IMG/VR virus record: IMGVR_UViG_3300024246_000004
Span: 27,446-91,445 of that record
DNA: 64,000 nucleotides
Strand: one strand, 5' to 3'
From: a virus
Taxonomy: Duplodnaviria; Heunggongvirae; Uroviricota; Caudoviricetes
The notes under the pieces were generated by a model, which was not told the origin of the DNA, ran no database searches, and worked only from the letters and a program-made list of their open reading frames with translations. The translations under genes were made by a program, and so were the position numbers. This document shows positions 1 through 64,000 of this stretch, one piece after another. Position 1 is the first letter of the stretch. Every line of letters starts with the position of its first letter.

Positions 1-1
1 A

Positions 2-298
2 GAGCAGAACCTGCCGGGTGTGCCGAGCTCCGGCATCCCGACGCTGGTGGACGGAACATCGGTCTCCAACACCTTGTGGCGTCCCGCGACGGTGTACCTC
101 AGCGGCGGCACGAACGTCACGACGGTGGCCGTCTCCCGGCTCGCTGGAGGCGTCAACACGGTCGCCGTGTCCACCGTGGTCAGCCAGGCCGCTGGCGCCC
201 TCCCCGCGAACACCCCGATCCGGCTCGGGCCGGGCCAATGGATCAAGGTCACGACGAGTACCGGGACCTTGCCGACCGCCGTGTGGGTCCTCGACTAA
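2..298 (+). CDS. C-terminal fragment of an ORF entering from upstream of the window, hypothetical (Thr/Val/Ala-rich, possibly structural)
   Basis: Open frame from nt 2 with no upstream stop; ends TAA 296-298; followed 10 nt later by the next gene. Confidence 0.45.
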   Translation, partial: EQNLPGVPSSGIPTLVDGTSVSNTLWRPATVYLSGGTNVTTVAVSRLAGGVNTVAVSTVVSQAAGALPANTPIRLGPGQWIKVTTSTGTLPTAVWVLD

Positions 299-307
299 GG
301 AGAGCGC

Positions 308-847
308 GTGGAATCGCTGCTGGGCCAGATCGAGCGTGTCGCGATCTCCTCGCTCCAGCTCTACCCCGGCAACCCGAACCAGGGCGACGTGGTGGGCATC
401 GCGGAGTCGCTACACGAGAACAAGCAGTTCCTCCCGGTGGTGGTGGACCGAGCGACGCGCAAGATCCTGTCCGGCAACCACACGGTGATCGCTGCCGCAG
501 GCCTGGGCTGGACGGAAATCGACGCGGTTCTGGTGGACGTGGACGAGGACGCCGGACGCCGGATCCTGCTGGCCGCCAACCGGTTGCGGGACCGGGCGAC
601 GACGGACACGGACGCGCTGGCCGAGTTCCTGTCCTACCTGGACGGCGACTACAGCGGCACCGGATATACAGAATATGACGTCAATGTCCTGCTGGACGTC
701 TCGGTGCTGGACCCCAAGGGTATCGTGACGATCGGCGACGACCTGGTGGACTTCGCGAATGCGCAGCCCGCGACGCAGCAGCGCGGGCACCTGTGTCCAA
801 AATGTGGGTACGACACCCGCAACGACCCCGAGGGTTTCCGGGTGTAG
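308..847 (+). CDS. ParB-like nuclease domain protein with C-terminal CxxC Zn-ribbon
   Basis: ParB N-terminal-domain-like segment (...PGNPNQGDV...LSGNHTVIAAAGLGW...LLAANRL...) plus CPKCGY motif. Confidence 0.6.
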   Translation: MESLLGQIERVAISSLQLYPGNPNQGDVVGIAESLHENKQFLPVVVDRATRKILSGNHTVIAAAGLGWTEIDAVLVDVDEDAGRRILLAANRLRDRATTDTDALAEFLSYLDGDYSGTGYTEYDVNVLLDVSVLDPKGIVTIGDDLVDFANAQPATQQRGHLCPKCGYDTRNDPEGFRV

Positions 848-1092
848 ACTGTTCCCGGCAGCCAACATCGTACCGTTCTCCAAAGTGTGGTCGCTGCCAG
901 CGTGTGGTGTGTCCTTCCGGCGGCCAGCCGTGCGGCGAACCCCATTGTATCTGCACCGTCGGTTGCGATACGTTAGTCTCGCTCGGGTAGCCGGTTCCCA
1001 CACGGCTCCGGCTACCTGGGCAGACCAACTCGCCAAAGGGAACTCGAAACCCTGGAGTTCAACGCGAGGATCTGGTAAAGTACCAAATACGA

Positions 1093-1166
1093 CGCGGGGT
1101 AGAGCAGCTCGGTAGCTCGTTGGGCTCATAACCCAAAAGTCGCAGGTTCAAATCCTGCCCCCGCTA
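1093..1166 (+). tRNA. tRNA-Met(CAT), initiator-like
   Basis: Cloverleaf with anticodon loop CTCATAA; GGG/CCC pairs closing the anticodon stem; unpaired 1:72 (C.U); T-arm GCAGG-TTCAAAT-CCTGC. Confidence 0.7.
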
Positions 1167-1215
1167 CTAACCGTCAGGTTCATAATCTGTCGGTGCGATC
1201 GAATACCTTGACCGC

Positions 1216-1566
1216 ATGCCGTACAAAGATCCAGAGGCCCGTAACGCCTATGCGCGAGCCTGGTACGCGAAGAATCAAGAAACGCATGCAGAGCTCGTGC
1301 GCCGTAACCGGGCGCGAGTAAAGGCTGAGGTGACGGAGTACCTCGGGAAGGTTAAGTCACATCCCTGCACAGATTGTGGCGGAACGTTCGACGCAGAGGT
1401 CATGGATTTCGATCATGTTTCGGGCGTGAAGTCGTTCAACATCAGCTCCGCGAAACAAGTTGGATACAGCCTGAGTCGCGTAAAAAAAGAAGTGGCGAAG
1501 TGCGAGCTAGTGTGCTCGAATTGTCATCGTCTACGCACGAAAGCCCGTAGAACGGCTACCGAATAG
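1216..1566 (+). CDS. HNH homing endonuclease
   Basis: HNH motif ...DFDHVSGVK...CELVCSNCH...; sits between tRNA genes. Confidence 0.75.
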   Translation: MPYKDPEARNAYARAWYAKNQETHAELVRRNRARVKAEVTEYLGKVKSHPCTDCGGTFDAEVMDFDHVSGVKSFNISSAKQVGYSLSRVKKEVAKCELVCSNCHRLRTKARRTATE

Positions 1567-1572
1567 CCTAAT

Positions 1573-1645
1573 TCCCCGTTGGAGTAACTGGCAACGTCAC
1601 CGCGCTCTGGACGCGGAGTTCGAGGTTCGAATCCTCGGCGGGGAG
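1573..1645 (+). tRNA. tRNA-Gln(CTG) (D-arm weak)
   Basis: Acceptor TCCCCGT/GCGGGGA, anticodon arm CCGCG-CTCTGGA-CGCGG, T-arm CGAGG-TTCGAAT-CCTCG. Confidence 0.5.
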
Positions 1646-1746
1646 CGAGTGCAGGGGCAAACGCCTGCCAGCGTGCGTCTCGGGTTCGGAGTAAGGATGG
1701 CAGTCCCCTCCGGATCAGGTGGGCGCCTCAATCAAAGCCCACCACA

Positions 1747-1821
1747 TGGCCCGGTATCCCAACGGAAGTAGGAGCTCGGCTCAGACCCGAGTAATGTGTG
1801 GGTTCGAATCCCACTCGGGCT
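1747..1821 (+). tRNA. Atypical tRNA with anticodon CAG (Leu-type anticodon, short variable arm, A73)
   Basis: Acceptor GGCCCGG/TCGGGCT, conserved D-region TATCCCAACGGAAGTAGGA, anticodon loop CTCAGAC, T-arm GTGGG-TTCGAAT-CCCAC. Confidence 0.5.
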
Positions 1822-1822
1822 A

Positions 1823-1907
1823 CGCGGTTGTGCTGGAATGGGAGACAGGCTGGCTTGAGGTGCCAGTGTCCCGCAAGGGGCGTGGGGGTTCGACTCCCCT
1901 CAACCGC
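1823..1907 (+). tRNA. tRNA-Leu(GAG), long variable arm
   Basis: Acceptor GCGGTTG/CAACCGC, anticodon loop TTGAGGT, variable-arm hairpin GTCCC-GCAA-GGGGC, T-loop TTCGACT. Confidence 0.75.
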
Positions 1908-1982
1908 ACTCCACGGCTAGATTCAGAACGAAACCCAGACACCACGCGCCGTGGCCACTGTCCGCCAACGAAAGGGGAGGTA

Positions 1983-2156
1983 ATGGCTAGGGAACATAAG
2001 GCCGACCTGACCGCCATCAAGGGCGCGCTTCAGGCGAACATCAACATCAAGCTCGCTGAAGCGGAGCTGGACGAGCGCAACGACAACCCCGTCGAGGCCA
2101 GGAACACTCGGCGTATCGCCGCCGAGTGGCAGAAGGTCCACGACGGCACCACCTGA
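1983..2156 (+). CDS. Small hypothetical protein (57 aa)
   Basis: Strong SD AAAGGGGAGG 6 nt before the ATG; the upstream part of the 145-aa track ORF overlaps tRNA genes and is discounted. Confidence 0.5.
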   Translation: MAREHKADLTAIKGALQANINIKLAEAELDERNDNPVEARNTRRIAAEWQKVHDGTT

Positions 2157-2209
2157 TCGGCTCGGCGGCCACATACAGCACGAAACCCAGATACGTGCGC
2201 CGCTGTCCG

Positions 2210-2282
2210 CCCGCATAGTCCAACCGGCAGAGGCACCCGATTTAAGTCCGGGGAGTTGTGCGTTCGAATCGCACTGCGGGCA
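2210..2282 (+). tRNA. Atypical tRNA with anticodon TAA (Leu-type, short variable arm, A73)
   Basis: Acceptor GCCCGCA/TGCGGGC perfect; D-region TAGTCCAACCGGCAGAGG; anticodon loop TTTAAGT closed by an A.C mismatch; T-arm GTGCG-TTCGAAT-CGCAC. Confidence 0.45.
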
Positions 2283-2283
2283 C

Positions 2284-2356
2284 GCCCAGGTATCCCAAGG
2301 GAAGAGGAAGCGGCTTCAAGTACCGCTAGTTGTGGGTTCGAATCCCACTCTGGGCA
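2284..2356 (+). tRNA. Atypical tRNA with anticodon CAA (Leu-type, short variable arm, A73)
   Basis: Acceptor GCCCAGG/TCTGGGC; D-region TATCCCAAGGGAAGAGGA; anticodon loop TTCAAGT closed by a C.A mismatch; T-arm identical to the 1747 element. Confidence 0.5.
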
Positions 2357-2357
2357 C

Positions 2358-2430
2358 GGCCGTGTAGCTCAGCTGGTAGAGCATCCCGCTCATAACGGGA
2401 AGGTCGCAGGATCAAGACCTGCCACGGCTA
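2358..2430 (+). tRNA. tRNA-Met(CAT) elongator-type (or Ile-lysidine)
   Basis: GGCCGTG-TA-GCTC-AGCTGGTAG-AGC; anticodon loop CTCATAA; unusual T-loop ATCAAGA. Confidence 0.65.
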
Positions 2431-2436
2431 CGGTGC

Positions 2437-2480
2437 GACAGCTAGGCTTCCCCCGGGCCCCACGCCCGCCTAGCTGTCGT
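2437..2480 (+). other. Stable hairpin (11-bp stem CGACAGCTAGG / CCTAGCTGTCG)
   Basis: Perfect inverted repeat seen directly in the sequence. Confidence 0.5.
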
Positions 2481-2550
2481 GCTACGCTAACACGGCACCG
2501 CCTGGCGGCCGAGAGTAGCTCGAAACCCGTATAAGTCCCGCCGCCAGTAC

Positions 2551-2575
2551 CGGCTTGTAGCTCAATGGCTCAACG
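2551..2575 (+). pseudogene. tRNA 5-prime-half fragment (acceptor plus D-arm, GGCTTGTAGCTCAATGG...)
   Basis: Matches the 5-prime half of tRNA-Thr-like genes in this array; no anticodon arm, T-arm or acceptor 3-prime strand follows; the HNH gene starts 19 nt downstream. Confidence 0.45.
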
Positions 2576-2593
2576 TTGTGGTAGGGTTGAGCT

Positions 2594-3178
2594 GTGAAGC
2601 AGAGCTGGAATGACGATGATCTGCGCCATGCAGTAGCTCAAGCAACTTCATGGCGTCAGGTCTCTCGTATTCTCGGCCTACAAGGGACCAATCCAACTCG
2701 GCTGCGCACAAGAGCTCAAGTTGCTGGCGTAGATTTCTCGCACTTCAAGGGGAGCAGATCCTTTTCCGATGAAGAGCTTCGGGATGCGGTCGCTGAGTCA
2801 GCAACTCCTTTCGAGGTGCAAAAGCGCCTAGGGAGGGGTGCGTGGCATTCAATTCAGAGGCGCATAAGGGAGTTGGGGCTAGAGTTTGGCCTGCCAGCAC
2901 CTGACTCGCGTCGAAAAAGTCTCAACCTAGTACTGACCCCCAACTCGACCTACCAGTCTGACAGGACACGCAAACGCCTCGTCGAAGCCGGACTAAAGGA
3001 GGAGAGGTGCGAGGGATGCGGCCTGGCGGAATGGCTAAATGGCCCGATACCCCTTCATCTCGACCACATTAATGGCGTGCACAATGATAACCGCCTAGAG
3101 AACCTTCGTATCCTCTGCCCCAACTGCCACTCCCTCACTCCCACGTGGGGAAACCGCAAGCGACCTTTGGCCTCCTAG
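2594..3178 (+). CDS. HNH homing endonuclease (paralog of 5554..6066)
   Basis: C-terminal CEGCG...HLDHINGVHNDNRLENLRILCPNCHSLT; about 50% identical to the 5554 ORF over its length. Confidence 0.75.
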   Translation: MKQSWNDDDLRHAVAQATSWRQVSRILGLQGTNPTRLRTRAQVAGVDFSHFKGSRSFSDEELRDAVAESATPFEVQKRLGRGAWHSIQRRIRELGLEFGLPAPDSRRKSLNLVLTPNSTYQSDRTRKRLVEAGLKEERCEGCGLAEWLNGPIPLHLDHINGVHNDNRLENLRILCPNCHSLTPTWGNRKRPLAS

Positions 3179-3240
3179 CTCAGTGGTAGAGCGCTTCTTT
3201 CACACAGAAGAGGTCCCGAGTCCGATTCTCGGGGAGGCTA
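3169..3240 (+). tRNA. tRNA-Val(CAC)
   Basis: Acceptor GGCCTCC/GGAGGCT; anticodon arm CTTCT-TTCACAC-AGAAG; T-arm CCGAG-TCCGATT-CTCGG; its 5-prime end overlaps the HNH stop codon TAG. Confidence 0.7.
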
Positions 3241-3348
3241 CGCGTCCGCCAACCCTAGAGAACTGCTGCAATGTGGCAGGGCACGGGAGAAGCAGCTCCC
3301 ACGCCCAGGCGGATGCCCCTGGGGCACCTAGGAAGGCCGCTGGGGTTA

Positions 3349-3423
3349 CAGCCTATGGCGCAGCTTGGCAGCGCGCCTGGTCGGGGACCAGGAGGTCGCC
3401 AGTTCAAATCTGGCTAGGCTGAC
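3349..3423 (+). tRNA. tRNA-Pro(GGG)
   Basis: C1-G72 acceptor CAGCCTA/TAGGCTG with A73 (bacterial Pro signature); D-arm GCGC-AGCTTGGCA-GCGC; anticodon loop TCGGGGA; T-arm GCCAG-TTCAAAT-CTGGC. Confidence 0.65.
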
Positions 3424-3476
3424 GTTGTGGTGGTCACGTAGCGTACGAGACCTATACCAAGCACACCGCCACGCAC

Positions 3477-3548
3477 CGCCTCGTAGCTCAGCGGCAGAGC
3501 GCCCGCCCGACACGCGGGAGGCCGGACGATCAACACGTCCCGAGGCGA
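3477..3548 (+). tRNA. tRNA-Val(GAC)
   Basis: CGCCTCG-TA-GCTC-AGCGGCA-GAGC; anticodon arm CCCGC-CCGACAC-GCGGG; unusual T-loop ATCAACA. Confidence 0.6.
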
Positions 3549-3583
3549 CGATCATCGGCAGGATGCGACAGGAGACGGACACC

Positions 3584-3760
3584 ATGGATACGGCAGCAGC
3601 CGAAACGAAGACCGCGCTTTCCACGGGGATCCTGGATGCGCGCGCCGTGCCGCTCGGGCGCCTTGCCCAGGAGGGCAACGGCTCGGAGGGAATGTCCCGC
3701 GTGCTGCCCGGCTTCGACGCCAAGAGGGTCGCGGTCGCGTCGTTCCAGTCCTCGGTCTAG
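3584..3760 (+). CDS. FxsA-like small protein with FXSXX-COOH C-terminus (...ASFQSSV)
   Basis: SD AGGAGA 7 nt upstream; C-terminal F-Q-S-S-V; paralogous to the next ORF. Confidence 0.55.
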   Translation: MDTAAAETKTALSTGILDARAVPLGRLAQEGNGSEGMSRVLPGFDAKRVAVASFQSSV

Positions 3761-3792
3761 CGGTCGCGATCCTCGACAGGAAGCAGTGGGAG

Positions 3793-3960
3793 ATGGACAG
3801 CACGGACGTGCTAGTGTCTGAGGTTCCCGACCTCAGGATGATGAGCCTCGCCGATCTTGCGCGGCTGCATTCGGGGAGGGCTCTGCAGAAGGTCGTCGCG
3901 GAGGCCCTGGAGCCCTCCGCCCGGCAGGTCTCCGTGGCGGCGTTCAACTCGTCCATCTAG
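3793..3960 (+). CDS. FxsA-like small protein with FXSXX-COOH C-terminus (...AAFNSSI)
   Basis: 55 aa; leader-like segment LPDLRMMSLADLARL...ALQKVVAEALE followed by AAFNSSI-COOH, the hallmark of the actinobacterial FXSXX-COOH (FxsA) family. Confidence 0.6.
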   Translation: MDSTDVLVSEVPDLRMMSLADLARLHSGRALQKVVAEALEPSARQVSVAAFNSSI

Positions 3961-3966
3961 TTTCAC

Positions 3967-4040
3967 GCGCCCGTAGCTCAGCGGATAGAGCGCCGCCGTC
4001 CTAAGGCGGGCCGTCGCTGGTTCGAATCCAGCCGGGCGCA
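3967..4040 (+). tRNA. tRNA-Arg(CCT)
   Basis: GCGCCCG-TA-GCTC-AGCGGATAG-AGC; anticodon loop GTCCTAA; T-arm GCTGG-TTCGAAT-CCAGC. Confidence 0.8.
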
Positions 4041-4159
4041 CCGTCTCTGGCCATTGTGGATGCGAAAACCTTGCGGTACCCGCCGGGGGCGTGATACGTT
4101 AATCGAGTCGGCAGCCGAAAAGGGTGCGGAAACCCGGATCTCATCGCCGCCGACGCACG

Positions 4160-4345
4160 ACCGATCGGATCCGCTCCAAGGTTGGACGTCTTCCTGTCTC
4201 GGCCCTTGGCGACCGACCGGCGTACCACAAGCACCACCCGGCGATCGTGGCTCGAACTCGAAGTGAGTCCCGAGTCGCCGGTAGCACGGATCGGCGGCTT
4301 CAAGGTTGGGTTTCTGGACTTCTTAGCCCTTGGCCGTCGATCATA
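4160..4345 (+). repeat. Two ~60-nt direct repeats (about 4160-4215 and 4285-4345) sharing GATCGG...CAAGGTTGG...GCCCTTGGC
   Basis: Seen by eye; each copy contains the CCAAGG/CCTTGG inverted pair; no cloverleaf could be folded. Confidence 0.4.
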
Positions 4346-4417
4346 GGTGGGTAGCTCAACTGGTAGAGCGCAGGTCTCCAAAACCTGTCGTTGGGGGTTC
4401 AAGTCCCTCCCCACCTG
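4345..4417 (+). tRNA. tRNA-Trp(CCA)
   Basis: AGGTGGG-TA-GCTC-AACTGGTAG-AGC; anticodon loop CTCCAAA; T-loop TTCAAGT. Confidence 0.8.
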
Positions 4418-4419
4418 CG

Positions 4420-4491
4420 GTGAGTATGGCCGAGCGGCTTAGGCACCGGTTTGTGGAACCGGGCAGACGGGTTCGACCCCCGTTACTCACA
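4420..4491 (+). tRNA. tRNA-His(GTG)
   Basis: Perfect acceptor GTGAGTA/TACTCAC; anticodon arm CCGGT-TTGTGGA-ACCGG; T-arm ACGGG-TTCGACC-CCCGT; a G at position -1. Confidence 0.65.
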
Positions 4492-4631
4492 CGTTCCGTA
4501 GCGTCAGCCTGGTGAGCGGCTACGGAGTTCGGCGAGCGGCACTGACCAACGTCCCAGTACCCAGAAATGGGGATAGAAACAGTCGCCGAATACACGAACG
4601 ACCTGCCCCGACGCGCACGCGGGCAGGCGGT

Positions 4632-4661
4632 CCGCCGAGCCCGATCACTCGGCGGACCGGG
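4632..4661 (+). other. Strong hairpin (11-bp stem GGTCCGCCGAG / CTCGGCGGACC)
   Basis: Perfect inverted repeat in a non-coding spacer of the tRNA array. Confidence 0.45.
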
Positions 4662-4735
4662 AAGTCTGGCGACGGAGTTGGGCCAGACCGGGCGGGCTGA
4701 CGTGGGTTAGGCCTTCCACAAAGTAAACTGAATAC

Positions 4736-4808
4736 GCGCCTGTAGCTCAGCGGAGAGAGCGCCTCACTACGGATGAGGAGGCCGGGGGTTCGAATCCCTC
4801 CAGGCGCA
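4736..4808 (+). tRNA. tRNA-Arg(ACG)
   Basis: GCGCCTG-TA-GCTC-AGCGGAGAG-AGC; anticodon arm CCTCA-CTACGGA-TGAGG; T-loop TTCGAAT. Confidence 0.85.
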
Positions 4809-4809
4809 C

Positions 4810-5545
4810 GAGCGATCGCCGTAGCTCAAAGGCCCGAGAGGACGCCTTATCGGGAGAGCCCCGCTGTACCCCATTAAGGGTGAACGACGGGAGATCCGGC
4901 CGAACCGGCGACGATCCTCCGGGTGTGCTGTACGCCCGGCCAAAAGAGGGACCATGGCCCTCGGCAGCGGCAAGGAGCGAAGGAAGCCTCATCGGGAGGT
5001 GTCTTGACGGCTGGTGATGTGAATGACGAGCCGTCACGTGGGCGAGGGAGCAGATCACACTGTAGCCCGAGCCCTGGAGGTTCGACCCCTCCCCTTTGCA
5101 CGGCAGGTGGCCGCCAGAACCCTTACCTGGCGGACGGAGAGGCCAACCCGGGACAGTGGTACGCGTAGCGGAATGCTCCCCGAGTAAGATCTCCGTACTC
5201 GTAGTAGCGGGCCCTGCGCTTTGACGGGTGGTCGGTTGAGGCAACCACACCGGAGCGTTTGGGGTCGCTCCCCCTCCGGAGATACTGGTTCGAATCCAGT
5301 CCCGTCAGCGCTCCGGCGATTGCAAGCGCCGGTGATGGACACGCGGGTGCGCACTCGTGTGGAATGGTGTACGTGGAGACGGTACGGATAGGGCCCCCTG
5401 AAGGGCCTGATTCCGGGACGGGCGGGTTCGAGTCCCGCAACACCGCGAACGACAGCCAAACAGGGCCCGGTATCCAACATGGGTGCGCTGTCGGTCATGG
5501 CGCCTTAGCTCAGTTGGAAGAGTCTGTCGGACCTGAGCTATATTG
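4810..5545 (+). ncRNA. Zone of tRNA-like elements and fragments that do not fold into standard cloverleaves
   Basis: Three canonical T-arm motifs (GGAGG-TTCGACC-CCTCC near 5085; ACTGG-TTCGAAT-CCAGT near 5295 with a perfect 7-bp acceptor TGACGGG/CCCGTCA spanning 5223-5313; GGCGGG-TTCGAGT-CCCGC near 5445), plus 5-prime fragments GGCCCGGTATCCAAC (5466) and GGCGCCTTAGCTCAGTTGGAAGAG (5499-5535). Confidence 0.35.
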
Positions 5546-5553
5546 TTTCCCGT

Positions 5554-6066
5554 ATGGCTCGATACAGCAAGAATCGGTGCAGATGGACGGATGAACAACT
5601 CAGGGAAGCGGTCGCCAGCAGTCAATCGATCCGCCAGGTCATCGGGATACTCGGCCTGTCGGTGACGGCGGCCGGGAACTGGGGTACGGTCAAAAAGCAT
5701 GTGAGTCGGCTCGGGCTGGACACCTCCCACTGGACGGGGCAATCCTGGGTGGGAACCCGCGAAAACCACCCGGCACGACTCCCTCTTGAACAGATATTGG
5801 TACCAGGTTCAACGTACAGAACTTCTGCGCTTCGAGACCGCCTCATCGGAGCTGGACTCAAAGAATGGCGATGCGAAAGGTGCTTGCGGATCGACTGGGA
5901 GGGGGATCGCATTCCCCTTGAGGTGGATCATGCGAATGGAGTGCCGGACGACCATAGGATCGAGAATCTGCGCTTGCTCTGCCCCAATTGCCATGCGTTA
6001 ACGCCGACATGGCGCGGGCGCAAGAACGCTAGATCATACCACGGCAACGTAGCTGAGAAGGATTAG
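5554..6066 (+). CDS. HNH homing endonuclease (paralog of 2594..3178)
   Basis: C-terminal CERCL...EVDHANGVPDDHRIENLRLLCPNCHALT; preceded directly by a tRNA 5-prime fragment. Confidence 0.75.
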   Translation: MARYSKNRCRWTDEQLREAVASSQSIRQVIGILGLSVTAAGNWGTVKKHVSRLGLDTSHWTGQSWVGTRENHPARLPLEQILVPGSTYRTSALRDRLIGAGLKEWRCERCLRIDWEGDRIPLEVDHANGVPDDHRIENLRLLCPNCHALTPTWRGRKNARSYHGNVAEKD

Positions 6067-6248
6067 CGAGGCTCTGAAAAAGCCTAGAGGCTGGATCGTT
6101 ACCAGTCGTTGCCACGCGGTACAAGCCTGCAAGAAGGCGAGTGCGCAGCTTCGTGTCATAGGCTGCCGAAGACCGATGGCCCTATCGGATGCCATGCTGG
6201 TCGGCTAAGCGAAGCCGCGTCCCCGGCTCGTACCCGGGGGCCGTACCT

Positions 6249-6339
6249 GGAGAGGTCGCCTAGTCCGGTCTATGGCGCCGACCTGCTAAGTCGGTGGGTT
6301 CCGCAAGGGGCCTCATGGGTTCGAATCCCATCCTCTCCG
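6249..6339 (+). tRNA. tRNA-Ser(GCT), long variable arm
   Basis: GGAGAGG/CCTCTCC; anticodon arm CCGAC-CTGCTAA-GTCGG; T-arm ATGGG-TTCGAAT-CCCAT. Confidence 0.8.
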
Positions 6340-6419
6340 CGCAAAACAGTTGGACAGCCCAGCGTGGATGAGATACGTTAGTTCTCGCAGGGGTTCGAGC
6401 CAGGGATAAGCTAGGCGGG

Positions 6420-6466
6420 CCTGTAAAGCCCTACCTTGGAGGTTCGAATCCTCCCGGGCCCACCAA
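6420..6466 (+). pseudogene. tRNA-like minihelix (acceptor GGGCCTG/CGGGCCC plus T-arm GGAGG-TTCGAAT-CCTCC) lacking D and anticodon arms
   Basis: Only 13 nt lie between the acceptor 5-prime strand and the T-arm. Confidence 0.35.
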
Positions 6467-6488
6467 ACCGAGCGAAAGGAGAGTACTG

Positions 6489-6671
6489 ATGGCCAGCAGA
6501 GAGACCAAGGAGCTCCTCGCGGCACTGGACCGGCACCGGGAGTACACGGCGGAGCAGGAACGGATCGCGCACGACAACCTGTTCCGCGTCACGGACCCCG
6601 TCGAGGGAGCCGTCTCGGTGAAGGACACCGGCAAGATCAAGAGGATCCTCAAGCGAACGCGGAACGGCTAG
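6489..6671 (+). CDS. Small hypothetical protein (60 aa)
   Basis: SD GAAAGGAGAG 7 nt upstream of the ATG. Confidence 0.55.
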   Translation: MASRETKELLAALDRHREYTAEQERIAHDNLFRVTDPVEGAVSVKDTGKIKRILKRTRNG

Positions 6672-6717
6672 CACTACCCGTAGTACGCTAATTGACAACT
6701 CCAGAGTGACGCGAAAT

Positions 6718-6788
6718 GCGGATGTAGCTCAATGGTAGAGCGCTACCTTGCCATGGTAGATACGCGAGTTCGATTCTCGTCATCCGCT
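6718..6788 (+). tRNA. tRNA-Gly(GCC)
   Basis: GCGGATG-TA-GCTC-AATGGTAG-AGC; anticodon loop TTGCCAT; U73. Confidence 0.85.
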
Positions 6789-6888
6789 CAACCCGGCGGC
6801 CAGTCTCAGCTCGAAACCCAGAGACCCAACGTCGCCGGACGAGGTGCCCAAGTACCCTCCGAGACTCAAACTCCTCGCGGCACCGCAT

Positions 6889-6963
6889 GTCCCCGTCGTC
6901 TAGCGGTTCCAGGACATCACCCTCTCAAGGTGAAAATCGCCGGTTCGAATCCGGTCGGGGATA
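6889..6963 (+). tRNA. tRNA-Glu(CTC)
   Basis: Glu-type D-arm GTCTAGCGGTTCCAGGAC; anticodon arm TCACC-CTCTCAA-GGTGA. Confidence 0.8.
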
Positions 6964-7017
6964 CTCTCCGGCAGCCAGAATGAGCAGGAAACCCAAGTAC
7001 AGTTCGCTGCCGGACAT

Positions 7018-7091
7018 GGCCCGTTCGTCTAGCGGCCGAGGATCCCACCCCTTCAAGGTGCGAGGCACGGGTTCGAATCCCGTACGGGCTA
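7018..7091 (+). tRNA. tRNA-Glu(TTC)
   Basis: Glu-type D-arm GTCTAGCGGCCGAGGAT; anticodon loop CCTTCAA; T-arm ACGGG-TTCGAAT-CCCGT. Confidence 0.75.
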
Positions 7092-7154
7092 CGGCGTCGC
7101 GGCCACGGCGACAATCGCGGTAGTGGGCGAGCAAGATGCCCGCACAGTGGCAGT

Positions 7155-7228
7155 GCTGTAGTGGCTCAATATGGCGGAGCGTCGCGCTTCCAACGCGAAG
7201 GTCGCAGGTTCGAACCCTGTCTACAGCG
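7155..7228 (+). tRNA. tRNA-Gly(TCC)
   Basis: GCTGTAG/CTACAGC; anticodon arm TCGCG-CTTCCAA-CGCGA. Confidence 0.8.
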
Positions 7229-7229
7229 C

Positions 7230-7301
7230 CGGAATGTGGGGTAATGGTCGCCCGCCTGCCTTGGGAGCAGGTCCACGCAGGTTCGATTCCTGTCATTCCG
7301 A
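7230..7301 (+). tRNA. tRNA-Pro(TGG)
   Basis: C1-G72 acceptor CGGAATG/CATTCCG with A73; anticodon arm CCTGC-CTTGGGA-GCAGG. Confidence 0.75.
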
Positions 7302-7416
7302 CGATCCAAGGGCAAGGATGAGAAGCGGGAACCCAAGGGTAGCGGACATGGTGAATGTATCTAGCCGAGCCGCTGAACTTTCCGTCGGCCAGATACGCCG
7401 GGGGAGCCGCAATCAA

Positions 7417-7490
<74 letters not shown>

Positions 7491-7500
7491 CGTACACTAT

Positions 7501-7573
7501 GCACCTGTGGCCGAGAGGCGAGGCGCTTCCCTGCAAAGGAAGAATGACCCCGGTTCAAATCCGGGCAGGTGCT
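7501..7573 (+). tRNA. tRNA-Cys(GCA)
   Basis: Perfect acceptor GCACCTG/CAGGTGC with U73; anticodon arm CTTCC-CTGCAAA-GGAAG. Confidence 0.8.
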
Positions 7574-7628
7574 CGATTCGGTGGCCATATACGGTACGAG
7601 ATCCACGCCAAGGCTCGCCACCGGACAC

Positions 7629-7699
7629 GCCCTTGTAGCTCAATGGCAGAGCACTCGTTTCGTAATCGAGGGACCGGCGTCCGATTCGTCGCAGGGGCT
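7629..7699 (+). tRNA. tRNA-Thr(CGT)
   Basis: GCCCTTG-TA-GCTC-AATGGCA-GAGC; anticodon loop TTCGTAA; T-loop TCCGATT. Confidence 0.65.
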
Positions 7700-7753
7700 C
7701 AGATCGGCAGCAATGTAGCTTTCGAAGACCATAACCGGCTCGCTGTCGGTCAT

Positions 7754-7826
7754 GGGGGTGTAGCTCAGGGGTTAGAGCGCTTCCCTGATAAGGAAGAGGT
7801 CGGAGGTTCAAATCCTCCCATCCCCA
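7754..7826 (+). tRNA. tRNA-Ile(GAT)
   Basis: GGGGGTG-TA-GCTC-AGGGGTTAG-AGC; anticodon arm CTTCC-CTGATAA-GGAAG. Confidence 0.85.
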
Positions 7827-7830
7827 CTTA

Positions 7831-7905
7831 GGGCCCGTAGCTCAGTCAGGTTAGAGCAGCTTCCTTTTAAGTAGCGGGTCGCAGGTTCGAATCCTGTCGG
7901 GCCCA
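7831..7905 (+). tRNA. tRNA-Lys(TTT)
   Basis: GGGCCCG/CGGGCCC; anticodon loop CTTTTAA; T-arm GCAGG-TTCGAAT-CCTGT. Confidence 0.75.
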
Positions 7906-7922
7906 CCCGCTAGACTCTTGCT

Positions 7923-8363
7923 GTGATCACCGGTAAGAGCTGTGGCAAGTGCGGTGAAGTGAAGAACCTTGAAGAATTCTCAAGGAACTCGCGTAGAAAA
8001 GATGGCCGCCAAACATGGTGCAAGAAATGTGCCCATGCACGCAGAAATGAATGGGCCAAAGAGAATCGCGATAAATGTCGGACTTACCGCCTCTACGACG
8101 CCCATGGAATCCGTATCGCCGACAAGCAGCGCATGTATGAAGAGCAAGGCGGCCTCTGTGCGGCCTGCCAGAAGAAGGAAGCTGTCGTAGTCGATCACGA
8201 CCATTCCTGCTGCCCCAACAACCGGGGCGGCTGTGGGAAGTGCGTGCGAGCGCTCCTTTGTAACCGCTGCAACCTCCTCGCGGGGTTCTTTGAGACCGAC
8301 CCGGAGGCTTGCGAGAGCGTCCAGGCGTATCTTTTGCGGTACAGTAAGACCAACCCTCCGTAA
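7923..8363 (+). CDS. Endonuclease VII-like (T4 gp49-type) nuclease
   Basis: N-terminal CGKCG Zn motif, central VVDHDHSCCP, then CNRCNLLAG: the signature of the Endonuclease_7 family. Confidence 0.7.
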   Translation: MITGKSCGKCGEVKNLEEFSRNSRRKDGRQTWCKKCAHARRNEWAKENRDKCRTYRLYDAHGIRIADKQRMYEEQGGLCAACQKKEAVVVDHDHSCCPNNRGGCGKCVRALLCNRCNLLAGFFETDPEACESVQAYLLRYSKTNPP

Positions 8364-8426
8364 CTCAGCGGCCAGAGTTGCGCCCTCTTAAGGCGAAGGT
8401 CGCCGGTTCGAATCCGGCCGGGGGGA
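8354..8426 (+). tRNA. tRNA-Lys(CTT)
   Basis: Acceptor CCCTCCG/CGGGGGG; D-arm ACTC-AGCGGCCA-GAGT; anticodon loop CTCTTAA; T-arm GCCGG-TTCGAAT-CCGGC; its 5-prime end overlaps the last codons of the endonuclease VII gene. Confidence 0.6.
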
Positions 8427-8529
8427 CGAGGCGTGCGGCACGCCGCGCGGAGATTAGGGCTAGCCCCCCAGGGGAGCCCCTCCAAAAAGCCAACTCCCTA
8501 TACTAGTTCGGGACGAGGCAGCCGCATAA

Positions 8530-8602
8530 GGGCCCGTAGCTCAGCTGGTAGAGCACTCGCCTCGCACGCGAGAGGTCCGGGGTTCGACTCCCCGCCGGTC
8601 CA
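8530..8602 (+). tRNA. tRNA-Ala(CGC)
   Basis: G3.U70 wobble in the acceptor (Ala identity element); anticodon arm CTCGC-CTCGCAC-GCGAG; T-loop TTCGACT. Confidence 0.75.
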
Positions 8603-8669
8603 CGATGCGTAGCGGCGCGCAACGGGCTAAGTAACCCGGAAGCCATGCTAGCCACTGGCAGCCGCGTAA

Positions 8670-8740
8670 GGGGTTGTAGCTCAACGGTGAGCACCTCGTT
8701 TGCATCGAGGCGGACGCGGGTTCGAATCCCGTCAACTCCA
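8670..8740 (+). tRNA. tRNA-Ala(TGC)
   Basis: G3.U70; anticodon arm CCTCG-TTTGCAT-CGAGG. Confidence 0.8.
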
Positions 8741-8876
8741 CTGGGCGGCATGCGGCATGCCGTGGGGAGCGCAGCTAGGAACTGCGCCGTCTGAATGAAG
8801 ACCACTCCCCGGAAGACGAAGGTAGGCAACCGCAAGGGTCCTAGCCTGAAGTGGGGAATCTGGAGTCAGCCGCATT

Positions 8877-8952
8877 GGGCCTATAGCTCAGCCCGGCAGA
8901 GCGCCCGCTCGGCAGGCGGGAGGTTTCGTCGGTTCGAATCCGACTAGGTCCA
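8877..8952 (+). tRNA. tRNA-Ala(GGC)
   Basis: G3.U70; anticodon arm CCCGC-TCGGCAG-GCGGG; T-arm GTCGG-TTCGAAT-CCGAC. Confidence 0.65.
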
Positions 8953-9160
8953 CTACCGCCGCGTGGTCGGCGGGGAGCGACGCATGTCGGAGATTGCGCG
9001 CTCGCAGGACAAGGCTTACCCGTGTTGGATTCCGACTAGGCACGGGAGGTAGCGTGTCCATCCGCACCGCCCCGCAACGGGCTGCCGGACCGGGTTGTGC
9101 CGGTTAGGCTGCAATACCGAGTGAGTCGCCCGGCACTCGTTAATCCCTACCGGCGAACCT

Positions 9161-9248
9161 GGAGAGGTCGGCCCCGCTGGCGGAGGCACTGTCCTGGAAT
9201 GGCAGCGGCCGTTGATTCGGTTCGTGGGTTCGATTCCCACTCTCTCCG
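9161..9248 (+). tRNA. tRNA-Ser(GGA), long variable arm
   Basis: GGAGAGG/TCTCTCC; anticodon arm CTGTC-CTGGAAT-GGCAG; T-loop TTCGATT. Confidence 0.7.
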
Positions 9249-9547
9249 CGAACTCGGCGACCAGTCTTGGAACGCAGCTCACTCTGCCTTCGTTGCCGAG
9301 TCTCACTGTCCGACAGCCAAGCGGTTCCGCGCACCATGTGCCGGGCGCTGTCGGGCTCCATGCGGGCCCTGGGGAGGTAACCTGACGGTCCACGGTGCAC
9401 CAGCGACCGTCAGCAGCTCCGTCCACTCGGAGCGCCCGCTCGATCGACAGCCATAGTGGCCTCGCACCCCGCGCTCCCTACGCTGTCGAGCTCAACCCGG
9501 TGGCCATAGCGAGAACCCTCCCACAGGACACTCCCGCCGCCGGTCGT

Positions 9548-9621
9548 GGTCCTGTAGAGCAGCTGGAGTGCTCGCCACCCTGTCAAGGTGGAGGTCGCGG
9601 GTTCAAGTCCCGTCAGGACCG
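9548..9621 (+). tRNA. tRNA-Asp(GTC)
   Basis: GGTCCTG/CAGGACC with G73; anticodon arm CCACC-CTGTCAA-GGTGG; T-loop TTCAAGT. Confidence 0.85.
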
Positions 9622-9625
9622 CTAA

Positions 9626-9698
9626 GGCGACGTAGCTCAGCGGATAGAGCGCTTCCCTCCGAAGGAAGAGGCCGTGGGTTCAAATCCCACCGTCGCCA
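9626..9698 (+). tRNA. tRNA-Arg(CCG)
   Basis: GGCGACG/CGTCGCC; anticodon arm CTTCC-CTCCGAA-GGAAG. Confidence 0.8.
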
Positions 9699-9699
9699 C

Positions 9700-9782
9700 G
9701 GAAGGTCCGACACTGGTGCGTCAAGCGTCTTCGAAAGGCGTGGCGGTGAAAGCCGTTAGCGGTTCGAGTCCGCTACCTTCCG
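9700..9782 (+). tRNA. tRNA-Ser(CGA), long variable arm
   Basis: GGAAGGT/ACCTTCC; anticodon loop TTCGAAA; T-arm AGCGG-TTCGAGT-CCGCT. Confidence 0.65.
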
Positions 9783-9834
9783 CTACCAGCAGCCGAGGTC
9801 AACGCGTATCCCAAAATCGTTCTGCTGCTGGTTT

Positions 9835-9918
9835 GGAGAGTTGCCGGAACGGTAACGGCGCCGCCTTGAAAGCGGACGGCAGGGAAACCTGGAGCAGGTT
9901 CGACCCCTGCACTCTCCG
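9835..9918 (+). tRNA. tRNA-Ser(TGA), long variable arm
   Basis: GGAGAGT/ACTCTCC; anticodon loop CTTGAAA; variable-arm hairpin CAGG-GAAA-CCTG; T-loop TTCGACC. Confidence 0.7.
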
Positions 9919-9923
9919 CGCGG

Positions 9924-9994
9924 TCCCCGCTAGTTCAATGGCAGAACGCTCGACTGTTAATCGAGAAGTACCTGGATCGATACCAGGGCGGGGA
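9924..9994 (+). tRNA. tRNA-Asn(GTT)
   Basis: TCCCCGC/GCGGGGA; anticodon arm CTCGA-CTGTTAA-TCGAG; unusual T-loop ATCGATA. Confidence 0.65.
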
Positions 9995-10012
9995 GCATGA
10001 AAGGGGGCGGTT

Positions 10013-10450
10013 GTGGCCCCCTCACATCTCAAGAAGATCGAGGAACTCGGCGCGGCGTGCCACCTGTGCGGCAAGACCGAGAAGCTCGTGCTCCAGGGCC
10101 GCGCTCCCGACGGCGCCCATGTGCATTGGAGTAAGCCGGGGAGCAAGTCTGCGGACGTCGCGTGGCGCGTGATCTGTTTGTTCTGCAAGAACGCTAGGCC
10201 GTCGGGGCCCGAGAAGCACAACTGGGCCGCTTACGTGCACGGTTGCCGGTGTGGTGTGTGCACGAAGGCGATGGCCGACTACGGCTACACACGGCAGCGG
10301 CACCTGAACGGTCCGCCTAAGCGGTACAGGCCGCGCCGGTTGTACGACGATACGGTTCCCCCACCTGAGGAGCGCCCGTTCTGGGGTGTTCCTTCGGACG
10401 TTATCCCGGTTCCGGCAACGGGATGGTGGACGGACCTCGGCAGGGAATGA
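10013..10450 (+). CDS. Cys/His-rich Zn-finger protein, possibly HNH-like
   Basis: GTG start preceded by AAAGGGGGCGG; CHLCGK...CLFCKNARP...HGCRCGVC motifs. Confidence 0.45.
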   Translation: MAPSHLKKIEELGAACHLCGKTEKLVLQGRAPDGAHVHWSKPGSKSADVAWRVICLFCKNARPSGPEKHNWAAYVHGCRCGVCTKAMADYGYTRQRHLNGPPKRYRPRRLYDDTVPPPEERPFWGVPSDVIPVPATGWWTDLGRE

Positions 10451-10519
10451 TACGTTAAGCTTTCGGTGCCCAGAGGACTAACGTCACCCGCTGAACACGC
10501 GGCACCGCGAGGAGCTTCC

Positions 10520-10849
10520 GTGCACGTCGTTATGGTAATGGGCGAGGGCGAGGTAGCCCTCCAGGTCTACGGGCCGTACACCACTGCGGGCGAGGCCGAG
10601 GGGGCACGCTCCACCATCGAGCAGCTGCTCGCCCCCTTCCATACTGGAGCCTCAGTGGAGGTCGTGCCGCTGCGCACGATCAACGTCTCGCCGGTGCAGG
10701 TGCCGCACATCTGCCCACCCGTGGTGGTGTTCCCGCAGTGGCAGTACCCGGCATCCCCATGGGTTTCCAACCCTTACGCCCCCTACCGCGTCACTCTGAG
10801 TGCAGGCCCAGGCAGCAGCCCAGGCCTCTACCTGGGAGACGCCGAATGA
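10520..10849 (+). CDS. Hypothetical protein
   Basis: GTG start with GAGGAG SD 8 nt upstream; stop overlaps the next start (ATGA). Confidence 0.45.
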   Translation: MHVVMVMGEGEVALQVYGPYTTAGEAEGARSTIEQLLAPFHTGASVEVVPLRTINVSPVQVPHICPPVVVFPQWQYPASPWVSNPYAPYRVTLSAGPGSSPGLYLGDAE

Positions 10850-11325
10850 TGCCGCAGGACGAGCAGGAGCGCCGCAAACTGGAGCTGGGCAACGCCGCCC
10901 TCCAGGCCCTCGCCGCCCTTCAACCGGTGCGCGACGGCTCGGCCCACTGGCTCGTCGCGGTGCGCTGCCTGAGCGAACTGGGGGACGCGGCGGCGCGCTT
11001 CATGGCCGACTACTACGACGCCATGACCGCCGAGGAGATGGACGTGGAGCTCACCGAGAGCGGGTCGGTACAGATCGAGGCGCCGCGCGGCGAGCCGAAG
11101 ATCGGTTTCTGGTGCGGCTTCACGCGGGCGGAGATGAGAGAGATCAAGGAGTGGGACAACAAGGCCTATACCGGCGACGTCGTGCATGACGCGGCGCTGC
11201 GATGGATCCGCGAGGCTGAGGGTATGCGAATTGCGCTGGCCAAACTCAAAGGTTCCGCGCCGACGCGCGCGGAGATCCTCACGGGCTTGATGCTGGACGA
11301 GACCCCTCCAGGTGCGGTGGAGTAA
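10846..11325 (+). CDS. Hypothetical protein (160 aa)
   Basis: ATGATG start coupled to the upstream stop; codon usage matches its neighbours. Confidence 0.5.
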   Translation: MMPQDEQERRKLELGNAALQALAALQPVRDGSAHWLVAVRCLSELGDAAARFMADYYDAMTAEEMDVELTESGSVQIEAPRGEPKIGFWCGFTRAEMREIKEWDNKAYTGDVVHDAALRWIREAEGMRIALAKLKGSAPTRAEILTGLMLDETPPGAVE

Positions 11326-11843
11326 TGCCGTCTTGGGCCCGCTACCGCGTATTCGCGTGGGATGAATTCCTGCGCCTGTGGTGCGAGGACTGCTACACCG
11401 AGGGCAACGAGCTGGGCTTTTGGTCGGAAGTCGAGCCGGTTCCCGTCAGCGAGATGATCGGCTTGATCGTCCAGCACGAGCTCGCCGTCCACCGGGACCC
11501 TCCTTCGTCGCCGACCAAACTGGTGCGAGACGGCGTGCCTGACGCGATCAGGGCCAACGGCCAGATTCCGATCACCCGTACCGCCGACACCGAGGAGTAC
11601 GTCAAGCTCCTGCGTGAGAAGCTGCTGGAGGAAGTCGGGGAGTTTCTGGACGCCGGGCCGGAGGGCGAGGCGGAGGAGCTGGCTGACGTACTTGAGGTGG
11701 TCTTCGCGCTTGCGCGGCTCACAGGCTTGGGTGCCGTCCTGGCGGCGCGCACTGAGAAGCGCAAGCGCCTTGGTACGTTCATGGACCGCGTGGTCTGGGA
11801 GGGCAACTTCGAAACCGCACGGAAGGAGGGTTCTGATGCTTGA
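11325..11843 (+). CDS. MazG-like nucleotide pyrophosphohydrolase domain protein
   Basis: C-terminal ...EEVGEFLDA...EELADVLEVVFALARLTGL...KRKRLG; start couples to the upstream stop (TAATG). Confidence 0.6.
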   Translation: MPSWARYRVFAWDEFLRLWCEDCYTEGNELGFWSEVEPVPVSEMIGLIVQHELAVHRDPPSSPTKLVRDGVPDAIRANGQIPITRTADTEEYVKLLREKLLEEVGEFLDAGPEGEAEELADVLEVVFALARLTGLGAVLAARTEKRKRLGTFMDRVVWEGNFETARKEGSDA

Positions 11844-11934
11844 GGGTTTGCAGGCGCTGTTCGACATGCTTGTGGAACTGTGCGCGAGCTGCCACGGATT
11901 CTGACGGTCACCCTCCTTCCCGGGCAGCTCCTTA

Positions 11935-12100
11935 AAGCTCGTCGGCCTAAGTCGTTCAAGGCTCCTTCGCGCGCGTTCGCCCATTTCATTCGAGGCTCCT
12001 TCAGTAATTCCTTGATTCAATTCAGTCGGGGCTCCTTCAGGCTCCTTCAGAATGTGTGCGTATCATTTGATTGAGGCTCCTTCTGGGCTCCTTCATGCAA
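11935..12100. repeat. Cluster of about 8 copies of GGCTCCTTC (minus-strand GAAGGAGCC) with irregular spacing
   Basis: Copies near 11957, 11991, 12032, 12041, 12075 and 12086, plus degenerate copies at 11915 and 11935; sits at the convergent junction of the rightward and leftward gene blocks. Confidence 0.6.
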
Positions 12101-12574
12101 TGTGCCCATATTATTCGCTCCGGCCCCCGTCCCTCCCGGCCGCCCCTCCATGATCGTCACGGGCTGTCGGCCGGTGCCGTCCCACGCCCATCCATGTCCG
12201 ATCATCAACCCGTTGACACGTAGGATGCTCGACGCCGCAGCAGCATGGCTGTGCGTCAACGGCAGTACATCCAGGCGGCGCGGTTCAGTGTCGTACATCC
12301 ACGCGCTCGGCCGGTAGCCCACCTGCGCCACGCGGTCTATGTAACCGAGTGGATGCGCGGTGCGTGATTCGAGCATGAGGAACCAGCGGGCCTGCCCGCC
12401 GCGACGCGTCTTGCGTACCGTGAGCCGTGGACCGTGCTCGGCGCACAAGTGCGCCACGGCAGCGTCATAGGCGCCGGAGAGCGAGCGGGAGCGTCCCCCG
12501 TGGGGGCGCGGAGCGGAGCATTTCCAGAACCACAGGACCCCGAACGGGTAGACGCGTGCGCGTTCGCGCGGCAT
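12047..12574 (-). CDS. Hypothetical protein; the C-terminus runs into the repeat cluster, so extent is uncertain
   Basis: Long open frame in the same orientation as the downstream block; no motif recognised. Confidence 0.3.
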   Translation of the reverse strand: MPRERARVYPFGVLWFWKCSAPRPHGGRSRSLSGAYDAAVAHLCAEHGPRLTVRKTRRGGQARWFLMLESRTAHPLGYIDRVAQVGYRPSAWMYDTEPRRLDVLPLTHSHAAAASSILRVNGLMIGHGWAWDGTGRQPVTIMEGRPGGTGAGANNMGTLHEGAQKEPQSNDTHTF

Positions 12575-12690
12575 GAGTTCGATCGGCGTGGGACTCCCCT
12601 TCCGTTGGACGGTTGGTTGACGGCTCGCACAGCGCCACAGAGCGCTGTTGACGGCCGGTTGGGCATCACCTTACCGGGGGACGCCCGGTA

Positions 12691-12716
12691 GCGCCGTAGG
12701 GACGTCCCTACGGCGC
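12691..12716. promoter_or_regulatory. 26-bp perfect palindrome GCGCCGTAGGGACGTCCCTACGGCGC next to a TTGACTAACGTAGCG promoter-like element
   Basis: Self-complementarity checked by hand. Confidence 0.55.
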
Positions 12717-12720
12717 TACG

Positions 12721-12954
12721 TTAGTCAAGCCTCCGGGCGAGCAGGCGCACGAACGCACGCAACTCGCCTGCTTCACGGCACCAAGTGGCATGCCGGAACA
12801 ACCCGGCCTTGCACCATGGTCCTGTATCGAACACGCATATAGCGCACATCTCGGTGTGCTCGACATAGTGTCTGCGAGACTCGGCGAGATGCGCCTTGAG
12901 AGCGGCGAGTTGCTCTAATGCTTGCTGACGCGTCATGCGCGGGGGTACGGCCAT
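12721..12954 (-). CDS. Hypothetical small protein (77 aa)
   Basis: ORF in operon orientation. Confidence 0.45.
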   Translation of the reverse strand: MAVPPRMTRQQALEQLAALKAHLAESRRHYVEHTEMCAICVFDTGPWCKAGLFRHATWCREAGELRAFVRLLARRLD

Positions 12955-13035
12955 ACACTCCCCTTCCGTTCGGTTCGGGTCCGGCGGACATGCCGCAACG
13001 CGCTCCGTGGAGCGCGCCGCAGCAAACCCGCCGGA

Positions 13036-13728
13036 CTACTGGCGGAACGCGACCCACGCGGCCCGGAAGCGCGCCGCGAGCCGCTTGTGCCACGCGGGCA
13101 CGGGGAGCGGCTCCGGCTCCGGCGGAGTCCACCCGTAGTCCATCACGCGGTACGTGCCCGGGTGCATCTCCGTGAGCGGCATGTGGGCCCACCCCATGCC
13201 GGGATAGGGCGTGTGCATGATCAGGTACGGGTCGCCTCCGTCCTCCGGCTCGATCTGCCGCACGGTGAACGCGAACGCGCCGCGCGGGTCGCCCACGCTG
13301 ATTGAAACGGTGACCGCGTCCGACTCCGCGTCGAGGTGGATACCGGCGCTGTTGACCCACGATAGGGGCGTGGACTCTGGGACGTGCACGGGCTTGACGG
13401 GCACGATGCCGTGGCACTGCAAGCTGTCGCACTCGTTCGCGGCGTTCGGGCAGTCATCGGCGCACAGGTGGACCCCGTCGCACTCTTCGCCGTCCGGGTC
13501 GCTGCCGTCCGCGTAGTCGTCCAGCGGACGGCCGCACTCGCCGCACCGGCTGTCGCACACCTCGGAGCCGTCCTCAGCCGTGCCGTCTTCGTCCACGTTC
13601 TCACGGCAGTGCACGCACTGGGACCGGTAGGTGTCGTCCGTGTCGAATTCCACGGTGACGTACTCCGGCGCTTCCGGGGAGTCGTCGTGCTCGACGCTGG
13701 TACCGTCTACGTTCACGCTTGCGTACAT
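13036..13728 (-). CDS. Cys-rich acidic hypothetical protein
   Basis: Start MYASVNVDG with SD GAGGAGAAACGATC-ATG; several CxxC motifs. Confidence 0.55.
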   Translation of the reverse strand: MYASVNVDGTSVEHDDSPEAPEYVTVEFDTDDTYRSQCVHCRENVDEDGTAEDGSEVCDSRCGECGRPLDDYADGSDPDGEECDGVHLCADDCPNAANECDSLQCHGIVPVKPVHVPESTPLSWVNSAGIHLDAESDAVTVSISVGDPRGAFAFTVRQIEPEDGGDPYLIMHTPYPGMGWAHMPLTEMHPGTYRVMDYGWTPPEPEPLPVPAWHKRLAARFRAAWVAFRQ

Positions 13729-13816
13729 GATCGTTTCTCCTCTGTTCGCCGTTCGGCTTGCCCGACCGGAGAGCGCGACCCACGGCCGTAACCGCGCGTC
13801 ACGCGAACCGTTCGGT

Positions 13817-14272
13817 TTACTTGACATCCCTGGTCTGTACGTAGTGCTGACGCTCGGCCGCGCGGCTCTTGACGCTGGCAATGAGCTTGCGGTCGGTAAA
13901 CGTCCGGCATCGTACGACGCCAACGACCCCACCTCTGTTGCCGACGTTGAACCCTGGCTCGTTACTGAATTCCCAGAGCTCGACCGTCGATTGAGCGACG
14001 CGGTATCTGCACTCGGTGCGGCTCAGAAAGCCGTACGTCTCGCTGTAAGACGTGTTCGCCCTTTCCAGGGCCACACCGTAGGTACGCTCTATCGCGCGCT
14101 TCAACGCGGATACTTCGGCTGCGCGGACGCGGCGGTTTTCGGTGCTGTCGCTACGCAGCACGACGAAATGCATGTCGCCAGCGAATGCCATATCCAGGCA
14201 ATCGGATACGGCCATGCTGCTTAGATGCGGCATGTAGGCGCAGTAATCGGTCTCGTTCAGTTCCGCCGTCAT
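13817..14272 (-). CDS. Hypothetical protein
   Basis: GAGGAG SD followed by tandem ATGs; exact start uncertain (14272-14299). Confidence 0.45.
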   Translation of the reverse strand: MTAELNETDYCAYMPHLSSMAVSDCLDMAFAGDMHFVVLRSDSTENRRVRAAEVSALKRAIERTYGVALERANTSYSETYGFLSRTECRYRVAQSTVELWEFSNEPGFNVGNRGGVVGVVRCRTFTDRKLIASVKSRAAERQHYVQTRDVK

Positions 14273-14352
14273 CGTCATCATCTCCTCGGCTTGTCTCATT
14301 CAGCGCCGTGCGCGCCACGCACGGTCAGACCGGCCGGAGCCGGTTTCGACGT

Positions 14353-15498
14353 TCAGGAGAGCTTGCAGCGGGTCAGGACGGTGGCCTTGACGCCGTTGTA
14401 CTCGTCAAGCTTCTTCACGGTGCCCGTGATCGTCACCATGACGCCCGTCTCTTCGCCGAGCGCGGGACGCGACGCAAACCACTTCACGATGTTGCCGGTC
14501 TCCGCGTTGCGCAGCATGTAGAGCGCCGTGCTGCCAAAGTCGGTGGAGATCCACCGGAGCGACTCAATCACGCCCGTGAAGGTGATCTTGTCCTTTTCCG
14601 CGCCGATCCACTCGGATGGCCGCGACCGCTCGGCGCGGCGAACCAAGTCACGCTCTTGGCTGCGGGCCCACGCCTGGGGCGCGGACGCCAGGATGCCGAT
14701 ATAGCGGGGGTTGACGGCTTGCGCACCGGCAAGCGACTTCAGGTTGAGCACGTAATCCGAATCGCCGCCAAACGCGTCAGAGAGCAGGAACGCCTGCAAT
14801 TCCCGTGCGCGCTCCGTGGCCTCCGCAGCAAGCGGCCGGATCATCGCGGCAAACTCGCGGGTCCACTTGTCGCGGCCCGGGTAGAGCGCCGTACGCACGT
14901 TCTGCGCCGTCGAATCGATCATGCGGCTAGGCCGGAAACCGTACGCCTTGACGACGGCCCACGCGACCGCGAGCACGGTTTCGGCGCTGTACTCGAAAAC
15001 GCCACCGGCTCCGCACCAATCGCCCAGTTCGGACTCTTCCGGGGCGTCCAGCCACGCGATGGAAGCCGACCAGCCCAGGAAGTCCTTAAGGCACGTGCCG
15101 CCCACCTGCAACTGACGGCCGGTGACATCGCTGCGTACCAGGTACGTGTTGTTGCGCACGCGCGCCGTCTTGCAGTGGTCGCACCATCCCTCACGCAGGG
15201 TGCTGCGGTCCACGCGGTCGATACCGGGCGCCGAGTTGACGATCAGTCCGGCGCTGGCGTCCCAGTCGAGCCGCGCGAGGAACGTCCACTCGCCGTACTT
15301 GGGCGCGTCGCCCGTGATCAGGCAGTCGAAAGCGTCGTACTCCACGGTGAAGCCGAGCGCGTTGGTCTCGACCACATGCACCGGCTCCGCCGTCAGGACG
15401 AGCCGACCGGCCAGACCGCGCTTTTCGGCCCGCGCGTTGATCTTGGCGAACTTCTCGCGTGTGGCCTCGACTTGCTCGGCGTTGAGTCGGACGGTCAT
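14353..15498 (-). CDS. Hypothetical protein (381 aa)
   Basis: SD AAAGGAACGATC-ATG; long clean frame; a leftward promoter sits just upstream. Confidence 0.55.
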   Translation of the reverse strand: MTVRLNAEQVEATREKFAKINARAEKRGLAGRLVLTAEPVHVVETNALGFTVEYDAFDCLITGDAPKYGEWTFLARLDWDASAGLIVNSAPGIDRVDRSTLREGWCDHCKTARVRNNTYLVRSDVTGRQLQVGGTCLKDFLGWSASIAWLDAPEESELGDWCGAGGVFEYSAETVLAVAWAVVKAYGFRPSRMIDSTAQNVRTALYPGRDKWTREFAAMIRPLAAEATERARELQAFLLSDAFGGDSDYVLNLKSLAGAQAVNPRYIGILASAPQAWARSQERDLVRRAERSRPSEWIGAEKDKITFTGVIESLRWISTDFGSTALYMLRNAETGNIVKWFASRPALGEETGVMVTITGTVKKLDEYNGVKATVLTRCKLS

Positions 15499-15526
15499 GA
15501 TCGTTCCTTTCGGGTAGCGGACTGAC

Positions 15527-15562
15527 ACGGGCTACGTTAGTCGCCTGCGCGTTATGCGTCAA
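15527..15562 (-). promoter_or_regulatory. Sigma70-like promoter TTGACGCATAAC-N-ACTAACGTAGC (-35 TTGACG, 17-nt spacer, -10 TAACGT)
   Basis: Member of a family of 6 near-identical elements upstream of leftward genes. Confidence 0.6.
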
Positions 15563-15936
15563 CTCCGCTTGCGCAGGCGCAGCCTGACCAGATCACCGTT
15601 GTCCGCTTGATACCGGCCGTACCAGCGCCGTCCGTCCGGAGTGACCGCGTAGACGCTGGTGAGGTGAAGCGGCAGGCCGTACGTGCTGTAACGCTTCCGG
15701 CTGGTCGCGGTGTCCGTCACGGTGGCCAGAGGTCCGCCGGTCCACGTCGTGATCCGGCCGTGCTGAACGTAACCGCCGAACACGGTGGTTTCGGGGCTGA
15801 GCACGTGCGCGAGTTCCCGCGCGTCGCAACAGGCGTAGCAGAGCCGCTCGCCCGTGGCCTCCCACGTGCCGTAGCCGGTGCCGATTCCCGCGTTGAGAGT
15901 CGGAGCGTGCCCGCAGTCCAGAATGATCTCAGTCAT
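15559..15936 (-). CDS. Hypothetical protein
   Basis: ORF; stop overlaps the downstream start. Confidence 0.45.
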   Translation of the reverse strand: MTEIILDCGHAPTLNAGIGTGYGTWEATGERLCYACCDARELAHVLSPETTVFGGYVQHGRITTWTGGPLATVTDTATSRKRYSTYGLPLHLTSVYAVTPDGRRWYGRYQADNGDLVRLRLRKRS

Positions 15937-16390
15937 TGTCGTTGCCTTCCATGCGTAGGTTGATCATGTAGTCTGTCGGGTACAGCGCTTCCCGGATGCG
16001 CTGCGGATTCGGCGTATACGGGCCATTGCAGAGTCCTGAGATCTCATCGCGGATCAGGCTGAGCGTCGCTTCCGCGCGCAGCGCGCGGGCCCGGTAGTCC
16101 TCCATGAGGCTGGTCGCTATGGACAGGTTGTCCTGCGCGCTGGCCAGCATGAGCGTGGTCGCAAGTGGCTGCACGTTCGCCGGAAGGTCCCAGATATCAA
16201 CGTCGGCCGTCCCGTCCCCGCTTTCGTTGTACGACTCCGCGCACAGTTCGCAGACGTACCCGCCGGGTACTCGGTACTTACGAGTGTTGGGAAGGTTCTG
16301 CATGCGGCACTCGGCGCACGTGAAGTGAGAAGTCGGCTCCGGCTCTGGCGCGCCATCCGGCCACGGCGGACCCACGTATTCGCTGGTCAC
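15929..16390 (-). CDS. Hypothetical Cys-containing protein
   Basis: ORF; coupled ATGACTGA junction. Confidence 0.45.
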   Translation of the reverse strand: MTSEYVGPPWPDGAPEPEPTSHFTCAECRMQNLPNTRKYRVPGGYVCELCAESYNESGDGTADVDIWDLPANVQPLATTLMLASAQDNLSIATSLMEDYRARALRAEATLSLIRDEISGLCNGPYTPNPQRIREALYPTDYMINLRMEGNDND

Positions 16391-16392
16391 GG

Positions 16393-16713
16393 TCAGTAGT
16401 CCTTTCCGTTGGCGCGGAGCCTGTCCGCGTACCGGTCAAGCACGGTGCCGAACGCCGCGAGATCTTCCACGGTGACCGTGCCGTCATCCAGCATGTCCTG
16501 AATGTCGCTGTCCGGGTAGTCAGCGCTGTTCCCGTCACATCCCGCGCCGTGGCGGAACTGCCACGCGTCCGGGACCATGTCCGGGTCGGCGTGCCAGAGC
16601 ACGTCCGCCACGCCGAACTGCCATCCCATGACGGACCCCCACGTGTCGGCGGGGTCGAACGCCATGTCGAAGTCTGCGCGCAGCGCTTGGTATCCCTCGG
16701 TGTGCATGTCCAT
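16393..16713 (-). CDS. Hypothetical acidic protein
   Basis: SD AGGAG then ATGATCATG. Confidence 0.45.
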   Translation of the reverse strand: MDMHTEGYQALRADFDMAFDPADTWGSVMGWQFGVADVLWHADPDMVPDAWQFRHGAGCDGNSADYPDSDIQDMLDDGTVTVEDLAAFGTVLDRYADRLRANGKDY

Positions 16714-16787
16714 GATCATCTCCTGTGTCAGAGCCCTGAGCGGGCACGGCCGGAGCCGGGTACGGGGCCCGGCTCCGCCGAATCGGC

Positions 16788-18041
16788 TCAGAACTCGTCG
16801 AGCGCGGACCGGTACGGCAGGCAGATACGGCACTGCTGCACGTGCTCTCCGATTTCGTCCCGGTCGGGGGTCGCGTTCACGTGCCGCGCTGTGTCGAAGA
16901 TCAAGAAGATCTCTTCGCAGTCACTCGTGGGGAGTGCATCCTCCAAACCCGCGAGGCAGAACCGCTCATATCGCGCGGTGAGAGCGTCCCACGCGAATTG
17001 CGCCGCCGCTTCGGTCCCGTACTGGTCCACGGTCACGAAACCCAGGCTGTCCGTGGCCAGAACGGCGCACTCGGCACGGAACAGCGAGTAGTGCCCGAAA
17101 CCGTCCGTGTCGCCCATGGTGTCATCCGGGAAATCGGAGTCGTGCAGCCGCTCGGCCAGGCCGTTGCTGAACTTCTCGGAGGTCGCAGGCCACTGCATCG
17201 CGTCCGCCAGCTTCCGCCACTCGTTATCTGTGACGATGATGCCCGTTCCGCCGTTCGCGCACGTCTCGGGACGGTATCCAGCCGCGTAGAGCGACAGACC
17301 GTCTTCCCATTCGACGAAATCGACTTGCGTACCGTCCGACGCGCGGTAGACAGCGCAACCGGCCGTCACTCCGTTGGAGACCTTGACCACGCGGGTATCG
17401 ACGTCGCCCCAGTAGGGATTGGGCGTGAAATCGTCCGTGACGGCCGGAGCCGGTGCGGGGGCGGCGTTGCCCGCCGGTACCTCGGAATGGGCCGCAGCGT
17501 CGCTCTGCGGCTCGCCCTGGGGCATGTGCGGGTCGGCCGGGCCGAACGGGTCACCCATCATCGCCCGGTACGCCTCGGACGCCGCCTGATCGGGCGACAG
17601 GTGACGCTGCGCATAGTGCTCGCGGGCCATGGCGTAAGCGTCGCGCGCCACGGCCGCAGCACCGATCAGCGCGCCGTTGAAGAAAGCGGCGCAACCTCCA
17701 CCGTTCACGGACTCGATCGAGTAGCGGCCGTCACCCTCGCGGGCAGACTCCCCCGTACCGACCACCGGCCGGATATCGATCCCGGTGCGGCCGTTGACGG
17801 TGACCCGGTCGGCCCGAGCGAGCAAGTACGGGCCGTCCAAGATCTTGAAATAGGCGATGCGGTTACGAACCCACCCGCCATGCTCGACGTAGCCGGACCT
17901 GATACCGGCCGTGGCGCCCATGCTCCACGTGATGACGCCGTAATCGTCCGAGATGGCGAAGCGGACGCTGTAACCGCCGCCCAGCATGCTGTAGTCATGC
18001 AGTTGCTCGCCGCGCGCGTTGAACGCGTGCAATTGGTACAT
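16788..18041 (-). CDS. Hypothetical protein (417 aa)
   Basis: SD AGGGAG 10 nt upstream of the ATG; long frame. Confidence 0.55.
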   Translation of the reverse strand: MYQLHAFNARGEQLHDYSMLGGGYSVRFAISDDYGVITWSMGATAGIRSGYVEHGGWVRNRIAYFKILDGPYLLARADRVTVNGRTGIDIRPVVGTGESAREGDGRYSIESVNGGGCAAFFNGALIGAAAVARDAYAMAREHYAQRHLSPDQAASEAYRAMMGDPFGPADPHMPQGEPQSDAAAHSEVPAGNAAPAPAPAVTDDFTPNPYWGDVDTRVVKVSNGVTAGCAVYRASDGTQVDFVEWEDGLSLYAAGYRPETCANGGTGIIVTDNEWRKLADAMQWPATSEKFSNGLAERLHDSDFPDDTMGDTDGFGHYSLFRAECAVLATDSLGFVTVDQYGTEAAAQFAWDALTARYERFCLAGLEDALPTSDCEEIFLIFDTARHVNATPDRDEIGEHVQQCRICLPYRSALDEF

Positions 18042-18122
18042 GGTGTCAACTCCCTGAGTTGTCTCGTTCAGCGCCGTGGGAATCACCCACGGACGGACGG
18101 GGGATCACTCCCCCGTTTCGAC

Positions 18123-18374
18123 CTAGCGGGAGAGATGCGCGGGGGCGGTCAGCGCGCGGTACTTGTCGAGCGCCGTCTCATACCAGCGCTCGGTGCGCTG
18201 GGTGATACCCGCGCCGTCCGCCAGTTGCGCCGCCACCTGCGCGCTGGTCTCCCACGCGCTCCCGGCCACGGCGGACACGGTGTCCTGCCACGCCTGCCGG
18301 AAGGTGCGGGTCGGGGCGCTGCTGCGGCGCGGCGCGTTGCCGCCGGTGAGGGCGTTGCCATTCCTGCGAACCAT
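18123..18374 (-). CDS. Hypothetical protein
   Basis: SD GAGGTAACGATC-ATG. Confidence 0.5.
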   Translation of the reverse strand: MVRRNGNALTGGNAPRRSSAPTRTFRQAWQDTVSAVAGSAWETSAQVAAQLADGAGITQRTERWYETALDKYRALTAPAHLSR

Positions 18375-18403
18375 GATCGTTACCTCTTTCGTGTCGGTGT
18401 GCT

Positions 18404-18441
18404 GTACGTACGCTAGTACCGGATGTGCGATGCGTCAACTA
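18404..18441 (-). promoter_or_regulatory. Sigma70-like promoter TTGACGCATCGCACATCCGGTACTAGCGTAC
   Basis: Same family; -35 TTGACG, 17-nt spacer, -10 TAGCGT. Confidence 0.6.
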
Positions 18442-18695
18442 CACCGGTCGAGCCAGTAGTTCAGCCCGAACGGCGTGGCCGTGGCGTCCGCCAGGTACTT
18501 GTGAGCCAGCTCTGACGTGTTGAACGGGCCCACGGCACCCAACCTGTCCACGGCGCCGTACCGGATTTCGATGATCTTGCGTACGGTTTCCTCGGTGTGC
18601 GGAGCGCGGTCGCCATCGGTCACGGTGACCGTTCCGGAACCCTCGGTTCCCCGGAGGAACAGAACGGCCCAGTAAGCCAACGTGTTGTCAGCCAT
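18435..18695 (-). CDS. Hypothetical protein
   Basis: ORF. Confidence 0.4.
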   Translation of the reverse strand: MADNTLAYWAVLFLRGTEGSGTVTVTDGDRAPHTEETVRKIIEIRYGAVDRLGAVGPFNTSELAHKYLADATATPFGLNYWLDRCS

Positions 18696-18912
18696 TGCGG
18701 AGCATCCTCTCCGTGTCGCCGGTGATCGCGTCCGTCCGTTCGGCTATCTCGCATACAATGCCTTCCGCGTAGAACGACGGCCCGAACCCTTCCCCGTCCC
18801 ACGCGCCGATAGCGTCAGAGGCCTGAGACTGCCAGTCCCGTAGCGCCCGTTCGATCTCGCATACGCCGTTCGCCAGACGTACCCGCGCGCGATCTTGCGG
18901 AGTGTCGCTCAC
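18688..18912 (-). CDS. Hypothetical protein
   Basis: ORF with an overlapping start/stop. Confidence 0.4.
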   Translation of the reverse strand: MSDTPQDRARVRLANGVCEIERALRDWQSQASDAIGAWDGEGFGPSFYAEGIVCEIAERTDAITGDTERMLRNG

Positions 18913-19133
18913 GACCCACCCCCGTAGGTTTCGACACGGGCCGCGTACTCATTGAGCGAGTCCGCGAGAGAGCGCGCCTGCGCGGGGGTGAACTGCGCGT
19001 GAATCCGCCGCCCCGCATTCGGCTCCGGTTGCCCGGTCACGGTGAGATCCAGATTCACGTAGTACGTACGGTCCCGCGAATCCCACCCCATGCCGCTCGC
19101 CGCGAGCACGGCCGTCCAGATCTTCCGGTACAT
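18909..19133 (-). CDS. Hypothetical protein (75 aa)
   Basis: Internal ATG chosen; upstream frame extension is Gly/Arg-rich. Confidence 0.35.
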   Translation of the reverse strand: MYRKIWTAVLAASGMGWDSRDRTYYVNLDLTVTGQPEPNAGRRIHAQFTPAQARSLADSLNEYAARVETYGGGS

Positions 19134-19135
19134 GC

Positions 19136-19567
19136 TCAGCCCTCCCGCCGGACATAGAGGGTGGTGAACTCTTCCACGGTGCGTGCGCCACGGTCGCAGG
19201 AACCGAATTCGTTGAACGTCACGCTGTAGGCCACACACGGGATGCCCGTACCGTCCAGATAGAGCGCGTCCACCCGCACACGCGTCGTATGTCCCGCGCG
19301 CTTCCATGATTCGCCCGGCAGGGGCGTACGGACCGGCTCCGGCCATTCGGGCGACGCGATCGCGAGGTACGGCGCGAACGGCGCGGTTCCCACCCGCAGA
19401 CTAGACAGGACCACCGTGTCCCGCTCGGCACTCGCAGCGCTTTGCAGTACGGGCACGCCGTCGCACGACTCGCGACGCCACACGGCGCCGTCATAGGCGC
19501 ACACGTGCGTCCCCTCGGGCAGGGCGAGCAACTCGCCGTAAGTCCACAGTTCACGCGGCTTGCTCAC
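19136..19567 (-). CDS. Hypothetical protein
   Basis: GTG start 2 nt after the upstream stop; the N-terminal part of the 244-aa track ORF is low-complexity. Confidence 0.35.
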   Translation of the reverse strand: MSKPRELWTYGELLALPEGTHVCAYDGAVWRRESCDGVPVLQSAASAERDTVVLSSLRVGTAPFAPYLAIASPEWPEPVRTPLPGESWKRAGHTTRVRVDALYLDGTGIPCVAYSVTFNEFGSCDRGARTVEEFTTLYVRREG

Positions 19568-19569
19568 GG

Positions 19570-19812
19570 TCAGGCTCCGAGCGCGGAGCGACCGGCGATC
19601 GTCAGCACGACGCGCCGACCGGCGCGGCCGTTGGACAGCCGGGTACGGGACGCGCCGTTGACCCGCACGACGCCGCGCGCCAGCAGGGACCGGAAGGTCT
19701 GCGCGGTGACCTGCGCGCCGTACACGCGTCCCGCGTTGTCCACGTAGACCTTGACGGTCCGGACGGCCGCGAGCGCGGAGGCCTGGACGGGGGACAGTTT
19801 GGTCGAGCTCAT
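19570..19812 (-). CDS. Hypothetical protein (80 aa)
   Basis: SD GGAG followed by ATGATGATCATG. Confidence 0.5.
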   Translation of the reverse strand: MSSTKLSPVQASALAAVRTVKVYVDNAGRVYGAQVTAQTFRSLLARGVVRVNGASRTRLSNGRAGRRVVLTIAGRSALGA

Positions 19813-19898
19813 GATCATCATCTCCAGGATTTAAGGGTGTTGTCCGGCTGAGTACCGGCGGGTAGAGCACGGGCTAGCCGCACTCCCCCGTCTGGCGA

Positions 19899-20600
19899 TC
19901 AGTAGGTCAGCAGGTTGCGCAAGCCGTCCAAACCGTCGTCTGCGTCGAAGGTGACGGGGTTCGCCGTGCCGTGTGCGGCCACCGTGGCGTCCGTGAGGGC
20001 ACCGGCGGCAACGTCCGCGTCCTGCGCCGCCATCTCGGCCTGGTGAGCCTCGTACGCGTCCGCGACCGCGTCGGCCGCAGTCTCATCGATCCACAGGCCG
20101 TCACGCATGATCCGGGTGACGGGGAAGGTACGCGAGCGGCGGGAAACCCACTCCTCAGCGTCCGCACGGCGGGCGAAATGCATGTCGTTGCGACCCTCGC
20201 TGCGGAACGTGCGCCACTCGCCTCCGGCCGTCCGGTACTGCGCGGTGAACGGCTTGAACGCGTTCTCGAAGGCCTCCGCCGTGTCGTACGCGTCGCCCAT
20301 GGCGTTGAACAACCGGTCGCAGGTGGCGCAGTCGTTGCCGGAGTCGAACCCCTTGCACCGCGACTGGTGGAGGTAGCGCTTGTCATCCGCCGCGCCGTGC
20401 TCGGCCCATAGCGCGGCGGACGCCTCGGCCCGGTCCACCCACACCCGGCCGGTGGTCAGGCTGCGATCGATCAGGCCACGGTCCAGCAGCGCCGTGAAGG
20501 TGGCGAACCGGATGTCGGCGGCCTTGACCCATTCGTCTGCGGCCTCGGCGCGCGCGAGCGTCATCAGGACTTTGAGCTGGGGTGCGGTGATCTTCGCCAT
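19899..20600 (-). CDS. Hypothetical protein (233 aa)
   Basis: SD GAGGAGACGGCC-ATG; a leftward promoter sits upstream. Confidence 0.55.
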   Translation of the reverse strand: MAKITAPQLKVLMTLARAEAADEWVKAADIRFATFTALLDRGLIDRSLTTGRVWVDRAEASAALWAEHGAADDKRYLHQSRCKGFDSGNDCATCDRLFNAMGDAYDTAEAFENAFKPFTAQYRTAGGEWRTFRSEGRNDMHFARRADAEEWVSRRSRTFPVTRIMRDGLWIDETAADAVADAYEAHQAEMAAQDADVAAGALTDATVAAHGTANPVTFDADDGLDGLRNLLTY

Positions 20601-20627
20601 GGCCGTCTCCTCGGTGGGTCGGTGCGT

Positions 20628-20668
20628 GGGGGATACGTTAGTCCCCGGGATGTGATGCGTCAACCCTG
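20628..20668 (-). promoter_or_regulatory. Sigma70-like promoter TTGACGCATCACATCCCGGGGACTAACGTATCC
   Basis: Same family. Confidence 0.6.
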
Positions 20669-20857
20669 GGAGTCGTGCTCTCCCATGGCCCAGCCGAGCG
20701 CGACCACGGCGAGCACGGTGAGCGCCGCGACCAGGACGCCCGCGCCGACGCAGAGCAGATAGAGCCAGTCCGCGCCGGTGAGCGGCGCGTGCGGGCACGG
20801 CGCGTGGCAGTAACCGCCGCCGCCCCCTTTGATCACAGGTCCGCGCGGGTTGGGCAT
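20660..20857 (-). CDS. Small membrane protein
   Basis: Hydrophobic C-terminal half; start uncertain. Confidence 0.35.
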   Translation of the reverse strand: MPNPRGPVIKGGGGGYCHAPCPHAPLTGADWLYLLCVGAGVLVAALTVLAVVALGWAMGEHDSQG

Positions 20858-21099
20858 CAGGACACCCGCCCGGTCTCGCGGTACGTCTCCCACGCGTCCG
20901 ACAGGGTCGGGCGGGTACGCAGGTCGCCTGCGTAGTACGCCGTGACCGCGTCCACGTAGGACTGCGCGAACTCGGTGGGCACCGGCGCGTCCATACGCGT
21001 CAGCTCCGGCATCGCGTCGCGCCGTCCGGACGCGTAGCCCAGCGCGAGCATGCGGGAACGGAATTCGTCGGGGGTGTCGGCAGGGTAGGCCTGGGCCAT
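20857..21099 (-). CDS. Hypothetical protein
   Basis: SD GAAAGGCCGTGACC-ATG. Confidence 0.45.
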   Translation of the reverse strand: MAQAYPADTPDEFRSRMLALGYASGRRDAMPELTRMDAPVPTEFAQSYVDAVTAYYAGDLRTRPTLSDAWETYRETGRVS

Positions 21100-21101
21100 G
21101 G

Positions 21102-21338
21102 TCACGGCCTTTCGATCAGCGATGCGGGAGCGTCCGCGCGCCATGCCCGGCAGGCCAGGCACGCACACGTCTCGGGGGTGTGGTCGCGTTCCACCGTGTC
21201 AATCAGGGTGTCCCACGCGGTTTGCTCGGCGCGGTCGAACCGGGCCCATTGCGCGGTGTCGCTCATGCGCTGTTGCGTGCGGTAGGCCACGGCCCACGCG
21301 TCGAACAGCGCGCGGCCTTCGGCGATCTTGCTCGGCAT
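21102..21338 (-). CDS. Hypothetical protein
   Basis: SD AAGGACACAGCC-ATG. Confidence 0.5.
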   Translation of the reverse strand: MPSKIAEGRALFDAWAVAYRTQQRMSDTAQWARFDRAEQTAWDTLIDTVERDHTPETCACLACRAWRADAPASLIERP

Positions 21339-21348
21339 GGCTGTGTCC

Positions 21349-21744
21349 TTAGATGTAGCGGGCGTGGGACGGGCGGCGGGCGGGCATCCGCAGGCGCGGC
21401 ATGCTCGGGCGGCTCGCCACCGGCAGGCGGCGGTACCAGCGCACGCCCAGGAACAGGTACACGGGCACGGAGAAGTAGAACGCGGGGAGGATCAGGAACA
21501 GCAGCGAGACTTTCAGCCGCTTCGCTGCGACCGCGTGGCGCTGATTGAACGTCGGGCGCGGCGGGGCCACGGCGAACAGTCCGCGCCCGCCGACCGCGTT
21601 CACCTGGTACCCGGCGGAGGCGAGCAGCATGTGCGCCTGCCCGCTGACCACCGTGTTGGGGAACGCGAGCACGTATCCGCCGTTGGGGGACAGGCTCGCC
21701 TGGTGTGCGATGCCGAGTTCCGCGAGGATCCTCATCTGGGCCAT
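21349..21744 (-). CDS. Membrane protein
   Basis: SD GGAAGGCAACGATC-ATG; hydrophobic segments. Confidence 0.5.
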   Translation of the reverse strand: MAQMRILAELGIAHQASLSPNGGYVLAFPNTVVSGQAHMLLASAGYQVNAVGGRGLFAVAPPRPTFNQRHAVAAKRLKVSLLFLILPAFYFSVPVYLFLGVRWYRRLPVASRPSMPRLRMPARRPSHARYI

Positions 21745-21774
21745 GATCGTTGCCTTCCGTGTGAGCGGTGCGTG

Positions 21775-21815
21775 AGCGCTACGTTAGTACCAGGTGTGTG
21801 ATGCGTCAAGCGTCA
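21775..21815 (-). promoter_or_regulatory. Sigma70-like promoter TTGACGCATCACACACCTGGTACTAACGTAGCG
   Basis: Same family. Confidence 0.6.
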
Positions 21816-22115
21816 GTTGGAGCCGGTGAACCATCCGGGGGTGCCGTACACCTCGTAGCCGAACGTCCAGTTCTCCGGCGTGAGCGGGGTGTGCCAGAAG
21901 TAGCCGCCGTTCAAGGCGGAGCCGTAGCCGTAGCGGTGCACCGACAGGGCGACCACGGCCAGAGCGACCGCCAGCGCGGCCCACAGCGCCACCGTGACGG
22001 CCTTGCGGTAGTCGCGCGCCGCACGGTGCCTGGGCTCGGCGGACGGGCGCCACACGGCGCTGTGCGCGGTCGCCGTGGTCGCGGCGTCGTTCAGGATCAT
22101 CTCGTCGCTCGGCAT
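21813..22115 (-). CDS. Membrane protein
   Basis: ORF with a hydrophobic core. Confidence 0.4.
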   Translation of the reverse strand: MPSDEMILNDAATTATAHSAVWRPSAEPRHRAARDYRKAVTVALWAALAVALAVVALSVHRYGYGSALNGGYFWHTPLTPENWTFGYEVYGTPGWFTGSN

Positions 22116-22210
22116 GGGGAAACCTCCAGGATCGGTAGGGACCGGCTGAGTACCGGACGCTGCGGCCCGTGCGAGACGGACCGCGCGCTCTGGCGATCAG
22201 AGATGGACGC

Positions 22211-22408
22211 CTACACCCGTGAGCGCGAGCCTTGAACGATGGCGACCAGGGACGCGGCGAACGCGAACAGCGCCATACCGAAGATCACACCGGCCCACAC
22301 GTCGGCCTGAGCGAGCACGGCCATTGCGGCGACCAGCGCCACGCCGGTGCACAGGAACAGCACGGCGACCAACATCATTTCAACCATCTGGACGACTGCG
22401 GCGACCAT
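22211..22408 (-). CDS. Small membrane protein (65 aa)
   Basis: SD GGAAGGTTTGGATC-ATG; two hydrophobic helices. Confidence 0.5.
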   Translation of the reverse strand: MVAAVVQMVEMMLVAVLFLCTGVALVAAMAVLAQADVWAGVIFGMALFAFAASLVAIVQGSRSRV

Positions 22409-22482
22409 GATCCAAACCTTCCGGTAGAGGGGTGTTGCCGAGTAGCCGCGCGCCGATCCGCGAGCGCACGCGCGGCCGGGTG

Positions 22483-22725
22483 CTACCGGACGGGAACGGT
22501 GAGCGCGATGCGGGGCAGGCGCGCCGCCACGTCCGCGTCGATCTCGGACTGCGGGCGCACGCGGTGCACGTCGAAACGCGCCATCCCGAGGCTCGCGGCC
22601 AGACGCCGCACCTCGCGCAGCGCTTCGGCGTCATCGGCCGCTTCGAACGGGATGTGCCGCACGGGGGCGTTGGACGGCATCAGGATGGCGACATAGTCCA
22701 CGGTGGGCCCGTATGCGTCGTTCAT
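22483..22725 (-). CDS. Hypothetical protein
   Basis: SD GAGAGGACCGACC-ATG. Confidence 0.5.
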   Translation of the reverse strand: MNDAYGPTVDYVAILMPSNAPVRHIPFEAADDAEALREVRRLAASLGMARFDVHRVRPQSEIDADVAARLPRIALTVPVR

Positions 22726-22754
22726 GGTCGGTCCTCTCGGTCGGGGGTGCGGGG

Positions 22755-22795
22755 GATACGCTAGCGCGGTACGTGTGATGCGTCAAGCTCACCAG
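22755..22795 (-). promoter_or_regulatory. Sigma70-like promoter TTGACGCATCACACGTACCGCGCTAGCGTATCC
   Basis: Same family. Confidence 0.6.
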
Positions 22796-23427
22796 CCCTG
22801 CCGAATCTCCTCATCCGTGGCGTAGTGCGCGGGGCCCATGCACAGCGCAAGCGACATGCCGTGCTCGCACTGCGGATACAGCCGCTTGACCAGCCGCCCG
22901 CAGGCGTCCGGAACCGGCTCCGATTCCACCTCGGCGAAGTAGCGCCCCGGGTGGGCATCCATGTACGCGAGCACCTGGTCTTGCGTGGCGAACCGGACAC
23001 GGTAGGACATCCACGGGCCGGAGCCGGAACCCCGAACGTCAAGGACGATCGGCGTAGCGGCATCCGAGGCGTCCAGCGCAGCGCGCTCGGCGGCGAGCCG
23101 GACGTCAAGCAAGCGGAAGTACTCGGCCCACAGGTGAGCGGCCGTGTCTTCCAAGATCTCGTCGTGCGGGAAAGCGTTCGCCGCGTCCTGCGCGTCCTGC
23201 GCTGCCACGTAAGCCGCGTGAGACGCATCGTAAGCCGCGACGTGCGCCGTGCGCAGTTCGGCCAGCACGGCGGCTTTGCCGGGCGTGTAAAGCCGGGAGA
23301 GAGCGTCGGTGCCGTTGCGCTCGGCCGTGCGGCGGCAGTTCAAGCACACGGGCACGTTGTAGTCGTACGCAGGCTGTCCGCAGTGCTTGCACGGGCCGCC
23401 GTAGCGGTGCGCGATGTCGCTTGCCAT
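22789..23427 (-). CDS. Cys-rich hypothetical protein (212 aa)
   Basis: SD GAAAGGCTGATC-ATG; CKHCGQ...CLNCRR motifs. Confidence 0.55.
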   Translation of the reverse strand: MASDIAHRYGGPCKHCGQPAYDYNVPVCLNCRRTAERNGTDALSRLYTPGKAAVLAELRTAHVAAYDASHAAYVAAQDAQDAANAFPHDEILEDTAAHLWAEYFRLLDVRLAAERAALDASDAATPIVLDVRGSGSGPWMSYRVRFATQDQVLAYMDAHPGRYFAEVESEPVPDACGRLVKRLYPQCEHGMSLALCMGPAHYATDEEIRQGW

Positions 23428-23451
23428 GATCAGCCTTTCGGTCGGAAGCGG

Positions 23452-23492
23452 AACAAGGGCGAGACTAGTACTCGGCGCGTGATGCGTCAACC
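23452..23492 (-). promoter_or_regulatory. Sigma70-like promoter TTGACGCATCACGCGCCGAGTACTAGTC
   Basis: Same family; first promoter of the leftward block, divergent from the terminase operon. Confidence 0.55.
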
Positions 23493-23512
23493 GTGCAGGT
23501 GGAAGGGAAGAA

Positions 23513-24031
23513 ATGGCAGCACTACCCGCCGACGCCAAAGCCATGACACAGGTCGAGCGGCGCCACAAAGCCATCGAGATGCGCCGCGTCGGCATCCCCT
23601 GGGAGAAAATCGCCGAAGAATGCGGCTACTCCACCCCCGCCGTCGCAGCGGCCGACATCTACAAAGTACTCAGCGACCGCGTCCGGGAAATGGGCGACGC
23701 CGTCTCCGCGCTGCGCTCTTTGGAAGCCGACAAACTCGACGCCATGGAACGCGTCATCATCAACGTGATGCGCAAACCCCATATCCTTGCGCAGCAAGGC
23801 CGCATCATCATCGACCCCGCCACCGGGAAACCGGCAGAGGATCCGGGCCCCGTCTTCCAATGCGTAGACCGGCTCCTGCGCATCGCCGAACGCAGAGCGA
23901 AACTCCTCGGAATCGACAACCCCGTCAAAACGCAAGTCGAAATCAAGGCGGTGGGCGTTGACGCCGAAATTGCCGGAATCCTGGCAGGAATGGTCACCGG
24001 AAGAGAAGAAGAAACTCCTCGCGACGCTTAA
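23513..24031 (+). CDS. Terminase small subunit (putative)
   Basis: Position directly upstream of the large terminase; HTH-like N-terminus, oligomerisation-like C-terminus. Confidence 0.55.
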   Translation: MAALPADAKAMTQVERRHKAIEMRRVGIPWEKIAEECGYSTPAVAAADIYKVLSDRVREMGDAVSALRSLEADKLDAMERVIINVMRKPHILAQQGRIIIDPATGKPAEDPGPVFQCVDRLLRIAERRAKLLGIDNPVKTQVEIKAVGVDAEIAGILAGMVTGREEETPRDA

Positions 24032-25379
24032 ATTCGCCCAATGGCGTCAAGCCGCCCGCACCGACCAGCTACCCCCGCGCGGCCCGTGGGTCACCCTCTA
24101 CCTGCGCGGCGGACGCGGAAGCGGCAAAACATGGTCCGGAGGCCATATCCTCCTGGAGCGCGTCCTAGCCGACCCCGAACCGGGAGAATGGGCGGTCGTC
24201 GCACCGACGTACGAAGATGCGTGGGCCACCTGCTGCGAAGGCCCCAGCGGCATCCTCGCGGCACTGGGAACCAACGCCGTGCAGGTCAAACAGCACGACT
24301 CGCCCCTCGTACGGTACTGGAACCGCACCATGGGCGAACTACGCATGCGCAACGGACACCTCATCCGGTTCGCCTCCGCCGACGACGGAGCGCTGAGGAT
24401 CCAGGGCAAGAACCTCAAAGGCGTATGGGCCGACGAAATCGGCCTCTGGGACAAATGGCAGACCGCCTGGGACGAATCCATCCAATACGCGGTACGCATG
24501 GGCGACGCGATCCGCATCGTCACCGGCACACCCAAATCGAGCCGCAAAGCCCGCGAACTGATCAAACGGCTCATGCTCGACCCCGCCGTACACGTGCAAG
24601 TCCTGCGCACCGTAGACAACGCCGCCAACCTGAGCCCCGCGTTCATGGCCTCCGTCGTCGCCGCCGCGAAAGGCACCCGGCTAGAGCGGCAAGAACTCGA
24701 AGGAGAACTCCTCGAAGATGTAGACGGCGCACTGTGGACCCTGGAGATGATCGAACGCGGACGCGTAGACGAACACCCCGAACTGAGCCGCATCGTCGTC
24801 GCCGTAGACCCCGCCGTCACCGGCAGCGAAACCAGCGACGAATCGGGAATCGTCGTCGTCGGAGAACACCAAGGCCACGGCTACGTACTCGCCGACTACT
24901 CCATGGTCGGCTCACCCCAAGAAGTCATGGAGAAAGTCGTCTGGGCCTACCACGAACACCAAGCGGATAGGGTGCTCGCCGAAGTCAACAACGGCGGCGA
25001 CTACATCGGCACCCTGCTGCGCGTCGTCGATTCCTCCGTGCCCTACCAGGCCGTGAGGGCGACCAGAGGCAAACTGCTGCGCGCCGAACCGGTAGCGGCG
25101 CTCTACGAACAAGGCCGCATGCACCACGTCGGACGGTACCTCGATCTTGAAGAACAGATGATCGTCTGGCACCCCGACAGCTCGAAAAGCCCCGACCGCC
25201 TAGACGCATTGGCATGGGCCGTAGCAGGACTACGCACCCTCACCGCAGGATCATGGGCACAAGCCCACGGCATCGTCTACTGCGACGAATGCCAACAGCC
25301 ATTCATGATCAAACTACACCCGCTGAACTGCCCCAACTGCCGCACAACACACGGAAAAGGCACCGAAATAGGGAGCTGA
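23958..25379 (+). CDS. Terminase large subunit
   Basis: Walker A-like GGRGSGKT near the N-terminus and a nuclease-type C-terminal half; TTG start overlaps terS by 74 nt. Confidence 0.7.
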   Translation: MTPKLPESWQEWSPEEKKKLLATLKFAQWRQAARTDQLPPRGPWVTLYLRGGRGSGKTWSGGHILLERVLADPEPGEWAVVAPTYEDAWATCCEGPSGILAALGTNAVQVKQHDSPLVRYWNRTMGELRMRNGHLIRFASADDGALRIQGKNLKGVWADEIGLWDKWQTAWDESIQYAVRMGDAIRIVTGTPKSSRKARELIKRLMLDPAVHVQVLRTVDNAANLSPAFMASVVAAAKGTRLERQELEGELLEDVDGALWTLEMIERGRVDEHPELSRIVVAVDPAVTGSETSDESGIVVVGEHQGHGYVLADYSMVGSPQEVMEKVVWAYHEHQADRVLAEVNNGGDYIGTLLRVVDSSVPYQAVRATRGKLLRAEPVAALYEQGRMHHVGRYLDLEEQMIVWHPDSSKSPDRLDALAWAVAGLRTLTAGSWAQAHGIVYCDECQQPFMIKLHPLNCPNCRTTHGKGTEIGS

Positions 25380-25640
25380 ATGGCCACCCTCACCTACAAC
25401 GGCGGACCCGCCCACGGCACCCAACACACCGTGCCCGGGAAACCACCCAACACCCGGTACTACGCACCCCCAGGCGACCGAGCACAAGCCGGGCAATGGT
25501 TACAACTAGGGCGTTATAGCCTGAAATGGAAACAAGCAGACGGAACGTATACGTATACGTTCAGCGGATATTCGGACGTCCTAGGACCCAAACCGGCCGT
25601 CGGAGCGAACGGGGGAGAGCCGATCGAGGGGTGGTCATAG
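25380..25640 (+). CDS. Hypothetical protein
   Basis: ATG abuts the terL stop (TGAATG). Confidence 0.45.
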   Translation: MATLTYNGGPAHGTQHTVPGKPPNTRYYAPPGDRAQAGQWLQLGRYSLKWKQADGTYTYTFSGYSDVLGPKPAVGANGGEPIEGWS

Positions 25641-26640
25641 TCGCACGTTTATGCAGGTGGCACTACATAAAGGCCTGTTTGGCAGTGTGTTGACTCACTG
25701 GGAAGTACGTCTATTCCGGGCATTGCGGGCGCGAATCAGGGTTCAACTACATGCGCCGACGGGGGGCGCGACGTCACGACCTGCGCAAAGTCACCTTCGC
25801 TCACCGGCGGGTAAGCAACGGAGGCGTGAGCGACTGGAGTAGGCCGGTGGCGGGCATCCCCTCAGTACCGCGTACGCGTGCCTGCGTTCCGCGCGTACGA
25901 ACGCAGGCACGCGAGACTGGGGTACTCCAGTAGGCGCCCCCCAAGGGCCCTCCCTGCGCTTGTGCTGCATAAGAGTGATTATGCATGAGATGGAATGCCC
26001 ACATAGGGCGCAATACGGGCATCACGTTCCATGATTCGCTCACATGTGCGACTGGCGCACTCCAGTGGAAGCCCCCTACGGGCCGCTGTGCCACTGGCAC
26101 ACCCCAGTAGGCGCTGTGTACCGAGGCACGGGTGTACGGCGCTCCACGGTGCCCTACAGGGCCAGGAATCGCACTCCACTGGGCTACTCCACTGGCACAC
26201 TCCAGTGGAAACACCCCCCACCCCACTGGAGTATTCCAGTATTGAGGTACTCCACTTGGGCACATACATGCAGGTGGGGCCACTGGTGTACCCCAGTAGG
26301 GGGCCTACATATAGGCATGCATACACACTGGGGTACCACAGTAGGGCCACCTGTGTACGTACGGGTGTGTGCACTGTGGGTGTACACACATAGGCCCCCA
26401 TGGGACAGGCACACGGGGGTCCTACGTACATCCATGCATGGGCATGCCGCCTAGGTGCGTGCACGTTCACGTGTGGGCATGCGGGGGTGGCACCGGCTCT
26501 CACCTGCATGTGCCCGTGCGTGTGTCAACCTGTGAGTTCGCGCACGTCAAGGGGATGATAACTCAACCTCAAGGGGCTGATGTGGGCACCGCGCGGCGTC
26601 CCCCCGTTCTACGTGGTTCCCCCATCCGCCCTTCAGCTTA
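25641..26640. repeat. About 1 kb non-coding, lower-GC, repeat-dense region (CCACTGG/CCAGTGG, CCCAGTAGG, TTATGCA motifs; 14-bp-stem hairpin at 25871-25908)
   Basis: More than 12 copies of (A/C)CTCCAGTGG / CCACTGG within 26040-26350; no credible ORF. Confidence 0.55.
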
Positions 26641-26664
26641 ACGTATCCGTGTTACACTTCCCCC

Positions 26665-26919
26665 GTGCCCGACTCCCAGATCCGCAGCGAGCTCATCACC
26701 CGCCTCGCGTACGCCATCCGCAACCGGATGCCCGACGCCCCGGATCCGGAGCTGCTGGCACGGGTGTCCCTGGATGCGTTGCCGGACGGCACGCAGTGGC
26801 TGATGCGCATGGCGGAGCACTACCAGGCGCGGGCGGATGCGGCGGAGGCGCTGCTGGTGGCGAGGGTTGAGCCTGTGAGGCACAATCCGCTGTGTCGGCT
26901 GTTGTTGCGGCGCCGCTAG
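26665..26919 (+). CDS. Hypothetical protein
   Basis: GTG start 17 nt downstream of a TTAACGTATCC motif. Confidence 0.4.
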   Translation: MPDSQIRSELITRLAYAIRNRMPDAPDPELLARVSLDALPDGTQWLMRMAEHYQARADAAEALLVARVEPVRHNPLCRLLLRRR

Positions 26920-26922
26920 GGC

Positions 26923-27123
26923 TTACCACCCTTGGGGCGTGCTGTGCCTGCGTGCACGCCTGCACACCGTGCATTCTACGGGCGCCAGCCCTCCGTAGGC
27001 CGCTGGCCGGTTCTCGTGCCCCCCGGTGCACTTCCACGCGGCTTTGGGGCAGTCGGGCAGGTGGTCGGCTTCCCCTTCGGCGAACCATTCCTCGCAGATG
27101 CAGTCGTTCCCCCAGATTCTCAC
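26923..27123 (-). CDS. Cys-rich small protein
   Basis: GTG directly after a GATACGTTAAGC motif (leaderless-like); CICEEW...CPKAAWKC...CTVC. Confidence 0.35.
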   Translation of the reverse strand: MRIWGNDCICEEWFAEGEADHLPDCPKAAWKCTGGHENRPAAYGGLAPVECTVCRRARRHSTPQGW

Positions 27124-27137
27124 GCTTAACGTATCCC

Positions 27138-27455
27138 CTACCCCAGTCTGCGGATCCCGGTGACGATGTCCACGGCGACGAGGTAGGTGATGCTGCCGTC
27201 TTCGCGTTCGCAGGTGTAGTACTCGGTGTCGCCTTCTTGGGCGGTCGTCACGTCGAGTTGGAAGCTTTTCGGGGAGTCCTCGGTGGCGTGTGCGTGCACG
27301 GTGACGCCCCTGGTCCAGGTGTGTCCGTGGACGCGCTGGGTGGAGGCGAGCAGTTCCCCTGTGGCGGCGTGTGTGGTGTGCAGGTAGACGTCGTACGCGG
27401 TGAGTTCCTGGTCGTCGTCGCGCCGGGGGTACCACAGGGATTGTACGGTGGGCAT
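27138..27455 (-). CDS. Hypothetical protein
   Basis: SD TAAGGAC-ATG preceded by GATACGTTAAAC. Confidence 0.5.
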   Translation of the reverse strand: MPTVQSLWYPRRDDDQELTAYDVYLHTTHAATGELLASTQRVHGHTWTRGVTVHAHATEDSPKSFQLDVTTAQEGDTEYYTCEREDGSITYLVAVDIVTGIRRLG

Positions 27456-27464
27456 GTCCTTAGT

Positions 27465-27632
27465 TTAACGTATCCGGTCTTCCGGCAGCACTGTCCAGCT
27501 CATCCCGTCGGGCACTTCGAGGACGTCCCGGTAGTCGCACCGGTGGCACCACCAGCTCCATACGGTGAACGCGAAACGCTTGTGGTTCGCGGTGAAGTGG
27601 GAGCGGTGCCCTGTGACTTTGACTTTGCTCAC
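27465..27632 (-). CDS. Hypothetical small protein
   Basis: SD GGAGAGGG then GTG; coupled GTGA with the upstream gene. Confidence 0.4.
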   Translation of the reverse strand: MSKVKVTGHRSHFTANHKRFAFTVWSWWCHRCDYRDVLEVPDGMSWTVLPEDRIR

Positions 27633-27823
27633 GCGTCCCTCTCCGGTTCCTCGCTGCGCGTCGAGGGCCCCAAGCACCAGGTGGTCTCCACCTTCGCCCA
27701 CAGCTGCCGCGTGTTCTCGCCTTCGGCGTCGGGCCAGCCGCAGGTGCAGGCTAGTTCGCCGCCGTCGCGGTACATGATCCCGACGGTGCCGTCCAGGTGC
27801 AGGGCGAGGGCTTCAAGGTCCAC
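27629..27823 (-). CDS. Hypothetical small protein
   Basis: ORF. Confidence 0.4.
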   Translation of the reverse strand: MDLEALALHLDGTVGIMYRDGGELACTCGWPDAEGENTRQLWAKVETTWCLGPSTRSEEPERDA

Positions 27824-28016
27824 GGCCGATCCATTCGTCCAGGATGATCATGACGAGCGAGTAGTCGTCGCAGGGCTGCGCCATGCAGTGCCACTGCCAG
27901 TTGCGTTCCCAGTCGATGCCCCCGGCGGGGTCGTCGCGGAACGCCAGCCGCCCGCCGATCTTGTGGACGCAGGCGTCCCAGCCGTGGCAGGGGCAGGTGG
28001 GCCGCTCGTTTTCCAT
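27813..28016 (-). CDS. Cys/His-rich small protein
   Basis: ORF; first gene of the leftward unit that starts at the 28.05-28.30 kb control region. Confidence 0.4.
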   Translation of the reverse strand: MENERPTCPCHGWDACVHKIGGRLAFRDDPAGGIDWERNWQWHCMAQPCDDYSLVMIILDEWIGRGP

Positions 28017-28089
28017 GGCTCCAGGGTAGCGCTCCGCGCCCGCTTAACGTAGCCGCCTGAAAGGCCCTTCGGGTTCGGCTCGGACAGGG

Positions 28090-28300
28090 GCCCTCTTTAT
28101 ATATAAGGAATTTGCCCGGAACGTGCCGTTGACCTGGGAACTTACGGTACCGTAAGTTACGACGTGGCGTAACAAATACTGCAACGGATCGTATATGCGG
28201 GCCTCGGTGGTTTAGGCCAGTATACACGGTGCCGCCCTCGCGCAGACATGCTCTAGACTGTATGCCAGTTTACGAATCCTCGTAAGTTGACGGCGGCGCG
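28090..28300. promoter_or_regulatory. Divergent AT-richer control region: 20-bp perfect palindrome AACTTACGGTACCGTAAGTT (28139-28158), a further CGTAAGTT copy at 28281, TTGACC at 28128, and CTTTATATATAAGG
   Basis: Palindrome checked by hand; leftward genes start at 28016 and the winged-helix gene at 28306. Confidence 0.6.
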
Positions 28301-28305
28301 GAGCG

Positions 28306-28779
28306 GTGATGGCGGAAGTCAACGAGAAGGACTACTATGTCGTCCTCAACCCACGCACCGGCGAACTGGCGAAGCCCAAGAAGAAGAAGCCGGGAAGGTA
28401 TGGTTATCGCATGGGCCAGTACGTCACGGTCGGCCAGTTGGACGCGGAGGCGCTGGCGGACCTGAACCTCACCGCGATGGAGTGGCGCACTTTCTGGCTG
28501 ATCGTCGCGAAGTGCGAGGTGCACGGCTGGACCCCCTTCGTGGCCACGAAGCTAGCCGAACGGCTGGGGACCACGCAGCCCTACATGTCCCGCGTCCTGA
28601 AGAGGCTTGTGGATGTCGGGCTGCTGCTGCGCGCGGAGTACGGGGACGGCCATTCGCACCGCTACCGCCTCAACCCCGCGCACGTCTTCAAGGGCGACAC
28701 CCAGCAGCACCAAGATGCCCTGCGCGAGACCGACGCACGCCCCGTCTCCGCACCGCGCCCGGCGGCCCCACCGGCTTAA
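28306..28779 (+). CDS. Winged-helix / HTH DNA-binding protein (candidate early regulator or replication-control protein)
   Basis: ...TKLAERLGTTQPYMSRVLKRLVDVGLLLR... has an HTH-like pattern; first gene after the palindromic control region. Confidence 0.5.
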   Translation: MMAEVNEKDYYVVLNPRTGELAKPKKKKPGRYGYRMGQYVTVGQLDAEALADLNLTAMEWRTFWLIVAKCEVHGWTPFVATKLAERLGTTQPYMSRVLKRLVDVGLLLRAEYGDGHSHRYRLNPAHVFKGDTQQHQDALRETDARPVSAPRPAAPPA

Positions 28780-28800
28780 CGTATCTGCTACACTCTCCCC

Positions 28801-28908
28801 ATGAAAACTCCCCGCACTCCCCTCGGCGCGTGGATGGCGTCCATCGCGGTCGCCGTCGTCGCCGCAGCGGTCGGCGCCGCCCTCCAGCTGACGGTCCTGA
28901 GCCGGTGA
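28801..28908 (+). CDS. Small membrane peptide (35 aa)
   Basis: TTAACGTATC motif 16 nt upstream; hydrophobic helix; stop overlaps the next GTG. Confidence 0.4.
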   Translation: MKTPRTPLGAWMASIAVAVVAAAVGAALQLTVLSR

Positions 28909-29768
28909 GCCGCCTCACCCGCTCCCAGATCGCGCAGATCGAGCAGCACCTTCAGGCCGCGATCAACGACTACCCCGTGGCCGCCGAGCACTACGCCTAC
29001 GTCTCCACCCTGCTGGCGCACATCCAGGCCGACTTCTCCCAGCTACTCGCGGAGTTCCCCTTCGACGCTCCGGCCGAGGCACAGATCCATTCCAGTTACT
29101 CCTTGATCGTCGCCGCCGTCCTGCGCACGCAGAACCCGTTCGAGCAGACCCCGGAGGAGCGCGCCGCGCAGATCGTCGAGGCTTTGCCCCGTGCCGAGGC
29201 GCAGGAGATCGCGCGCCTGAAGGCGGAGCTGAAGAAGGCCGGGAAGGCGTACGGCAGGGCCTCTGCCGCGATCGGGAGCCTGCGCCGCGATCTGGCGATG
29301 GCGCGCCTCTACAGCGTCTACTGGAGGCAGTGCCAGGAGTCCGAGTGCGTGCGCTGCCGCACCGTCTTCGCCGAGACCCCCTTCTACGAACGCCTGCCCA
29401 GCGCCGAGGAGATCGCCAACGCCCCCCGCCGGAAGATCAAGCTCCCGGACGCTCCGGTGGTCGGCAAGGGCCAGTTCGAGGACCCCGGCAGCCTGGAGGC
29501 CCTCCAGCGTGAACGCTCCCGCACGCGTCCATGGAGCACCTTCGCCGCCGCGATCGAGGATGACGCCGAGGCGGACGCGGTGATGGCGCAGGAGCTGGCC
29601 GACGACGGGGTGCGCATCTGCGCCGCCGCGTACACCGACTCCGGCCGCGACACCGGCCACGCCCTGTGCGGCTCTGCCGAGGGCCCGCTCGCGGTGGACA
29701 ACAACACGGTCAGCTGCCTGGACTGCGTGCGCCTGCTGGAGGACGGCTGGGCCGTGGAGGAGGACTGA
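28905..29768 (+). CDS. Hypothetical protein with C-terminal Cys cluster
   Basis: GTG coupled to the upstream stop; CVRCR...C...C...CLDC. Confidence 0.45.
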   Translation: MSRLTRSQIAQIEQHLQAAINDYPVAAEHYAYVSTLLAHIQADFSQLLAEFPFDAPAEAQIHSSYSLIVAAVLRTQNPFEQTPEERAAQIVEALPRAEAQEIARLKAELKKAGKAYGRASAAIGSLRRDLAMARLYSVYWRQCQESECVRCRTVFAETPFYERLPSAEEIANAPRRKIKLPDAPVVGKGQFEDPGSLEALQRERSRTRPWSTFAAAIEDDAEADAVMAQELADDGVRICAAAYTDSGRDTGHALCGSAEGPLAVDNNTVSCLDCVRLLEDGWAVEED

Positions 29769-29962
29769 TGCGCAACTGGCGTACGGGTACTTTGGGCTAC
29801 TGGGACAGGATGCCGAACGGCAACCATGTCTTTGAGCCGAACCTGAACGGCGCCGTGCAGATGGTCGAGGTGATGGATGACACGGGCAACGAGGCGACGG
29901 TCGTGCAGGAAGTAGACGAAGAGGGCTTCACGGTCCTCGTGTGGCGCGTCCAGATCGACTAG
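29768..29962 (+). CDS. Hypothetical small protein
   Basis: ATG overlaps the upstream stop (TGATG). Confidence 0.45.
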   Translation: MRNWRTGTLGYWDRMPNGNHVFEPNLNGAVQMVEVMDDTGNEATVVQEVDEEGFTVLVWRVQID

Positions 29963-30245
29963 CGTACCCCAAACCAGCCGTCCGCCATGGTGTCCGGGGA
30001 GAACCCGGAACGGGGTTCCTGGTGTACTGCCCCTCATGAAACAGCGGGCGGCGTTCTCATCTCCACGATGCGACAGCAACGGTTGCATGTACGCGCCTCG
30101 ACGACCCGCGCCCAGTTGAGGCTTCGCCAGTCGCCGGGGTCATGCCTGCGCGGGCACGGGTCAAGGCAGAGCCTGATCGCATGCATCCGCATCCGGTGCC
30201 AGCGGTTGTGCACCTGCTTGCGGCTGCCGCCCGTGAAGTACCTGA

Positions 30246-30755
30246 TCACCACTGCGCCAGCTCCTGGAGTGCCGTGTGGTCGTCGATCGCGTACTGCGGT
30301 TCGACCTCGCAGAGGTCTCCGTGGAAGCTCCAGCCGACCTCGAACAGCTCGATGCACTGCGCGCCAGGCCACTCGTCCGCCCGGAACCAGGGCATGATCA
30401 CGCGCGGGAGCCTGCCGCCGACCACCTTCCACGGGTTCTTCTCCTGCGGCGGCATGTTCGCCGGATCCTGGACGACGCTGACCTCGGTGACCTCCATGCG
30501 CCCACCCCGCTCGACGCCCCCCATGCTCAGTGACGGACAGACCATGAGCGTGAGCAGGCCGTTCCGGCTCACGACGATCTCCGTCGCGACCCCCAGCGCG
30601 CCGCCCGGCTCGTGGACCAGGGTGACGACCTTCCCGATGGGATACAGGCGTGGGCTGTGGTTGACGCGCAGCGTCGTGTCCGGCCAGAACATGGTCGAGA
30701 ATTCGCGCCCCCCGGGCGGTCGCACGCTCCCGAAGATGGTCAGCTCCCCGAACAT
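30246..30755 (-). CDS. Hypothetical protein (169 aa)
   Basis: SD GGGGGGTGG then ATG; protein-like composition. Confidence 0.45.
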   Translation of the reverse strand: MFGELTIFGSVRPPGGREFSTMFWPDTTLRVNHSPRLYPIGKVVTLVHEPGGALGVATEIVVSRNGLLTLMVCPSLSMGGVERGGRMEVTEVSVVQDPANMPPQEKNPWKVVGGRLPRVIMPWFRADEWPGAQCIELFEVGWSFHGDLCEVEPQYAIDDHTALQELAQW

Positions 30756-31068
30756 CAGCCCACCACCCCCCGGTGGATGCGTCGCCACGCGTACTGCCCG
30801 CACGCGAAACACGTCGAGCCGAGGATTCCCGGGCTTACCGGGGGGACCGTCCCGTGTCTCCACAGGTGCCGGTCCGACACGACGCTGTGCCGTCTGCGCC
30901 GCACGCAGTTGCCGTCGGTGCAGTGTTCGCGCACCGCGCGGCCGATCTCCTCCAGGATGACGTCCGCGCAGCAGTCGAACTCGTCGCGCGGCAACCCCTG
31001 CGGGTCAATGTGTGTAGGCGGCTGGTGCTCACGCAGCACTCTCGCCAGCCGCACTCTCAGATCCTGCA

Positions 31069-31464
31069 TCAGTCCTCTTCCACCCATTGCCCGTTACGGC
31101 GTATCTCGACCTTGATGTCTGTGGCCTGTGCGGGCTTGTCGTTGCGCACCCACCGGCCGCCCTCAAACTTCCAGGCGTATCCCCGGTTCGCGCCCTCGCC
31201 GCCCTCATGCAGTTGGCGGTTCAACCACAGCTTGAACTTCGGGTGCGCCGCCATCCGCTTGAACGCGGCCCTCCGGTTTTGCAGCTGGCTGCGTTCCTCC
31301 CGACTTTCGCCGACCGCACCAGAGGGCTCATGCACGATCCTGATGCCGGTGTTGCGCTTGTTCTGGTTCTGGCCGCCGGGACCGCCGGAGCGGAACTCGT
31401 CCACCCGGCAGTCGCTGATCTTGACACTGAGTACCAGTTTACGTTCGTTCACGCCGCCCATCAT
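31069..31464 (-). CDS. ArfB-like peptidyl-tRNA hydrolase (RF-1 domain, GGQ motif)
   Basis: FRSGGPGGQNQNKRNTGIRIVHEPSG matches the class-I release-factor / ArfB catalytic GGQ region; about 130 aa with a basic C-terminal tail, as in ArfB. Confidence 0.7.
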   Translation of the reverse strand: MMGGVNERKLVLSVKISDCRVDEFRSGGPGGQNQNKRNTGIRIVHEPSGAVGESREERSQLQNRRAAFKRMAAHPKFKLWLNRQLHEGGEGANRGYAWKFEGGRWVRNDKPAQATDIKVEIRRNGQWVEED

Positions 31465-31888
31465 CGCACGGGTGGTGGCCGTAGGCGAAGAACCACTTGT
31501 TGGCCTTGCGGAACTTCCCGTTCAGCCAGAAACCCCAGGAGCGCCTCGGGCGGCCGGTGACCAGGACCGTCCACGCCCCGCCCGCGTCCGGCACGACCGT
31601 GTGGCGGTGCAGTGCCGGGCGATACCGCACTGAGCCCGCCCGCAGGTGCTCGTCGCCGTCAGGGTTCTTATCTACGTACCCCCCGCGCAGCACTAGCGTA
31701 ACAAACCACCACGGGTGATCATGGAAGGCCCGGTCGTCGTCGGGACCCAGCCAGTGGTGGACGCGCAGCGAGCCGAGCGGCGTTTCCAGGCGCCAGCGGA
31801 TGACGTACGGGCATTCCGGCAGGCCGAGCTTCTCGGCCCACCTCACCAGTCCCAGGGGATGATTTCGAGTCACCGACCTCTGCTTCAT
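31439..31888 (-). CDS. Hypothetical protein
   Basis: ORF (HDHPWWF...); overlaps the ArfB start. Confidence 0.4.
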   Translation of the reverse strand: MKQRSVTRNHPLGLVRWAEKLGLPECPYVIRWRLETPLGSLRVHHWLGPDDDRAFHDHPWWFVTLVLRGGYVDKNPDGDEHLRAGSVRYRPALHRHTVVPDAGGAWTVLVTGRPRRSWGFWLNGKFRKANKWFFAYGHHPCDDGRRERT

Positions 31889-31956
31889 CTGAGCAGCGCT
31901 CTGCCTCTGAGCTACCCTGAGTCGCCGCACACCTCCGTGGCGCGTCGGCTCCCACC

Positions 31957-32319
31957 CTAGCACGGCTTGGCTGCCGCACGCCGCGAAGCCCAGTGCGCCA
32001 GGCAGTTCGGCCGTGCGCACACCACCGCGAGCAGCAGGTTGCCGTGGCTGGACGGCACCCATTGCACGATCGCGACGCTCGGGATGTCCGTGCCCAGCAC
32101 CTCGGACCCACAGGTCGCGCACTTCGTGTCGTCCACGGGCGCGGGCCAGCGCGTCCCCTCGTGCCGTGAGAGCCGGTGGGCGCGGCGTTCCTTCATTCGC
32201 TCCAGCCGCTGCTCGTCGGTGGGCTCGACGTACTGGTGCCAGCCGAGCCCCTGACTCCACAGGCCGGGATGGCTGCGCTTGAGCACCCCGCAGTGCCTGC
32301 ACCCGTTCGGCTCAGTCAC
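31957..32319 (-). CDS. Zn-finger-like hypothetical protein
   Basis: CRHCG...CATCG...CARPNC. Confidence 0.4.
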   Translation of the reverse strand: MTEPNGCRHCGVLKRSHPGLWSQGLGWHQYVEPTDEQRLERMKERRAHRLSRHEGTRWPAPVDDTKCATCGSEVLGTDIPSVAIVQWVPSSHGNLLLAVVCARPNCLAHWASRRAAAKPC

Positions 32320-32578
32320 CGTCCACCACCGCCCACCGCTTCATCCCCGCGAACCACTCGACTCCGGTGACGTGCCAGCGGTTGCCGCGCAGCCATGTCA
32401 GTTCGTAGCCGCCCTCGGGATCCACCTCGCTGGGGGTGATCTGGACGCCCAGCTCGTACGCCCTGTTCAGTAGGGCTGCGAAGTCGCGGGCGATCCCTTC
32501 TGCGGCCCTATCCACGAAGGCCTGGAACCGTGCTTCGAGTTCGAGTGCGGACGGCGCTGGTTTCACTGGCTTCTGCAT
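32312..32578 (-). CDS. Hypothetical protein
   Basis: GATCTACGTTAGG motif 13 nt upstream of the ATG on the coding strand. Confidence 0.45.
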   Translation of the reverse strand: MQKPVKPAPSALELEARFQAFVDRAAEGIARDFAALLNRAYELGVQITPSEVDPEGGYELTWLRGNRWHVTGVEWFAGMKRWAVVDGD

Positions 32579-32668
32579 GCGCCCAGCCTAACGTAGATCG
32601 TGCTACGCTGCCACAGCGCCCACGATGACACCGAAACCCATAATGCGTACGGCGCCCAAGGAGAACCT

Positions 32669-32983
32669 GTGGACCTCTTCGCGGACATCGCCGCAATCAA
32701 CGCCTGGCTGGACCGCAGCAACCCGCACGACGAGCACGAGGACTCGATGCGCGTCATGAAACTCGCGGAGGAATGCGGCGAGGCTATCGGCGCCTACATC
32801 GGCATGGTCGGCCAGAACCCCCGCAAGGGCAAGACACACACCATGGAGGACCTGCTGGGCGAGCTGGCGGACGTTGCGGTGACCGCGCTGTGCGCCATCC
32901 AGCACTTCACTCTCGACGCGGAGCTCGCCGAGCGCCTCGTGACGCACAAGGCGACCATGATCAAGGCGCGCGCAGGCCTCTAG
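32669..32983 (+). CDS. MazG-like nucleotide pyrophosphohydrolase (second copy)
   Basis: SD AAGGAGAACC then GTG; ...KLAEECGEA...DLLGELADVAVTAL... Confidence 0.55.
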   Translation: MDLFADIAAINAWLDRSNPHDEHEDSMRVMKLAEECGEAIGAYIGMVGQNPRKGKTHTMEDLLGELADVAVTALCAIQHFTLDAELAERLVTHKATMIKARAGL

Positions 32984-33230
32984 GCCTCCTCGCCGATCTG
33001 GCGCAGGTATTCCCGCGCCGTCGGCACGGTGCTGCGATGGTTCATGATGTCGCCCAGCACCGTGCCGCAGCGGTGCTCGCACGGGGCCTGTGGGTCGGCG
33101 CCCACGAACGCGTGGTACTGGCCGCGCGGGCACCGCACCGGGTCCAGTTCGTTCAGCCGCCGCATCCTGGTCGCCTGCCAGCAGTCGTACGGCTGCGTGT
33201 GCGCACCTGCGCACCATTCCTCGTGCCCCG

Positions 33231-33620
33231 TCACAGCAGCTCCTTGACTACCCGGAACGTCCCGCACGGCCACTCCACGGTCCCTTCGCCATAGTAGTCG
33301 CAGGCACAGCACTCGTTGCAGGTGATGGCGGTGCCGTTGTCCAGCACCGGCGCATGCAGGCCGAGGACGGCGAACGCCACGGTCTCCAGCTGCCGCTCGG
33401 CCTTGGCTCGCTGCTCGCGCCAGTCGGATTCGGCCGTCTCCAGGGCGTCCAGCATCGCCCGCTCGCGCCTTTCCCGCTCCAGCTGCCGGTCAGTGCGCGC
33501 CATGCGCTGGGCGTGCGTCTCCGGCGTTCCCGGCAGCGGCGCCGCGAAGGGCTGAAGGGCCGGGTACACCAGCTGTGCGGGCACTTCGAGGTCGAAAGGT
33601 GCAAAACCCTTGTCATCCAT
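33231..33620 (-). CDS. Hypothetical protein
   Basis: ORF. Confidence 0.45.
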   Translation of the reverse strand: MDDKGFAPFDLEVPAQLVYPALQPFAAPLPGTPETHAQRMARTDRQLERERRERAMLDALETAESDWREQRAKAERQLETVAFAVLGLHAPVLDNGTAITCNECCACDYYGEGTVEWPCGTFRVVKELL

Positions 33621-33885
33621 CGCACACCAACTCGTAGGTCTCGGCGAACACGCCCTCGTCGCAGGGGTAGAACTCGCCCCGCACGCCCTTGAGCACCCAG
33701 TCCCCGAGCTTCACCCTGATCCAGGTTCCGTGCAGCTCGTCGTAGATCCCTGCGACGCATCGGGGGTACTCAAGGAAGTGCTCCGGATAGAAGCACTTGT
33801 CAGCAAACCGCCAGACGTCCTCGGCGTTGTCGCCGGTCCACTGCACGGCTTCCACGTCCACGGGCTTCTTGCGGTAGAGGGCCAT
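33613..33885 (-). CDS. Hypothetical protein
   Basis: ORF; motif plus about 45-nt leader upstream. Confidence 0.45.
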   Translation of the reverse strand: MALYRKKPVDVEAVQWTGDNAEDVWRFADKCFYPEHFLEYPRCVAGIYDELHGTWIRVKLGDWVLKGVRGEFYPCDEGVFAETYELVCDG

Positions 33886-34002
33886 TCCCGGATTCTAGCG
33901 CGCCGCTGGACATCCCCACGAGACTAACGTATATTGTCCCCGGAGCCCATCGCACTCGCGGAACCCATGCGCGACCCGGCTCCCTCATCCGAAGGAGGCT
34001 TC

Positions 34003-34089
34003 ATGCGCAGTCGAGTTCTGTTGTGGATCGCCCGTACTTGCGAGGCGGGCGCCGGTGTGATTCTCGCCAACTGGCTGGTGCACCGATGA
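34003..34089 (+). CDS. Leader micro-ORF (28 aa, hydrophobic), translationally coupled to the next gene
   Basis: Strong SD GAAGGAGG 5 nt upstream; stop TGA overlaps the next ATG (ATGA). Confidence 0.45.
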   Translation: MRSRVLLWIARTCEAGAGVILANWLVHR

Positions 34090-34463
34090 CCGAGTGGTCC
34101 AAGTACGGTGCCCGGTCGGGCAACCATGCGCCCGACGTCATCCTGGTGGCCCGCGCCGACAGCGGCGCCATCACCTCCGCCGACCACGACGACCTGAAGA
34201 TGCGCTTGAACGCCGACGTCCCCGCCACGCTGGAGGTCGCGTCCCGGTTCGCCGGAATCGACGGGGACCACCACAAGCAGTGGGTCATCGACCAGATGGT
34301 CCGGCGCCTGACCGGCTGCCCCACCATCCTGGGCACCGCGATCCACGTCAACGGCCAGCCGTACACCTTCACCCGCCTCGGCGAATCCCCCGAGTACCTC
34401 GCCTGGATCGCCGAGTACAACCAGCCTGGCTACGACGACTGGGACGAAGGGATCGCTCCGTAG
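34086..34463 (+). CDS. Hypothetical protein
   Basis: ORF coupled to the leader peptide. Confidence 0.5.
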   Translation: MTEWSKYGARSGNHAPDVILVARADSGAITSADHDDLKMRLNADVPATLEVASRFAGIDGDHHKQWVIDQMVRRLTGCPTILGTAIHVNGQPYTFTRLGESPEYLAWIAEYNQPGYDDWDEGIAP

Positions 34464-34465
34464 TT

Positions 34466-34897
34466 TCACGGTGGCGGCGGAATTTCCTGTCGGGTGGTGA
34501 TCACCGGTGGCCGCACCGTCCAGCGTGGGTAGGCACCTCGGCCCTCCCACATCGCCTTGGACCGCTCGTTCTCGCGGTGCATCGGTGTGTCCTGCGGCAC
34601 CTTCGTGAGCGTGTACGCCAAACGCCACGTTGGCGGCCGTTCGGTACGCGAACGCCTCCAGCCGACGCCGTCCACCTCGTCCCAGAGGATCAGAACCCTG
34701 TTCCGGTGGGGGAGCTGCGCGGGCTCCACCTCTAGAACGGTCGCCAAGTCCCACGCCGCCTTCACCCGGTCGCCCGGCTGGAAGCTGTAGCGCTCCTGGC
34801 TCTGCCGCATACCGTCGGCCATCGCCTGTGGCATCCCCTCGGCGGCTTTGAGCAGCCTCTTCGATGGCGAACGCCACGGTAGCCAGTTCATCAGCAC
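34466..34897 (-). CDS. Hypothetical protein
   Basis: ORF. Confidence 0.45.
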   Translation of the reverse strand: MLMNWLPWRSPSKRLLKAAEGMPQAMADGMRQSQERYSFQPGDRVKAAWDLATVLEVEPAQLPHRNRVLILWDEVDGVGWRRSRTERPPTWRLAYTLTKVPQDTPMHRENERSKAMWEGRGAYPRWTVRPPVITTRQEIPPPP

Positions 34898-35370
34898 ACC
34901 GGGTACTTGAATGCGCGCGGTGAGCGCCGGAAGAACGGATGGCCTTCGTTCGGCATCTGCACGTCCACGGGTTTGATGTCGGCGAGCTCCCCGAAGAGGC
35001 TCGGGTTGACGTGCCGGTCGGTGAAGTCGCGCCGGTCCTCGTGCAGCCTCTTAGTCACGGCCCGCAGCCTCTCCCGGGCCAGCGCCGCCTCGGCACGCGC
35101 CTGCCCGATCTTCGCGGACATCTCGCCGTACATCTTGTTGTGCCGCTTGCCCGCGCCCTTCCAATACTCCAGCTCTTTGCGCAGCGTGGCGATACCGACC
35201 TCGTGCCACGCCAGAGCGTTCGCGGCGCCGGTGAGCTCCGCAGCGAGCCACGCCAGGTCGTCTTGTGCCTGCACCATCTCCTCGGCGCTCCACGGCCCGT
35301 CGTGCGCCGCCGCGACGCGTGCTTTGACCGCGTCGAAGCGCTCTTTGCGCATGGCTTCCGGGGTCGTCAT
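34891..35370 (-). CDS. Hypothetical protein
   Basis: GGTATACGTTAAGC motif 14 nt upstream. Confidence 0.5.
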   Translation of the reverse strand: MTTPEAMRKERFDAVKARVAAAHDGPWSAEEMVQAQDDLAWLAAELTGAANALAWHEVGIATLRKELEYWKGAGKRHNKMYGEMSAKIGQARAEAALARERLRAVTKRLHEDRRDFTDRHVNPSLFGELADIKPVDVQMPNEGHPFFRRSPRAFKYPVC

Positions 35371-35399
35371 GCCCCAAGCTTAACGTATACCCTCTGTGC

Positions 35400-35846
35400 A
35401 TGGATATCTTCGGCCGCGAGAACCTCGGCCTGAACTACACGGTTCAGACCAACCCCCACGGCTACCCGATGAGCTACTCGACGGCCACCGGTGAGTTCAC
35501 GATCCACGACGGCAAGACTCCGCTGGAGCCACGACCCGACTTCGGATTCTTCTACCTGCTGCCCTGGCTCGCCGGGTACGCGGGTCAGGGCTGGGAGAAG
35601 GTCATCCTGGTCGCCACCGACCACATCTACAGCAACCTGATCGAGCGGTTCGGCTTCTACGGCGACCTCACCGTGATCGCGATGCCCGTGATCGATGCGA
35701 CGTTCCTGTTCTACGCAATCCCCTTCCCTCGCGAGGAGCCGAAGCCCGAGCGGAAGCCTCGGCCCGCCCCCGGCTTCGTGGGCATCGCAAGGGAGAGCAC
35801 GTTCAGCACCCCGGTCGTGCCGACGACCTTCCTGCCGATGGACTAG
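35400..35846 (+). CDS. Hypothetical protein
   Basis: Divergent from 35370; shares the single motif at 35377-35390 (TAACGT is 16 nt upstream of the ATG). Confidence 0.5.
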   Translation: MDIFGRENLGLNYTVQTNPHGYPMSYSTATGEFTIHDGKTPLEPRPDFGFFYLLPWLAGYAGQGWEKVILVATDHIYSNLIERFGFYGDLTVIAMPVIDATFLFYAIPFPREEPKPERKPRPAPGFVGIARESTFSTPVVPTTFLPMD

Positions 35847-36040
35847 CCGCCGCAGTCGATCAGCATGCCGTCGCCGGTACCACATACGAAGCACCACCGG
35901 ATCTTGGTGCACAGCAGGTGGTTGTTCTCGGTATCGTGCCGGAGGGTGACGTTGAGCGGTTCGTCGCGTCCATGCCGCGCACACTCGGCGCACTTGTCGT
36001 CGTCGGGCGCTGCCAGGGCCGTCTTTTTCTTCACCGCCAT
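35843..36040 (-). CDS. Zn-ribbon small protein
   Basis: CAEC...C..C pattern; start uncertain. Confidence 0.35.
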   Translation of the reverse strand: MAVKKKTALAAPDDDKCAECARHGRDEPLNVTLRHDTENNHLLCTKIRWCFVCGTGDGMLIDCGG

Positions 36041-36076
36041 CGTACTAACATAACGTAGCTGTAGTATCATGTCCAC

Positions 36077-36160
36077 ATGACAGATACTCATAAGATCGCC
36101 GTCTTCTGCGCCGCCGTGGTGGCCTGCGCGACCGCCTTCGCGGAACTGATGGGCCGCTGA
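36077..36160 (+). CDS. Leader micro-ORF (27 aa, hydrophobic), coupled to the next gene
   Basis: Stop TGA overlaps the ATG of 36160 (TGATG). Confidence 0.35.
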   Translation: MTDTHKIAVFCAAVVACATAFAELMGR

Positions 36161-36630
36161 TGGATCTCACTGTGACCCTCGACGACGGCACCACCCTCCC
36201 CCTGGCCGAATGCGACTGGGCGTTGCTGCGGCCCTGCGGATGCGCCGAAGCGATCAGCCTGGCAGTGGTGGACGACGACGAGGTGCTCGCCACCGCGCAG
36301 ATGGCCTTCGCCGGGTTCGAGCCGACCGCCCGCAAGCGCGAGAGCATGATCGGGAACGGCTACACGGTCAAGCTCATGCGCCGCCACGAGGCATCAGACC
36401 TCTTCCTGGCGAAGTGCGTACACGAAAGCATCTTCCGCTCCGTCGTCACCTGCACGGGGCCCGACGGCAGCAGCTGGACGAACGTCTACGGCCCCTATCG
36501 TACCCGCAACACGGCCCGGGGCGTGGCGACGCTGAAAAACCGATCGCGCAATCGCTGGGGGATTGAGGACCCGGTGAAGCGCGAGACTGTGATCCAGCGT
36601 GCCACGGTCTCCTGGGAAGACCTTCCGTGA
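36160..36630 (+). CDS. Hypothetical protein
   Basis: ORF; followed by three translationally coupled genes. Confidence 0.5.
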   Translation: MDLTVTLDDGTTLPLAECDWALLRPCGCAEAISLAVVDDDEVLATAQMAFAGFEPTARKRESMIGNGYTVKLMRRHEASDLFLAKCVHESIFRSVVTCTGPDGSSWTNVYGPYRTRNTARGVATLKNRSRNRWGIEDPVKRETVIQRATVSWEDLP

Positions 36631-36833
36631 CGGAGATCAAAGCGCGGTTCGCAGTCGGCGACCGTGTGGCGCTTACCGAGTGCCCCTCGGTCGGCACGAT
36701 CGTGGACGCCGAGCTGGAGGACCGCCCGGTGCGCCCCGGCGTCCGTGCGCAGCGATGGTTCTACCTGATCGACTGGCCCGAGTTCACCAACGACCACGGC
36801 TGGCATCCCGAAGACGAGCTGGTGACGCCGTGA
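36627..36833 (+). CDS. Hypothetical protein
   Basis: GTG overlaps the upstream stop (GTGA). Confidence 0.45.
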   Translation: MTEIKARFAVGDRVALTECPSVGTIVDAELEDRPVRPGVRAQRWFYLIDWPEFTNDHGWHPEDELVTP

Positions 36834-37171
36834 CCGACGAGGACTTCGAGGAGCGCGTCCAGCGCAACATCGAGCGCGTGCGTCCAGCTTTGGAGCGCAT
36901 GGCACGCGGCCCGTATCCGCTGGAGCAGCAGTGCCCGCACTGGCTGACGCGCCAGCCGAGGAAAGGGCTGGTGACGCGGTACCTGTGCCGCCGTTGCGAG
37001 GGCTACCACGATCAGTGGTGGGATCCAGCCTTCAAGACCATGGAGGGTATGGACGTGCACGTGGAGGCCGTCACCGGCGGCGAGGTGCTGTCCATGCGGG
37101 TACGGCCCCTGGGGGAGGGTGAGATCGACCCGACGTGGGATCAGGGGCCCGGAAAAGAACCCTTGGCATAA
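36830..37171 (+). CDS. Hypothetical Cys-containing protein
   Basis: GTG overlaps the upstream stop. Confidence 0.45.
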   Translation: MTDEDFEERVQRNIERVRPALERMARGPYPLEQQCPHWLTRQPRKGLVTRYLCRRCEGYHDQWWDPAFKTMEGMDVHVEAVTGGEVLSMRVRPLGEGEIDPTWDQGPGKEPLA

Positions 37172-37222
37172 CGTATCCTGCACGCTATGCTGACCCCACG
37201 AACCTAGCGAAAGGGGTCAGCC

Positions 37223-37372
37223 ATGCAGATCTTCATCTCCGGCGTAGTGATCGTCGTGTCCTACCTGGGCGCCGACGCCCTGCACGACCGCTTCCCGCGC
37301 CCCGCACCCTACGACTGGCCGGTGTGGGTCTACCGCCTGCGGCTCGCGGTGCGCTCCCGGCTCTCGCGCTAA
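37223..37372 (+). CDS. Small membrane peptide (49 aa)
   Basis: SD GAAAGGGG 7 nt upstream of the ATG. Confidence 0.4.
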   Translation: MQIFISGVVIVVSYLGADALHDRFPRPAPYDWPVWVYRLRLAVRSRLSR

Positions 37373-37659
37373 CCCTCGCTCTTGTCGTCGTGCCCGCACG
37401 GCTGGTTGAAGAACCACACGAACCCGCCGACCAGCGGCACGACCACCAGCTTCGAAGCGCGCTCGCCGTCGCAGGCGTCCATCCAGGCGAACTTCCAGGG
37501 ACTGCTACACGCCCACGGCGGCCAGTACTGCCAGCGCTCCATGTAGACCGTCATCCAGCCACCCCAGCTGTACGGCCTACACCACTCGTAGTTCTCGTAG
37601 TCATGGTTCGGCCGCTTCCACATCACCGCGCGCCGGAACGGCTCCTCGTCCCCGATCAT
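37369..37659 (-). CDS. Trp-rich hypothetical protein
   Basis: SD GGAGGGAAGA then ATG. Confidence 0.4.
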   Translation of the reverse strand: MIGDEEPFRRAVMWKRPNHDYENYEWCRPYSWGGWMTVYMERWQYWPPWACSSPWKFAWMDACDGERASKLVVVPLVGGFVWFFNQPCGHDDKSEG

Positions 37660-38102
37660 TCTTCCCTCCATTTGATCCGGCAGCGTTTGCGGCCCTTCGC
37701 GTGCGCGAGCCACAGGTGCCGGGGGAAGACCGCCCACGTGGCCGAAACTGTTTCGTGGTACTTGCCATGCACCGCAGTGCACCCCTCTACGTCGTGCAGG
37801 CACACCACGCAGTACGCCGTGCGTGGAGGGCGGTAGAGCCCGCGAGCCTCCCAGGATCCCTGGACGGATGTCCAGATCCTCGGATTCTCGTCGTCCAGGA
37901 GCCACTTGGCCGAACGCTCATAGTCGTGGAAGTCGGTCATGCCCCGAGTGTTGCCGCCTTGGGCGAAACTGGAGAACGGCCGCACCATCAGGCCCCAGGT
38001 CGGGGTGTGGAGGGTGATCTGGATCGGGCAGCCGTACATGTGGTGGTCCACGTCCCACCAGGGGATCCAGAAGATGTGCGCTTGAACGAAGGGGATCTTC
38101 AC
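37656..38102 (-). CDS. Hypothetical protein
   Basis: GTG coupled to the upstream stop. Confidence 0.4.
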   Translation of the reverse strand: MKIPFVQAHIFWIPWWDVDHHMYGCPIQITLHTPTWGLMVRPFSSFAQGGNTRGMTDFHDYERSAKWLLDDENPRIWTSVQGSWEARGLYRPPRTAYCVVCLHDVEGCTAVHGKYHETVSATWAVFPRHLWLAHAKGRKRCRIKWREE

Positions 38103-38509
38103 TCGTCGTGGTTCTCCGGGTGGCAGCAGTTCGCGCCGTCGCAGGTGCATGTCTCCATGTGGTTGCCGAACACGCAGCACTGGCAGGTGGCTGCGTCGAG
38201 TTCTCCGCTCAGCCGCTGGACCTCCTCCAGCTCCTCGGTAGCGCCCTCGTGGTCGTCGATCCATTGCTCCAGGCCGGTGGACTCGATGAGACGCTCGTAG
38301 GCCACGATCAGGCGCATCTGGAGCTCGCCGAGCGCCCGCTCGTGCCGGTGCAGAGCCCGAACACCCTCCACTACCTCCGTCCACGTCCCCCCGTAGACCG
38401 TGAGAACCTCTGCGAGCGCGGTCATCACCGAGCCGGTCGCCGAGTGCTCTTTCCCGGCGGCGCGGTCGATGATCTCTTTGATCTCCGCCGGGATCATCTC
38501 GGGCTTCAC
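38099..38509 (-). CDS. Hypothetical acidic, Cys-containing protein
   Basis: ORF. Confidence 0.4.
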   Translation of the reverse strand: MKPEMIPAEIKEIIDRAAGKEHSATGSVMTALAEVLTVYGGTWTEVVEGVRALHRHERALGELQMRLIVAYERLIESTGLEQWIDDHEGATEELEEVQRLSGELDAATCQCCVFGNHMETCTCDGANCCHPENHDE

Positions 38510-38871
38510 AGGTCGAGAGCCTTCCGTGCCCGCTCCACACGCTTCCCGGCCTCCTGGTAGCGATGAGCCCATTCGACGTCACCACTCGGGATCATCCCGG
38601 TGGCGTATGCCAGCTGCGCCCACGCCTCGTCGAGTTCCTCGATCAAGCTGCTGGGATAGCACTTCTCGCCGTTGATCCAGACTTCGCCGTCGCTGATCAC
38701 AGTGCCGGAGTTGCTGCTGATCGAAATACTGCGCGCCGCCTGGATGTTGGTGCCGCCGCCACTGGCACGCTGGCTGGTCCCCACCCCGCCGAGCGCCACC
38801 CGCACGGAGTCCAGTGCCCGCAGCCCCGCCGCCAGCGCCGCGCTGGCGTCGCCACCGTGCTTCTCTTTCAC
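38506..38871 (-). CDS. Hypothetical protein
   Basis: SD GGAGGA then GTG. Confidence 0.4.
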   Translation of the reverse strand: MKEKHGGDASAALAAGLRALDSVRVALGGVGTSQRASGGGTNIQAARSISISSNSGTVISDGEVWINGEKCYPSSLIEELDEAWAQLAYATGMIPSGDVEWAHRYQEAGKRVERARKALDL

Positions 38872-39191
38872 TCGCCGTCCTCCGGCTCGTAGGGCGCCCA
38901 TACCTGGTAGTCCGTGGGCACGCGCAGCGCCCGCCGAGGATGCGCGTGGGCGATGACGGCCGCCTGGGCCTTCGCGCGCATGCAGCGGTCGCAGACGTTA
39001 ATCATCAGGTATTGACCGCTCATCTCGTCGAATACCGTGGAGCCGTACTGTCCGTGGGACGTGAAAGCCGTGGCACCGTAAGGCTGCCAGTTCATGTCGT
39101 CTTCGGGAAAGCCGGTGGGGAAGACCAGCTCCGGCTTGTGGCCGCAGACGATGCAGGGCAGCGGGAACTCCGGCTCTGCGGGTTCACTCAC
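38868..39191 (-). CDS. Zn-finger-like hypothetical protein
   Basis: CIVCGH...CDRC. Confidence 0.45.
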   Translation of the reverse strand: MSEPAEPEFPLPCIVCGHKPELVFPTGFPEDDMNWQPYGATAFTSHGQYGSTVFDEMSGQYLMINVCDRCMRAKAQAAVIAHAHPRRALRVPTDYQVWAPYEPEDGE

Positions 39192-39420
39192 AGTCGAGTT
39201 CCCCTTCCCCGTCCAGCCACCGGTCCAGGTTGTCCACGGACTTCTTGGCAGTGTCGAAGTCCAGGACCCACACCCACGGCCCGTTCTCGTGGAACTTGTC
39301 GGGTTTGGCCTTCGTGACGCGGTAGATGTCGTCCAGGGGGCCGTCCAGGCGCGGGTCCCAGGCGACGACTTCGCGCTCGGGGTCGCGCTTCAGGATCTCG
39401 ATCAGTTCAGACGCTTTCAC
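39184..39420 (-). CDS. Hypothetical protein
   Basis: SD GGAGGCACC then GTG. Confidence 0.45.
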   Translation of the reverse strand: MKASELIEILKRDPEREVVAWDPRLDGPLDDIYRVTKAKPDKFHENGPWVWVLDFDTAKKSVDNLDRWLDGEGELDCE

Positions 39421-39442
39421 GGTGCCTCCGGCTTGGCGTTGG

Positions 39443-39892
39443 TTAGCGCTTACTGTACTGCGGGGCCTTGCGCGCCTTCTTGAGACCGGCCTTCTTGCGC
39501 TCGATGACGCGCGAGTCGCGGGTCAGCAGCCCCGCCGCCTTGAGCGCGGGCCGGTTCGCGTCACGGTCCGCCGCGTTCAGCGCGCGGGCGATGCCGAGGC
39601 GCAGGGCGTCCGCCTGGCCGGAGATGCCGCCGCCGTCGATCCGGGCGACGACGTGGCATGTGCCGTCCAGCCCGAGCAGGCGCAGCGCGGTGCGGGCGCT
39701 CTGCTGGTGCACCTTGTTCGGGAAGTACTCCTCCAGGGAGCGCCCGTTGATCTTCCAGGTGCCGTAGCCGGGCATCACCCAGACGCGGGCCACGGCCTCC
39801 TTGCGGCGGCCCGTGCCGTACGACGCGGTGAGCAGCGAGCCGGTCGGCGTCGCGGCGTCCTCGACGGGGGTTTCAGTGACGTAAGTTTCCAT
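39443..39892 (-). CDS. rpsI: Ribosomal protein uS9 homolog
   Basis: ...[18 protein letters not shown]...C-terminal ...[18 protein letters not shown] is the canonical S9 pattern; SD AGTAAGGATGATC-ATG. Confidence 0.8.
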
Positions 39893-39900
39893 GATCATCC

Positions 39901-40320
39901 TTACTGCGCGACCTGGGACAGCTGGTACGGCTCGGGGCGCTGTGCGGCGTGCGGGTGCTCCGGGCCGCCGTAGACCTTGAGCTTCTTCAGCACCTGGCGG
40001 CCGAGGGTGTTCTTGGGGAGCATGCCGCGCACGGCCTTCTCGACGGCCTTGCGGGAGTCCTTGTCGATCAGCTCGCCGTACTTGACCGAGCGCAGACCGC
40101 CCGGGTAGCCGGAGTGCCGGTAGGCCAGCTTGTCCTCGCGCTTGTTGCCGGACAGGTAGACCTTGTCGGCGTTGATGATGACCACGAAGTCGCCGGTGTC
40201 CACGTGCGGGGCGAACTGCGGCTTGTGCTTTCCGCGCAGCAGGATGGCAGTCTGGCTGGCCAAGCGGCCGAGCGGGATGTCGGCGGCGTCGATGACGCGC
40301 CAGGTCTGTTCGGCAGACAT
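39901..40320 (-). CDS. rplM: Ribosomal protein uL13 homolog
   Basis: [54 protein letters not shown]... is the canonical L13 pattern; SD GGAAGGAAGATC-ATG; stop abuts the rpsI start, as in the bacterial rplM-rpsI operon. Confidence 0.8.
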
Positions 40321-40354
40321 GATCTTCCTTCCGGATTGTCGGACTAACGTATCA

Positions 40355-40525
40355 CTAGTCGTGGAAGATCGCAGCCAGCAGGACCATGGCGAAGATCCAG
40401 GTGACGAAGAGTCCGACGGCCAGGCCACCGAGGACCGCGAGCGCCATCGCGGGCGCCGACAGGTGGAACAGCACCAGCGGCAGCATCGTGCACACCCCGA
40501 TGAACACCCCGGCCAATACGATCAT
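40355..40525 (-). CDS. Small membrane protein (56 aa)
   Basis: SD AAAGGAG; two hydrophobic helices. Confidence 0.5.
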
Positions 40526-40586
40526 GGGCCTACTCCTTTCGAGTCCCGACTTGCCAAGCGGCTGACGTCTATGTCTACATGGTTAT

Positions 40587-41099
40587 ATGAACGAGACACG
40601 GGAGACCGCACTGAACGCCGCGATCGGCGTCTGGGCGATCGAGCGCGGCCCGGCCGACGCTTCGCGTGCCGACGTCCGGCGCATCCTGCGTATCGCGGAC
40701 CGGTTCGCCGCATGGCTGGACTGGCCCAACCCCGCAGTGGCTCTCGCCTTCGCCGTCGGCGAGGTTCGGCCCATCACTGAAAGGCACTCCAGCATGGCAC
40801 TCCAGGTTCCCGTCGGCTACGAGTTCGACATCGTGGTCTCGCCGACCGACATCGAGGGCAACGCGGTCCCGGACGCCCTCACGTGGACGATCTCCGACAC
40901 GACCAACACGACCCTCGCGGTGGACGACGCCACCACGCTGAAGGTCACCATCCAGGTTCTCGCGCCGTCCACCGGCGTCGTGGTCACCGCCACCGACGCG
41001 ACCGGCCTGACGGGCACGCTCGACTTCGACGCAGTGCCGGACGTCGTCACGGCGCTGGCGCTCGCCCCCTCCACGCCGGTCAAGATCCCGGCCGCCTGA
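40587..41099 (+). CDS. Hypothetical protein with Ig-like (Thr/Val-rich beta) C-terminal half
   Basis: ORF; the opposite-strand frame is Gly/Arg-rich junk. Confidence 0.45.
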   Translation: MNETRETALNAAIGVWAIERGPADASRADVRRILRIADRFAAWLDWPNPAVALAFAVGEVRPITERHSSMALQVPVGYEFDIVVSPTDIEGNAVPDALTWTISDTTNTTLAVDDATTLKVTIQVLAPSTGVVVTATDATGLTGTLDFDAVPDVVTALALAPSTPVKIPAA

Positions 41100-41143
41100 T
41101 GCGCAGCCGCCCCGGAGGCCGGGCAACCTCCGGGGCGGCCCGC

Positions 41144-41392
41144 TCATTCGCCGTTCCAGTCCAGCCCGGGGGACCCCACGCCCGCGCACTCATAGGGCTT
41201 GCCACTTCCGTCGGCCTTCACGGTCTCGTGCCAGAGGACGACGCGTTCCGCAGTCGCGCAGCGCGGCGTGCCGCAGGTTTCGCACAGCAGCGTAAGCGGG
41301 GCGTGACGGGCGATGGGCGGCGCGAGGGGTGTGGTTTCCCAGACGCGCCGGGTGCGCCGTGCGGAACCCTCGATGTTGGATAGTGCTGCCAC
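41144..41392 (-). CDS. Cys-containing hypothetical protein
   Basis: SD AAAGGAGGAG then GTG, preceded by GATACGTTAATC. Confidence 0.5.
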   Translation of the reverse strand: MAALSNIEGSARRTRRVWETTPLAPPIARHAPLTLLCETCGTPRCATAERVVLWHETVKADGSGKPYECAGVGSPGLDWNGE

Positions 41393-41420
41393 CGCTCCTC
41401 CTTTTGTTGCGATTAACGTA

Positions 41421-41831
41421 TCATATCTTGGTGCAGTTCTGGAGCGCCAGAGTCCCCAGGACCTCCCTCAAGTCGGCGCGGTCGTACCACGTGCCCACCA
41501 GGACGTACTTCTGGCCACGGAAGCCGCGCACCCGCCACACGTCGCTCACGTACACCGCGTCGTGGTAACGGTTCAAGCCGAGCTCGGCGCAATACTGCTC
41601 GTATTGGCGGTACGTGCCCGCCACCACCAGGAGCTTGAACCTCGGCTCCTGGTACTTCGGGATGCGTTCGGTGACCTGTTCGTCGGGGAGTCTCCTGCGT
41701 GGCCGCCAGCCGAAGATCATACGCCAGCTGCCCCATAAGGCCGTGACGCCACCCAGGCCCCCGAAGATCAGCGCGCCCAACTGCTCCGTGTTCGCATTCA
41801 CCGGCGCTCCAGCCCGCAGTAGCCCCAGCAC
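41421..41831 (-). CDS. Hypothetical protein
   Basis: ORF. Confidence 0.45.
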   Translation of the reverse strand: MLGLLRAGAPVNANTEQLGALIFGGLGGVTALWGSWRMIFGWRPRRRLPDEQVTERIPKYQEPRFKLLVVAGTYRQYEQYCAELGLNRYHDAVYVSDVWRVRGFRGQKYVLVGTWYDRADLREVLGTLALQNCTKI

Positions 41832-41986
41832 ATGCGGTTATGCTTCTGGCAGTAGCCGTCGTAGGCCATGCCGCGCAAGCAGCTGCGCCGGTGCGTCCAG
41901 TGTCCACGGTGGCGGCAGCGCCGCCAGTACCCGCGCCGCAGGAGCATGTCGATGAGGTTCACGGCGACCTCGTGGGTACCGTGCAT
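41798..41986 (-). CDS. Cys/His-rich small protein
   Basis: ORF. Confidence 0.35.
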   Translation of the reverse strand: MHGTHEVAVNLIDMLLRRGYWRRCRHRGHWTHRRSCLRGMAYDGYCQKHNRMCWGYCGLERR

Positions 41987-42153
41987 ACGTTCGCCTTACG
42001 GGCTGCGCTATAGGACCAGGTACCCCCCTTGGCGTTGCAGGCGTGCTTCTGCGAGTTCTCCTCGCTACCTAGCCAAATGAGGAACGCGGCGAATCCGGCG
42101 GCAAACGCCACCAGCACGGCAGCGGCTCCAAAATCGAGCAGCTTTTCCCTCAC
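41959..42153 (-). CDS. Small membrane protein
   Basis: ORF with a hydrophobic helix. Confidence 0.4.
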   Translation of the reverse strand: MREKLLDFGAAAVLVAFAAGFAAFLIWLGSEENSQKHACNAKGGTWSYSAARKANVCTVPTRSP

Positions 42154-42572
42154 ACCGCCCTGCCGATCCCCGCCAGCGCCGCAGGGGGCGCTTCTCCGCG
42201 TGTCGCGGCCACCGGGTACCAGCCCTGCTGGCGGGCATCAAGCCCCACCTGGCCCAGGAACGCGTACTTCCTCGGCGGCAGGTACACGACCAGCGACCGT
42301 GCGTAGCGCAGGCTCTCCAACCATACGCAGCTAGGATCCCCGACGTAATCGCCCGGCGATTTCGCGGTGCACAGCAATGGCGTATTGGCGCGGATCCAGA
42401 GCAATCCCCAGGGGTCGGCCGCGAGGTTGTAGTCGGCGACTCCGTGCCCGTCGGACCAGAACCAGCCCCAGCTGTCCTCGAAGGAGACACCGCCCAGGCC
42501 GTACTGGAGCTGCGCCACCGTAGGGGCTTTCTTCCACTCCGGAAGATTCCACATGTATGCTTGATCGCTCAT
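42150..42572 (-). CDS. Trp-rich hypothetical protein
   Basis: ORF. Confidence 0.45.
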   Translation of the reverse strand: MSDQAYMWNLPEWKKAPTVAQLQYGLGGVSFEDSWGWFWSDGHGVADYNLAADPWGLLWIRANTPLLCTAKSPGDYVGDPSCVWLESLRYARSLVVYLPPRKYAFLGQVGLDARQQGWYPVAATRGEAPPAALAGIGRAV

Positions 42573-42575
42573 CGT

Positions 42576-42788
42576 TCAACCTCCGTAGCTGTTGGCGACC
42601 CCCCAATACATGCGGTGGAGGAGCGCGACGATCGTCTTTTCGGGTATTCCGGATTGCACTAACAAAAGGGCGGTTTGTTCGAATACCGCATGGCCGTCTT
42701 GTGTGAGCCAGCCGTTTTCGCCGGGGATTTCTTCGATTTTCCACTGCAACCCCGGGCTGATGCGCTGAGGGGCGCTTCCCTGTTCCAT
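42576..42788 (-). CDS. Hypothetical protein
   Basis: ORF. Confidence 0.4.
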   Translation of the reverse strand: MEQGSAPQRISPGLQWKIEEIPGENGWLTQDGHAVFEQTALLLVQSGIPEKTIVALLHRMYWGVANSYGG

Positions 42789-42822
42789 GACTCTCCCTAC
42801 GAACCGAAGGGGGTCTAAAGTA

Positions 42823-43158
42823 TCACGGAACGCGGGGTTTCCGGTCCCTGCCTACGGGGTTGCGCCGATTCTTGACCACCGATTCGGGGTCGTATCCGAG
42901 AGCCGCGATCTCTCCCAGATAAATCTGCTCGTACTCCTCGTAATGGCGCCGCCGCAGGATACCCAGCGCCCGGTCGCGCGCCTGGCACAGCGCTTGCGTC
43001 CGCGCCATGCGGGCTTGGACGACTGCGGCGCCTGGGCCCTTGCGTTCCTTGAGGCGGCACTCGTAGCAGAGGGTCTGGTCCCCCTGGTACTCGCGCAGCG
43101 GCCGGTCGGCGAAGCACCTGCTGCACGACTGGGTCTGCGGCTCCCCGCGCCCCTGCAT
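42823..43158 (-). CDS. Zn-finger-like hypothetical protein
   Basis: CSRCF...CYEC; start uncertain. Confidence 0.35.
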   Translation of the reverse strand: MQGRGEPQTQSCSRCFADRPLREYQGDQTLCYECRLKERKGPGAAVVQARMARTQALCQARDRALGILRRRHYEEYEQIYLGEIAALGYDPESVVKNRRNPVGRDRKPRVP

Positions 43159-43838
43159 CACGCCGCCCCCCAGTAGTGCCTGCGCACCCGCAGCAGCCAC
43201 GCCTGAGCCGCCAGCGCGTCCGGCTCAGGCGGCAGCGCCGGTGTAGCGCTGTCGAACAGCATGCTGTAGGCCTCGACCATCTTGCGCGCCTTCTCGATGT
43301 CGCCCCCCGCCACGGCATCGCCGAACGCGTGATAGTCCTGCGGGTTCTCCAGCCTGATCGGCAGGCTGCCGGTCGTGTACAGGTGGAGGCCCTGGTGGCA
43401 CAGCCGCATCAGGTGCCGGGCGTGCTTCGCGACCCGGCGCTCCGGGATGTCCGCGTCGAGAGACGTGCCGCCGCGCTGCTCCAGCCGGTGGAACTGCGCT
43501 CTGGCGTACCCGAGGTACCGGTAGCGCACCTGCCCGGCGCTCAGGAACGCCTCCCGAATGTCCACCAGATCGGCGCCCAGCGGGTTGATGATCTCGTACT
43601 CCCCGAGGAACATCAGCTCCAGGACGGTGGGGTTGCACTCCAGGGCGAGCCGCACGTACTTCGCGGCCTCGTGGAACGCGACGTCCGGGTTATGGCCGTC
43701 CAGCGTCTCCTTGGGCCTGCCCAGACCGAGGATCAGCTGGGTGGGGTAGGCGAACACCCCGAGCCGGTCCACATCCGAACCCGGTCCGGCCAGGCCGTAT
43801 GCGGTCGAGCCCACGACCCCCGAGAGCAGGACCTTCAT
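43158..43838 (-). CDS. Pol-beta-superfamily nucleotidyltransferase
   Basis: N-terminal GSTAYGLAGPGSDVDRLGVF fits the hG[GS]...[DE]h[DE] minimal NTase motif; the upstream 120 codons of the track ORF are low-complexity and excluded. Confidence 0.5.
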   Translation of the reverse strand: MKVLLSGVVGSTAYGLAGPGSDVDRLGVFAYPTQLILGLGRPKETLDGHNPDVAFHEAAKYVRLALECNPTVLELMFLGEYEIINPLGADLVDIREAFLSAGQVRYRYLGYARAQFHRLEQRGGTSLDADIPERRVAKHARHLMRLCHQGLHLYTTGSLPIRLENPQDYHAFGDAVAGGDIEKARKMVEAYSMLFDSATPALPPEPDALAAQAWLLRVRRHYWGAA

Positions 43839-43840
43839 GT

Positions 43841-44383
43841 CTAGTTCGTTGGACACCCGGTCACCCCCACCTCGGTCCCGATCACGGGGTAGTCGATGCT
43901 GCGGCCGTCGGACGTGAGGCCGGTGATCAGGTAGTCCAGTTCGTACGTTCCGTTCGTGCAGGTCGGGGCGTTCACGATGTACTGCCACGCGGCGCCCGGA
44001 CCCACGCCCGGCGGGTACTCGACCGTGGAACTGGCGATTTCCGTCAGCTTCTTGCCCTCGATCTTGGCCAGGGTCAGTTCGGTCGTCTGCTGGCCCGGGA
44101 TCTGGGCCGGGGTGTCGCAGTAGATGTCCACGCGCCCTTGGATCTGCGGGTACACGTCCGTGGTGACGGAGATCCCCGAAGGGAACGGAACGGGTTTGTC
44201 GTGGCACTCGTAGTGCGGGTCCGGTCCGGGCGCGGCGTCTGCTTTGGTCACCGGCGCGGGAGCGGCCCCGCCGACGGTGGCGTGCGCACTGGCGCTAGCC
44301 CCGGAGTGGTTGACGAGTTGGCTGGTGCAGCCGGTCAGCGCCAGAGCCAACGCGACCGCCATGATCTTGGTCCTGATCTTCAT
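43841..44383 (-). CDS. Lipoprotein (signal peptide plus lipobox LTGC)
   Basis: SD AAGGAGGACC then ATG; MKIRTKIMAVALALALTGCTS... Confidence 0.6.
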   Translation of the reverse strand: MKIRTKIMAVALALALTGCTSQLVNHSGASASAHATVGGAAPAPVTKADAAPGPDPHYECHDKPVPFPSGISVTTDVYPQIQGRVDIYCDTPAQIPGQQTTELTLAKIEGKKLTEIASSTVEYPPGVGPGAAWQYIVNAPTCTNGTYELDYLITGLTSDGRSIDYPVIGTEVGVTGCPTN

Positions 44384-44391
44384 GGTCCTCC

Positions 44392-44772
44392 TTAGTCCCA
44401 CCAGCGTGGGAAGTGTTCGGCGAAGCGCATCATCGCGTCCTTCGCCTCCTCGCGGACCCGCAACTGGGTCTCCACGTCGCGCTTGAACTTGTCCTGGGCG
44501 TATTCCATGAGCGGCCGGGCGATGCCGATGAAGTATTCCCGGGTGCCCTCCTCGCCCATCTCCTCGAAGTAGCCGGAGCCCTCGTGGGCGAACTTGAGAG
44601 CCGCCCGCGCGACGACCTCGGCGATGTACTGGTCGAAGGCCCACCAGTCGAAGACGGAGAACCCGTCCTCGGCCCGCTGGGTGCGATGTTTCGCCACGTC
44701 GGCCGCAGTCCAGTCTTCGGGCTGCTCGCGGTCGCCGTGGAAGTCGGGCACGCCGTACAGGGTGTCGGTCAC
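44392..44772 (-). CDS. Hypothetical protein
   Basis: SD AAGGAGAACGAGAGGCC then GTG. Confidence 0.45.
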   Translation of the reverse strand: MTDTLYGVPDFHGDREQPEDWTAADVAKHRTQRAEDGFSVFDWWAFDQYIAEVVARAALKFAHEGSGYFEEMGEEGTREYFIGIARPLMEYAQDKFKRDVETQLRVREEAKDAMMRFAEHFPRWWD

Positions 44773-45209
44773 GGCCTCTCGTTCTCCTTGGCCATCTCGC
44801 CCAGCTGCTTCTCCAGGTCCGCGACGTACGCGGCGTCGGCAGCGGCTTTCTTCTTGCGGGCTGCTTCGACCTCGGCCGGAGCTAGCGGCGGATCGTCGGT
44901 GACGAACACGTAGATGCCGTAGCCGACCAGCGCGACCGGCCAGAAGAACCCGTGGAAGATGGCGATCCTCGTCAGGGCGTCGTTGCTGTAAACGCGGCCC
45001 GATTCGACGCCGTCCTTCTCCTCCCACCACAGGACGTTGTAGCGGCACTTCGTGCAGTTGCCGTTGTGGTTGCGCATGGTCTGGCGCTTCGGGCAGGCCG
45101 ACTTCTTGGCTTCGTGGAGTCGGTAGCGGCGGTAGAGCAGCCGGGACGCGTAGGCCCAGAGCACCAGGTCGAGCAGCGGGATTGCGACCCCCAGTACGGC
45201 TGCGACCAT
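44769..45209 (-). CDS. Membrane protein with Cys cluster
   Basis: ORF; hydrophobic segments. Confidence 0.45.
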   Translation of the reverse strand: MVAAVLGVAIPLLDLVLWAYASRLLYRRYRLHEAKKSACPKRQTMRNHNGNCTKCRYNVLWWEEKDGVESGRVYSNDALTRIAIFHGFFWPVALVGYGIYVFVTDDPPLAPAEVEAARKKKAAADAAYVADLEKQLGEMAKENERP

Positions 45210-45424
45210 TATCGCACCCCCTTTTCTTCCAGTTCGCGGATATTGCGCCTGATCGATGAGAGCGTGTTCAAGCTGCTGCGCACGTCGGAGGGTGACGTGG
45301 ATATAGGCCCCACGTAGACCCCCTTGAAGGTTACGCGCAGGTGCTTGCCGCGTTTGTGGTGCGTGATCTCGCAGCCCATCTCTCTGATGGTTGCAACGAG
45401 GTCGCGATCGATGTGACGGGACAT
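45209..45424 (-). CDS. Small basic protein, possibly HicA-like
   Basis: ...GCEITHHKRGKHLRVTFKG... loosely resembles HicA/YcfA mRNA-interferase folds. Confidence 0.3.
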   Translation of the reverse strand: MSRHIDRDLVATIREMGCEITHHKRGKHLRVTFKGVYVGPISTSPSDVRSSLNTLSSIRRNIRELEEKGVR

Positions 45425-45436
45425 GGGCCTGCCCTT

Positions 45437-45478
45437 CTCGGGTGGGGTGTACGGGACTAACGTATCACGTACACCCCA
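45437..45478 (-). terminator. 13-bp-stem hairpin GGTGGGGTGTACG / CGTACACCCCACC enclosing the ACTAACGTATCAC motif in its loop
   Basis: Seen directly; lies between the pnkp stop and the next leftward gene. Confidence 0.5.
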
Positions 45479-45490
45479 CCAGCGCCAGGC

Positions 45491-46390
45491 CTAGAAGGCT
45501 CCGAAAGCCACCTGCGGACAGAAGATGCCCATGCCGCGCCACAGCCTGACCAGTCGGTTGCGGTCGTCCAGCATCGCCTGGAAGTTGTAGCGGTGCCGCA
45601 CGAACTTGTCAAACATCTCCAACTTCACCACGTCGTCAGGTCGGTCGTCGCCCGGCTCGCGTGTGTGGAACTCGCGGTAGAACAGGCCGTTTTTCGCCAA
45701 CCAGCGTTCGCGCTGCTCCTTGAACTCGCCCTTGCCGCCCGACAGGAGCAATACGTCGAAACCCGCGTCGCGGTACAGCCCCAGCAGGTGCGCCACCGGC
45801 ACGTTGACCGCGTCCGTCTCGATCTTGTCGAACTCGAAAGGCCCGCGCGCCACATGTAGCGCCAGCGTCCCGTCGAGGTCGCAGCCGACCGCCTTGGGCA
45901 GCGACTCGTCGGGCACGTACGGCAGCGCCACCGGCCGGTCGTTCATCCACTCGGTGGTCAGCCGCCAGCCGCCCTTGCGAGCGCCTTCCATATCCTTGGC
46001 GAGCTTATGGATCACATCCCTGCCGACGGTGCCGGTCCGACGCATCATGTCGCGTCGGACGCACTCCTCGACCGGCACATCCGTCAAGTCGTGCACCTCG
46101 AAGCGCGCCTCGGGCAGCAGGATGAAGTTGTCCTTGTAGAGCCGGGGCAGCTTGCGGTTCAGGTGCGTATTGTCGAGCACGATGTCGCTTCCCGCGCGGG
46201 CGACCGCCAGCGCGCCCTCCAGCATCGCTGTGACGGCCAGGCGCTCCCGGTCCCTCGACCAGTTTTCGCCGGTGAAACCGAGCATCGCCCTGTACTCGTC
46301 CAGGTTGAAACGCGGCACGCCCAGCGACCGCGCTAGAGTGGTCTTCCCGGACGCCGGGAGCCCTGTCGTCACATGCAGAGTTTGTGCCAT
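45491..46390 (-). CDS. Polynucleotide kinase-phosphatase (Pnkp: P-loop 5-prime kinase plus HAD 3-prime phosphatase)
   Basis: N-terminal Walker A GLPASGKTT; C-terminal HAD motif I DLDGTLA; SD GAAGGAGAGTG-ATG. Confidence 0.75.
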   Translation of the reverse strand: MAQTLHVTTGLPASGKTTLARSLGVPRFNLDEYRAMLGFTGENWSRDRERLAVTAMLEGALAVARAGSDIVLDNTHLNRKLPRLYKDNFILLPEARFEVHDLTDVPVEECVRRDMMRRTGTVGRDVIHKLAKDMEGARKGGWRLTTEWMNDRPVALPYVPDESLPKAVGCDLDGTLALHVARGPFEFDKIETDAVNVPVAHLLGLYRDAGFDVLLLSGGKGEFKEQRERWLAKNGLFYREFHTREPGDDRPDDVVKLEMFDKFVRHRYNFQAMLDDRNRLVRLWRGMGIFCPQVAFGAF

Positions 46391-47517
46391 CACTCTCCTT
46401 CGGTGGACGAGAACGTCGCGGTGCCGCTCGGCTTGACCATCTTCCACGCCATCTCCTCGATACTCTTGCCGTCGTACAGCCGGAACAGCATGGAGCTCAG
46501 GCCGGTCGGAATCGCCTCCTGCGCGAACTCCTTGCGCAGCGCCTTGTTCGTGATCGCCGCGTAGGCCACGTTCGCGGCCAGCACCTTCTCGGCGTGCGCC
46601 TGCCGCAGCCGGTCCGCGACGTCCTGCACCCAGCGCATGAACTCGTCCGGCACGTTGGCGAGCAGGTCGTCCAGCGAACCGCCGTTGGCGAGCACCTCCC
46701 AGATGGTGCGCTCGTTCATGCCGGTCAAGATCGCATGCATGCGGATGTACTCCGTGAGTTTGATCTTCACTCGCCGACCCGAGCGGTATCGCAGGACGTA
46801 GCCCTCCATGTCCGTGCCGGTGCGTACCATGCCGTGGATGTCGGCGCTGCGACCCGCGAGCTCGACCAGGACATCCAGCGGCATCTGCGGCCAGCTGCGC
46901 ACCACGGAGCCGATCGACATCCAGTCCACCATCAGGGCGTCCAGCGGGAGCTCGTCGCCCAGCCTGCCGTACACGCCGAGCAGGACCAGGTCGCGCCTGT
47001 TGCCGTGGTTGACGACGATCCGGTTTTCCGGGTAGACAATCTCGGCGAGGTAGGTGCTGCCCACACACAGGCGACTGGAGACCGGACGCCCGAACTCGTC
47101 GGCCCGGTCGATCCACGCCTGCGCCCACTGGGCCTGCTCGGAGGCGAACGAGCCGCGCGAAGCGGCGCGCCAGCGCTCCTGGCGGCGGTCCCAGAAGACG
47201 ATGCCCAGCGACCCGTCCACCTTGTCGTAGACCGTGAACGGCTCGTCCGGCAGGTCCGGCGCCCACGGGTTGCCGTGGCCGTGCTCCGAATGGTTGAAGA
47301 ACTTCGGGAACGGCCACGCGAGGATCTCGCCAGTCACGTCGTCCGCGATCAGGCCCCGGCAGCGCAGCGTCACCTCGTTCCAGTGGTGGCCGTACTGGCA
47401 GGTCTCCGTGTAGTTGAAGATCGACAGGCCGTCGCCGGAGCGTCCGCGCCGGACGCGGCCCGCGTCGATCTCCTCCTGGAGCCGTCCAGGGCCGAACAGC
47501 TCGTCGAGCGTGGTCAT
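46390..47517 (-). CDS. RNA ligase (Rnl1-like, KxDG nucleotidyltransferase)
   Basis: Motif I YDKVDGSLG; SD GAAGGGGGCAGTC-ATG; stop overlaps the pnkp start (TGATG). Confidence 0.6.
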   Translation of the reverse strand: MTTLDELFGPGRLQEEIDAGRVRRGRSGDGLSIFNYTETCQYGHHWNEVTLRCRGLIADDVTGEILAWPFPKFFNHSEHGHGNPWAPDLPDEPFTVYDKVDGSLGIVFWDRRQERWRAASRGSFASEQAQWAQAWIDRADEFGRPVSSRLCVGSTYLAEIVYPENRIVVNHGNRRDLVLLGVYGRLGDELPLDALMVDWMSIGSVVRSWPQMPLDVLVELAGRSADIHGMVRTGTDMEGYVLRYRSGRRVKIKLTEYIRMHAILTGMNERTIWEVLANGGSLDDLLANVPDEFMRWVQDVADRLRQAHAEKVLAANVAYAAITNKALRKEFAQEAIPTGLSSMLFRLYDGKSIEEMAWKMVKPSGTATFSSTEGE

Positions 47518-47597
47518 GACTGCCCCCTTCATGGATTGCGGCGTGAGGATCATGGGTTTCGAGAGTACTGTGGCCGCAATGGGGACTAACGTATACC

Positions 47598-47632
47598 AGA
47601 AAGGAGCTGGACGCTACACGATATCGTCCAGC
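47598..47632 (-). terminator. 11-bp-stem hairpin GGAGCTGGACG / CGTCCAGCTCC, followed on the coding strand by GGTATACGTTAGTCC
   Basis: Seen directly; a terminator-then-promoter arrangement between the HTH gene and the rnl-pnkp operon. Confidence 0.5.
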
Positions 47633-47814
47633 TCCTCGCCCCGCGCCATGCCCTTCACGAGAAGACCCATGATCATTGAGCGGGCGAAGCGGTACTGGCC
47701 GCCTGGAGTCAAACACGTCGGCTCAAGCTGGCCGCGCTTCACCCACGCGCACACGGTCTTCGTGCTCACGCCGAACAGCTCCGCCACCTCGCCGGAGCGC
47801 ATGAGCTTATCCAC
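47614..47814 (-). CDS. MerR/Xis-family HTH DNA-binding protein
   Basis: GEVAELFGVSTKTVCAWVKRGQL helix-turn-helix. Confidence 0.6.
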   Translation of the reverse strand: MDKLMRSGEVAELFGVSTKTVCAWVKRGQLEPTCLTPGGQYRFARSMIMGLLVKGMARGEELDDIV

Positions 47815-47820
47815 CGTCGC

Positions 47821-48129
47821 CTACTCTCCAGGGTGGATGGCCGCAGCAGCATCCCTCAGCTTGCGCGCCAGACCGCTGCGCACCGCCGTCAGGTCGCTCG
47901 CCAGCTGCTCCTTGACCAGGCGCCCCTGCTCGCGCAGGTCGTCCATGGCGGACGGCGCGGCGTCCTGGGGCTGGATCTCCGCCAACCGCCTCTCCAGCTC
48001 CTCGACCTCGGGGATCAAGGTCTTGAGGGACACGGCGATGGCCCTGAGGGTGCTGGCGGGCGCGGTGCTCGGTCCATCGGCCAGTTCCAGGACGATCTCA
48101 AGCTTCGCGCTTGTCGTAACGAGTCCCAC
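47821..48129 (-). CDS. Hypothetical protein
   Basis: ORF. Confidence 0.45.
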   Translation of the reverse strand: MGLVTTSAKLEIVLELADGPSTAPASTLRAIAVSLKTLIPEVEELERRLAEIQPQDAAPSAMDDLREQGRLVKEQLASDLTAVRSGLARKLRDAAAAIHPGE

Positions 48130-48147
48130 GACAACTCCTTTCGATAG

Positions 48148-48199
48148 GGCCCGGCGGCGGGGCGAGGTAGGTCGTCGAGTCCTCCTTGGCCGCCGGGCC
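48148..48199 (-). terminator. 11-bp GC-rich hairpin GGCCCGGCGGC / GCCGCCGGGCC adjacent to a CTTCTAACGTACTAC motif
   Basis: Seen directly. Confidence 0.45.
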
Positions 48200-48211
48200 G
48201 CTTCTAACGTA

Positions 48212-48523
48212 CTACGAGACGTTCAAGTGGGCCGCTTCCACGGCCGCGTCCGACTTCGCCTGGAGGAGGTCTTCCTCCCAGGCGAATGTCGGTCTGTGCG
48301 CCGTGGAGACGAACCGGAAGTTCTGGCGGCCGACACGGCTGCCCTGCACATCACGGTACAGGTACACCATGACGCCGCCCTCCACCGGCTCGCTGGCCGC
48401 CTTCCATAGCGCGCGGTCGGTTTCCTTGCGCATCCTGTCTTGGCGTGAACCCCGGATGACCAGCATCATGGCGAACACCACGATGCCGATCACCGGGACC
48501 GCCACGATGACGGCGTCGCCCAT
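48212..48523 (-). CDS. Membrane protein
   Basis: N-terminal hydrophobic helix. Confidence 0.45.
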   Translation of the reverse strand: MGDAVIVAVPVIGIVVFAMMLVIRGSRQDRMRKETDRALWKAASEPVEGGVMVYLYRDVQGSRVGRQNFRFVSTAHRPTFAWEEDLLQAKSDAAVEAAHLNVS

Positions 48524-48526
48524 GGC

Positions 48527-49570
48527 TTACTGAGTCGCCAGATTCAGGCCGCTGCCGCTACCGAGAGATAGCAGCCCCTTCGGGAGCGCGCCCAGTTCGT
48601 CGATCGTCTGGCACGCCGGGCAGTTCTTGTAGCCCGCCTCCTTGGCCGCGTTCGCCTCGGCCTGGAGCTGCGCCTGCTTGACCAGGGCCTGCTGCTTCGA
48701 GACCTCCGCGTACGCCGCCTGTGCGTCGTTGACCGCGCCCTGCACGTTGCTCGGCAGCGAGACGCGCACGATCGTGAACCGCACGCCGGTCAGGAACTGG
48801 AACGGCTTGCCGCCGTGCTTGGCGAGGTCCGAAGCGTCCACCGCCGTGTTCAGCTGAGTGTCCAAGTCCTGCTGCAACGTGGCGTTGATCTTGTCCTGCA
48901 CGGCCGCGATGTTGCCGTTGTTGTTCACGCCGCCGGTGACCACGGCCGCCTGCTGCGTCGAGTTCTGCACCAGCGCACACGCGCTGTCCAGCTCGGCGCA
49001 GGACGTCTGCGCCACGAGCTCGCGCAGGTCGTTGTTCAGGATCGGCCGTACCGCCACGTCGATGAACGCGCCCCACCCCTGGTCACCGTCGTAGGCGTGG
49101 AACGCGTTGCCGTTGTCGGTGTAGGTGCGGGTGCCGTACAGATTGTCGAACACGCCGAGGGTCTGGTGGTCGAGGTTCAGGCTGTAGTACAGAGTGCCCT
49201 CGATGCCCATCTCCACGCCGTCGGAGCTCGGCGTCTGCACGACGTCCACGCCCACCTTGTCGCCCTGGTTCGGGTCGGCCGAGATCGTGTACGTACGCTG
49301 CTGCGCCGGGTACGTGTGGATCGTGGAGTAGATGCCCGTGTTGGTCATGCTGCTCTGCGGATCCAGGAAGCCGCGCTCGTTGGAGTTCGAGAACCAGCCT
49401 CCGTTGCGCTCCACGCCGATGTGTCCCGCGTCCATGCTCTGGAACGCACCGATCCACGGGAACAGGAAGATCATCCCGACGGTGACGCCGACGACGCCCA
49501 GCAGGCCGCAGCCGACGAGCTTCGCCGAAACCTCCGGCACGCCGGACGTGTTGCGCGAGTAACCGCTCAT
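48527..49570 (-). CDS. Membrane-anchored protein, possibly SPFH/band-7-like, with C-terminal coiled coil
   Basis: N-terminal TM helix, beta-rich middle, Ala/Gln-rich C-terminus; SD GGAGGGGTGT-ATG. Confidence 0.4.
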   Translation of the reverse strand: MSGYSRNTSGVPEVSAKLVGCGLLGVVGVTVGMIFLFPWIGAFQSMDAGHIGVERNGGWFSNSNERGFLDPQSSMTNTGIYSTIHTYPAQQRTYTISADPNQGDKVGVDVVQTPSSDGVEMGIEGTLYYSLNLDHQTLGVFDNLYGTRTYTDNGNAFHAYDGDQGWGAFIDVAVRPILNNDLRELVAQTSCAELDSACALVQNSTQQAAVVTGGVNNNGNIAAVQDKINATLQQDLDTQLNTAVDASDLAKHGGKPFQFLTGVRFTIVRVSLPSNVQGAVNDAQAAYAEVSKQQALVKQAQLQAEANAAKEAGYKNCPACQTIDELGALPKGLLSLGSGSGLNLATQ

Positions 49571-49598
49571 ACACCCCTCCATTCATTCGATGCTTCTC

Positions 49599-50498
49599 TT
49601 ATCCCCCGGGCGCGTTCACCGTGACTTTCGCGCTGAATAAGGCCCGGAAGTTCAATCGCGGCGGCTGGATGATGGGTTCCGGTTCACCTTTGGCCGCGAA
49701 GCCTGTGTGCCAGCCGTGGAACTCGCTGGGGCGCGGCTCCTGCACGGCTGGGGCCTCCTCGAACGAGGGCAGCGGCGGAATGTGCCTCGCCAGCCACGCA
49801 TCCGGAGCGGCGGTCATCGAGGGAGCGTCCTGCATGAGCCACCGGACATCGACGCTGCCGAGTTCCTGGCGTACACAGACCCGGCCGTAGCGGAACGCCT
49901 TCGGCTCGTCGATCCAGTAGACGCCCTTCTCCTGCTCCAGTTTGTCCTCCAGTTCGACCCCGCCGAGGCCCTGGATCTCGCCGTGGGGGAAGTGTGCCCG
50001 TGCCAACATGATCTTGGAGTTGCGCTCCGTGTCGCGCTGCCGCCACGCGAAGTAGTTTGCGACTTCGACGGCGTTCGGAAGCGGGAAGACCCGTGCGTCG
50101 AACATGCCGGGGCGGCGCAGGATGACGCCGGGTTCGCGCGAGTAGCCGAGGAACGCCAGGGTGGCGATGGCGGAGCTGATGGACGCGATCTTCTGGACGC
50201 GTCCGCCGAACCACGGCTGGGTGCGGTAGTCCTCGTACCCACATACCAGGACACTGACTTCGTCGGACTGCTGGTAGGCGAATACCGCGCCGCCGATCTC
50301 GGCGCACAGCGCCTGGGCGACGTATCCCATGTACCGGGCCACGACCGTGTCGAACGGCTTGTCGGCACCGCGCAGCAGGGTGTGGAACGCCCGGCCGTCC
50401 ACGCGGATGATCGCAGGCAGGTAGCGGGGCAGGATGCTGCCGGTTGCGGCCTCGTAGGCCTTCATCCGGTCACCGAGACCAGTTCCGTCGCTCGCCAT
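49599..50498 (-). CDS. Thg1-like protein (tRNA-His guanylyltransferase family; 3-prime-5-prime polymerase for tRNA 5-prime end repair)
   Basis: MKAYEAATGSILPRYLPAIIRVDGRAFHTLLRG...FAYQQSDEVSVLV matches the Thg1/TLP N-terminal catalytic core; SD GAATGGAGGCGCT-ATG. Confidence 0.65.
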   Translation of the reverse strand: MASDGTGLGDRMKAYEAATGSILPRYLPAIIRVDGRAFHTLLRGADKPFDTVVARYMGYVAQALCAEIGGAVFAYQQSDEVSVLVCGYEDYRTQPWFGGRVQKIASISSAIATLAFLGYSREPGVILRRPGMFDARVFPLPNAVEVANYFAWRQRDTERNSKIMLARAHFPHGEIQGLGGVELEDKLEQEKGVYWIDEPKAFRYGRVCVRQELGSVDVRWLMQDAPSMTAAPDAWLARHIPPLPSFEEAPAVQEPRPSEFHGWHTGFAAKGEPEPIIQPPRLNFRALFSAKVTVNAPGG

Positions 50499-50569
50499 AG
50501 CGCCTCCATTCGTGAGCCGGGGACCGACGGCGGTCCGATCATGGGAATCGCAGTTCCTTGGGCCGTCGG

Positions 50570-50725
50570 TGTGCATAACGTATCACGTTCACTTCAGTTC
50601 TCGCAACCGCCCCCGGACGCACAGTGCACTGGGCTTCGGGTCGTCGATGGTCCGGGAGCGGCCGGTCGCGGAGGAGGGCTGGGTCTCGCTTGACCTCTGG
50701 TGACCGGCATAACGTATCACGCCTG
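50570..50725 (+). promoter_or_regulatory. Two direct copies of GGCATAACGTATCACG (50575 and 50708) in the divergent region between the Thg1-like gene and a rightward 4-gene unit
   Basis: Seen directly; 133 bp apart. Confidence 0.5.
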
Positions 50726-50834
50726 TACGCCCAAAGGAATGAACCTCCTACTATCCACACACGAAAGAGCGTATGTTGGTCGCGTAACGACGACAGGAGG
50801 CACGGTGGAGCGGGAAGAACCCGAACAGGAAGAC

Positions 50835-50972
50835 ATGATCACTCCGGCGATGCAGACCGCCATCTCGACCCACGAGATGTTCACGGCGCTGCGCCAGGCC
50901 GGGTTCTCGCGCAGCGAGGCGCTCACCATCGTCATCGGCATGCTCTCCGCGAACAGCGGATCAGGCGATTGA
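50835..50972 (+). CDS. Small hypothetical protein (45 aa)
   Basis: SD GAACAGGAAGAC-ATG. Confidence 0.4.
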   Translation: MITPAMQTAISTHEMFTALRQAGFSRSEALTIVIGMLSANSGSGD

Positions 50973-50973
50973 C

Positions 50974-51210
50974 ATGTGGCCCAACGACCTCGCCGAGGCG
51001 CAGAACCCGATCACCCGCAGCCTGGTGCGCTTCCATCCGTCAGTGCACATCGAGAACGCCGCGCAGTTCGACTACTTCTACGCCGCCTTCAAGGAATACT
51101 GCGAGGTCGCCTACCGCCTCGCGCACCTCGATCCCGGTCATATCGACGCACCTTACGGCTGGGTGCTGCCTCGTGAACCCCACATGCTTCCGGAGGAAAC
51201 CCGTGGATGA
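50974..51210 (+). CDS. Hypothetical protein
   Basis: ATG overlaps the upstream stop. Confidence 0.45.
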   Translation: MWPNDLAEAQNPITRSLVRFHPSVHIENAAQFDYFYAAFKEYCEVAYRLAHLDPGHIDAPYGWVLPREPHMLPEETRG

Positions 51211-51391
51211 GCCGATCTCCGCTTTCGGACGCCCCTATCACGCCGACGACACCCGCGTGCTGTTCTGCGGTGCCGCCGGTCCCTGGTGCGGCTGGCTGCG
51301 CACGAGCAACAACGAAGCGCAGCACACGCGGTTCGTCGCCGAGCGCGAGGAGCACCAGGACGGCTGCAAGAGCGGCCTGGTACGCCTGTGA
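51203..51391 (+). CDS. Cys-containing small protein
   Basis: SD GGAGGAAACCC then GTG. Confidence 0.45.
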   Translation: MDEPISAFGRPYHADDTRVLFCGAAGPWCGWLRTSNNEAQHTRFVAEREEHQDGCKSGLVRL

Positions 51392-51855
51392 CGACTTGGA
51401 GCAATCTGGCGCGGGTCGTCGAGGCCCGCGCTACACTCCCCAGTCCGGCCGAGCGCAGGCGGTTGCGCATCGACGCGGGCATCACGGTCAAGTCGCTGGC
51501 CCAGGTCCTCGGCATTTCCGTGAGCGCCATGAACTCGCTGGAGCGCGCGGAGAACCCCGGCGAGAAGTACCTGGTGGACTATGTTAACGCGCTCAATACG
51601 ATGCGCCGCCCCGCGCCGGAACCCGCACTCACCACGCAAGAGGCCGCTGAACTGCGCGAGCAGTGGGAGAAGTCCCCCTGCGGGGCCTGCGGAGGCCTAC
51701 ACGTCACGGCCCTGAAAACTCCCGGGGCGTGCCCGCGCATCAAGCGGATCGCCTACGACGCCCAGGGCCGTATGCTCGAAGTCGAATACTGGCCGGACGG
51801 CAAATGGCCGAAAGACGGCATCATCTGGCCGGACGGGATCATGGCGGAAGAGTAG
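51388..51855 (+). CDS. XRE-family HTH transcriptional regulator
   Basis: LRIDAGITVKSLAQVLGISVSAMNSLERAEN HTH; GTG coupled to the upstream stop. Confidence 0.6.
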   Translation: MTTWSNLARVVEARATLPSPAERRRLRIDAGITVKSLAQVLGISVSAMNSLERAENPGEKYLVDYVNALNTMRRPAPEPALTTQEAAELREQWEKSPCGACGGLHVTALKTPGACPRIKRIAYDAQGRMLEVEYWPDGKWPKDGIIWPDGIMAEE

Positions 51856-51861
51856 CCCCGG

Positions 51862-51911
51862 CGCCGCGAGCGCCCTGGTTATCGTTTTTGTCTCGGGCGC
51901 CGGGACGACTA
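51862..51911 (+). terminator. Hairpin CCCGGCGCC...GGCGCCGGG with an internal CGTTTTTGTC
   Basis: Seen directly, after the XRE gene. Confidence 0.4.
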
Positions 51912-51977
51912 AAGTAGCAGGGTCACGTGACATTGACGAGTTCTGGCGCTACGATAACCACGATGGGAGCACTGGCG

Positions 51978-52166
51978 ATGGAAATCCCCCTGCGCCGCAA
52001 GTACAAGTCCGCGAGCGCCAAGAACACGCGTTCGACCAGTAGCACCTCCGGCTCCTCGAAGCAGAAGCGCAAGGGTCAGAGCGTGAAGAACGCGCCGACC
52101 CGTATCCGCGTGCTCGTCTTGGTGGATGGACGCCGCCGCTCCTGGACTTGGCGGGACGTAAACTGA
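51978..52166 (+). CDS. Small basic Lys/Ser/Arg-rich protein (62 aa)
   Basis: SD GGGAGCACTGGCG-ATG. Confidence 0.45.
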   Translation: MEIPLRRKYKSASAKNTRSTSSTSGSSKQKRKGQSVKNAPTRIRVLVLVDGRRRSWTWRDVN

Positions 52167-52168
52167 GC

Positions 52169-52212
52169 GAACCGGCCGCCGCGCTGACCCCCGGCGGCCG
52201 GTTCTATTCTGC
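52169..52212. terminator. Strong bidirectional rho-independent terminator (12-bp stem GAACCGGCCGCC / GGCGGCCGGTTC followed by TATTCT)
   Basis: Seen directly, between convergent genes. Confidence 0.7.
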
Positions 52213-52262
52213 GGCGGATCTTGATATGGGCTACGCGCCTGTTATGGCCGCCAGGCCGCTGC

Positions 52263-53390
52263 TCACTCGTACTCCGTGCCGCCCTTGCGCTCCAGGTAGG
52301 CGTCACTCACGAACTTCAGGATGGCCCGGCCGCCGAGGATGCCCGAACGCCGCTCCGCCATCGAACGGACCACGACCCCCTCGCGCAGGGTGTCCGGGTC
52401 GAGCATGCTCTGCTTGACCTCGGCGAACGCGGCGAGCAGCCCGTAGTCGTACGGCCCCTGATACACCAAGGGTGCGCGGGGAACGCCGGTGCGGTTGGCG
52501 AACGCCCCCAGGTATCCCTCGGAAAGCCAGAACGGCTCGCCCTCCACCGGCACGAGGTACGCGTCGAACAGGGCGTAACCGAGCGTCTCGTTCCGGCTGG
52601 CGTCCGCGCCGTAATGCAAGTCCTGCACGCCTTTGCCGTACACCTCCCCGAACAAGCCGACCGCGCGCACGCCGTAGAACTCTTTGGCCGCCAGCGCGGC
52701 CTCGCGCAGCCGGTACTGGCGCGCGGCGCGCCAGTAGAGGTTGGTCTCCGACTCCTTGAGCGCCAGGCTCTTGCCGCCGAAACCCTTCGAGGAGACGTAC
52801 TCGCGGCCATCCTCGGCCAGCGTGTACAGGCAGCACGTACCGTGGATCTTCTCCGTGGCGACCACCATCTCGCCGGGCGTGAAGACCTCCGGGTAGCGCT
52901 TGACGTTCTCGATCTCGATCCAGCGGATCAAATCCGGTGCCGACTCCACTTCACCAGCCATGCCGACGGGGATTGGCGGAATCCACTTGGTGATGCCGAG
53001 GGCTTCAGCGAAGTCGCTCTCGGGCGTCCAGGGCCCCTCCGATTCCGGCATGGCGTTGGCGGCCCACTCCCACACCTCCCGCATCGCACCCCACTCGAAG
53101 GGGACGCCTTTCGGGCGGCAGACGATGCCCTGGGATAGCTCGCCGCGCAGTCGCACCGCCTTGACGCGGTTCTTCGCCGGGCCCGCGAGCCTGCCGGTCA
53201 GGCCGAGCTCCTCGATGAGCGCATCCGGCAGAACCGCCTGCTCCGGGATGTACAACGCAAGCTCGCCGTCCTTATAGACGCCCTTCGGTACGACGGCGCG
53301 GAACAGGCCCACCTGGGCGAGTTCCAGCAGATCGGCGTTGGGGTGCGGGAAGATCCGCAGCTTCTCGACTTTGACCTCGAACCCTGACAT
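52263..53390 (-). CDS. Rnl2-family RNA ligase with an N-terminal extension
   Basis: Motif I ATEKIHGTCC (KIHGT, as in T4 Rnl2-type ligases); the N-terminal 160 aa are an additional domain. Confidence 0.5.
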   Translation of the reverse strand: MSGFEVKVEKLRIFPHPNADLLELAQVGLFRAVVPKGVYKDGELALYIPEQAVLPDALIEELGLTGRLAGPAKNRVKAVRLRGELSQGIVCRPKGVPFEWGAMREVWEWAANAMPESEGPWTPESDFAEALGITKWIPPIPVGMAGEVESAPDLIRWIEIENVKRYPEVFTPGEMVVATEKIHGTCCLYTLAEDGREYVSSKGFGGKSLALKESETNLYWRAARQYRLREAALAAKEFYGVRAVGLFGEVYGKGVQDLHYGADASRNETLGYALFDAYLVPVEGEPFWLSEGYLGAFANRTGVPRAPLVYQGPYDYGLLAAFAEVKQSMLDPDTLREGVVVRSMAERRSGILGGRAILKFVSDAYLERKGGTEYE

Positions 53391-53400
53391 AAACCCCTAC

Positions 53401-54231
53401 TTACTCGTCGGTGAACGGCAGGTCCACCACCGTCCACGAGCCTTCCTTCGTGTAGCCCGCCCACTGCGCGCCGCTCGGATCGCAGTCCAGGCCGAACACC
53501 CAAGCGTGCCCACCGTCATAGGTGGGAATGCGGTCGGTGTACGGGAAGTGCAGGTGCCCGTGATACAGGCGCTTGGCCTGGAGTTCCGCCAGCGCGTGCT
53601 GGATGCGGCGCTGATTCGGCAGGCAATCGGCCAGGGCCTTGCGGTTCCACGGCGGGTTGGACCCGAACGGTTTGTCGTGACTGAAGATCACGTCCACCGG
53701 CGACGAGTCGGCGTCCATGATCGCCATGAACTGCTCGTCGGTCATCTCCTCCTCGGGGAACCACAGGGTGCCTGAGAAGTCTTTCGGGACGCCCGCCCAC
53801 TGAGCGGCGCGCTTCTCCGACTTCAGCGTGTTGACGTACTCCTCGGTGACGCGCCAGTCCTTGTCCACCGAATACGCCCCGCCGAGGGCGATGAACCGGG
53901 TGTCGGCCCACGTCCACCGGTGCCCGCGCGGCGCATAGCGGACATGCTTGCGGCAGACGAGGAAGCCCTCGTCGTCGCGGTTGTCCCCGTACTTCTCCAG
54001 CACCAGCGATGTCTTGTCGTGGTTGCCGTCGAGAAAGTACAGGATGACGCCGCTGTGCGCGGCGTGCCGCTCCACGTCGTCGAAGAACTTCACGCCGTCG
54101 GCGGTGTGTTCCCAGGCCCCGAAGTCGCCGAGCTGGAAGATCCGGTCGGCGCCAGCTTTCTTGGCCCGGCCCAGCAGGGTGATCACGTGTGTGCAATTGC
54201 CATGAACATCGCCAGCTATCAACAACTTCAC
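53401..54231 (-). CDS. Calcineurin-like metallophosphoesterase
   Basis: GDVHGN, GNHD and GHLH metal-binding motifs; SD GAAAGGGTTGCT then GTG. Confidence 0.7.
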   Translation of the reverse strand: MKLLIAGDVHGNCTHVITLLGRAKKAGADRIFQLGDFGAWEHTADGVKFFDDVERHAAHSGVILYFLDGNHDKTSLVLEKYGDNRDDEGFLVCRKHVRYAPRGHRWTWADTRFIALGGAYSVDKDWRVTEEYVNTLKSEKRAAQWAGVPKDFSGTLWFPEEEMTDEQFMAIMDADSSPVDVIFSHDKPFGSNPPWNRKALADCLPNQRRIQHALAELQAKRLYHGHLHFPYTDRIPTYDGGHAWVFGLDCDPSGAQWAGYTKEGSWTVVDLPFTDE

Positions 54232-54335
54232 AGCAACCCTTTCGTGTCGATGCCCAATGACGTTTTCTGCGTGTGCCTTGCACGGATTGTGGTCATCGAG
54301 CCGGACTAACGTATCACACGAGAAGCGGGGTGTCC

Positions 54336-57300
54336 ATGTCGAACTCCGCGCGCCGCGTACTCCAGTCGGTCAAGGCCGTGAAGCCGTCACCGGCGGTTCC
54401 GGGCTCCGGCTACGGCGTGCCCGGCGGTTCGTACGGATCCGGCATGTCCCCGCTCGTGGCCTCCTACGCCATGCCCGGCATGCCCTACGGCGAGCGGACC
54501 TACGGCACCGCGCTGCCCCGCGACCCGATGGAATTCCTGTCGGGTATGTTCTCGCCGCTCTCCCCGATCCAGCCAGTCGCCATCGACCAGCCGAAGCCCG
54601 GGTTCGATCGGCCCGAGCCGCGCCAGTTCGAGTATCCCGTCAGCTGGAACATGCCGATAGGAGTTCCCGGCTCCGAAGGCCTCAAGCTCGCTAGTTTCGC
54701 CAACCTGCGCTCCATCGCGGACATCTACTCCGTGGCGCGCGCCTGCATCAAACTGCGCATCCAGGAAATCCTCGGCCTGGAGTGGGACATCATCCCCACG
54801 AAAGACGCCGAGAAGAACATGCGCGGCGACGACAAGAAGCACTCGAATTTCCAGAAGCGCCGCAACGAGGCCATGGAATTCTGGCGCAACCCGGACCCGA
54901 ACTACGGCTCGTTCGAGTCCTGGCTCAGCGCCGTCCTTGAGGACATCCTCGTCGTCGATGCGCTCTCGCTCTACGTCCACCCGACGCGGATGCGCGGCAA
55001 GGGCCTGCTCGGCTCCGACGTGGCGTCCCTCGAAGTGATCGCGGGCGAAACCATCAGGCCCCTGCTGGACGTGTCCGGCGGACGGCCCAAGCCACCCAAC
55101 CCCGCGTTCCAGCAGTATATGTACGGGGTTCCGCGCACCGACCTGATGACGGTCATCAACGAAGAGGACCTCGACGGCCTCTCGGACGCGATGGTGGCCG
55201 AATACCGGGGCGACCAGCTGCTTTACCTGCCATATTTCCGCCGTTCTTGGACGCCGTACGGCTTCTCCCCCGTGGAGCAGGCCCTTATTCCGGCCATGAT
55301 GGGAATCCAGCGGCAGAGCTGGCAGCTGGACACCTACTCCGAGGGCACCGTCCCTGCGGTATTCATTTCCGCCGGTGACACGAATTCCACGCCGAACCAG
55401 CTGCGCGAATTGCAGGATGCACTCAACGCCATGGCCGGGGACCCGGCCTGGAAGCACAAGATCATTGTCCTGCCGGGCGGCTCGAAGATCGACCCGATGA
55501 AGCCGCAGGCCCTGGCCGACGCCTTCGATGAGATCATGATGACCCAGATGTGCATGGCGTTCGACGTCATGCCGATGGAGCTGGGCATCGCGCCGAAAGT
55601 CTCGACGACGCAGAGCCCCGGCGCCGCCAACCAGATGGCTAAGGCGAGCGAGCAGGTCAACCAGCGCAAGGCCCTGCGTCCCATGCTCAAGTGGTTGAAG
55701 GCAAGCGTCTTCGACTTCCTCTTGCAGAAGGTATGCAAGCAGGACGACATGCAGTGGATGTGGGAGGGCCTGGAGGAGGGCGTTGACGAGGAGTCCCAGG
55801 TCGGCCTCCTGATCCAGGAGATCAGCTTCGGCCTGCGCTCGATCGACGAAGCGCGCATCTCTCGCGGCGAACAGCCGTGGGGCCTGCCGCTGACCTCCGA
55901 CCCGGTCTACGCCACCCCCAACGGCCTGATGCCCATCGGTTCCATCGATCCCGCCACCGGCATGCCCGCCGCCCTCCAGCCCGAAGTCGCCCCCGGCTCC
56001 GCGCTGCCCGGCGCGAACATGCCCAACGGCGCGTTGGCCGGTACGACGCCGAGCGGCAACCAGTCCTCGACGCGCACCGTCAAGCCGGGCAAGCCGGTGC
56101 GGCTGCCGACCGCCTCCGTGCCGGGCCCCAAGGCCAAGCCGAAGCCGACCAAGCCGTCCGCCGGACCGCGCGTCTCCCCGTCGCACACCGCCCGGGGGTC
56201 CGCGTCGAAAGGTATCGACGGGAAGGCGGCCCTCAAAGAGCTCGACCTGATCCGCAGGCAGCTCAAGAGGGACCGCTCGATCGAGGACTGGCAGCCCAAG
56301 GACGTGCCGCAGCAGGTCATGGACATGCTGCGCGCCGACCTGTGGCGGATGGACGCCGCTGAGGCGATCATGAAGGCCCGCGATGGCGTGTACAAGCTGC
56401 TCAAGGAGCGCGCCGGACAGGGCACCGCCGACCGCGAGAGCGCGATCATGCACGTGCAGTCCCGCGTCGCCACCGACCTGCGCACCCTCGCAGACCAGGT
56501 GGAGAACGGGAAACTGTCCACGGCCGACTTCCTCCAGCGGGCCACCGACACGATGCGAGCCGGAATCCGCGCCGGTCTCCAGGCCGGTGCATACGCCGCT
56601 ATAGATCAGGGCCGCACCGAGAAGCACACCCAGCTGCGCATCCAGGGCGAGACGTGGTCCAACATCGTCAAGGACGACGGCGACGAGGGCGACGGCTACG
56701 ACGAGGCGCTGCACGGCGACTCGCCCTACAACGCCTACCTCGACCAGCTGGCCAGCACGGAAGCCGACCGGCAGTCCGGCTACCTCAGCGGCCTGCTGCG
56801 CGACATCCTTGGCGCGCTGGGCATGAAGGACTGGCTGGACAAGCTCGGCTCGCGCCTGGACCTGTACGCCGCCCAGGTGCGCTCCGCGTACGAACAGGGC
56901 TACGGCTACACGTACGCGGCGATGAACCCGTCCGGCTCGGTGGTCTACACCTGGTTCACCACGTCCGCCAAGCCGTGCGCACTGTGCTCGGCGAAGGACG
57001 GCCAGCAGTTCAGCGAAGACCAGCTGCCCGGTTTCCCGGGTCAGGGCGGCTTCGGCGACCCCGGCGACATCGCGGGGGCCGAACTCGCCATCTGCATGGG
57101 CGGCGTGAACTGCAAATGCTACCTCAGTGCCACCACCATCCCCGACGGAACCGGGGGCGGTGGGTTCTTCAGCGCGGCCCGCAACGCCTGGAACGCCGCG
57201 CTCAGCAGCATCCTGGGCAAATCCGCCCAGGAGATCACCAGCCACGACCACATCAGCCATTCCCACGCGGATGAGACGCACGAGGTCTATGCATACCTCG

Positions 57301-57695
57301 CGCGCCACTACCCGGCGGGTTCGCTGGAGTGGGTCAAGGCAGCGCGTTGGCATGGACCGGTGGAGATCAAGCTGGACCGGATCAACATGGGCCGCCGCGC
57401 TGGCGGGGCGAGGGATCCGAACAAGGTCAGGATGATCTCCTTCGCGATCGAGGACGGCCACAAGATCGACCCGATCGTGGTCGTGCGGGTGCCCGGGAAG
57501 AACAAGTACCAGGTCGCCGACGGCTGGCACCGCACGCTCGCCGTCAAGGACAGCGGGCGCAAGTCGATCATGGCCTGGGTCGGCGACGTGGACAGCGACT
57601 CCACCTTCTCCCCCGAGGAGATGGGCTCCGAGAAGCTGAACACCGACAAGAAGTCTCCGGGCCTTGAGAACAACCGCAAGGACTCCGGTGGCTAA
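54336..57695 (+). CDS. Portal protein fused to a MuF-like head-morphogenesis region and a C-terminal ParB-like nuclease domain (1119 aa)
   Basis: About 500-aa portal-like N-terminus first in the structural unit; Pro/Ala-rich linker; Cys-containing MuF-like segment (CALCSAKDG); C-terminal ...IVVVRVPGKNKYQVADGWHRTLAV... is ParB-N-like. Confidence 0.6.
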   Translation: MSNSARRVLQSVKAVKPSPAVPGSGYGVPGGSYGSGMSPLVASYAMPGMPYGERTYGTALPRDPMEFLSGMFSPLSPIQPVAIDQPKPGFDRPEPRQFEYPVSWNMPIGVPGSEGLKLASFANLRSIADIYSVARACIKLRIQEILGLEWDIIPTKDAEKNMRGDDKKHSNFQKRRNEAMEFWRNPDPNYGSFESWLSAVLEDILVVDALSLYVHPTRMRGKGLLGSDVASLEVIAGETIRPLLDVSGGRPKPPNPAFQQYMYGVPRTDLMTVINEEDLDGLSDAMVAEYRGDQLLYLPYFRRSWTPYGFSPVEQALIPAMMGIQRQSWQLDTYSEGTVPAVFISAGDTNSTPNQLRELQDALNAMAGDPAWKHKIIVLPGGSKIDPMKPQALADAFDEIMMTQMCMAFDVMPMELGIAPKVSTTQSPGAANQMAKASEQVNQRKALRPMLKWLKASVFDFLLQKVCKQDDMQWMWEGLEEGVDEESQVGLLIQEISFGLRSIDEARISRGEQPWGLPLTSDPVYATPNGLMPIGSIDPATGMPAALQPEVAPGSALPGANMPNGALAGTTPSGNQSSTRTVKPGKPVRLPTASVPGPKAKPKPTKPSAGPRVSPSHTARGSASKGIDGKAALKELDLIRRQLKRDRSIEDWQPKDVPQQVMDMLRADLWRMDAAEAIMKARDGVYKLLKERAGQGTADRESAIMHVQSRVATDLRTLADQVENGKLSTADFLQRATDTMRAGIRAGLQAGAYAAIDQGRTEKHTQLRIQGETWSNIVKDDGDEGDGYDEALHGDSPYNAYLDQLASTEADRQSGYLSGLLRDILGALGMKDWLDKLGSRLDLYAAQVRSAYEQGYGYTYAAMNPSGSVVYTWFTTSAKPCALCSAKDGQQFSEDQLPGFPGQGGFGDPGDIAGAELAICMGGVNCKCYLSATTIPDGTGGGGFFSAARNAWNAALSSILGKSAQEITSHDHISHSHADETHEVYAYLARHYPAGSLEWVKAARWHGPVEIKLDRINMGRRAGGARDPNKVRMISFAIEDGHKIDPIVVVRVPGKNKYQVADGWHRTLAVKDSGRKSIMAWVGDVDSDSTFSPEEMGSEKLNTDKKSPGLENNRKDSGG

Positions 57696-57702
57696 GAAGT
57701 GG

Positions 57703-57927
57703 ATGCGCCCTGCCCCGTGGCAGGCGACAGCGGAGCTGATCGAGAGGATCGGCCGCTGCGCGAGCTGCGGGGCCACCGCCGTCTGGTGCCTGGTCTCGGA
57801 GGACACCGCGTTCGCGTTCTGCGGCCCGTGCTGCTGCCGCTGGTCGCACCCCTCCTCGCCGTCCATGGACGAGGACGACCCCTACCAGTCATGCCCCGAG
57901 TGCTCCAAAGCCGAGGTCACTGCATGA
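57703..57927 (+). CDS. Cys-rich Zn-ribbon small protein
   Basis: CASCG...CGPCCC...CPEC. Confidence 0.45.
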   Translation: MRPAPWQATAELIERIGRCASCGATAVWCLVSEDTAFAFCGPCCCRWSHPSSPSMDEDDPYQSCPECSKAEVTA

Positions 57928-58133
57928 ACGTATTCAAGGTCACCTATGTCGAGAAGGACGCCTCCACGACGTCCGACCAGCAGATGGCCGTCGATTCCAT
58001 CGCAGCCCTCGACTACGAGGTGGGCACGGACTTCGTGGCCTTCCTCGGCGACAACCACCAGGTCGTTGCGGCGTACGCGGTCCACCGCGTCGTCTCCATC
58101 CTCACTGAAACCTCCGGCGCGCAGGCGTCGTAA
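57924..58133 (+). CDS. Hypothetical small protein
   Basis: ATG overlaps the upstream stop. Confidence 0.45.
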   Translation: MNVFKVTYVEKDASTTSDQQMAVDSIAALDYEVGTDFVAFLGDNHQVVAAYAVHRVVSILTETSGAQAS

Positions 58134-58163
58134 CCCATTCCCGACAGCCACCGGAGGAGATGT

Positions 58164-60875
58164 GTGGCAGTAACCGACAAGATTTACGCCTCGTTCCCCA
58201 TTGTGAAGTCCGAGACCGACGCCGACGGCAACCTGGTCGTCTACGGCAAGGCCACCAGCGGACTGGTCGATTCCGACCGCCAGATCATCGACCCCGCGTG
58301 GTCGGCCAGTGCCCTCCAGAAGTGGATGTCCAGCGGCGCGAACCTGCGGGTTCAGCACCAGGCGCGGCGGGACCCTGCGGGTAAAGGCCTGGTGGTCGAG
58401 CCGGACCGCGACGGCGACGGCGGCCACTGGCTCAAGGCCCTCGTGGTCGAGCCGGTTGCCCAGAAGCTCGTCCAGCACGGTGTGCTGCGCGCGTTCAGCG
58501 TCGGCATCTCGAACCCGGTGATCAACCGGGACATGACCGGCAAGGCCGCTGGCGGCATCATCACCGGCAACGACGAGACCGAGATCTTCGAGGTCTCCCT
58601 CGTGGACCGGCCCGCCAACAAGGAGTGCGGCTTCACGCTGGCCAAGTCGGCGGGCGACGAAGGCGACTGGGGCGACGTCGGCGACTTCGACAAGCTCCTG
58701 TTCGACGCCCAGGCCGCCAAGCTGGCCAAGAGCGAGTCGGGCGCGGCGCCGGATTCCGAGGACGACTCCACGGGCACCGACACGGACGACGGCAGCATCG
58801 CGGACGACGAGAAGGACGACGAGGAGACTCAGAAGGCTTACCAGGCCGCTCACCGCACCTGGAAGTCCGTCGAGCCGTCGCTGGCGAAGGCCGCCGGGCC
58901 CACCGAGTACCTCCAGGCCCGCGCCGCGTACCAGCGGTGGCTAGCCGAGGGTGAAGGCGAAGGCCTGGTCGAGGGCACGTACGGCACCCAGGCCGGTCTC
59001 GCGCAGTTCGTGGCGAAGCGCAACTTCGACATGGGTGTGGGCGGCGGCGTGGACCGCGACAAGATCCCGGCCGAGGACTTCGGCGACCCGGCGAACCGCA
59101 AGTACCCGATCGTTACACCAGGCGACGTGAAGGACGCGGGTGGGCTGATCGGCCACGCCGCCGACCCGGACGCCGTCAAGGCCCGGATCATCGCCATCGC
59201 CAAGCGCAAGGGCGCCGCGTTCGTCGCCCAGCTCCCGAAGGCCTGGAACGTGAAGACCGAGGAGCACGAGGACGCGCTAGAGAAGGCCAAGGGCAAGGGC
59301 AAGAAGAAGCCAGCCTTCAACGGAGCCGCCAAGCCGTTCGACGGCCAGGACGACGACGGCGACGGCAAGGACGCCGACAAGCCTGCCGAGAAGTCCGTGG
59401 ATACCGCCGAGAAGGCGGGCGGCAAGACGTGCCCGAAGTGCGGCAAGGTCTTCCACATGGACACGAAGGTCAAGGCCTGTACTTCGTGTGGCACCAAGCT
59501 GCCCAAGGGCAAGGCGATCAAGGCCGCCGAGATCGCGAACCTGATCGTGGACCTTAAGGGGCAGTCGTTCATGTCCGAGGCCGAGATGACCGACCTGGTC
59601 AAGCAGATCGGCGAACAGCTCGGCAAGAAGAAGCGCCCGCTTCCCGCCGACACCAAGCCCGCTGGCACGCACCGCGAGCCCGACGGCACCCTCGTGGAAG
59701 GACTGGAGCACATGGCGGGCATGCCCACGACGCCGGACTCCACGGCCGACCACACCCCGGCCTCCGTCAAGGACGCCGAGCCGGTCTCGTACTCGGTCAA
59801 GCGCATGCACGACGTGTTCTGTGCCGCTTACCACGAGGACGACGTGCGCGCCGAGTACCCATCCCTCAAGGGCCTGGGCGATGCGGCGGACGAGGCGTAC
59901 TGGTCGCGCGAGCTGGCCAAGGCCAACGCCGCCGGGGACGCCGAAGCCACAGCTGAACTGTCCTACATGGTGCAGGCCGCGCAGCACCTCAAGGGCGCCG
60001 ACCCGTTGGCCGTGGCCGACGGCCGCGCGCTGCTGCACAAGGCGTTCGCGGACCTCTACCCGAACACCGCCAAGCCGACGCCGACCGACATGTCCCCGGG
60101 CAAGTTCCAGCGCCCGTACCTGTCCGCCGGACGTGCGCCGCTCACCGCGACGGGCGCTTCGCCCCGAGTTCCCCCGAGCACGCACACCCCGGAGCCGCAG
60201 GACTTCCAGCGCGGCCTGATCACCTCGGGCCACCAGGCGACTCCTCCGGCCGCCAAGGGCGGCAACAACCCGAACGGCTACAACGCCCGGGACTACTACG
60301 GCCCGGCAGCCCGCGAGGCCGCGAAGAACGCCATGCAGTCGCAGCACGACCGCCTGGTGGGCTCGCAGCCGGACCTGTGCCCGATGTCCCCCAGCCGTTC
60401 CGTCATGCCGCCGGACCTGTCCGCCGGTTCCGTCCCGACGCCCGTCACGCCTCCCGCGACCAACACCGCCCCCGGCGAGAAGTCGGTGGACGGCGGCGGC
60501 GAAGTCGTCACCTTGCTCAAGGCTCTGCTCACGCAGACCGAGAAGCAGAACAAGAAGATCACCAAGGCCCTCGACGCTCAGCTCGCCGAGGCCAACGAGA
60601 AGATCGTCGAACTGTCCAAGCAGATCGATCAGCTGGGAAGCCAGCCAGATCCAGCCCAGGCCCCAGTGCGGGGAGTGGTTCGGAAGTCGGCTGTCCACGG
60701 CGAGCCCGCTCCGGTGGAGCGTCGCAGCCTCGTGGACGAGGCACAGCAGCACGTCGAGCAGGAGCGCCAGGAGCGTCTGGCCTACCTCACGCGCCTGACC
60801 AAGTCGGGAGACCCGGCCATGCGCCAGAAGGCCGAAGACGCCATCGAGCGTCTCGTGCTCGAAAAGGCCGAATAA
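58164..60875 (+). CDS. Prohead protease (HK97/S78-like) fused to a scaffold-like coiled-coil region (903 aa)
   Basis: The N-terminal 170 aa resemble caudoviral prohead proteases; the middle is acidic and Lys-rich; the C-terminal coiled coil ...LLKALLTQTEKQNKKITKALDAQLAEANEKIVELSKQIDQL is scaffold-like. Confidence 0.55.
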   Translation: MAVTDKIYASFPIVKSETDADGNLVVYGKATSGLVDSDRQIIDPAWSASALQKWMSSGANLRVQHQARRDPAGKGLVVEPDRDGDGGHWLKALVVEPVAQKLVQHGVLRAFSVGISNPVINRDMTGKAAGGIITGNDETEIFEVSLVDRPANKECGFTLAKSAGDEGDWGDVGDFDKLLFDAQAAKLAKSESGAAPDSEDDSTGTDTDDGSIADDEKDDEETQKAYQAAHRTWKSVEPSLAKAAGPTEYLQARAAYQRWLAEGEGEGLVEGTYGTQAGLAQFVAKRNFDMGVGGGVDRDKIPAEDFGDPANRKYPIVTPGDVKDAGGLIGHAADPDAVKARIIAIAKRKGAAFVAQLPKAWNVKTEEHEDALEKAKGKGKKKPAFNGAAKPFDGQDDDGDGKDADKPAEKSVDTAEKAGGKTCPKCGKVFHMDTKVKACTSCGTKLPKGKAIKAAEIANLIVDLKGQSFMSEAEMTDLVKQIGEQLGKKKRPLPADTKPAGTHREPDGTLVEGLEHMAGMPTTPDSTADHTPASVKDAEPVSYSVKRMHDVFCAAYHEDDVRAEYPSLKGLGDAADEAYWSRELAKANAAGDAEATAELSYMVQAAQHLKGADPLAVADGRALLHKAFADLYPNTAKPTPTDMSPGKFQRPYLSAGRAPLTATGASPRVPPSTHTPEPQDFQRGLITSGHQATPPAAKGGNNPNGYNARDYYGPAAREAAKNAMQSQHDRLVGSQPDLCPMSPSRSVMPPDLSAGSVPTPVTPPATNTAPGEKSVDGGGEVVTLLKALLTQTEKQNKKITKALDAQLAEANEKIVELSKQIDQLGSQPDPAQAPVRGVVRKSAVHGEPAPVERRSLVDEAQQHVEQERQERLAYLTRLTKSGDPAMRQKAEDAIERLVLEKAE

Positions 60876-60902
60876 CGAATCCCTCGGGGCCGCCACCTGA
60901 CC

Positions 60903-62774
60903 GTGGCGGCCCCTCACCCCGTAAGGAGGGGTATGGCAGTCAACGAAGTCGTCAGGGCGCTCGGAGCAGCCCCCGACGAGCGCTGGGTCGCGTCGGACAC
61001 CGACGCCACGCGCTACAGCTACGCCGCCGAGATGCTCGGCGAGAAGATGCCCACCCTGGTCAAGGGCGCCGGTTACGCCCGTCCCGGCGGCAACAAGCCG
61101 CTGAGCGACGACGACCAGATCTTCAAGGCGTCGATGAAGGCTGAGACGGCCTTCATGAAGTCGATGAAGAACGGCATCGACAACCCCGAGGGCGTCATCA
61201 AGTCGTTCTCCCCCGAGTTCGCCGGACACTTCGGCGCGTTCATGGCGGCCTCGCCGCAGAACCAGCAGATGGCCCGCATGGTGGACTCCCTGTCCGCCCA
61301 GCTGTCCACCATCCTGGACAAGTCCGTCACGCTGACAAGCCCTCTGGGCTCGGGTTTCGTGCCGTTCAACCTGGTCAGCCCCTCCCGGCTGATCTACCCG
61401 GTCTACTCGCCGATCCGCAACAAGATGCCCCGCACCCAGGGCCAGGGCACCTCGTACCGCGCGAAGGTGATCACGGGTGTCAGCGGCTCGCAGACCGGCC
61501 CGTCCGGCGGCAAGTTCCTCGACCTCGCCATCCCGGAGCTCGTGCAGGGCGGCGGCTCGTTCTCCAACTGGCCCCTGAACCTGCCCGGTGCGGGCACTCA
61601 GGACGCTGTTGACCTCAACATCCCGTACAAGTTCTTCGGCCAGTCCGAGAACCTGTCCTGGCTGGCCCAGTTCTCGGGCCAGGGCTTCGAGGACATCAGC
61701 GCGCTGGCGAACCTCCTGCTGCTCCAGGAGTTCATGCTCAACGAGGAGGCGATGTTCCTCGAAGGAACGTCCGTCGCCTACGTCGCGCCGACCAACCCGA
61801 CGCTGACGGCCCGCGCCGCGAACGCCGGTGAGACCGCCCTGACCGGCGTGACCACCAACGTGTTCGTCAAGGTCACCGGCGTCAACTACTTCGGCGAGAC
61901 GGTCGCGCAGGCCTCCGGCGCTTCCGTCGCCTGGTCCGCTGGCCAGGTCGTGGACGTCAGCCTGGTGCCGGAGTCCGGCGTCGTGTCCTACAACATCTAT
62001 GTGACCACCGGTGCGTCTGCGGGCACGTACTTCATCATGGCCTCCGGCGTCGGCGGCCTGAACTTCACCCTCCAGGGCGCGCTGCCGACCTCCGGCGCGA
62101 ACCCGCCGTCCTCGGACACCACGTCCTCGACGACGTACCGCCTCGAAGGCATCATCCCGACGCTGACCGGCCACTCCGCCGGTTCGTCCAACCCGTACCC
62201 GAGCAACTGGCAGGGCGGCTACGTCAACCAGTCGGTCGGCGACACCCTCAAGACGTCGGTCATCAACAACGCCCTCCAGGCGATGTGGGACGGCACCGGC
62301 GCGGGCATCAGCACCTACGGTTCGTTCCGCGCGGACCCGGCCGAGCTGATCGCCGAGGGCGGCGACGTCATGCGCCTGTCCAACGACATCGTGCAGACCG
62401 GCGCCAACACGAACTACCGCCTGTTCATCGACCAGGGCGAGGTCCCGGGCACGCGCCTCGGCGCGGCGGTGAGCGAGTTCCAGAACCCGATCACCCGCTC
62501 CGTCGTGCGCATCGTCGTGCACCCGTGGCTCACGCAGGGCACCGCCCTGCTCATGAGCTACACCCTGCCGATGGCGTGGTCGAACGTCAGCAACTGCTGG
62601 GAGTTCAACACCGTTCAGGACTACCTGAGCATCTCCTGGCCCGTGATCGACGCGACCTTCCGGTACTCGCTGTTCACGTACGGCGCCATGATCGCCAACG
62701 CGCCGCAGTACTCCGGTCTGCTGTCCGGCATCCAGAAGACCGACCGTTCCGGCTCTACCGGAACCTGGTCGTAA
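60903..62774 (+). CDS. Major capsid protein (putative, 623 aa)
   Basis: Sits directly after the protease-scaffold gene; large Gly/Ser/Thr-rich beta protein. Confidence 0.5.
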   Translation: MAAPHPVRRGMAVNEVVRALGAAPDERWVASDTDATRYSYAAEMLGEKMPTLVKGAGYARPGGNKPLSDDDQIFKASMKAETAFMKSMKNGIDNPEGVIKSFSPEFAGHFGAFMAASPQNQQMARMVDSLSAQLSTILDKSVTLTSPLGSGFVPFNLVSPSRLIYPVYSPIRNKMPRTQGQGTSYRAKVITGVSGSQTGPSGGKFLDLAIPELVQGGGSFSNWPLNLPGAGTQDAVDLNIPYKFFGQSENLSWLAQFSGQGFEDISALANLLLLQEFMLNEEAMFLEGTSVAYVAPTNPTLTARAANAGETALTGVTTNVFVKVTGVNYFGETVAQASGASVAWSAGQVVDVSLVPESGVVSYNIYVTTGASAGTYFIMASGVGGLNFTLQGALPTSGANPPSSDTTSSTTYRLEGIIPTLTGHSAGSSNPYPSNWQGGYVNQSVGDTLKTSVINNALQAMWDGTGAGISTYGSFRADPAELIAEGGDVMRLSNDIVQTGANTNYRLFIDQGEVPGTRLGAAVSEFQNPITRSVVRIVVHPWLTQGTALLMSYTLPMAWSNVSNCWEFNTVQDYLSISWPVIDATFRYSLFTYGAMIANAPQYSGLLSGIQKTDRSGSTGTWS

Positions 62775-62862
62775 TAAGGGCACGGGGCCGCGTCGGCGCA
62801 AGTCGATCGACGCGGCCCTTCCCTGTTCACACCTCAAAGAAAGGTCCTGAAAGGGAACCCTT

Positions 62863-63396
62863 ATGCCTACCAACACGAACTTCAACCCGCAGGGCGCCAG
62901 CACGGTACCCGGCGGTTTCGCCCAGCCGTCCCCCGGCGTCACCGAGCAGATCGAGACTCCGGCCGACCCGTCCGGCAACGCCTACGCCACGGTGCTCGCG
63001 GCGAGCGGCACCGCGATCCTGGAGACCGCGAACTACCGCGACTCCGGTGTCACGGTCCAGGTCGCCACGGCGACCACCGGCCCAGCGGCGGCGGCGGTGC
63101 TCGCGACGGTCACCCCTGGCACGGCGGGTCTCTGGGAGGTCACCGGCGAGATCTCGATCACCGGCACCAGCGTGGTGGCCGTCGAGTCGAACAACGCCGC
63201 GCTGTATCAGACCAGCACCGCGAAGCTCAACCCGATCCCGATGCCCGCGACGACCGCCGGTGTCAACCCGCCGGTCGCCATCGGTCCGGTCGTGCTGAAC
63301 CTGTCCGCTGCGGACACCGTGAACATCAAGGCCCTGGCGAACGCGACCGGCACCGCGATCTACGCGGCGTCGATCATCGCCCGCCGGGTCGGCTGA
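62863..63396 (+). CDS. Structural protein (head decoration or auxiliary capsid, putative)
   Basis: SD AAAGGGAACCCTT-ATG; Ala/Thr/Gly-rich. Confidence 0.45.
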   Translation: MPTNTNFNPQGASTVPGGFAQPSPGVTEQIETPADPSGNAYATVLAASGTAILETANYRDSGVTVQVATATTGPAAAAVLATVTPGTAGLWEVTGEISITGTSVVAVESNNAALYQTSTAKLNPIPMPATTAGVNPPVAIGPVVLNLSAADTVNIKALANATGTAIYAASIIARRVG

Positions 63397-63400
63397 TCCC

Positions 63401-63676
63401 ATGGCCGTTGGCTCACAGCAGTACACCGTGGCCACCGGCCCCACGCTGATCGCCTCTGCCCCCGGGGACGCGCTTCCCGGGGGCACGCCGTCGCCGTCGG
63501 CGTGGGTGACCGTCAACAACACCGGCGCGACTGCTTACCTCGGCGGCTCGAACGTGTCGGCTTCCAACGGGATGCCGATGCTCACCGCCACCACGCAGTC
63601 TTTCGCCCTGTTCCCCGGCGACCAGCTGTACGCGTTCTGCGCGACCAGCTCAGTGGTCTCCGTCCTCCAGACGTAG
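63401..63676 (+). CDS. Hypothetical structural protein
   Basis: ORF in the structural unit. Confidence 0.45.
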   Translation: MAVGSQQYTVATGPTLIASAPGDALPGGTPSPSAWVTVNNTGATAYLGGSNVSASNGMPMLTATTQSFALFPGDQLYAFCATSSVVSVLQT

Positions 63677-63685
63677 GAGTCGCTT

Positions 63686-63982
63686 GTGACGCGAGTTCAG
63701 CTGCCGCCCGGTTGTTACGGCGTCGAAGGAGTCAACGGCCAGAAGTACTCGGCGAGGCCCGGCGGGACGCTCGACGTCCCGCAGCACGTCGCCGACCGCA
63801 TCAGCAAGTCAACCGCTGGCGCAACCGGTGTCCTTCGCGGCGGCGAGCTGCTCTCGCTGGGCACCAAGCGCGGGCGGCTGTGCCGCGACTGCCGCCGCAT
63901 GTGGCAGGCGTGGAGCACTACCTGTCCGCGCTGCGGTGAACCCACCGAGGCGGACCACGAATCCGAAGAGGTGGAAGTATGA
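63686..63982 (+). CDS. Hypothetical protein with C-terminal Zn-ribbon
   Basis: SD AGGAGTCGCTT then GTG; CRDCRR...CPRCG. Confidence 0.45.
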   Translation: MTRVQLPPGCYGVEGVNGQKYSARPGGTLDVPQHVADRISKSTAGATGVLRGGELLSLGTKRGRLCRDCRRMWQAWSTTCPRCGEPTEADHESEEVEV

Positions 63983-64000
63983 CTATTTACGCCCCCACGG
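63979..64000 (+). CDS. 5-prime end of an ORF running out of the window
   Basis: ATG overlaps the upstream stop (ATGA). Confidence 0.3.

What the first reader, a model, noticed from the sequence alone, without database searches (positions are those of the whole stretch)
25641..26640. About 1 kb repeat-dense, lower-GC non-coding region immediately downstream of the terminase genes
No credible ORF. It holds more than 12 copies of CCACTGG/CCAGTGG-containing motifs, several CCCAGTAGG and TTATGCA copies, a 14-bp-stem perfect hairpin (25871-25908) and TGCATAAGAGTGATTATGCA. It is a candidate packaging (pac/cos) site, replication origin or structured non-coding RNA locus. Its position next to terS/terL favours a packaging role.
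Basis: seen in the sequence. Interest (0 to 1): 0.6.

Follow-up and report, generated by a model that had tools for sequence, protein, structure and literature searches.

The report
Palindrome array beside phage terminase genes
A 1-kb gene-free stretch just after the DNA-packaging genes of an uncultured, tRNA-rich actinobacterial phage carries a conserved array of nine 16-bp palindromic protein-binding sites, and it most likely marks where the phage genome is recognised and cut for packaging, though this is not proven.

Summary
Window 25,641-26,664 has no coding signal and no protein-level conservation. It holds nine copies of a 16-bp dyad, consensus ACTGGRGTAYNCCAGT. All nine matches in the 64-kb window (1 mismatch or fewer) lie in 25,833-26,342.

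The same layout recurs in seven independent metagenomic relatives with TerL about 80-90% identical. In order it is terS-like, TerL, a clade-specific 86-aa gene, conserved block A, an AT-rich CATAA-N6-TTATG dyad, the palindrome array, a site-free 320-400 nt with conserved blocks, then a promoter-like motif. Across the eight phages, sites occur at 6.9 per kb in the gaps against 0.02 per kb elsewhere.

In four relatives compared by blastn, DNA homology stops at the gap's right edge. The gap is therefore inherited with the terminase cassette.

The layout mirrors the T7 concatemer junction. Cultured phages with distantly related TerL have roughly 590-bp terminal repeats.

A more origin-like element, six phased GGCTCCTTC repeats at 47% GC, lies at about 12 kb.

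Best reading: a packaging-recognition or terminus region (confidence about 0.4). Rivals are an origin, a regulatory boundary, a DNA-organising site and an ncRNA (no support for the last). Termini could not be mapped.

The parts
23513..24031 (+). terS-like gene (172 aa): N-terminal helix-turn-helix followed by a long helical hairpin. It overlaps the start of TerL.
   Evidence: Gene call. Pfam HTH_23, weak, and PHROG 645. AlphaFold model with pLDDT 78; the top five PDB matches are the small terminases of G20c and P74-26, E 0.016-0.09. 67-82% identical in seven relatives.
23970..25379 (+). Large terminase (TerL), with a C-terminal CxxC...CxxC zinc ribbon.
   Evidence: Pfam Terminase_6N/6C and PHROG terminase families. 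Weak pointers to the T7-type nuclease domain. Zinc ribbon read directly from the sequence.
25380..25640 (+). g86, a small clade-specific gene of unknown function. It is present in every phage that has the array and was not detected in those that lack it.
   Evidence: Protein-level conservation of 41-53% in seven relatives. Not detected in L020-L023. No hit in any family library or in the PDB. The structure model is unusable, pLDDT 50.
25641..26664 (.). The whole gene-free region, from the g86 stop codon to the start codon of the next gene.
   Evidence: Flat GC frame plot. No conserved ORF. The relatives have gaps of 0.8-1.0 kb.
25778..25815 (.). Block A, GACCTGCGCAAAGTCAC...CTCACCGGCGGGTAAG. 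[quoted passage not shown]
   Evidence: Nearly invariant in the five-way alignment. The GACCTGCGGAAAGTCAC half is found in L042-L044, with 3 or fewer mismatches. No significant fold, z = +1.2.
25875..25913 (.). GC-rich hairpin with a perfect 15-bp stem and a 9-nt loop. It is a possible terminator of the terminase operon and is not universal in the clade.
   Evidence: -21.6 kcal/mol, z = -4.4. A similar fold in L017 is significant (z = -3.9). The folds in L001 and L027 are not significant, and the hairpin is absent from L018.
25966..25985 (.). AT-rich dyad TGCATAA-N6-TTATGCA.
   Evidence: Present in all eight phages, 160-330 nt into the gap. The core CATAA-N6-TTATG is kept. The outer arms change on both sides, from TG...CA to CCCCA...TGGGG.
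25833..26342 (.). Array of nine 16-bp palindromic sites starting at 25833, 25916, 26051, 26093, 26178, 26191, 26225, 26282 and 26327. Consensus ACTGGRGTAYNCCAGT. A half-site, TATTGAGGTACTCCA, lies at 26240-26254.
   Evidence: There are 51 sites in eight gaps against 3 in 146 kb outside. The outer 5-bp arms are almost invariant. At least three sites are conserved in position.
26343..26635 (.). Right part of the gap, free of palindromic sites. It holds conserved blocks: GTGTGTCAAC (26520-26529), CAAGGGGATGATAA (26548-26561), TCAAGGGGCTGAT (26569-26581) and CGCGCGGCGTCCCCCC...TTCTACG (26590-26613).
   Evidence: Five-way alignment. The last 320-400 nt of every gap has no site. GAGATGATA is found in L042-L044.
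26636..26667 (+). Right boundary: GCTTAACGTATCC (the first plus-strand copy of the polar motif), then the -10-like TACACT (26653-26658), 6 nt, and the GTG start of the 84-aa gene. This is a leaderless-type promoter arrangement.
   Evidence: Read from the sequence. The same arrangement occurs in L001 and L017. The motif marks the gap's right edge in all eight phages.

Best explanation
The gap is a cis-acting DNA region that belongs to the terminase module. It is most likely the packaging-recognition and genome-terminus region, equivalent to a concatemer junction. In this model the nine sequence-conserved 16-bp dyads are binding sites for a dimeric or multimeric DNA-binding protein, either the HTH-bearing small terminase or the clade-specific g86. 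That protein assembles terminase on replicated DNA. Cutting then happens nearby, in or next to one of the conserved non-palindromic blocks, and produces a short direct terminal repeat, cohesive ends or a pac start. The strong hairpins would end the late terminase transcript. The promoter at the right edge would start rightward transcription of the first genes to enter the cell.

Shown here: the array, its conservation, its linkage to the cassette, and the TerS-like fold. Inferred: who binds the sites, that cutting occurs here, and the type of genome end.
For: 1. The array is highly specific. All nine window matches lie in 510 bp. Across eight phages there are 51 sites in the gaps against 3 in 146 kb elsewhere.
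2. The arms ACTGG/CCAGT are nearly invariant over 51 copies, which points to sequence-specific protein recognition.
3. Module linkage. In all eight clade members the order terS-TerL-g86-gap is kept. In L001, L017, L018 and L027 the next 2 kb share no DNA homology, while terS and TerL align over more than 90% and the gap keeps conserved islands. A cis site that must match its terminase is expected to be inherited with it.
4. The upstream 172-aa protein is TerS-like, with an N-terminal HTH.
5. T7 has the same layout: terS, TerL, the small gene 19.5, then a 1,163-bp gene-free junction. That junction holds the 160-bp terminal repeat, CCTAAAG repeat arrays on both sides of it, and the early promoters.
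6. The cultured phages with related TerL are only 34-37% identical, but they package genomes with 588-589-bp terminal repeats lying in gene-poor DNA.
7. A better origin candidate lies elsewhere in the window.
8. A genome-wide polar 10-mer reverses orientation across this locus in every relative that has copies on both sides, as expected if this is a genome-level landmark.
Against: - There is no direct evidence of termini. No read data were available, and no contig of any relative ends in the gap.
- The IMG/VR relative behaves as a circular assembly, which fits any end type.
- Known pac and cosB sites lie in or upstream of terS, not 1.6 kb downstream of it.
- The Tank and Odyssey395 repeats contain no palindrome array.
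- Relatives with 64-67% TerL identity have neither the gap nor the array. The array is therefore not a general requirement of this terminase family.
- One of those relatives sits inside a 272-kb Streptomyces contig. If that is a prophage, a short-repeat strategy is less likely for the lineage.
- Site spacing shows no helical phasing.
Confidence: 0.42

Rival explanations
1. Regulatory boundary or hub. The gap separates the late terminase operon from the rightward early genes. The hairpins terminate transcription. The palindromes are operators for a phage regulator such as g86 or a winged-helix protein, which times or insulates the adjacent promoter or sequesters a factor.
For: Strong hairpins lie downstream of g86. 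A promoter-like motif with a leaderless-type -10 sits at the right edge in L001, L017 and the window. 16-bp dyads are typical operators. A MarR/ArsR-like gene lies 1.7 kb to the right.
Against: The nearest palindrome is 300-400 nt from the only promoter-like element, and the scan found no sigma-70-type promoter inside the gap. Five to nine operators spread over 500 bp with no overlapping promoter would be unusual. No homologue of the MarR-like gene was found in any relative locus. In L018 and L027 the right-edge motif is followed by the 3' end of a minus-strand gene, not by a plus-strand gene.
Confidence: 0.2
2. Replication origin. The dyads are initiator-binding iterons, as in the lambda origin, and the AT-rich CATAA dyad region is where the DNA unwinds.
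For: Repeated dyad sites with lower GC: 52% minima over 100 nt, and a 20-nt AT-rich dyad. The region is a non-coding landmark where a polar motif flips.
Against: A more classical element lies at 11,960-12,094. It has six identical direct repeats at helically phased spacings, GC falls to 47% there, and it is conserved in L001's phage. No replication genes were found among the neighbours that were scanned. The gap is linked to the terminase genes, not to an initiator. The polar motif does not flip at the 12-kb element, so the flip says nothing about replication.
Confidence: 0.15
3. DNA-organising site. This would be either a centromere-like (parS-type) array that loads a clamp or condensing protein, or an injection-stop or anchoring signal of the kind recalled from memory for phage T5.
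For: The sites are 16-bp palindromes, the format of parS. ParB-like genes sit next to the terminase genes in Tank and Odyssey395. The portal has a sub-threshold ParB_N-like C-terminal domain.
Against: No ParB with an HTH domain and no ParA was found in the window. The portal hit is below every threshold and has no DNA-reading domain. No plasmid-like lifestyle is evident. The T5 comparison rests on memory only.
Confidence: 0.08
4. Structured non-coding RNA locus, or a long structured 3' UTR of the terminase transcript.
For: Many local hairpins fold better than shuffled sequence.
Against: No Rfam family matches, even at E up to 1. The palindrome arms keep their sequence in 51 copies instead of covarying. 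Only 12-32% of the gap aligns between relatives, as short islands. The largest hairpin is missing in L018.
Confidence: 0.03

Closest known systems
Phage T7 concatemer junction (terminal repeat, flanking short-repeat arrays, pac signals, early promoters)
   Same: The gene order matches: terS, TerL, a small ORF, then about 1.1 kb of gene-free DNA, then rightward promoters and small early genes. Both have arrays of a short repeated motif in the gene-free DNA.
   Different: The T7 repeats are direct 7-mers (CCTAAAG), not 16-bp palindromes. T7 TerL is only a sub-threshold match. A terminal repeat has not been shown here. This phage is three times larger, at about 119-121 kb.
Short direct-terminal-repeat actinophages with related TerL (Arthrobacter phages Tank, Wilde and Odyssey395)
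   Same: TerL is 34-37% identical. They have a homologous terS-like gene in PHROG 645. Their genome ends lie in about 0.7-0.9 kb of gene-free DNA with 588-589-bp repeats.
   Different: Their repeats contain no palindrome array. Their terminase genes lie 5-7 kb inside the left end rather than next to the gene-free DNA.
Lambda cosB (gpNu1 R sites) and the pac sites of SPP1, P1 and P22 (from established knowledge)
   Same: Multiple small-terminase binding sites clustered next to the cut site and close to the terminase genes.
   Different: Those sites lie within or upstream of terS, number 3-7, and are not perfect dyads. Here nine dyads lie downstream of TerL and g86.
Lambda-type iteron origin (from established knowledge)
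   Same: Several repeated sites with internal dyad symmetry next to a stretch of lower GC.
   Different: The gap does not lie in or beside an initiator gene. A separate direct-repeat and AT-rich element exists at about 12 kb.
ParB-parS centromeres (from established knowledge)
   Same: 16-bp palindromic sites present in several copies.
   Different: No cognate ParB or ParA is present. The consensus is unrelated to the chromosomal parS sequence. The paired-site pattern was not found in one genome from each of 185,579 bacterial and archaeal species.

Membership tests
Terminal-repeat packaging junction (T7-like) | The same sequence is present at both physical ends of virion DNA. | not testable with these tools
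   No reads or virion DNA were available. Contigs read straight through the gap.
Terminal-repeat packaging junction (T7-like) | A gene-free junction directly downstream of terS and TerL (plus a small ORF), followed by rightward promoters. | tested here: met
   for the window; for T7.
Terminal-repeat packaging junction (T7-like) | Arrays of short repeats in the junction. | tested here: inconclusive
   An array is present, but it consists of palindromic 16-mers, whereas T7 has direct 7-mers.
Terminal-repeat packaging junction (T7-like) | TerL belongs to a lineage that packages terminal-repeat genomes. | tested here: inconclusive
   The nearest cultured relatives (34-37% identity) have 588-589-bp repeats. 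A 64% relative lies inside a Streptomyces contig whose end type is unknown.
Lambda-type cos site | terS-binding sites lie between the nick site and the terS gene, upstream of terS. | tested here: not met
   The array is downstream of TerL and g86. Only 85 nt separate terS from the divergent minus-strand gene.
Lambda-type cos site | Cohesive single-stranded ends at a symmetric nick site. | not testable with these tools
   This needs virion DNA ends.
Headful pac site (P22, SPP1, P1 type) | The site lies within or immediately beside the terS gene. | tested here: not met
   The array starts 1.8 kb after the end of terS.
Iteron-type replication origin | Three or more repeated initiator-binding sites. 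| tested here: met
   Nine sites. Repeated sites are not specific to origins.
Iteron-type replication origin | An adjacent AT-rich unwinding element. | tested here: inconclusive
   The minimum GC is 52% per 100 nt, and there is a 20-nt AT-rich dyad. The 12-kb element reaches 47%.
Iteron-type replication origin | Linkage to initiator or replication genes. | tested here: not met
   The neighbours are the terminase genes and small genes with no family match. The gap is inherited with the terminase cassette.
ParB-parS centromere | A cognate ParB (HTH plus ParB_N domains), usually with ParA, encoded nearby. | tested here: not met
   The only hit is a sub-threshold ParB_N-like stretch at the portal C-terminus.
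Known RNA family (Rfam) | A covariance-model match at or near the gathering score. | tested here: not met
   The only match is a chance microRNA hit, 18.7 bits against a 57-bit threshold.
Small terminase (for the 172-aa protein) | An N-terminal HTH, a helical oligomerisation core, and a gene adjacent to TerL. | tested here: met
   The fold-match E-values are marginal (0.016-0.09), and no sequence family names it a terminase.

The most novel reading that the evidence does not exclude
A previously undescribed packaging or genome-polarity system in a clade of roughly 120-kb tRNA-rich actinophages. It would have two parts. The first is a centromere-like array of 16-bp perfect-dyad sites, read by TerS or by the clade-specific g86, that defines the genome start and end. 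The second is a genome-wide 10-mer, TAACGTATC(C/A), that points away from this locus on both arms whatever the local gene strand. The phage chromosome would then carry an orientation code anchored at the packaging site.
Probability: 0.15. Interest if true: 0.7.

Novelty: new variant of a known kind. Interest (0 to 1): 0.45.

Why it matters
Packaging signals and genome ends are essentially uncharacterised for large, uncultured actinobacterial phages. Here is a well-defined, conserved set of binding sites beside a TerS-like protein, with a clear consensus and eight natural variants. That gives a directly testable candidate for how such a phage recognises its own DNA. It would also help to orient and complete metagenomic phage genomes of this clade. 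The polar 10-mer anchored at the same locus hints at a genome-wide orientation signal worth testing.

Tried and rejected
- **GenBank phages:** DNA searches with the region (near and distant modes) found nothing.
- **IMG/VR:** scans with conserved blocks found only one contig.
- **Paired-dyad pattern:** none in the genome collection or IMG/VR. The array is therefore not a host regulon or a common prophage feature.
- **TerL in the genome collection:** no relative found.
- **Literature:** a search for the palindrome sequence, and for similar phages or packaging sites, gave nothing usable.
- **GC skew:** no clear turning point at the gap.
- **Contig ends as termini:** three assemblies of one sample break at window 64,000, but another sample reads through into an overlapping gene. 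This is an assembly break, not a genome end.
- **g86:** no homologues outside the clade, no family or PDB hit, and a single-sequence model with pLDDT 50, which was discarded.
- **Helical phasing of the sites:** not significant.
- **TGCAGGTGG motif:** three of the four exact copies lie upstream of terS or in the gap. This is too weak to interpret.
- **Micro-ORF starting at GATGATAA:** it is similar in the window, L001 and L017 but is cut short by a stop codon in L018 and L027 (read). Rejected as coding.
- **First identity comparison:** my first global-alignment comparison was uninformative because the shuffled baseline was 0.73. I replaced it with blastn coverage.
- **MarR-like neighbour as the binding protein:** no homologue was found in any relative locus.
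- **More distant relatives:** those with TerL 64-67% identical have no analogous array near their terminase genes.

Full report
**Source and setting.** The window is 65.8% GC and phage-like. It has 36 tRNA genes at 1,093-9,996 (two further minus-strand ARAGORN calls look spurious), tRNA-repair genes at 43-54 kb, and portal and capsid genes from 54 kb. It is the reverse complement of positions 1-64,000 of a 91,433-bp metagenomic contig, ERZ27256701 k141_554652. GenBank phages hold no related DNA, and the best TerL identity there is 43%. A TerL relative at 64% identity lies in a Streptomyces sp. genome contig, which points to an actinomycete host.

**Checking the observation.** TerL is at 23,970-25,379.
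- Upstream, and overlapping its start, is a 172-aa gene. It has a weak N-terminal HTH match. Its AlphaFold model (pLDDT 78) finds the small terminases of G20c and P74-26 as the five best PDB matches, so terS is a reasonable label.
- Downstream is an 86-aa gene, g86 (25,380-25,640).
- The gene-free stretch then runs to the GTG at 26,665. It shows no codon-position GC periodicity. Its ORFs are not conserved as proteins.
Nine copies with 1 mismatch or fewer occur in the window, and all lie in 25,833-26,342. Only 1.9 were expected, and no shuffle reached 9.
- The hairpin has a perfect 15-bp stem at 25,875-25,913. TGCATAAGAGTGATTATGCA is at 25,966-25,985.

**Comparative evidence.** Protein searches and contig look-ups recovered seven independent relatives with TerL about 80-90% identical: L001, L017, L018/L019, L027, L042, L043 and L044. 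All share the following order:
1. terS, TerL and g86.
2. Block A (GACCTGCGGAAAGTCAC, usually followed by ...GGCCGGTAAG).
3. In most, a GC-rich hairpin.
4. An AT-rich CATAA-N6-TTATG dyad whose outer arms change on both sides between lineages.
5. Four to nine copies of the 16-bp dyad.
6. A site-free 320-400 nt with conserved blocks.
7. GCTTAACGTATC at the right edge.

Pooled over the eight phages there are 51 dyads in 7.4 kb of gaps and 3 in 146 kb outside. The arm bases are almost invariant, and the consensus is ACTGGRGTAYNCCAGT. Sequence that stays the same in so many copies indicates a sequence-specific protein site, not just a hairpin.

By blastn against L001, L017, L018 and L027, terS and TerL align over more than 90% at 72-78% identity. 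The gap aligns only in islands (12-32% covered). The 2 kb to the right align nowhere. L042, compared at protein level only, does share several right-flank genes with the window. The array is therefore part of the terminase module.

More distant relatives (TerL 64-67%) lack g86, the gap and the array. The paired-dyad pattern is absent from one genome for each of 185,579 bacterial and archaeal species and from IMG/VR.

**Weighing functions.**
- *Packaging or termini.* The module linkage and the TerS-like neighbour support this. So does the match to the T7 layout: terS, TerL and gene 19.5, then a 1,163-bp gene-free junction. That junction holds the 160-bp terminal repeat, CCTAAAG arrays and the early promoters. 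Cultured phages with related TerL have 588-589-bp terminal repeats in gene-poor DNA.
- *Origin.* A second non-coding element at 11,960-12,094 weakens this. It has six identical GGCTCCTTC direct repeats spaced 34, 36, 10, 35 and 11 bp apart, and GC falls to 47%. It is conserved at the same relative position in L001's phage. Its distance to TerL across the contig ends equals that in the window, which also shows that the 118,920-bp IMG/VR contig behaves as a circular assembly.
- *Regulation.* Possible, but the dyads lie 300 nt or more from the only promoter-like element.
- *ncRNA.* No support.
- *What is missing.* Termini cannot be mapped without reads, and no contig ends in the gap. The packaging reading therefore stays an inference, at a confidence of about 0.4.

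**A related observation.** The 10-mer TAACGTATC(C/A) occurs 22 times in the window against about 1 expected.
- Every copy left of terS is on the minus strand, and every copy from the gap's right edge onward is on the plus strand.
- This holds whatever the local coding strand is. It also holds in the relatives, where the pooled count is 14 minus on the left and 43 plus on the right.
- Some copies are clear promoters, with TTGACG, 17 nt, then TAACGT. Others sit between convergent genes or between two minus-strand genes.
- The flip lies somewhere between 22,763 and 26,639. It marks the terminase and gap locus as a genome-level landmark, but it does not separate the hypotheses.

**Verdict.** The feature is real and conserved. 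It is a cis-acting protein-binding region tied to the terminase genes, most likely a packaging-recognition and terminus region with an unusual palindrome-array design. It is a new variant of a known kind and of moderate interest.

Noticed in passing
window 11,905-12,110 (also L033, which is IMG/VR contig positions 2,606-4,058): An iteron-like element. Six exact GGCTCCTTC direct repeats lie on one strand at 11960, 11994, 12030, 12040, 12075 and 12086, with AT-rich spacers, and GC falls to 47%. There is no other exact copy in the 64 kb. It is conserved at the same relative position in a relative. It is a candidate replication origin. The reverse complement, GAAGGAGCC, also resembles a ribosome-binding site.
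   Followed up: partly
window 966-60,882 (22 copies); L001, L017, L018, L027, L042-L044: The polar 10-mer TAACGTATC(C/A). Every copy left of terS is on the minus strand and every copy right of the gap is on the plus strand, whatever the local gene strand. The pooled count in eight phages is 14 minus on the left and 43 plus on the right. The copies examined lie in intergenic or tRNA-spacer DNA. Both strands carry -10-like hexamers. It may be a promoter or operator element with a genome-wide orientation rule, and it recalls (from memory) the 'stoperators' of cluster A mycobacteriophages.
   Followed up: partly
window 23,450-25,640: The terminase cassette differs in composition from its surroundings: GC 0.58-0.64 against 0.66-0.72, and AT skew +0.25 to +0.47. 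The g86 gene has almost no third-position GC bias even though it is conserved as a protein. This suggests a separate evolutionary history or a different expression regime.
   Followed up: no
window 25,275-25,379: TerL ends in a CxxC-N13-CxxC zinc ribbon (VYCDECQQ...NCPNCRTTH). One database homologue is annotated as a fusion with ribosomal protein S27AE.
   Followed up: no
window 54,273-57,695: The portal protein is unusually long, about 1,120-1,140 aa. Its C-terminal stretch resembles a ParB/Srx N-domain (DPIVVVRVPGKNKYQVADGWHR). The match is below threshold in Pfam, PHROGs and the PDB.
   Followed up: partly
L042 10,455-12,926: In the relative on the 120.8-kb contig, a minus-strand HNH endonuclease gene sits between terS and TerL. 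The first 45 or so TerL residues are encoded about 1.1 kb upstream of the rest. This looks like a homing-endonuclease or intron-type insertion in the terminase gene.
   Followed up: no
L017 10,905-11,017; L018 10,680-10,787; L027 5,170-5,290: A conserved element of about 100 nt follows GGCTTAACGTACCTGCTACAC (ATGrGCGGyTTyGGCACCCCAGGGGG...CCCCAGCTCC...). It may be a small RNA or a tRNA-like gene on the minus strand. Two contigs from one sample end inside it.
   Followed up: no
window 1,093-9,996 and 43,158-54,231: 36 tRNA genes on one strand, together with a tRNA-repair and maturation set: two RNA ligases, a Thg1-like tRNA-His guanylyltransferase, an RlaP nucleotidyltransferase and a metallophosphoesterase. 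An RF-1-domain protein lies at about 31.1-31.5 kb.
   Followed up: no
window 64,000 (the contig end): Three assemblies of the same sample (ENA, JGI, Logan) all break at this position inside the structural module, while a contig from another sample reads through. This is probably strain variation or a repeat, not a genome end.
   Followed up: yes
window 21,554-21,655 and 31,849-31,921 (minus strand): ARAGORN calls two extra tRNAs here (a 102-nt tRNA-Gly and a tRNA-Ile). Rfam does not support them, and they overlap called protein genes. They are probably false positives.
   Followed up: no
window 12,688-12,719: A perfect 32-bp palindrome, GTAGCGCCGTAGGGAC/GTCCCTACGGCGCTAC, lies between minus-strand genes. 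It is probably a bidirectional terminator.
   Followed up: no

What the first reader, a model, noticed from the sequence alone, without database searches (positions are those of the whole stretch)
28090..28779. Divergent control region with a 20-bp perfect palindrome and CGTAAGTT repeats upstream of a winged-helix gene
Between leftward genes (first start at 28016) and a rightward HTH gene (28306) lies an unusually AT-rich 200 bp. It contains AACTTACGGTACCGTAAGTT (perfect palindrome), a third CGTAAGTT half-site at 28281, a TTGACC -35-like hexamer and CTTTATATATAAGG. This looks like an operator plus promoter for a repressor-like or replication-control protein, possibly a lytic/lysogenic-type switch or an origin.
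Basis: seen in the sequence. Interest (0 to 1): 0.6.

Follow-up and report, generated by a model that had tools for sequence, protein, structure and literature searches.

The report
Self-regulating RepL-like DNA-binding gene cassette
The palindrome is real and is one of three binding-site-like dyads over the promoter of a small winged-helix gene, but the whole unit is a portable accessory cassette in a novel tRNA-rich phage, related to RepL proteins of small plasmids, not a lysis/lysogeny switch.

Summary
The 20-bp palindrome (28139-28158) is one of three dyads built on the pentamer TTACG. The other two, 28156-28173 and 28269-28286, have the 6-N6-6 spacing typical of the protein's relatives. 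Dyads A and B cover a TTGACC-N18-TAAGTT promoter-like pair, and dyad C lies just before the ribosome-binding site of a 156-aa winged-helix gene (28309-28779).

The protein belongs to an uncharacterised family of 11 proteins. A profile comparison links this family over nearly its full length to Pfam RepL proteins of small plasmids. In ten relatives' loci, and in plasmid relatives, the gene is preceded by dyads of the same geometry but locus-specific sequence, several overlapping a promoter. All ten phage-type loci also share an AT-rich dyad box followed by (C/T)TGACCTG.

A syntenic phage with 81% identical TerL lacks the unit. In the window it is bracketed by two copies of the phage's own promoter motif.

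My reading is a portable, self-repressing DNA-binding cassette. A RepL-type mini-replicon is not excluded. A lysis/lysogeny switch is not supported.

The parts
27813..28016 (-). First leftward gene (67 aa, no known domain). It is a neighbour, not part of the cassette.
   Evidence: GC3 0.90. A 63% identical homolog lies in the syntenic phage L040 at 8426-8626. No Pfam, PHROG or PADLOC hit.
28042..28054 (.). Left copy of the phage-wide motif GCTTAACGTAGCC. It reads TAACGT on + and TACGTT on -. It is the probable leftward promoter (-10) for the 28016 gene and marks the left border of the cassette.
   Evidence: 13 copies of the motif in the window, several directly upstream of genes on either strand. 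In L040 a single copy serves both divergent genes in a 27-nt gap.
28095..28108 (.). AT-rich imperfect dyad CTTTATATATAAGG, the most AT-rich spot in the 64 kb. Its role is unknown (UP-like element, factor site or unwinding element).
   Evidence: An equivalent dyad box lies at about the same distance upstream of (C/T)TGACCTG in all 10 other loci: CTATATAG in nine, CTATA-N6-TATAG in L003.
28107..28119 (+). GGAATTTGCCCGG, a 13-mer identical in the closest relative's control region (L003).
   Evidence: The four exact matches to GGAATTTGCCCGG-N6-11-TTGACC in viral contigs lie in unrelated DNA and look like chance: two in tape-measure-like reading frames, two in a low-GC phage.
28129..28136 (+). TTGACCTG. 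TTGACC is the -35-like hexamer of promoter P1. (C/T)TGACCTG is conserved in all cassettes.
   Evidence: The module TATA-N18-34-YTGACCWG occurs once per locus, always upstream of the gene.
28139..28158 (.). Dyad A: AACTTACG-GTAC-CGTAAGTT, a perfect 20-bp palindrome with TTACG half-sites and an N4 spacer. It covers the spacer and -10 of P1.
28153..28158 (+). TAAGTT, the -10-like hexamer (TAnnnT) of P1, 18 nt after TTGACC. The inferred transcription start is near 28165.
   Evidence: L003 has TTGACC-N18-TAGTTT at the same relative place.
28156..28173 (.). Dyad B: GTTACG-acgtgg-CGTAAC, with perfect arms and the family's 6-N6-6 geometry. It spans about -9 to +9 of P1.
   Evidence: It fits the consensus GTTnnn-N6-nnnAAC seen in relatives.
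28269..28286 (.). Dyad C: TTTACG-aatcct-CGTAAG (6-N6-6), 14 nt before the GGAG ribosome-binding site. Its TAAGTT (28283-28288) could be a weak second -10.
28309..28779 (+). Winged-helix gene, 156 aa. The alternative GTG at 28306 would give 157 aa. It is a divergent RepL-superfamily protein.
   Evidence: AlphaFold2 model with pLDDT 89.3 and topology a1-a2-a3-aR-wing-a5. Only generic winged-helix fold matches. Pfam MarR 24.6 bits at the cut-off and RepL 15 bits below the cut-off. hhalign against RepL-passing plasmid proteins gives 99.8%, E 1.4e-27, 125 columns.
28774..28786 (.). Right copy of the motif GCTTAACGTATCT. It overlaps the TAA stop codon, is the promoter-like element for the next gene, and marks the right border of the cassette.
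   Evidence: It aligns with the single motif of L040.
28801..28908 (+). 35-aa hydrophobic ORF, followed by the 287-aa gene 28905-29768. Both are neighbours conserved in L040, not part of the cassette.

Best explanation
The stretch 28055-28786 is a self-contained, portable accessory cassette. It consists of a short control region followed by a 156-aa winged-helix gene of a divergent RepL-like family.

I infer that the protein binds as a dimer to three TTACG-based dyads. Dyads A and B lie over the spacer, the -10 and the start site of the cassette's own promoter (TTGACC-N18-TAAGTT). Dyad C lies just ahead of the ribosome-binding site. Binding would therefore shut off the protein's own synthesis, which is negative autoregulation.

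The leftward genes are driven separately from the phage's standard promoter motif at 28042-28054. The cassette is not a core switch of the phage.

Shown here: the sequence features, their non-random clustering, the fold class, the homology, the conserved cis layout in relatives, and the absence of the unit from a close relative.

Inferred: DNA binding, dimer stoichiometry, promoter activity, repression, and any targets beyond the protein's own promoter.
For: 1. Clustering. Six TTACG/CGTAA pentamers fall in 160 nt against 0.10 expected, P about 1.5e-9. The two TTACG-N6-CGTAA sites are the only ones in 64 kb.

2. Promoter. TTGAC-N16-19-TAnnnT gives 8 matches in the window against 1.36 expected. 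Six of them are one repeated phage promoter and one is this site.

3. Protein. The model is confident (pLDDT 89.3) with an ArsR/MarR-like topology. The best fold matches are dimeric winged-helix repressors such as SlyA, MarR, ArsR and SmtB, but only at a generic level.

4. Comparison. All 10 other loci encoding the family (43-51% identity) have, upstream of the gene, an AT-rich dyad box, then (C/T)TGACCTG, then 2-3 dyads.
- The dyads are 6-N5/6-6 and often phased at 21 bp.
- In L003 the first dyad overlaps the -10. In the nine terS/terL loci one dyad overlaps the -10 and start site of a TTGAC(A/G)-N17/18-TAnnnT promoter.

5. Half-site sequence changes together with the start of the recognition helix:
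- window: TTQPYMS with TTACG
- L003: CTASAVS with GTTTCC
- SSAPSIS with GTTGCC
- SGTPSIS with GTTACC
- Bacillus pl7: KPPHVS with GTTACC
- Bartonella pKM19s: TRHNFN with GTTATC

6. Portability.
- L040 (TerL 81%, neighbours 58-82% identical) has no cassette. One promoter motif sits in a 27-nt gap there, while the window has a motif copy on each side.
- In eight of the ten other family loci the gene lies next to terS, between terS and terL wherever the contig reaches terL.
- In terL relatives at 65-70% identity that gap holds other cargo.
Against: No binding or transcription data exist, so promoter and operators are inferred from sequence alone.

The centres of A and B are only 16 bp apart, so both cannot be occupied in the standard way at once.

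P1 lies 145 nt from the start codon. That is farther than in relatives, where the distance is about 50-75 nt.

The E. coli-type promoter scan scores nothing here, because TAAGTT matches only 3 of 6 positions of TATAAT.

The helix/half-site covariation rests on few independent lineages.

Conservation is strongest outside the recognition helix: N-terminal DxxTGE, RYG, RYRLNPAHFFKG and the C-terminal helix. The nearest named relatives are plasmid RepL proteins. Both points suggest a role beyond simple repression.
Confidence: 0.55

Rival explanations
1. RepL-type mini-replicon. The cassette would be an origin plus its initiator. The protein would bind the dyads as iteron-like sites next to the AT-rich box and start replication there, either rolling-circle as proposed for pSN2-type RepL plasmids or theta. 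Autorepression would be a side function. The 732-bp unit might even be a tiny plasmid-like element integrated at the promoter motif.
For: - The family aligns over 125 columns with proteins that pass the Pfam RepL threshold: hhalign 99.8%, E 1.4e-27.
- These include the only Rep-like genes annotated on small plasmids: Bacillus pl7 (7.0 kb), pMRY14-0100_7 (4.6 kb) and Bartonella pKM19s (3.3 kb, two tandem copies).
- Those plasmid genes have the same phased GTTAYC-N6-GRTAAC dyads just upstream.
- The Asn-Pro pair said to be highly conserved in RepL proteins (PMC10655114) has a counterpart, N122-P123, invariant here.
- RepL proteins are about 18 kDa HTH proteins regarded as initiators of pSN2-type plasmids (PMC5703833).
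- The most AT-rich 20-mer of the window lies 30 nt from the dyads.
- Relatives also carry a GAA-triloop hairpin and a hairpin with an invariant loop upstream.
- The unit is flanked by direct repeats.
- 8 of 11 members give weak hits to the N-terminal domain of phage replication protein O.
Against: - The window protein scores below the RepL cut-off, 15 bits against 20.3.
- The unit is dispensable: a close relative and related terminase loci lack it.
- The AT-rich box is only 14 nt long.
- There is no GC-skew inflection at 28 kb.
- The window lacks the invariant-loop hairpin and has no convincing GAA hairpin.
- A conserved 1-kb gene-free repeat region beside TerL (25640-26665) is a better candidate for the phage's own cis-acting replication or packaging site.
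- A RepL-annotated winged-helix protein of a Salmonella island was shown not to be needed for replication (PMC10655114).
- Dyads overlapping the promoter are equally expected for a plain autorepressor.
Confidence: 0.28
2. Core divergent switch of the phage (lysis/lysogeny type). The protein bound at the palindrome would choose between leftward and rightward transcription programmes.
For: Genes diverge from this region, and a palindrome overlaps a promoter-like pair.
Against: - The leftward gene has its own promoter-like motif about 90 nt away, not overlapped by any dyad.
- L040 keeps both flanks but has only 27 nt between them and no such gene.
- The domain scans run here on selected window ORFs found no integrase, excisionase or cI/Cro-like partner. 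The window was not scanned exhaustively.
- The genome carries 36 tRNA genes and RNA-repair genes. In my judgement, not tested here, this suits a large lytic phage.
- In most other loci the gene sits inside the packaging module.
Confidence: 0.04
3. Regulator aimed at other targets. The protein's main job would be to bind sites elsewhere, in the unread 27 kb of the phage or in the host chromosome, where the same 18-mer may serve as a host regulator's operator. The local dyads would only set its level.
For: The exact 18-mer ACTTACGGTACCGTAAGT occurs in 11 metagenome contigs. Several copies are intergenic in high-GC bacteria, upstream of membrane-protein or lipid-metabolism-like genes as judged by eye from the ORF translations. 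One is in tandem with a near-copy. Relatives are mostly single-gene units with no obvious local target other than themselves.
Against: By my rough estimate, which assumes a Tb-scale collection, about 10-20 chance matches are expected for an 18-mer. No homolog of the protein lies beside any of the matches. No further dyad occurs in the 64 kb. The 4th CGTAAGTT, at 39880, lies in the first codons of a gene with no partner half-site.
Confidence: 0.08
4. No function. The palindrome would be a chance feature or a terminator-like hairpin in an AT-rich spacer.
For: A perfect palindrome of 20 bp or more arises in 13% of simulated 64-kb sequences. A weak terminator-like site is scored at 28077-28092.
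Against: The half-site cluster has P about 1.5e-9. The layout is conserved in 10 independent loci and in plasmids. The RNA fold of the leader is no better than shuffles, z 0.10.
Confidence: 0.03

Closest known systems
RepL family (Pfam PF05732): about 18 kDa HTH 'replication/maintenance' proteins of pSN2-type and other small plasmids
   Same: - Similar size, 156 aa here.
- A single winged helix preceded by a short N-terminal beta region with a TGE motif, and a YRLNP..KG segment after the wing.
- Full-length profile match to plasmid proteins that pass the RepL threshold.
- The same GTTnnn-N6-nnnAAC dyads directly upstream of the gene.
- Sequence variation concentrated in the DNA-specificity region, as noted for RepL (PMC5703833).
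   Different: - The window protein and its 10 close relatives score below the RepL gathering threshold.
- They sit in phage genomes, mostly inside the packaging module, not on small plasmids.
- No replication function has been shown. The biochemistry of RepL itself is poorly known (PMC5703833).
MarR and ArsR/SmtB-type dimeric autorepressors
   Same: Winged-helix core with flanking helices. Best fold matches are SlyA, MarR, ArsR, SmtB and CzrA. An 18-20-bp dyad overlaps the protein's own promoter. MarR-type regulators are known for this arrangement (established knowledge).
   Different: - Only the 30-residue HTH core matches the MarR model, at exactly the cut-off of 24.6 bits.
- The ArsR model scores 24.5 bits against a cut-off of 55.
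- TM-scores are 0.34-0.39.
- There is an extra conserved N-terminal beta region and an RYRLNPAHFFKG segment.
- No ligand or metal site is evident.
SEN1990 of the Salmonella Enteritidis island ROD21 (PMC10655114)
   Same: A RepL-annotated winged-helix protein carried by a mobile element as an accessory gene. Experiments showed it is not required for replication or maintenance, and it affects gene expression. It is a precedent for a RepL-like protein acting as a regulator.
   Different: Different host and element. SEN1990 lacks the conserved Asn-Pro of RepL proteins (PMC10655114), while this family keeps it. No sequence comparison with SEN1990 was run here.
Phage lambda O protein and the ori-lambda iterons
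   Same: An N-terminal winged-helix domain binds repeated dyad-symmetric sites next to an AT-rich stretch (established knowledge). 8 of 11 family members give weak hits to the O N-terminal model, best E 2.2e-5.
   Different: The hits are far below family level. This protein has no C-terminal partner-binding domain. The dyads lie upstream of the gene, not inside it.
Promoter-flanked mobile gene cassettes of T4-type phages (PeSL elements; Arbiol et al. 2010, cited from memory, not read here)
   Same: Small accessory genes in a variable region, each bounded by copies of a repeated promoter motif that can serve as recombination sites. The window has 5 copies of GCTTAACGTA(T/G)C within 2.2 kb (26636-28786). 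The cassette lies between two of them.
   Different: Different phage group and different motif. No recombination product or minicircle has been shown here.

Membership tests
RepL (Pfam PF05732) | Score at or above the Pfam gathering threshold (20.3 bits) | tested here: not met
   The window protein scores 15.0 bits, and only 3 of 11 family members hit at E<=0.1. The nearest plasmid relatives do pass, at 28.2 and 29.8 bits over profile positions 16-134 of 164.
RepL (Pfam PF05732) | Full-length homology to accepted members | tested here: met
   hhalign of the 11-member family against 9 plasmid or metagenome relatives, which score 26-32 bits on the RepL model (cut-off 20.3): probability 99.8%, E 1.4e-27, 125 aligned columns, covering positions 12-137 of 155. 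Caveat: several of those 9 were found as hits to this protein.
RepL (Pfam PF05732) | Conserved Asn-Pro pair (Asn-131/Pro-132 of staphylococcal RepL, per PMC10655114) and a size of about 18 kDa | tested here: inconclusive
   N122-P123 are invariant in all 11 members, within RYRLNP. The plasmid relatives have YRLNP or YRLDP. The protein is 156 aa. Positional equivalence to staphylococcal RepL was not checked directly.
RepL (Pfam PF05732) | Needed for replication of the element that carries it, with an origin nearby | not testable with these tools
   Indirect evidence only. The unit is absent from a close relative, so it is not essential for this phage type.
MarR family (Pfam PF01047) | Score at or above the gathering threshold (24.6 bits) over the winged-helix domain | tested here: inconclusive
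   24.6 bits for the 156-aa form and 24.5 for the 157-aa form. Only residues 79-108 match, against profile positions 20-49 of 59.
MarR family (Pfam PF01047) | MarR fold, with N- and C-terminal helices forming the dimer interface around the winged helix | tested here: inconclusive
ArsR/SmtB metalloregulators | Score at or above the NCBIfam NF033788 cut-off (55 bits) | tested here: not met
   24.5 bits. All 11 members hit, but far below the cut-off.
Phage replication protein O, N-terminal domain (TIGR01610 / PF04492) | Family-level score, and binding sites inside the protein's own gene | tested here: not met
   Best E 2.2e-5 in 8 of 11 members and none for the window protein. The dyads lie upstream of the gene.
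Iteron-plasmid initiators (Rep_3 type) | Two winged-helix domains, with direct-repeat iterons plus an inverted repeat at the promoter | tested here: not met
   The model has a single winged helix. There is no Rep_3 hit. The sites are dyads, not direct repeats.
Autoregulated operator-promoter unit (functional class) | Dyad sites overlapping the -35/-10 pair of the regulator's own gene | tested here: met
   Dyads A and B cover 28139-28173 and P1 spans 28129-28158. The same holds in L003 and the nine terS/terL loci. This is met at sequence level only. Binding and repression were not tested.

The most novel reading that the evidence does not exclude
The unit is a portable RepL-type mini-replicon: an origin (AT-rich dyad box plus phased dyads, with extra hairpins in relatives) together with its 156-aa initiator. 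It would move between small plasmids and phage genomes and lodge at promoter motifs or in the terS-terL gap. There it could start extra, possibly rolling-circle, replication close to the packaging genes. Alternatively it could persist as a selfish sub-kilobase element that rides in phage DNA.
Probability: 0.25. Interest if true: 0.7.

Novelty: new variant of a known kind. Interest (0 to 1): 0.4.

Why it matters
As an operator-promoter unit of a small autoregulated DNA-binding protein, this is ordinary biology.

The new part is the family and its packaging:
- It is an uncharacterised branch of the poorly understood RepL proteins.
- It is found only in uncultivated high-GC phages, with no hit in 50,697 deposited phage genomes.
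- It always travels with the same cis layout: AT-rich dyad box, (C/T)TGACCTG, then locus-specific 18-bp dyads.
- That dyad layout is shared with RepL genes of Bacillus, Bartonella and Kitasatospora plasmids.

The family therefore offers a natural set of matched protein/operator pairs for working out how RepL-type winged helices read DNA. It also offers a direct way to ask whether RepL-like genes in phages regulate or replicate.

It further shows that this part of the phage is a variable region whose genes are bounded by copies of a promoter motif.

Tried and rejected
- **Deposited phages.** Megablast of 26500-30500 and tblastn of the window protein and of P0143 found nothing.
- **Viral contigs, exact 20-mer.** No match.
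- **Viral contigs, GGAATTTGCCCGG-N-TTGACC.** Four exact matches, all in unrelated DNA and judged to be chance: two in tape-measure-like reading frames and two in a low-GC phage.
- **E. coli-type promoter scan.** No promoter scored in 27700-29000. I rely instead on the actinobacterial TAnnnT rule, which is established knowledge.
- **RNA element.** Rfam finds only tRNAs in the window. The 161-nt leader folds no better than shuffles, z 0.10.
- **Origin by skew.** There is no inflection at 28 kb; skew follows gene direction.
- **Defence-system link.** PADLOC gives only generic winged-helix hits.
- **Neighbour functions.** Pfam and PHROGs gave nothing for the three leftward genes or for the 287-aa gene; Pfam gave nothing for the 64-aa gene.
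- **Relatives' hairpins in the window.** The hairpin with the invariant loop GGGGTCCGGAGGA is absent. The GAA-triloop hairpin has no convincing counterpart, z +1.2.
- **Fourth CGTAAGTT at 39880.** It lies in the first codons of a minus-strand gene with no partner half-site and is treated as chance.
- **Internal 16-bp palindrome 28536-28551.** It lies within codons, and by eye it is not kept in L003. It was not pursued.
Full report
**Setting.** The window is 64 kb of a 91.4-kb metagenome contig (ENA ERZ27256701 k141_554652) with 65.8% GC. It is a phage. It has a large terminase at 23958-25379, a portal domain at 54273-57695 and a capsid-like gene at 60903-62774. It also carries 36 tRNA genes at 1093-9996 and RNA ligases plus a Thg1-like gene. 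The terminase is at most 43% identical to any deposited phage. Megablast of 26500-30500 finds nothing. The host is unknown. The high GC and the promoter style suggest an actinobacterium, but that is inference.

**Observation.**
- The AT-rich box at 28095-28108 is the most AT-rich 14- and 20-nt stretch of the whole window.
- A perfect 20-bp palindrome is not rare by itself. 38 of 300 simulated 64-kb sequences have one, and the window has two others, at 12688-12719 and 25543-25562.
- The half-site cluster is what cannot be chance. Six TTACG/CGTAA pentamers lie within 160 nt against 0.10 expected, Poisson P about 1.5e-9, and no other 160-nt window approaches this.
- The pentamers pair into three dyads:
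  - B, GTTACG-ACGTGG-CGTAAC, at 28156-28173;
  - C, TTTACG-AATCCT-CGTAAG, at 28269-28286.
- TTACG-N6-CGTAA occurs only at B and C in the 64 kb, even allowing one mismatch. TTACG-N4-CGTAA occurs only at A.

**Promoters.** TTGACC (28129-28134), 18 nt, then TAAGTT (28153-28158) fits the actinobacterial TTGACN / TAnnnT rule, which is established knowledge.
- The pattern TTGAC-N16-19-TAnnnT has 8 matches in the window against 1.36 expected. Six belong to one repeated phage promoter, TTGACGCATCAC-N11-ACTARCGT, at 15.5-23.5 kb.
- With an inferred start near 28165, dyad A covers about -26 to -7, B covers -9 to +9 and C covers +105 to +122. GGAG follows at 28300 and ATG at 28309.
- The leader shows no unusual RNA fold, z 0.10, and no Rfam match.
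- The leftward gene (start 28016) has its own element. GCTTAACGTAGCC at 28042-28054 is one of 13 copies of a phage-wide motif that reads TAACGT on one strand and TACGTT on the other. Copies sit directly upstream of genes in either direction, for example in the 29-nt divergent gap at 35378.
- No dyad overlaps that element.

**The protein.** The 156-aa product is an orphan in word-based search. An exhaustive HMMER search finds 137 relatives, two of them at 46-48% identity. A profile search finds 11 proteins at 43-51% identity.
- The AlphaFold2 model is confident (pLDDT 89.3). It has short N-terminal strands, helix, helix, strand, helix, recognition helix, beta wing and a C-terminal helix.
- Pfam MarR is hit at exactly the cut-off over 30 residues. 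RepL scores 15 bits against 20.3 needed. NCBIfam ArsR and phage-O-N models hit weakly.
- The best annotated relatives are on small plasmids (tblastn, 25-30% identity, up to 87% coverage). They are Bacillus mycoides pl7, B. cereus pMRY14-0100_7, Bartonella pKM19s, and Streptomyces and Kitasatospora linear plasmids.
- The pl7 and pKM19s proteins pass the RepL threshold over nearly the whole model.
- A profile-profile comparison of the 11-member family with nine such proteins gives 99.8% probability, E 1.4e-27, over 125 columns.
- I therefore treat the family as a divergent branch of the RepL superfamily that today's RepL model does not capture.
- RepL proteins are described as about 18 kDa HTH initiators of pSN2-type rolling-circle plasmids and are little studied (PMC5703833). 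A RepL-annotated protein of a Salmonella island was shown not to act in replication (PMC10655114).

**Comparative anatomy.** I read the DNA around all ten other family members.
- In eight of them the gene lies next to and convergent with terS (Terminase_4). In the six contigs that reach terL it is also divergent from terL, with a 400-780-nt gene-free stretch upstream. In L011 that side of the contig ends in another short gene, and L017 is too short to tell.
- Aligning the upstream regions shows a common order. It runs: a GC hairpin with a GAA loop and covarying stems; an AT-rich dyad box (CTATATAG; CTATA-N6-TATAG in L003; CTTTATATATAAGG here); about 25 nt; (C/T)TGACCTG; then two or three dyads of 6-N5/6-6 geometry, often 21 bp apart; then the gene.
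- The module TATA-N18-34-YTGACCWG occurs exactly once per locus, always here.
- In the nine terS/terL-type loci a strong TTGAC(A/G)-N17/18-TAnnnT promoter lies about 50 nt from the start codon, with one dyad over its -10 and start site.
- In L003, the closest relative, TTGACC-N18-TAGTTT is followed by three GTTTCC-N5-GGAAAC sites at 21-bp phasing. L003 also shares the 13-mer GGAATTTGCCCGG with the window.
- The plasmid relatives have the same dyads directly upstream of the gene:
  - three GTTACC-N6-GGTAAC in pl7;
  - two GTTATC-N6-GATAAC in pKM19s;
  - one GTTATC-N6-GATAAC in the Kitasatospora plasmid.
- The outer GTT...AAC is nearly constant. The inner bases differ between lineages, together with the first residues of the recognition helix.
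- Window dyad B fits this consensus best.

**Portability.** The 287-aa gene downstream has a 58% identical homolog on a 120.8-kb contig.
- That locus, L040, is syntenic. TerL is 81% identical, the TerS-like protein 82%, the 169-aa protein 77%, the RF-1-domain protein 75% and the 67-aa leftward protein 63%.
- It has no winged-helix gene. A leftward HIT-family gene starts 7 nt from a single GCTTAACGTATAC motif. The small hydrophobic ORF homologous to 28801-28908 starts 7 nt after that motif.
- In the window, the motif is present on both sides of the unit, at 28042-28054 and 28774-28786.
- The slot also differs on the left. L040 has MUG113- and HIT-domain genes there.
- Likewise, relatives of the terS/terL phages with 65-70% identical TerL have tRNA-like sequence, an HNH-like gene and an unknown ORF in the terS-terL gap, and no homolog of this protein.
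- The unit is therefore an accessory cassette that carries its own control region. It is not a core regulatory node of this phage.

**Mechanism.** The best-supported reading is that the protein binds the TTACG dyads as a dimer and represses its own promoter P1.
- This rests on the site geometry, the overlap with the promoter, the conserved layout and the helix/half-site covariation. None of it has been tested biochemically.
- Open points:
  - why A has a different spacer, and why A and B are only 16 bp apart;
  - what reads the conserved AT-rich dyad box and (C/T)TGACCTG, which stay constant while the dyads change;
  - whether the protein has other targets.

**The main rival** is that the cassette is a RepL-type mini-replicon.
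- For it: the homology; the identical cis layout in plasmids where the homolog is the only Rep-like gene annotated; the AT-rich box; the extra hairpins in relatives, one with an invariant 13-nt loop GGGGTCCGGAGGA and covarying stems; and the flanking direct repeats.
- Against it: the unit is dispensable; the AT box is short; there is no skew signal; the window lacks the extra hairpins; and a RepL-like protein has been shown to act outside replication (PMC10655114).
- I give it about 0.28.
- A lysis/lysogeny switch is not supported, and chance is excluded by the comparative data.

**Verdict.** The case is a new variant of a known kind, of moderate interest.

Noticed in passing
window 25640-26665 (dyads at 25916-26297); L040 5738-6935: A gene-free stretch of about 1 kb right after the terminase genes holds six ACTGG-N6-CCAGT dyads plus related repeats. 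The syntenic phage L040 keeps a gene-free stretch there with four such dyads. It is a candidate packaging or replication site of the phage itself.
   Followed up: partly
window 15534-15562, 18410-18438, 20635-20663, 21781-21809, 22758-22786, 23462-23490 (all - strand): Six near-identical promoter-like sites, TTGACGCATCAC-N11-ACTARCGT, lie ahead of the leftward block of small genes at 13-23.5 kb.
   Followed up: partly
window 4092, 10448, 26636, 27124, 27463, 28042, 28774, 35378, 36048, 37166, 41411, 50573, 50707; L040 9877-9889; L003 59-71: A phage-wide motif G(C/A)(T/A)TAACGTAT(C/A)C reads as a -10 on both strands (TAACGT and TACGTT). It sits at gene borders, five times within 2.2 kb around the finding. 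It may act both as a promoter and as a recombination point for gene shuffling.
   Followed up: partly
L002 9676-9708, L008 5691-5720, L009 5685-5722, L010 3435-3468, L011 279-315, L012 3568-3603, L013 896-929, L014 569-600, L017 266-297: Between the cassette and terL, nine related loci have a hairpin with an invariant 13-nt loop GGGGTCCGGAGGA and 7-11-bp stems that differ by compensating changes. In three loci a T-run follows on the terL strand. It is absent from the window.
   Followed up: partly
L020 2396, L022 821, L023 3260, L024 1120, L026 6741, L027 4428 (metagenome contigs): The exact 18-mer of the palindrome occurs in unrelated bacterial contigs, several times between genes in high-GC DNA and once in tandem with a near-copy. 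No homolog of the winged-helix protein is nearby. This may be chance or a host regulator's operator.
   Followed up: partly
window 1093-9996: An array of 36 tRNA genes on the + strand (33 confirmed by Rfam). Two further ARAGORN calls, at 21554-21655(-) and 31849-31921(-), are not confirmed by Rfam and lie in coding regions.
   Followed up: no
window 46390-47553, 49599-50576, 52263-53390, 31069-31464: Two RNA ligase genes, a Thg1-like tRNA-His guanylyltransferase gene and an RF-1-domain gene. Together with the tRNA array these look like a tRNA repair and translation-rescue set.
   Followed up: no
window 12688-12719 and 25543-25562: Two further perfect palindromes: a 32-bp one, GTAGCGCCGTAGGGACGTCCCTACGGCGCTAC, and a 20-bp one, GAACGTATACGTATACGTTC, at the end of the 86-aa ORF after TerL.
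   Followed up: no
window 23958-25379 versus 54273-62774: The terminase genes lie about 30 kb from the portal (inside an 1140-aa ORF) and the capsid-like genes, which is an unusual split of the packaging and head module.
   Followed up: no
L040 3267-5735: In the related phage, the first 45 residues of TerL match 3267-3401 and the rest match 4497-5735. A minus-strand HNH_3 gene (3616-4350) lies between them. This suggests an intervening mobile element in terL.
   Followed up: no
window 308-847: A ParB-like nuclease/partition-domain protein at the left end of the window (PHROG 723, E 8e-34).
   Followed up: no
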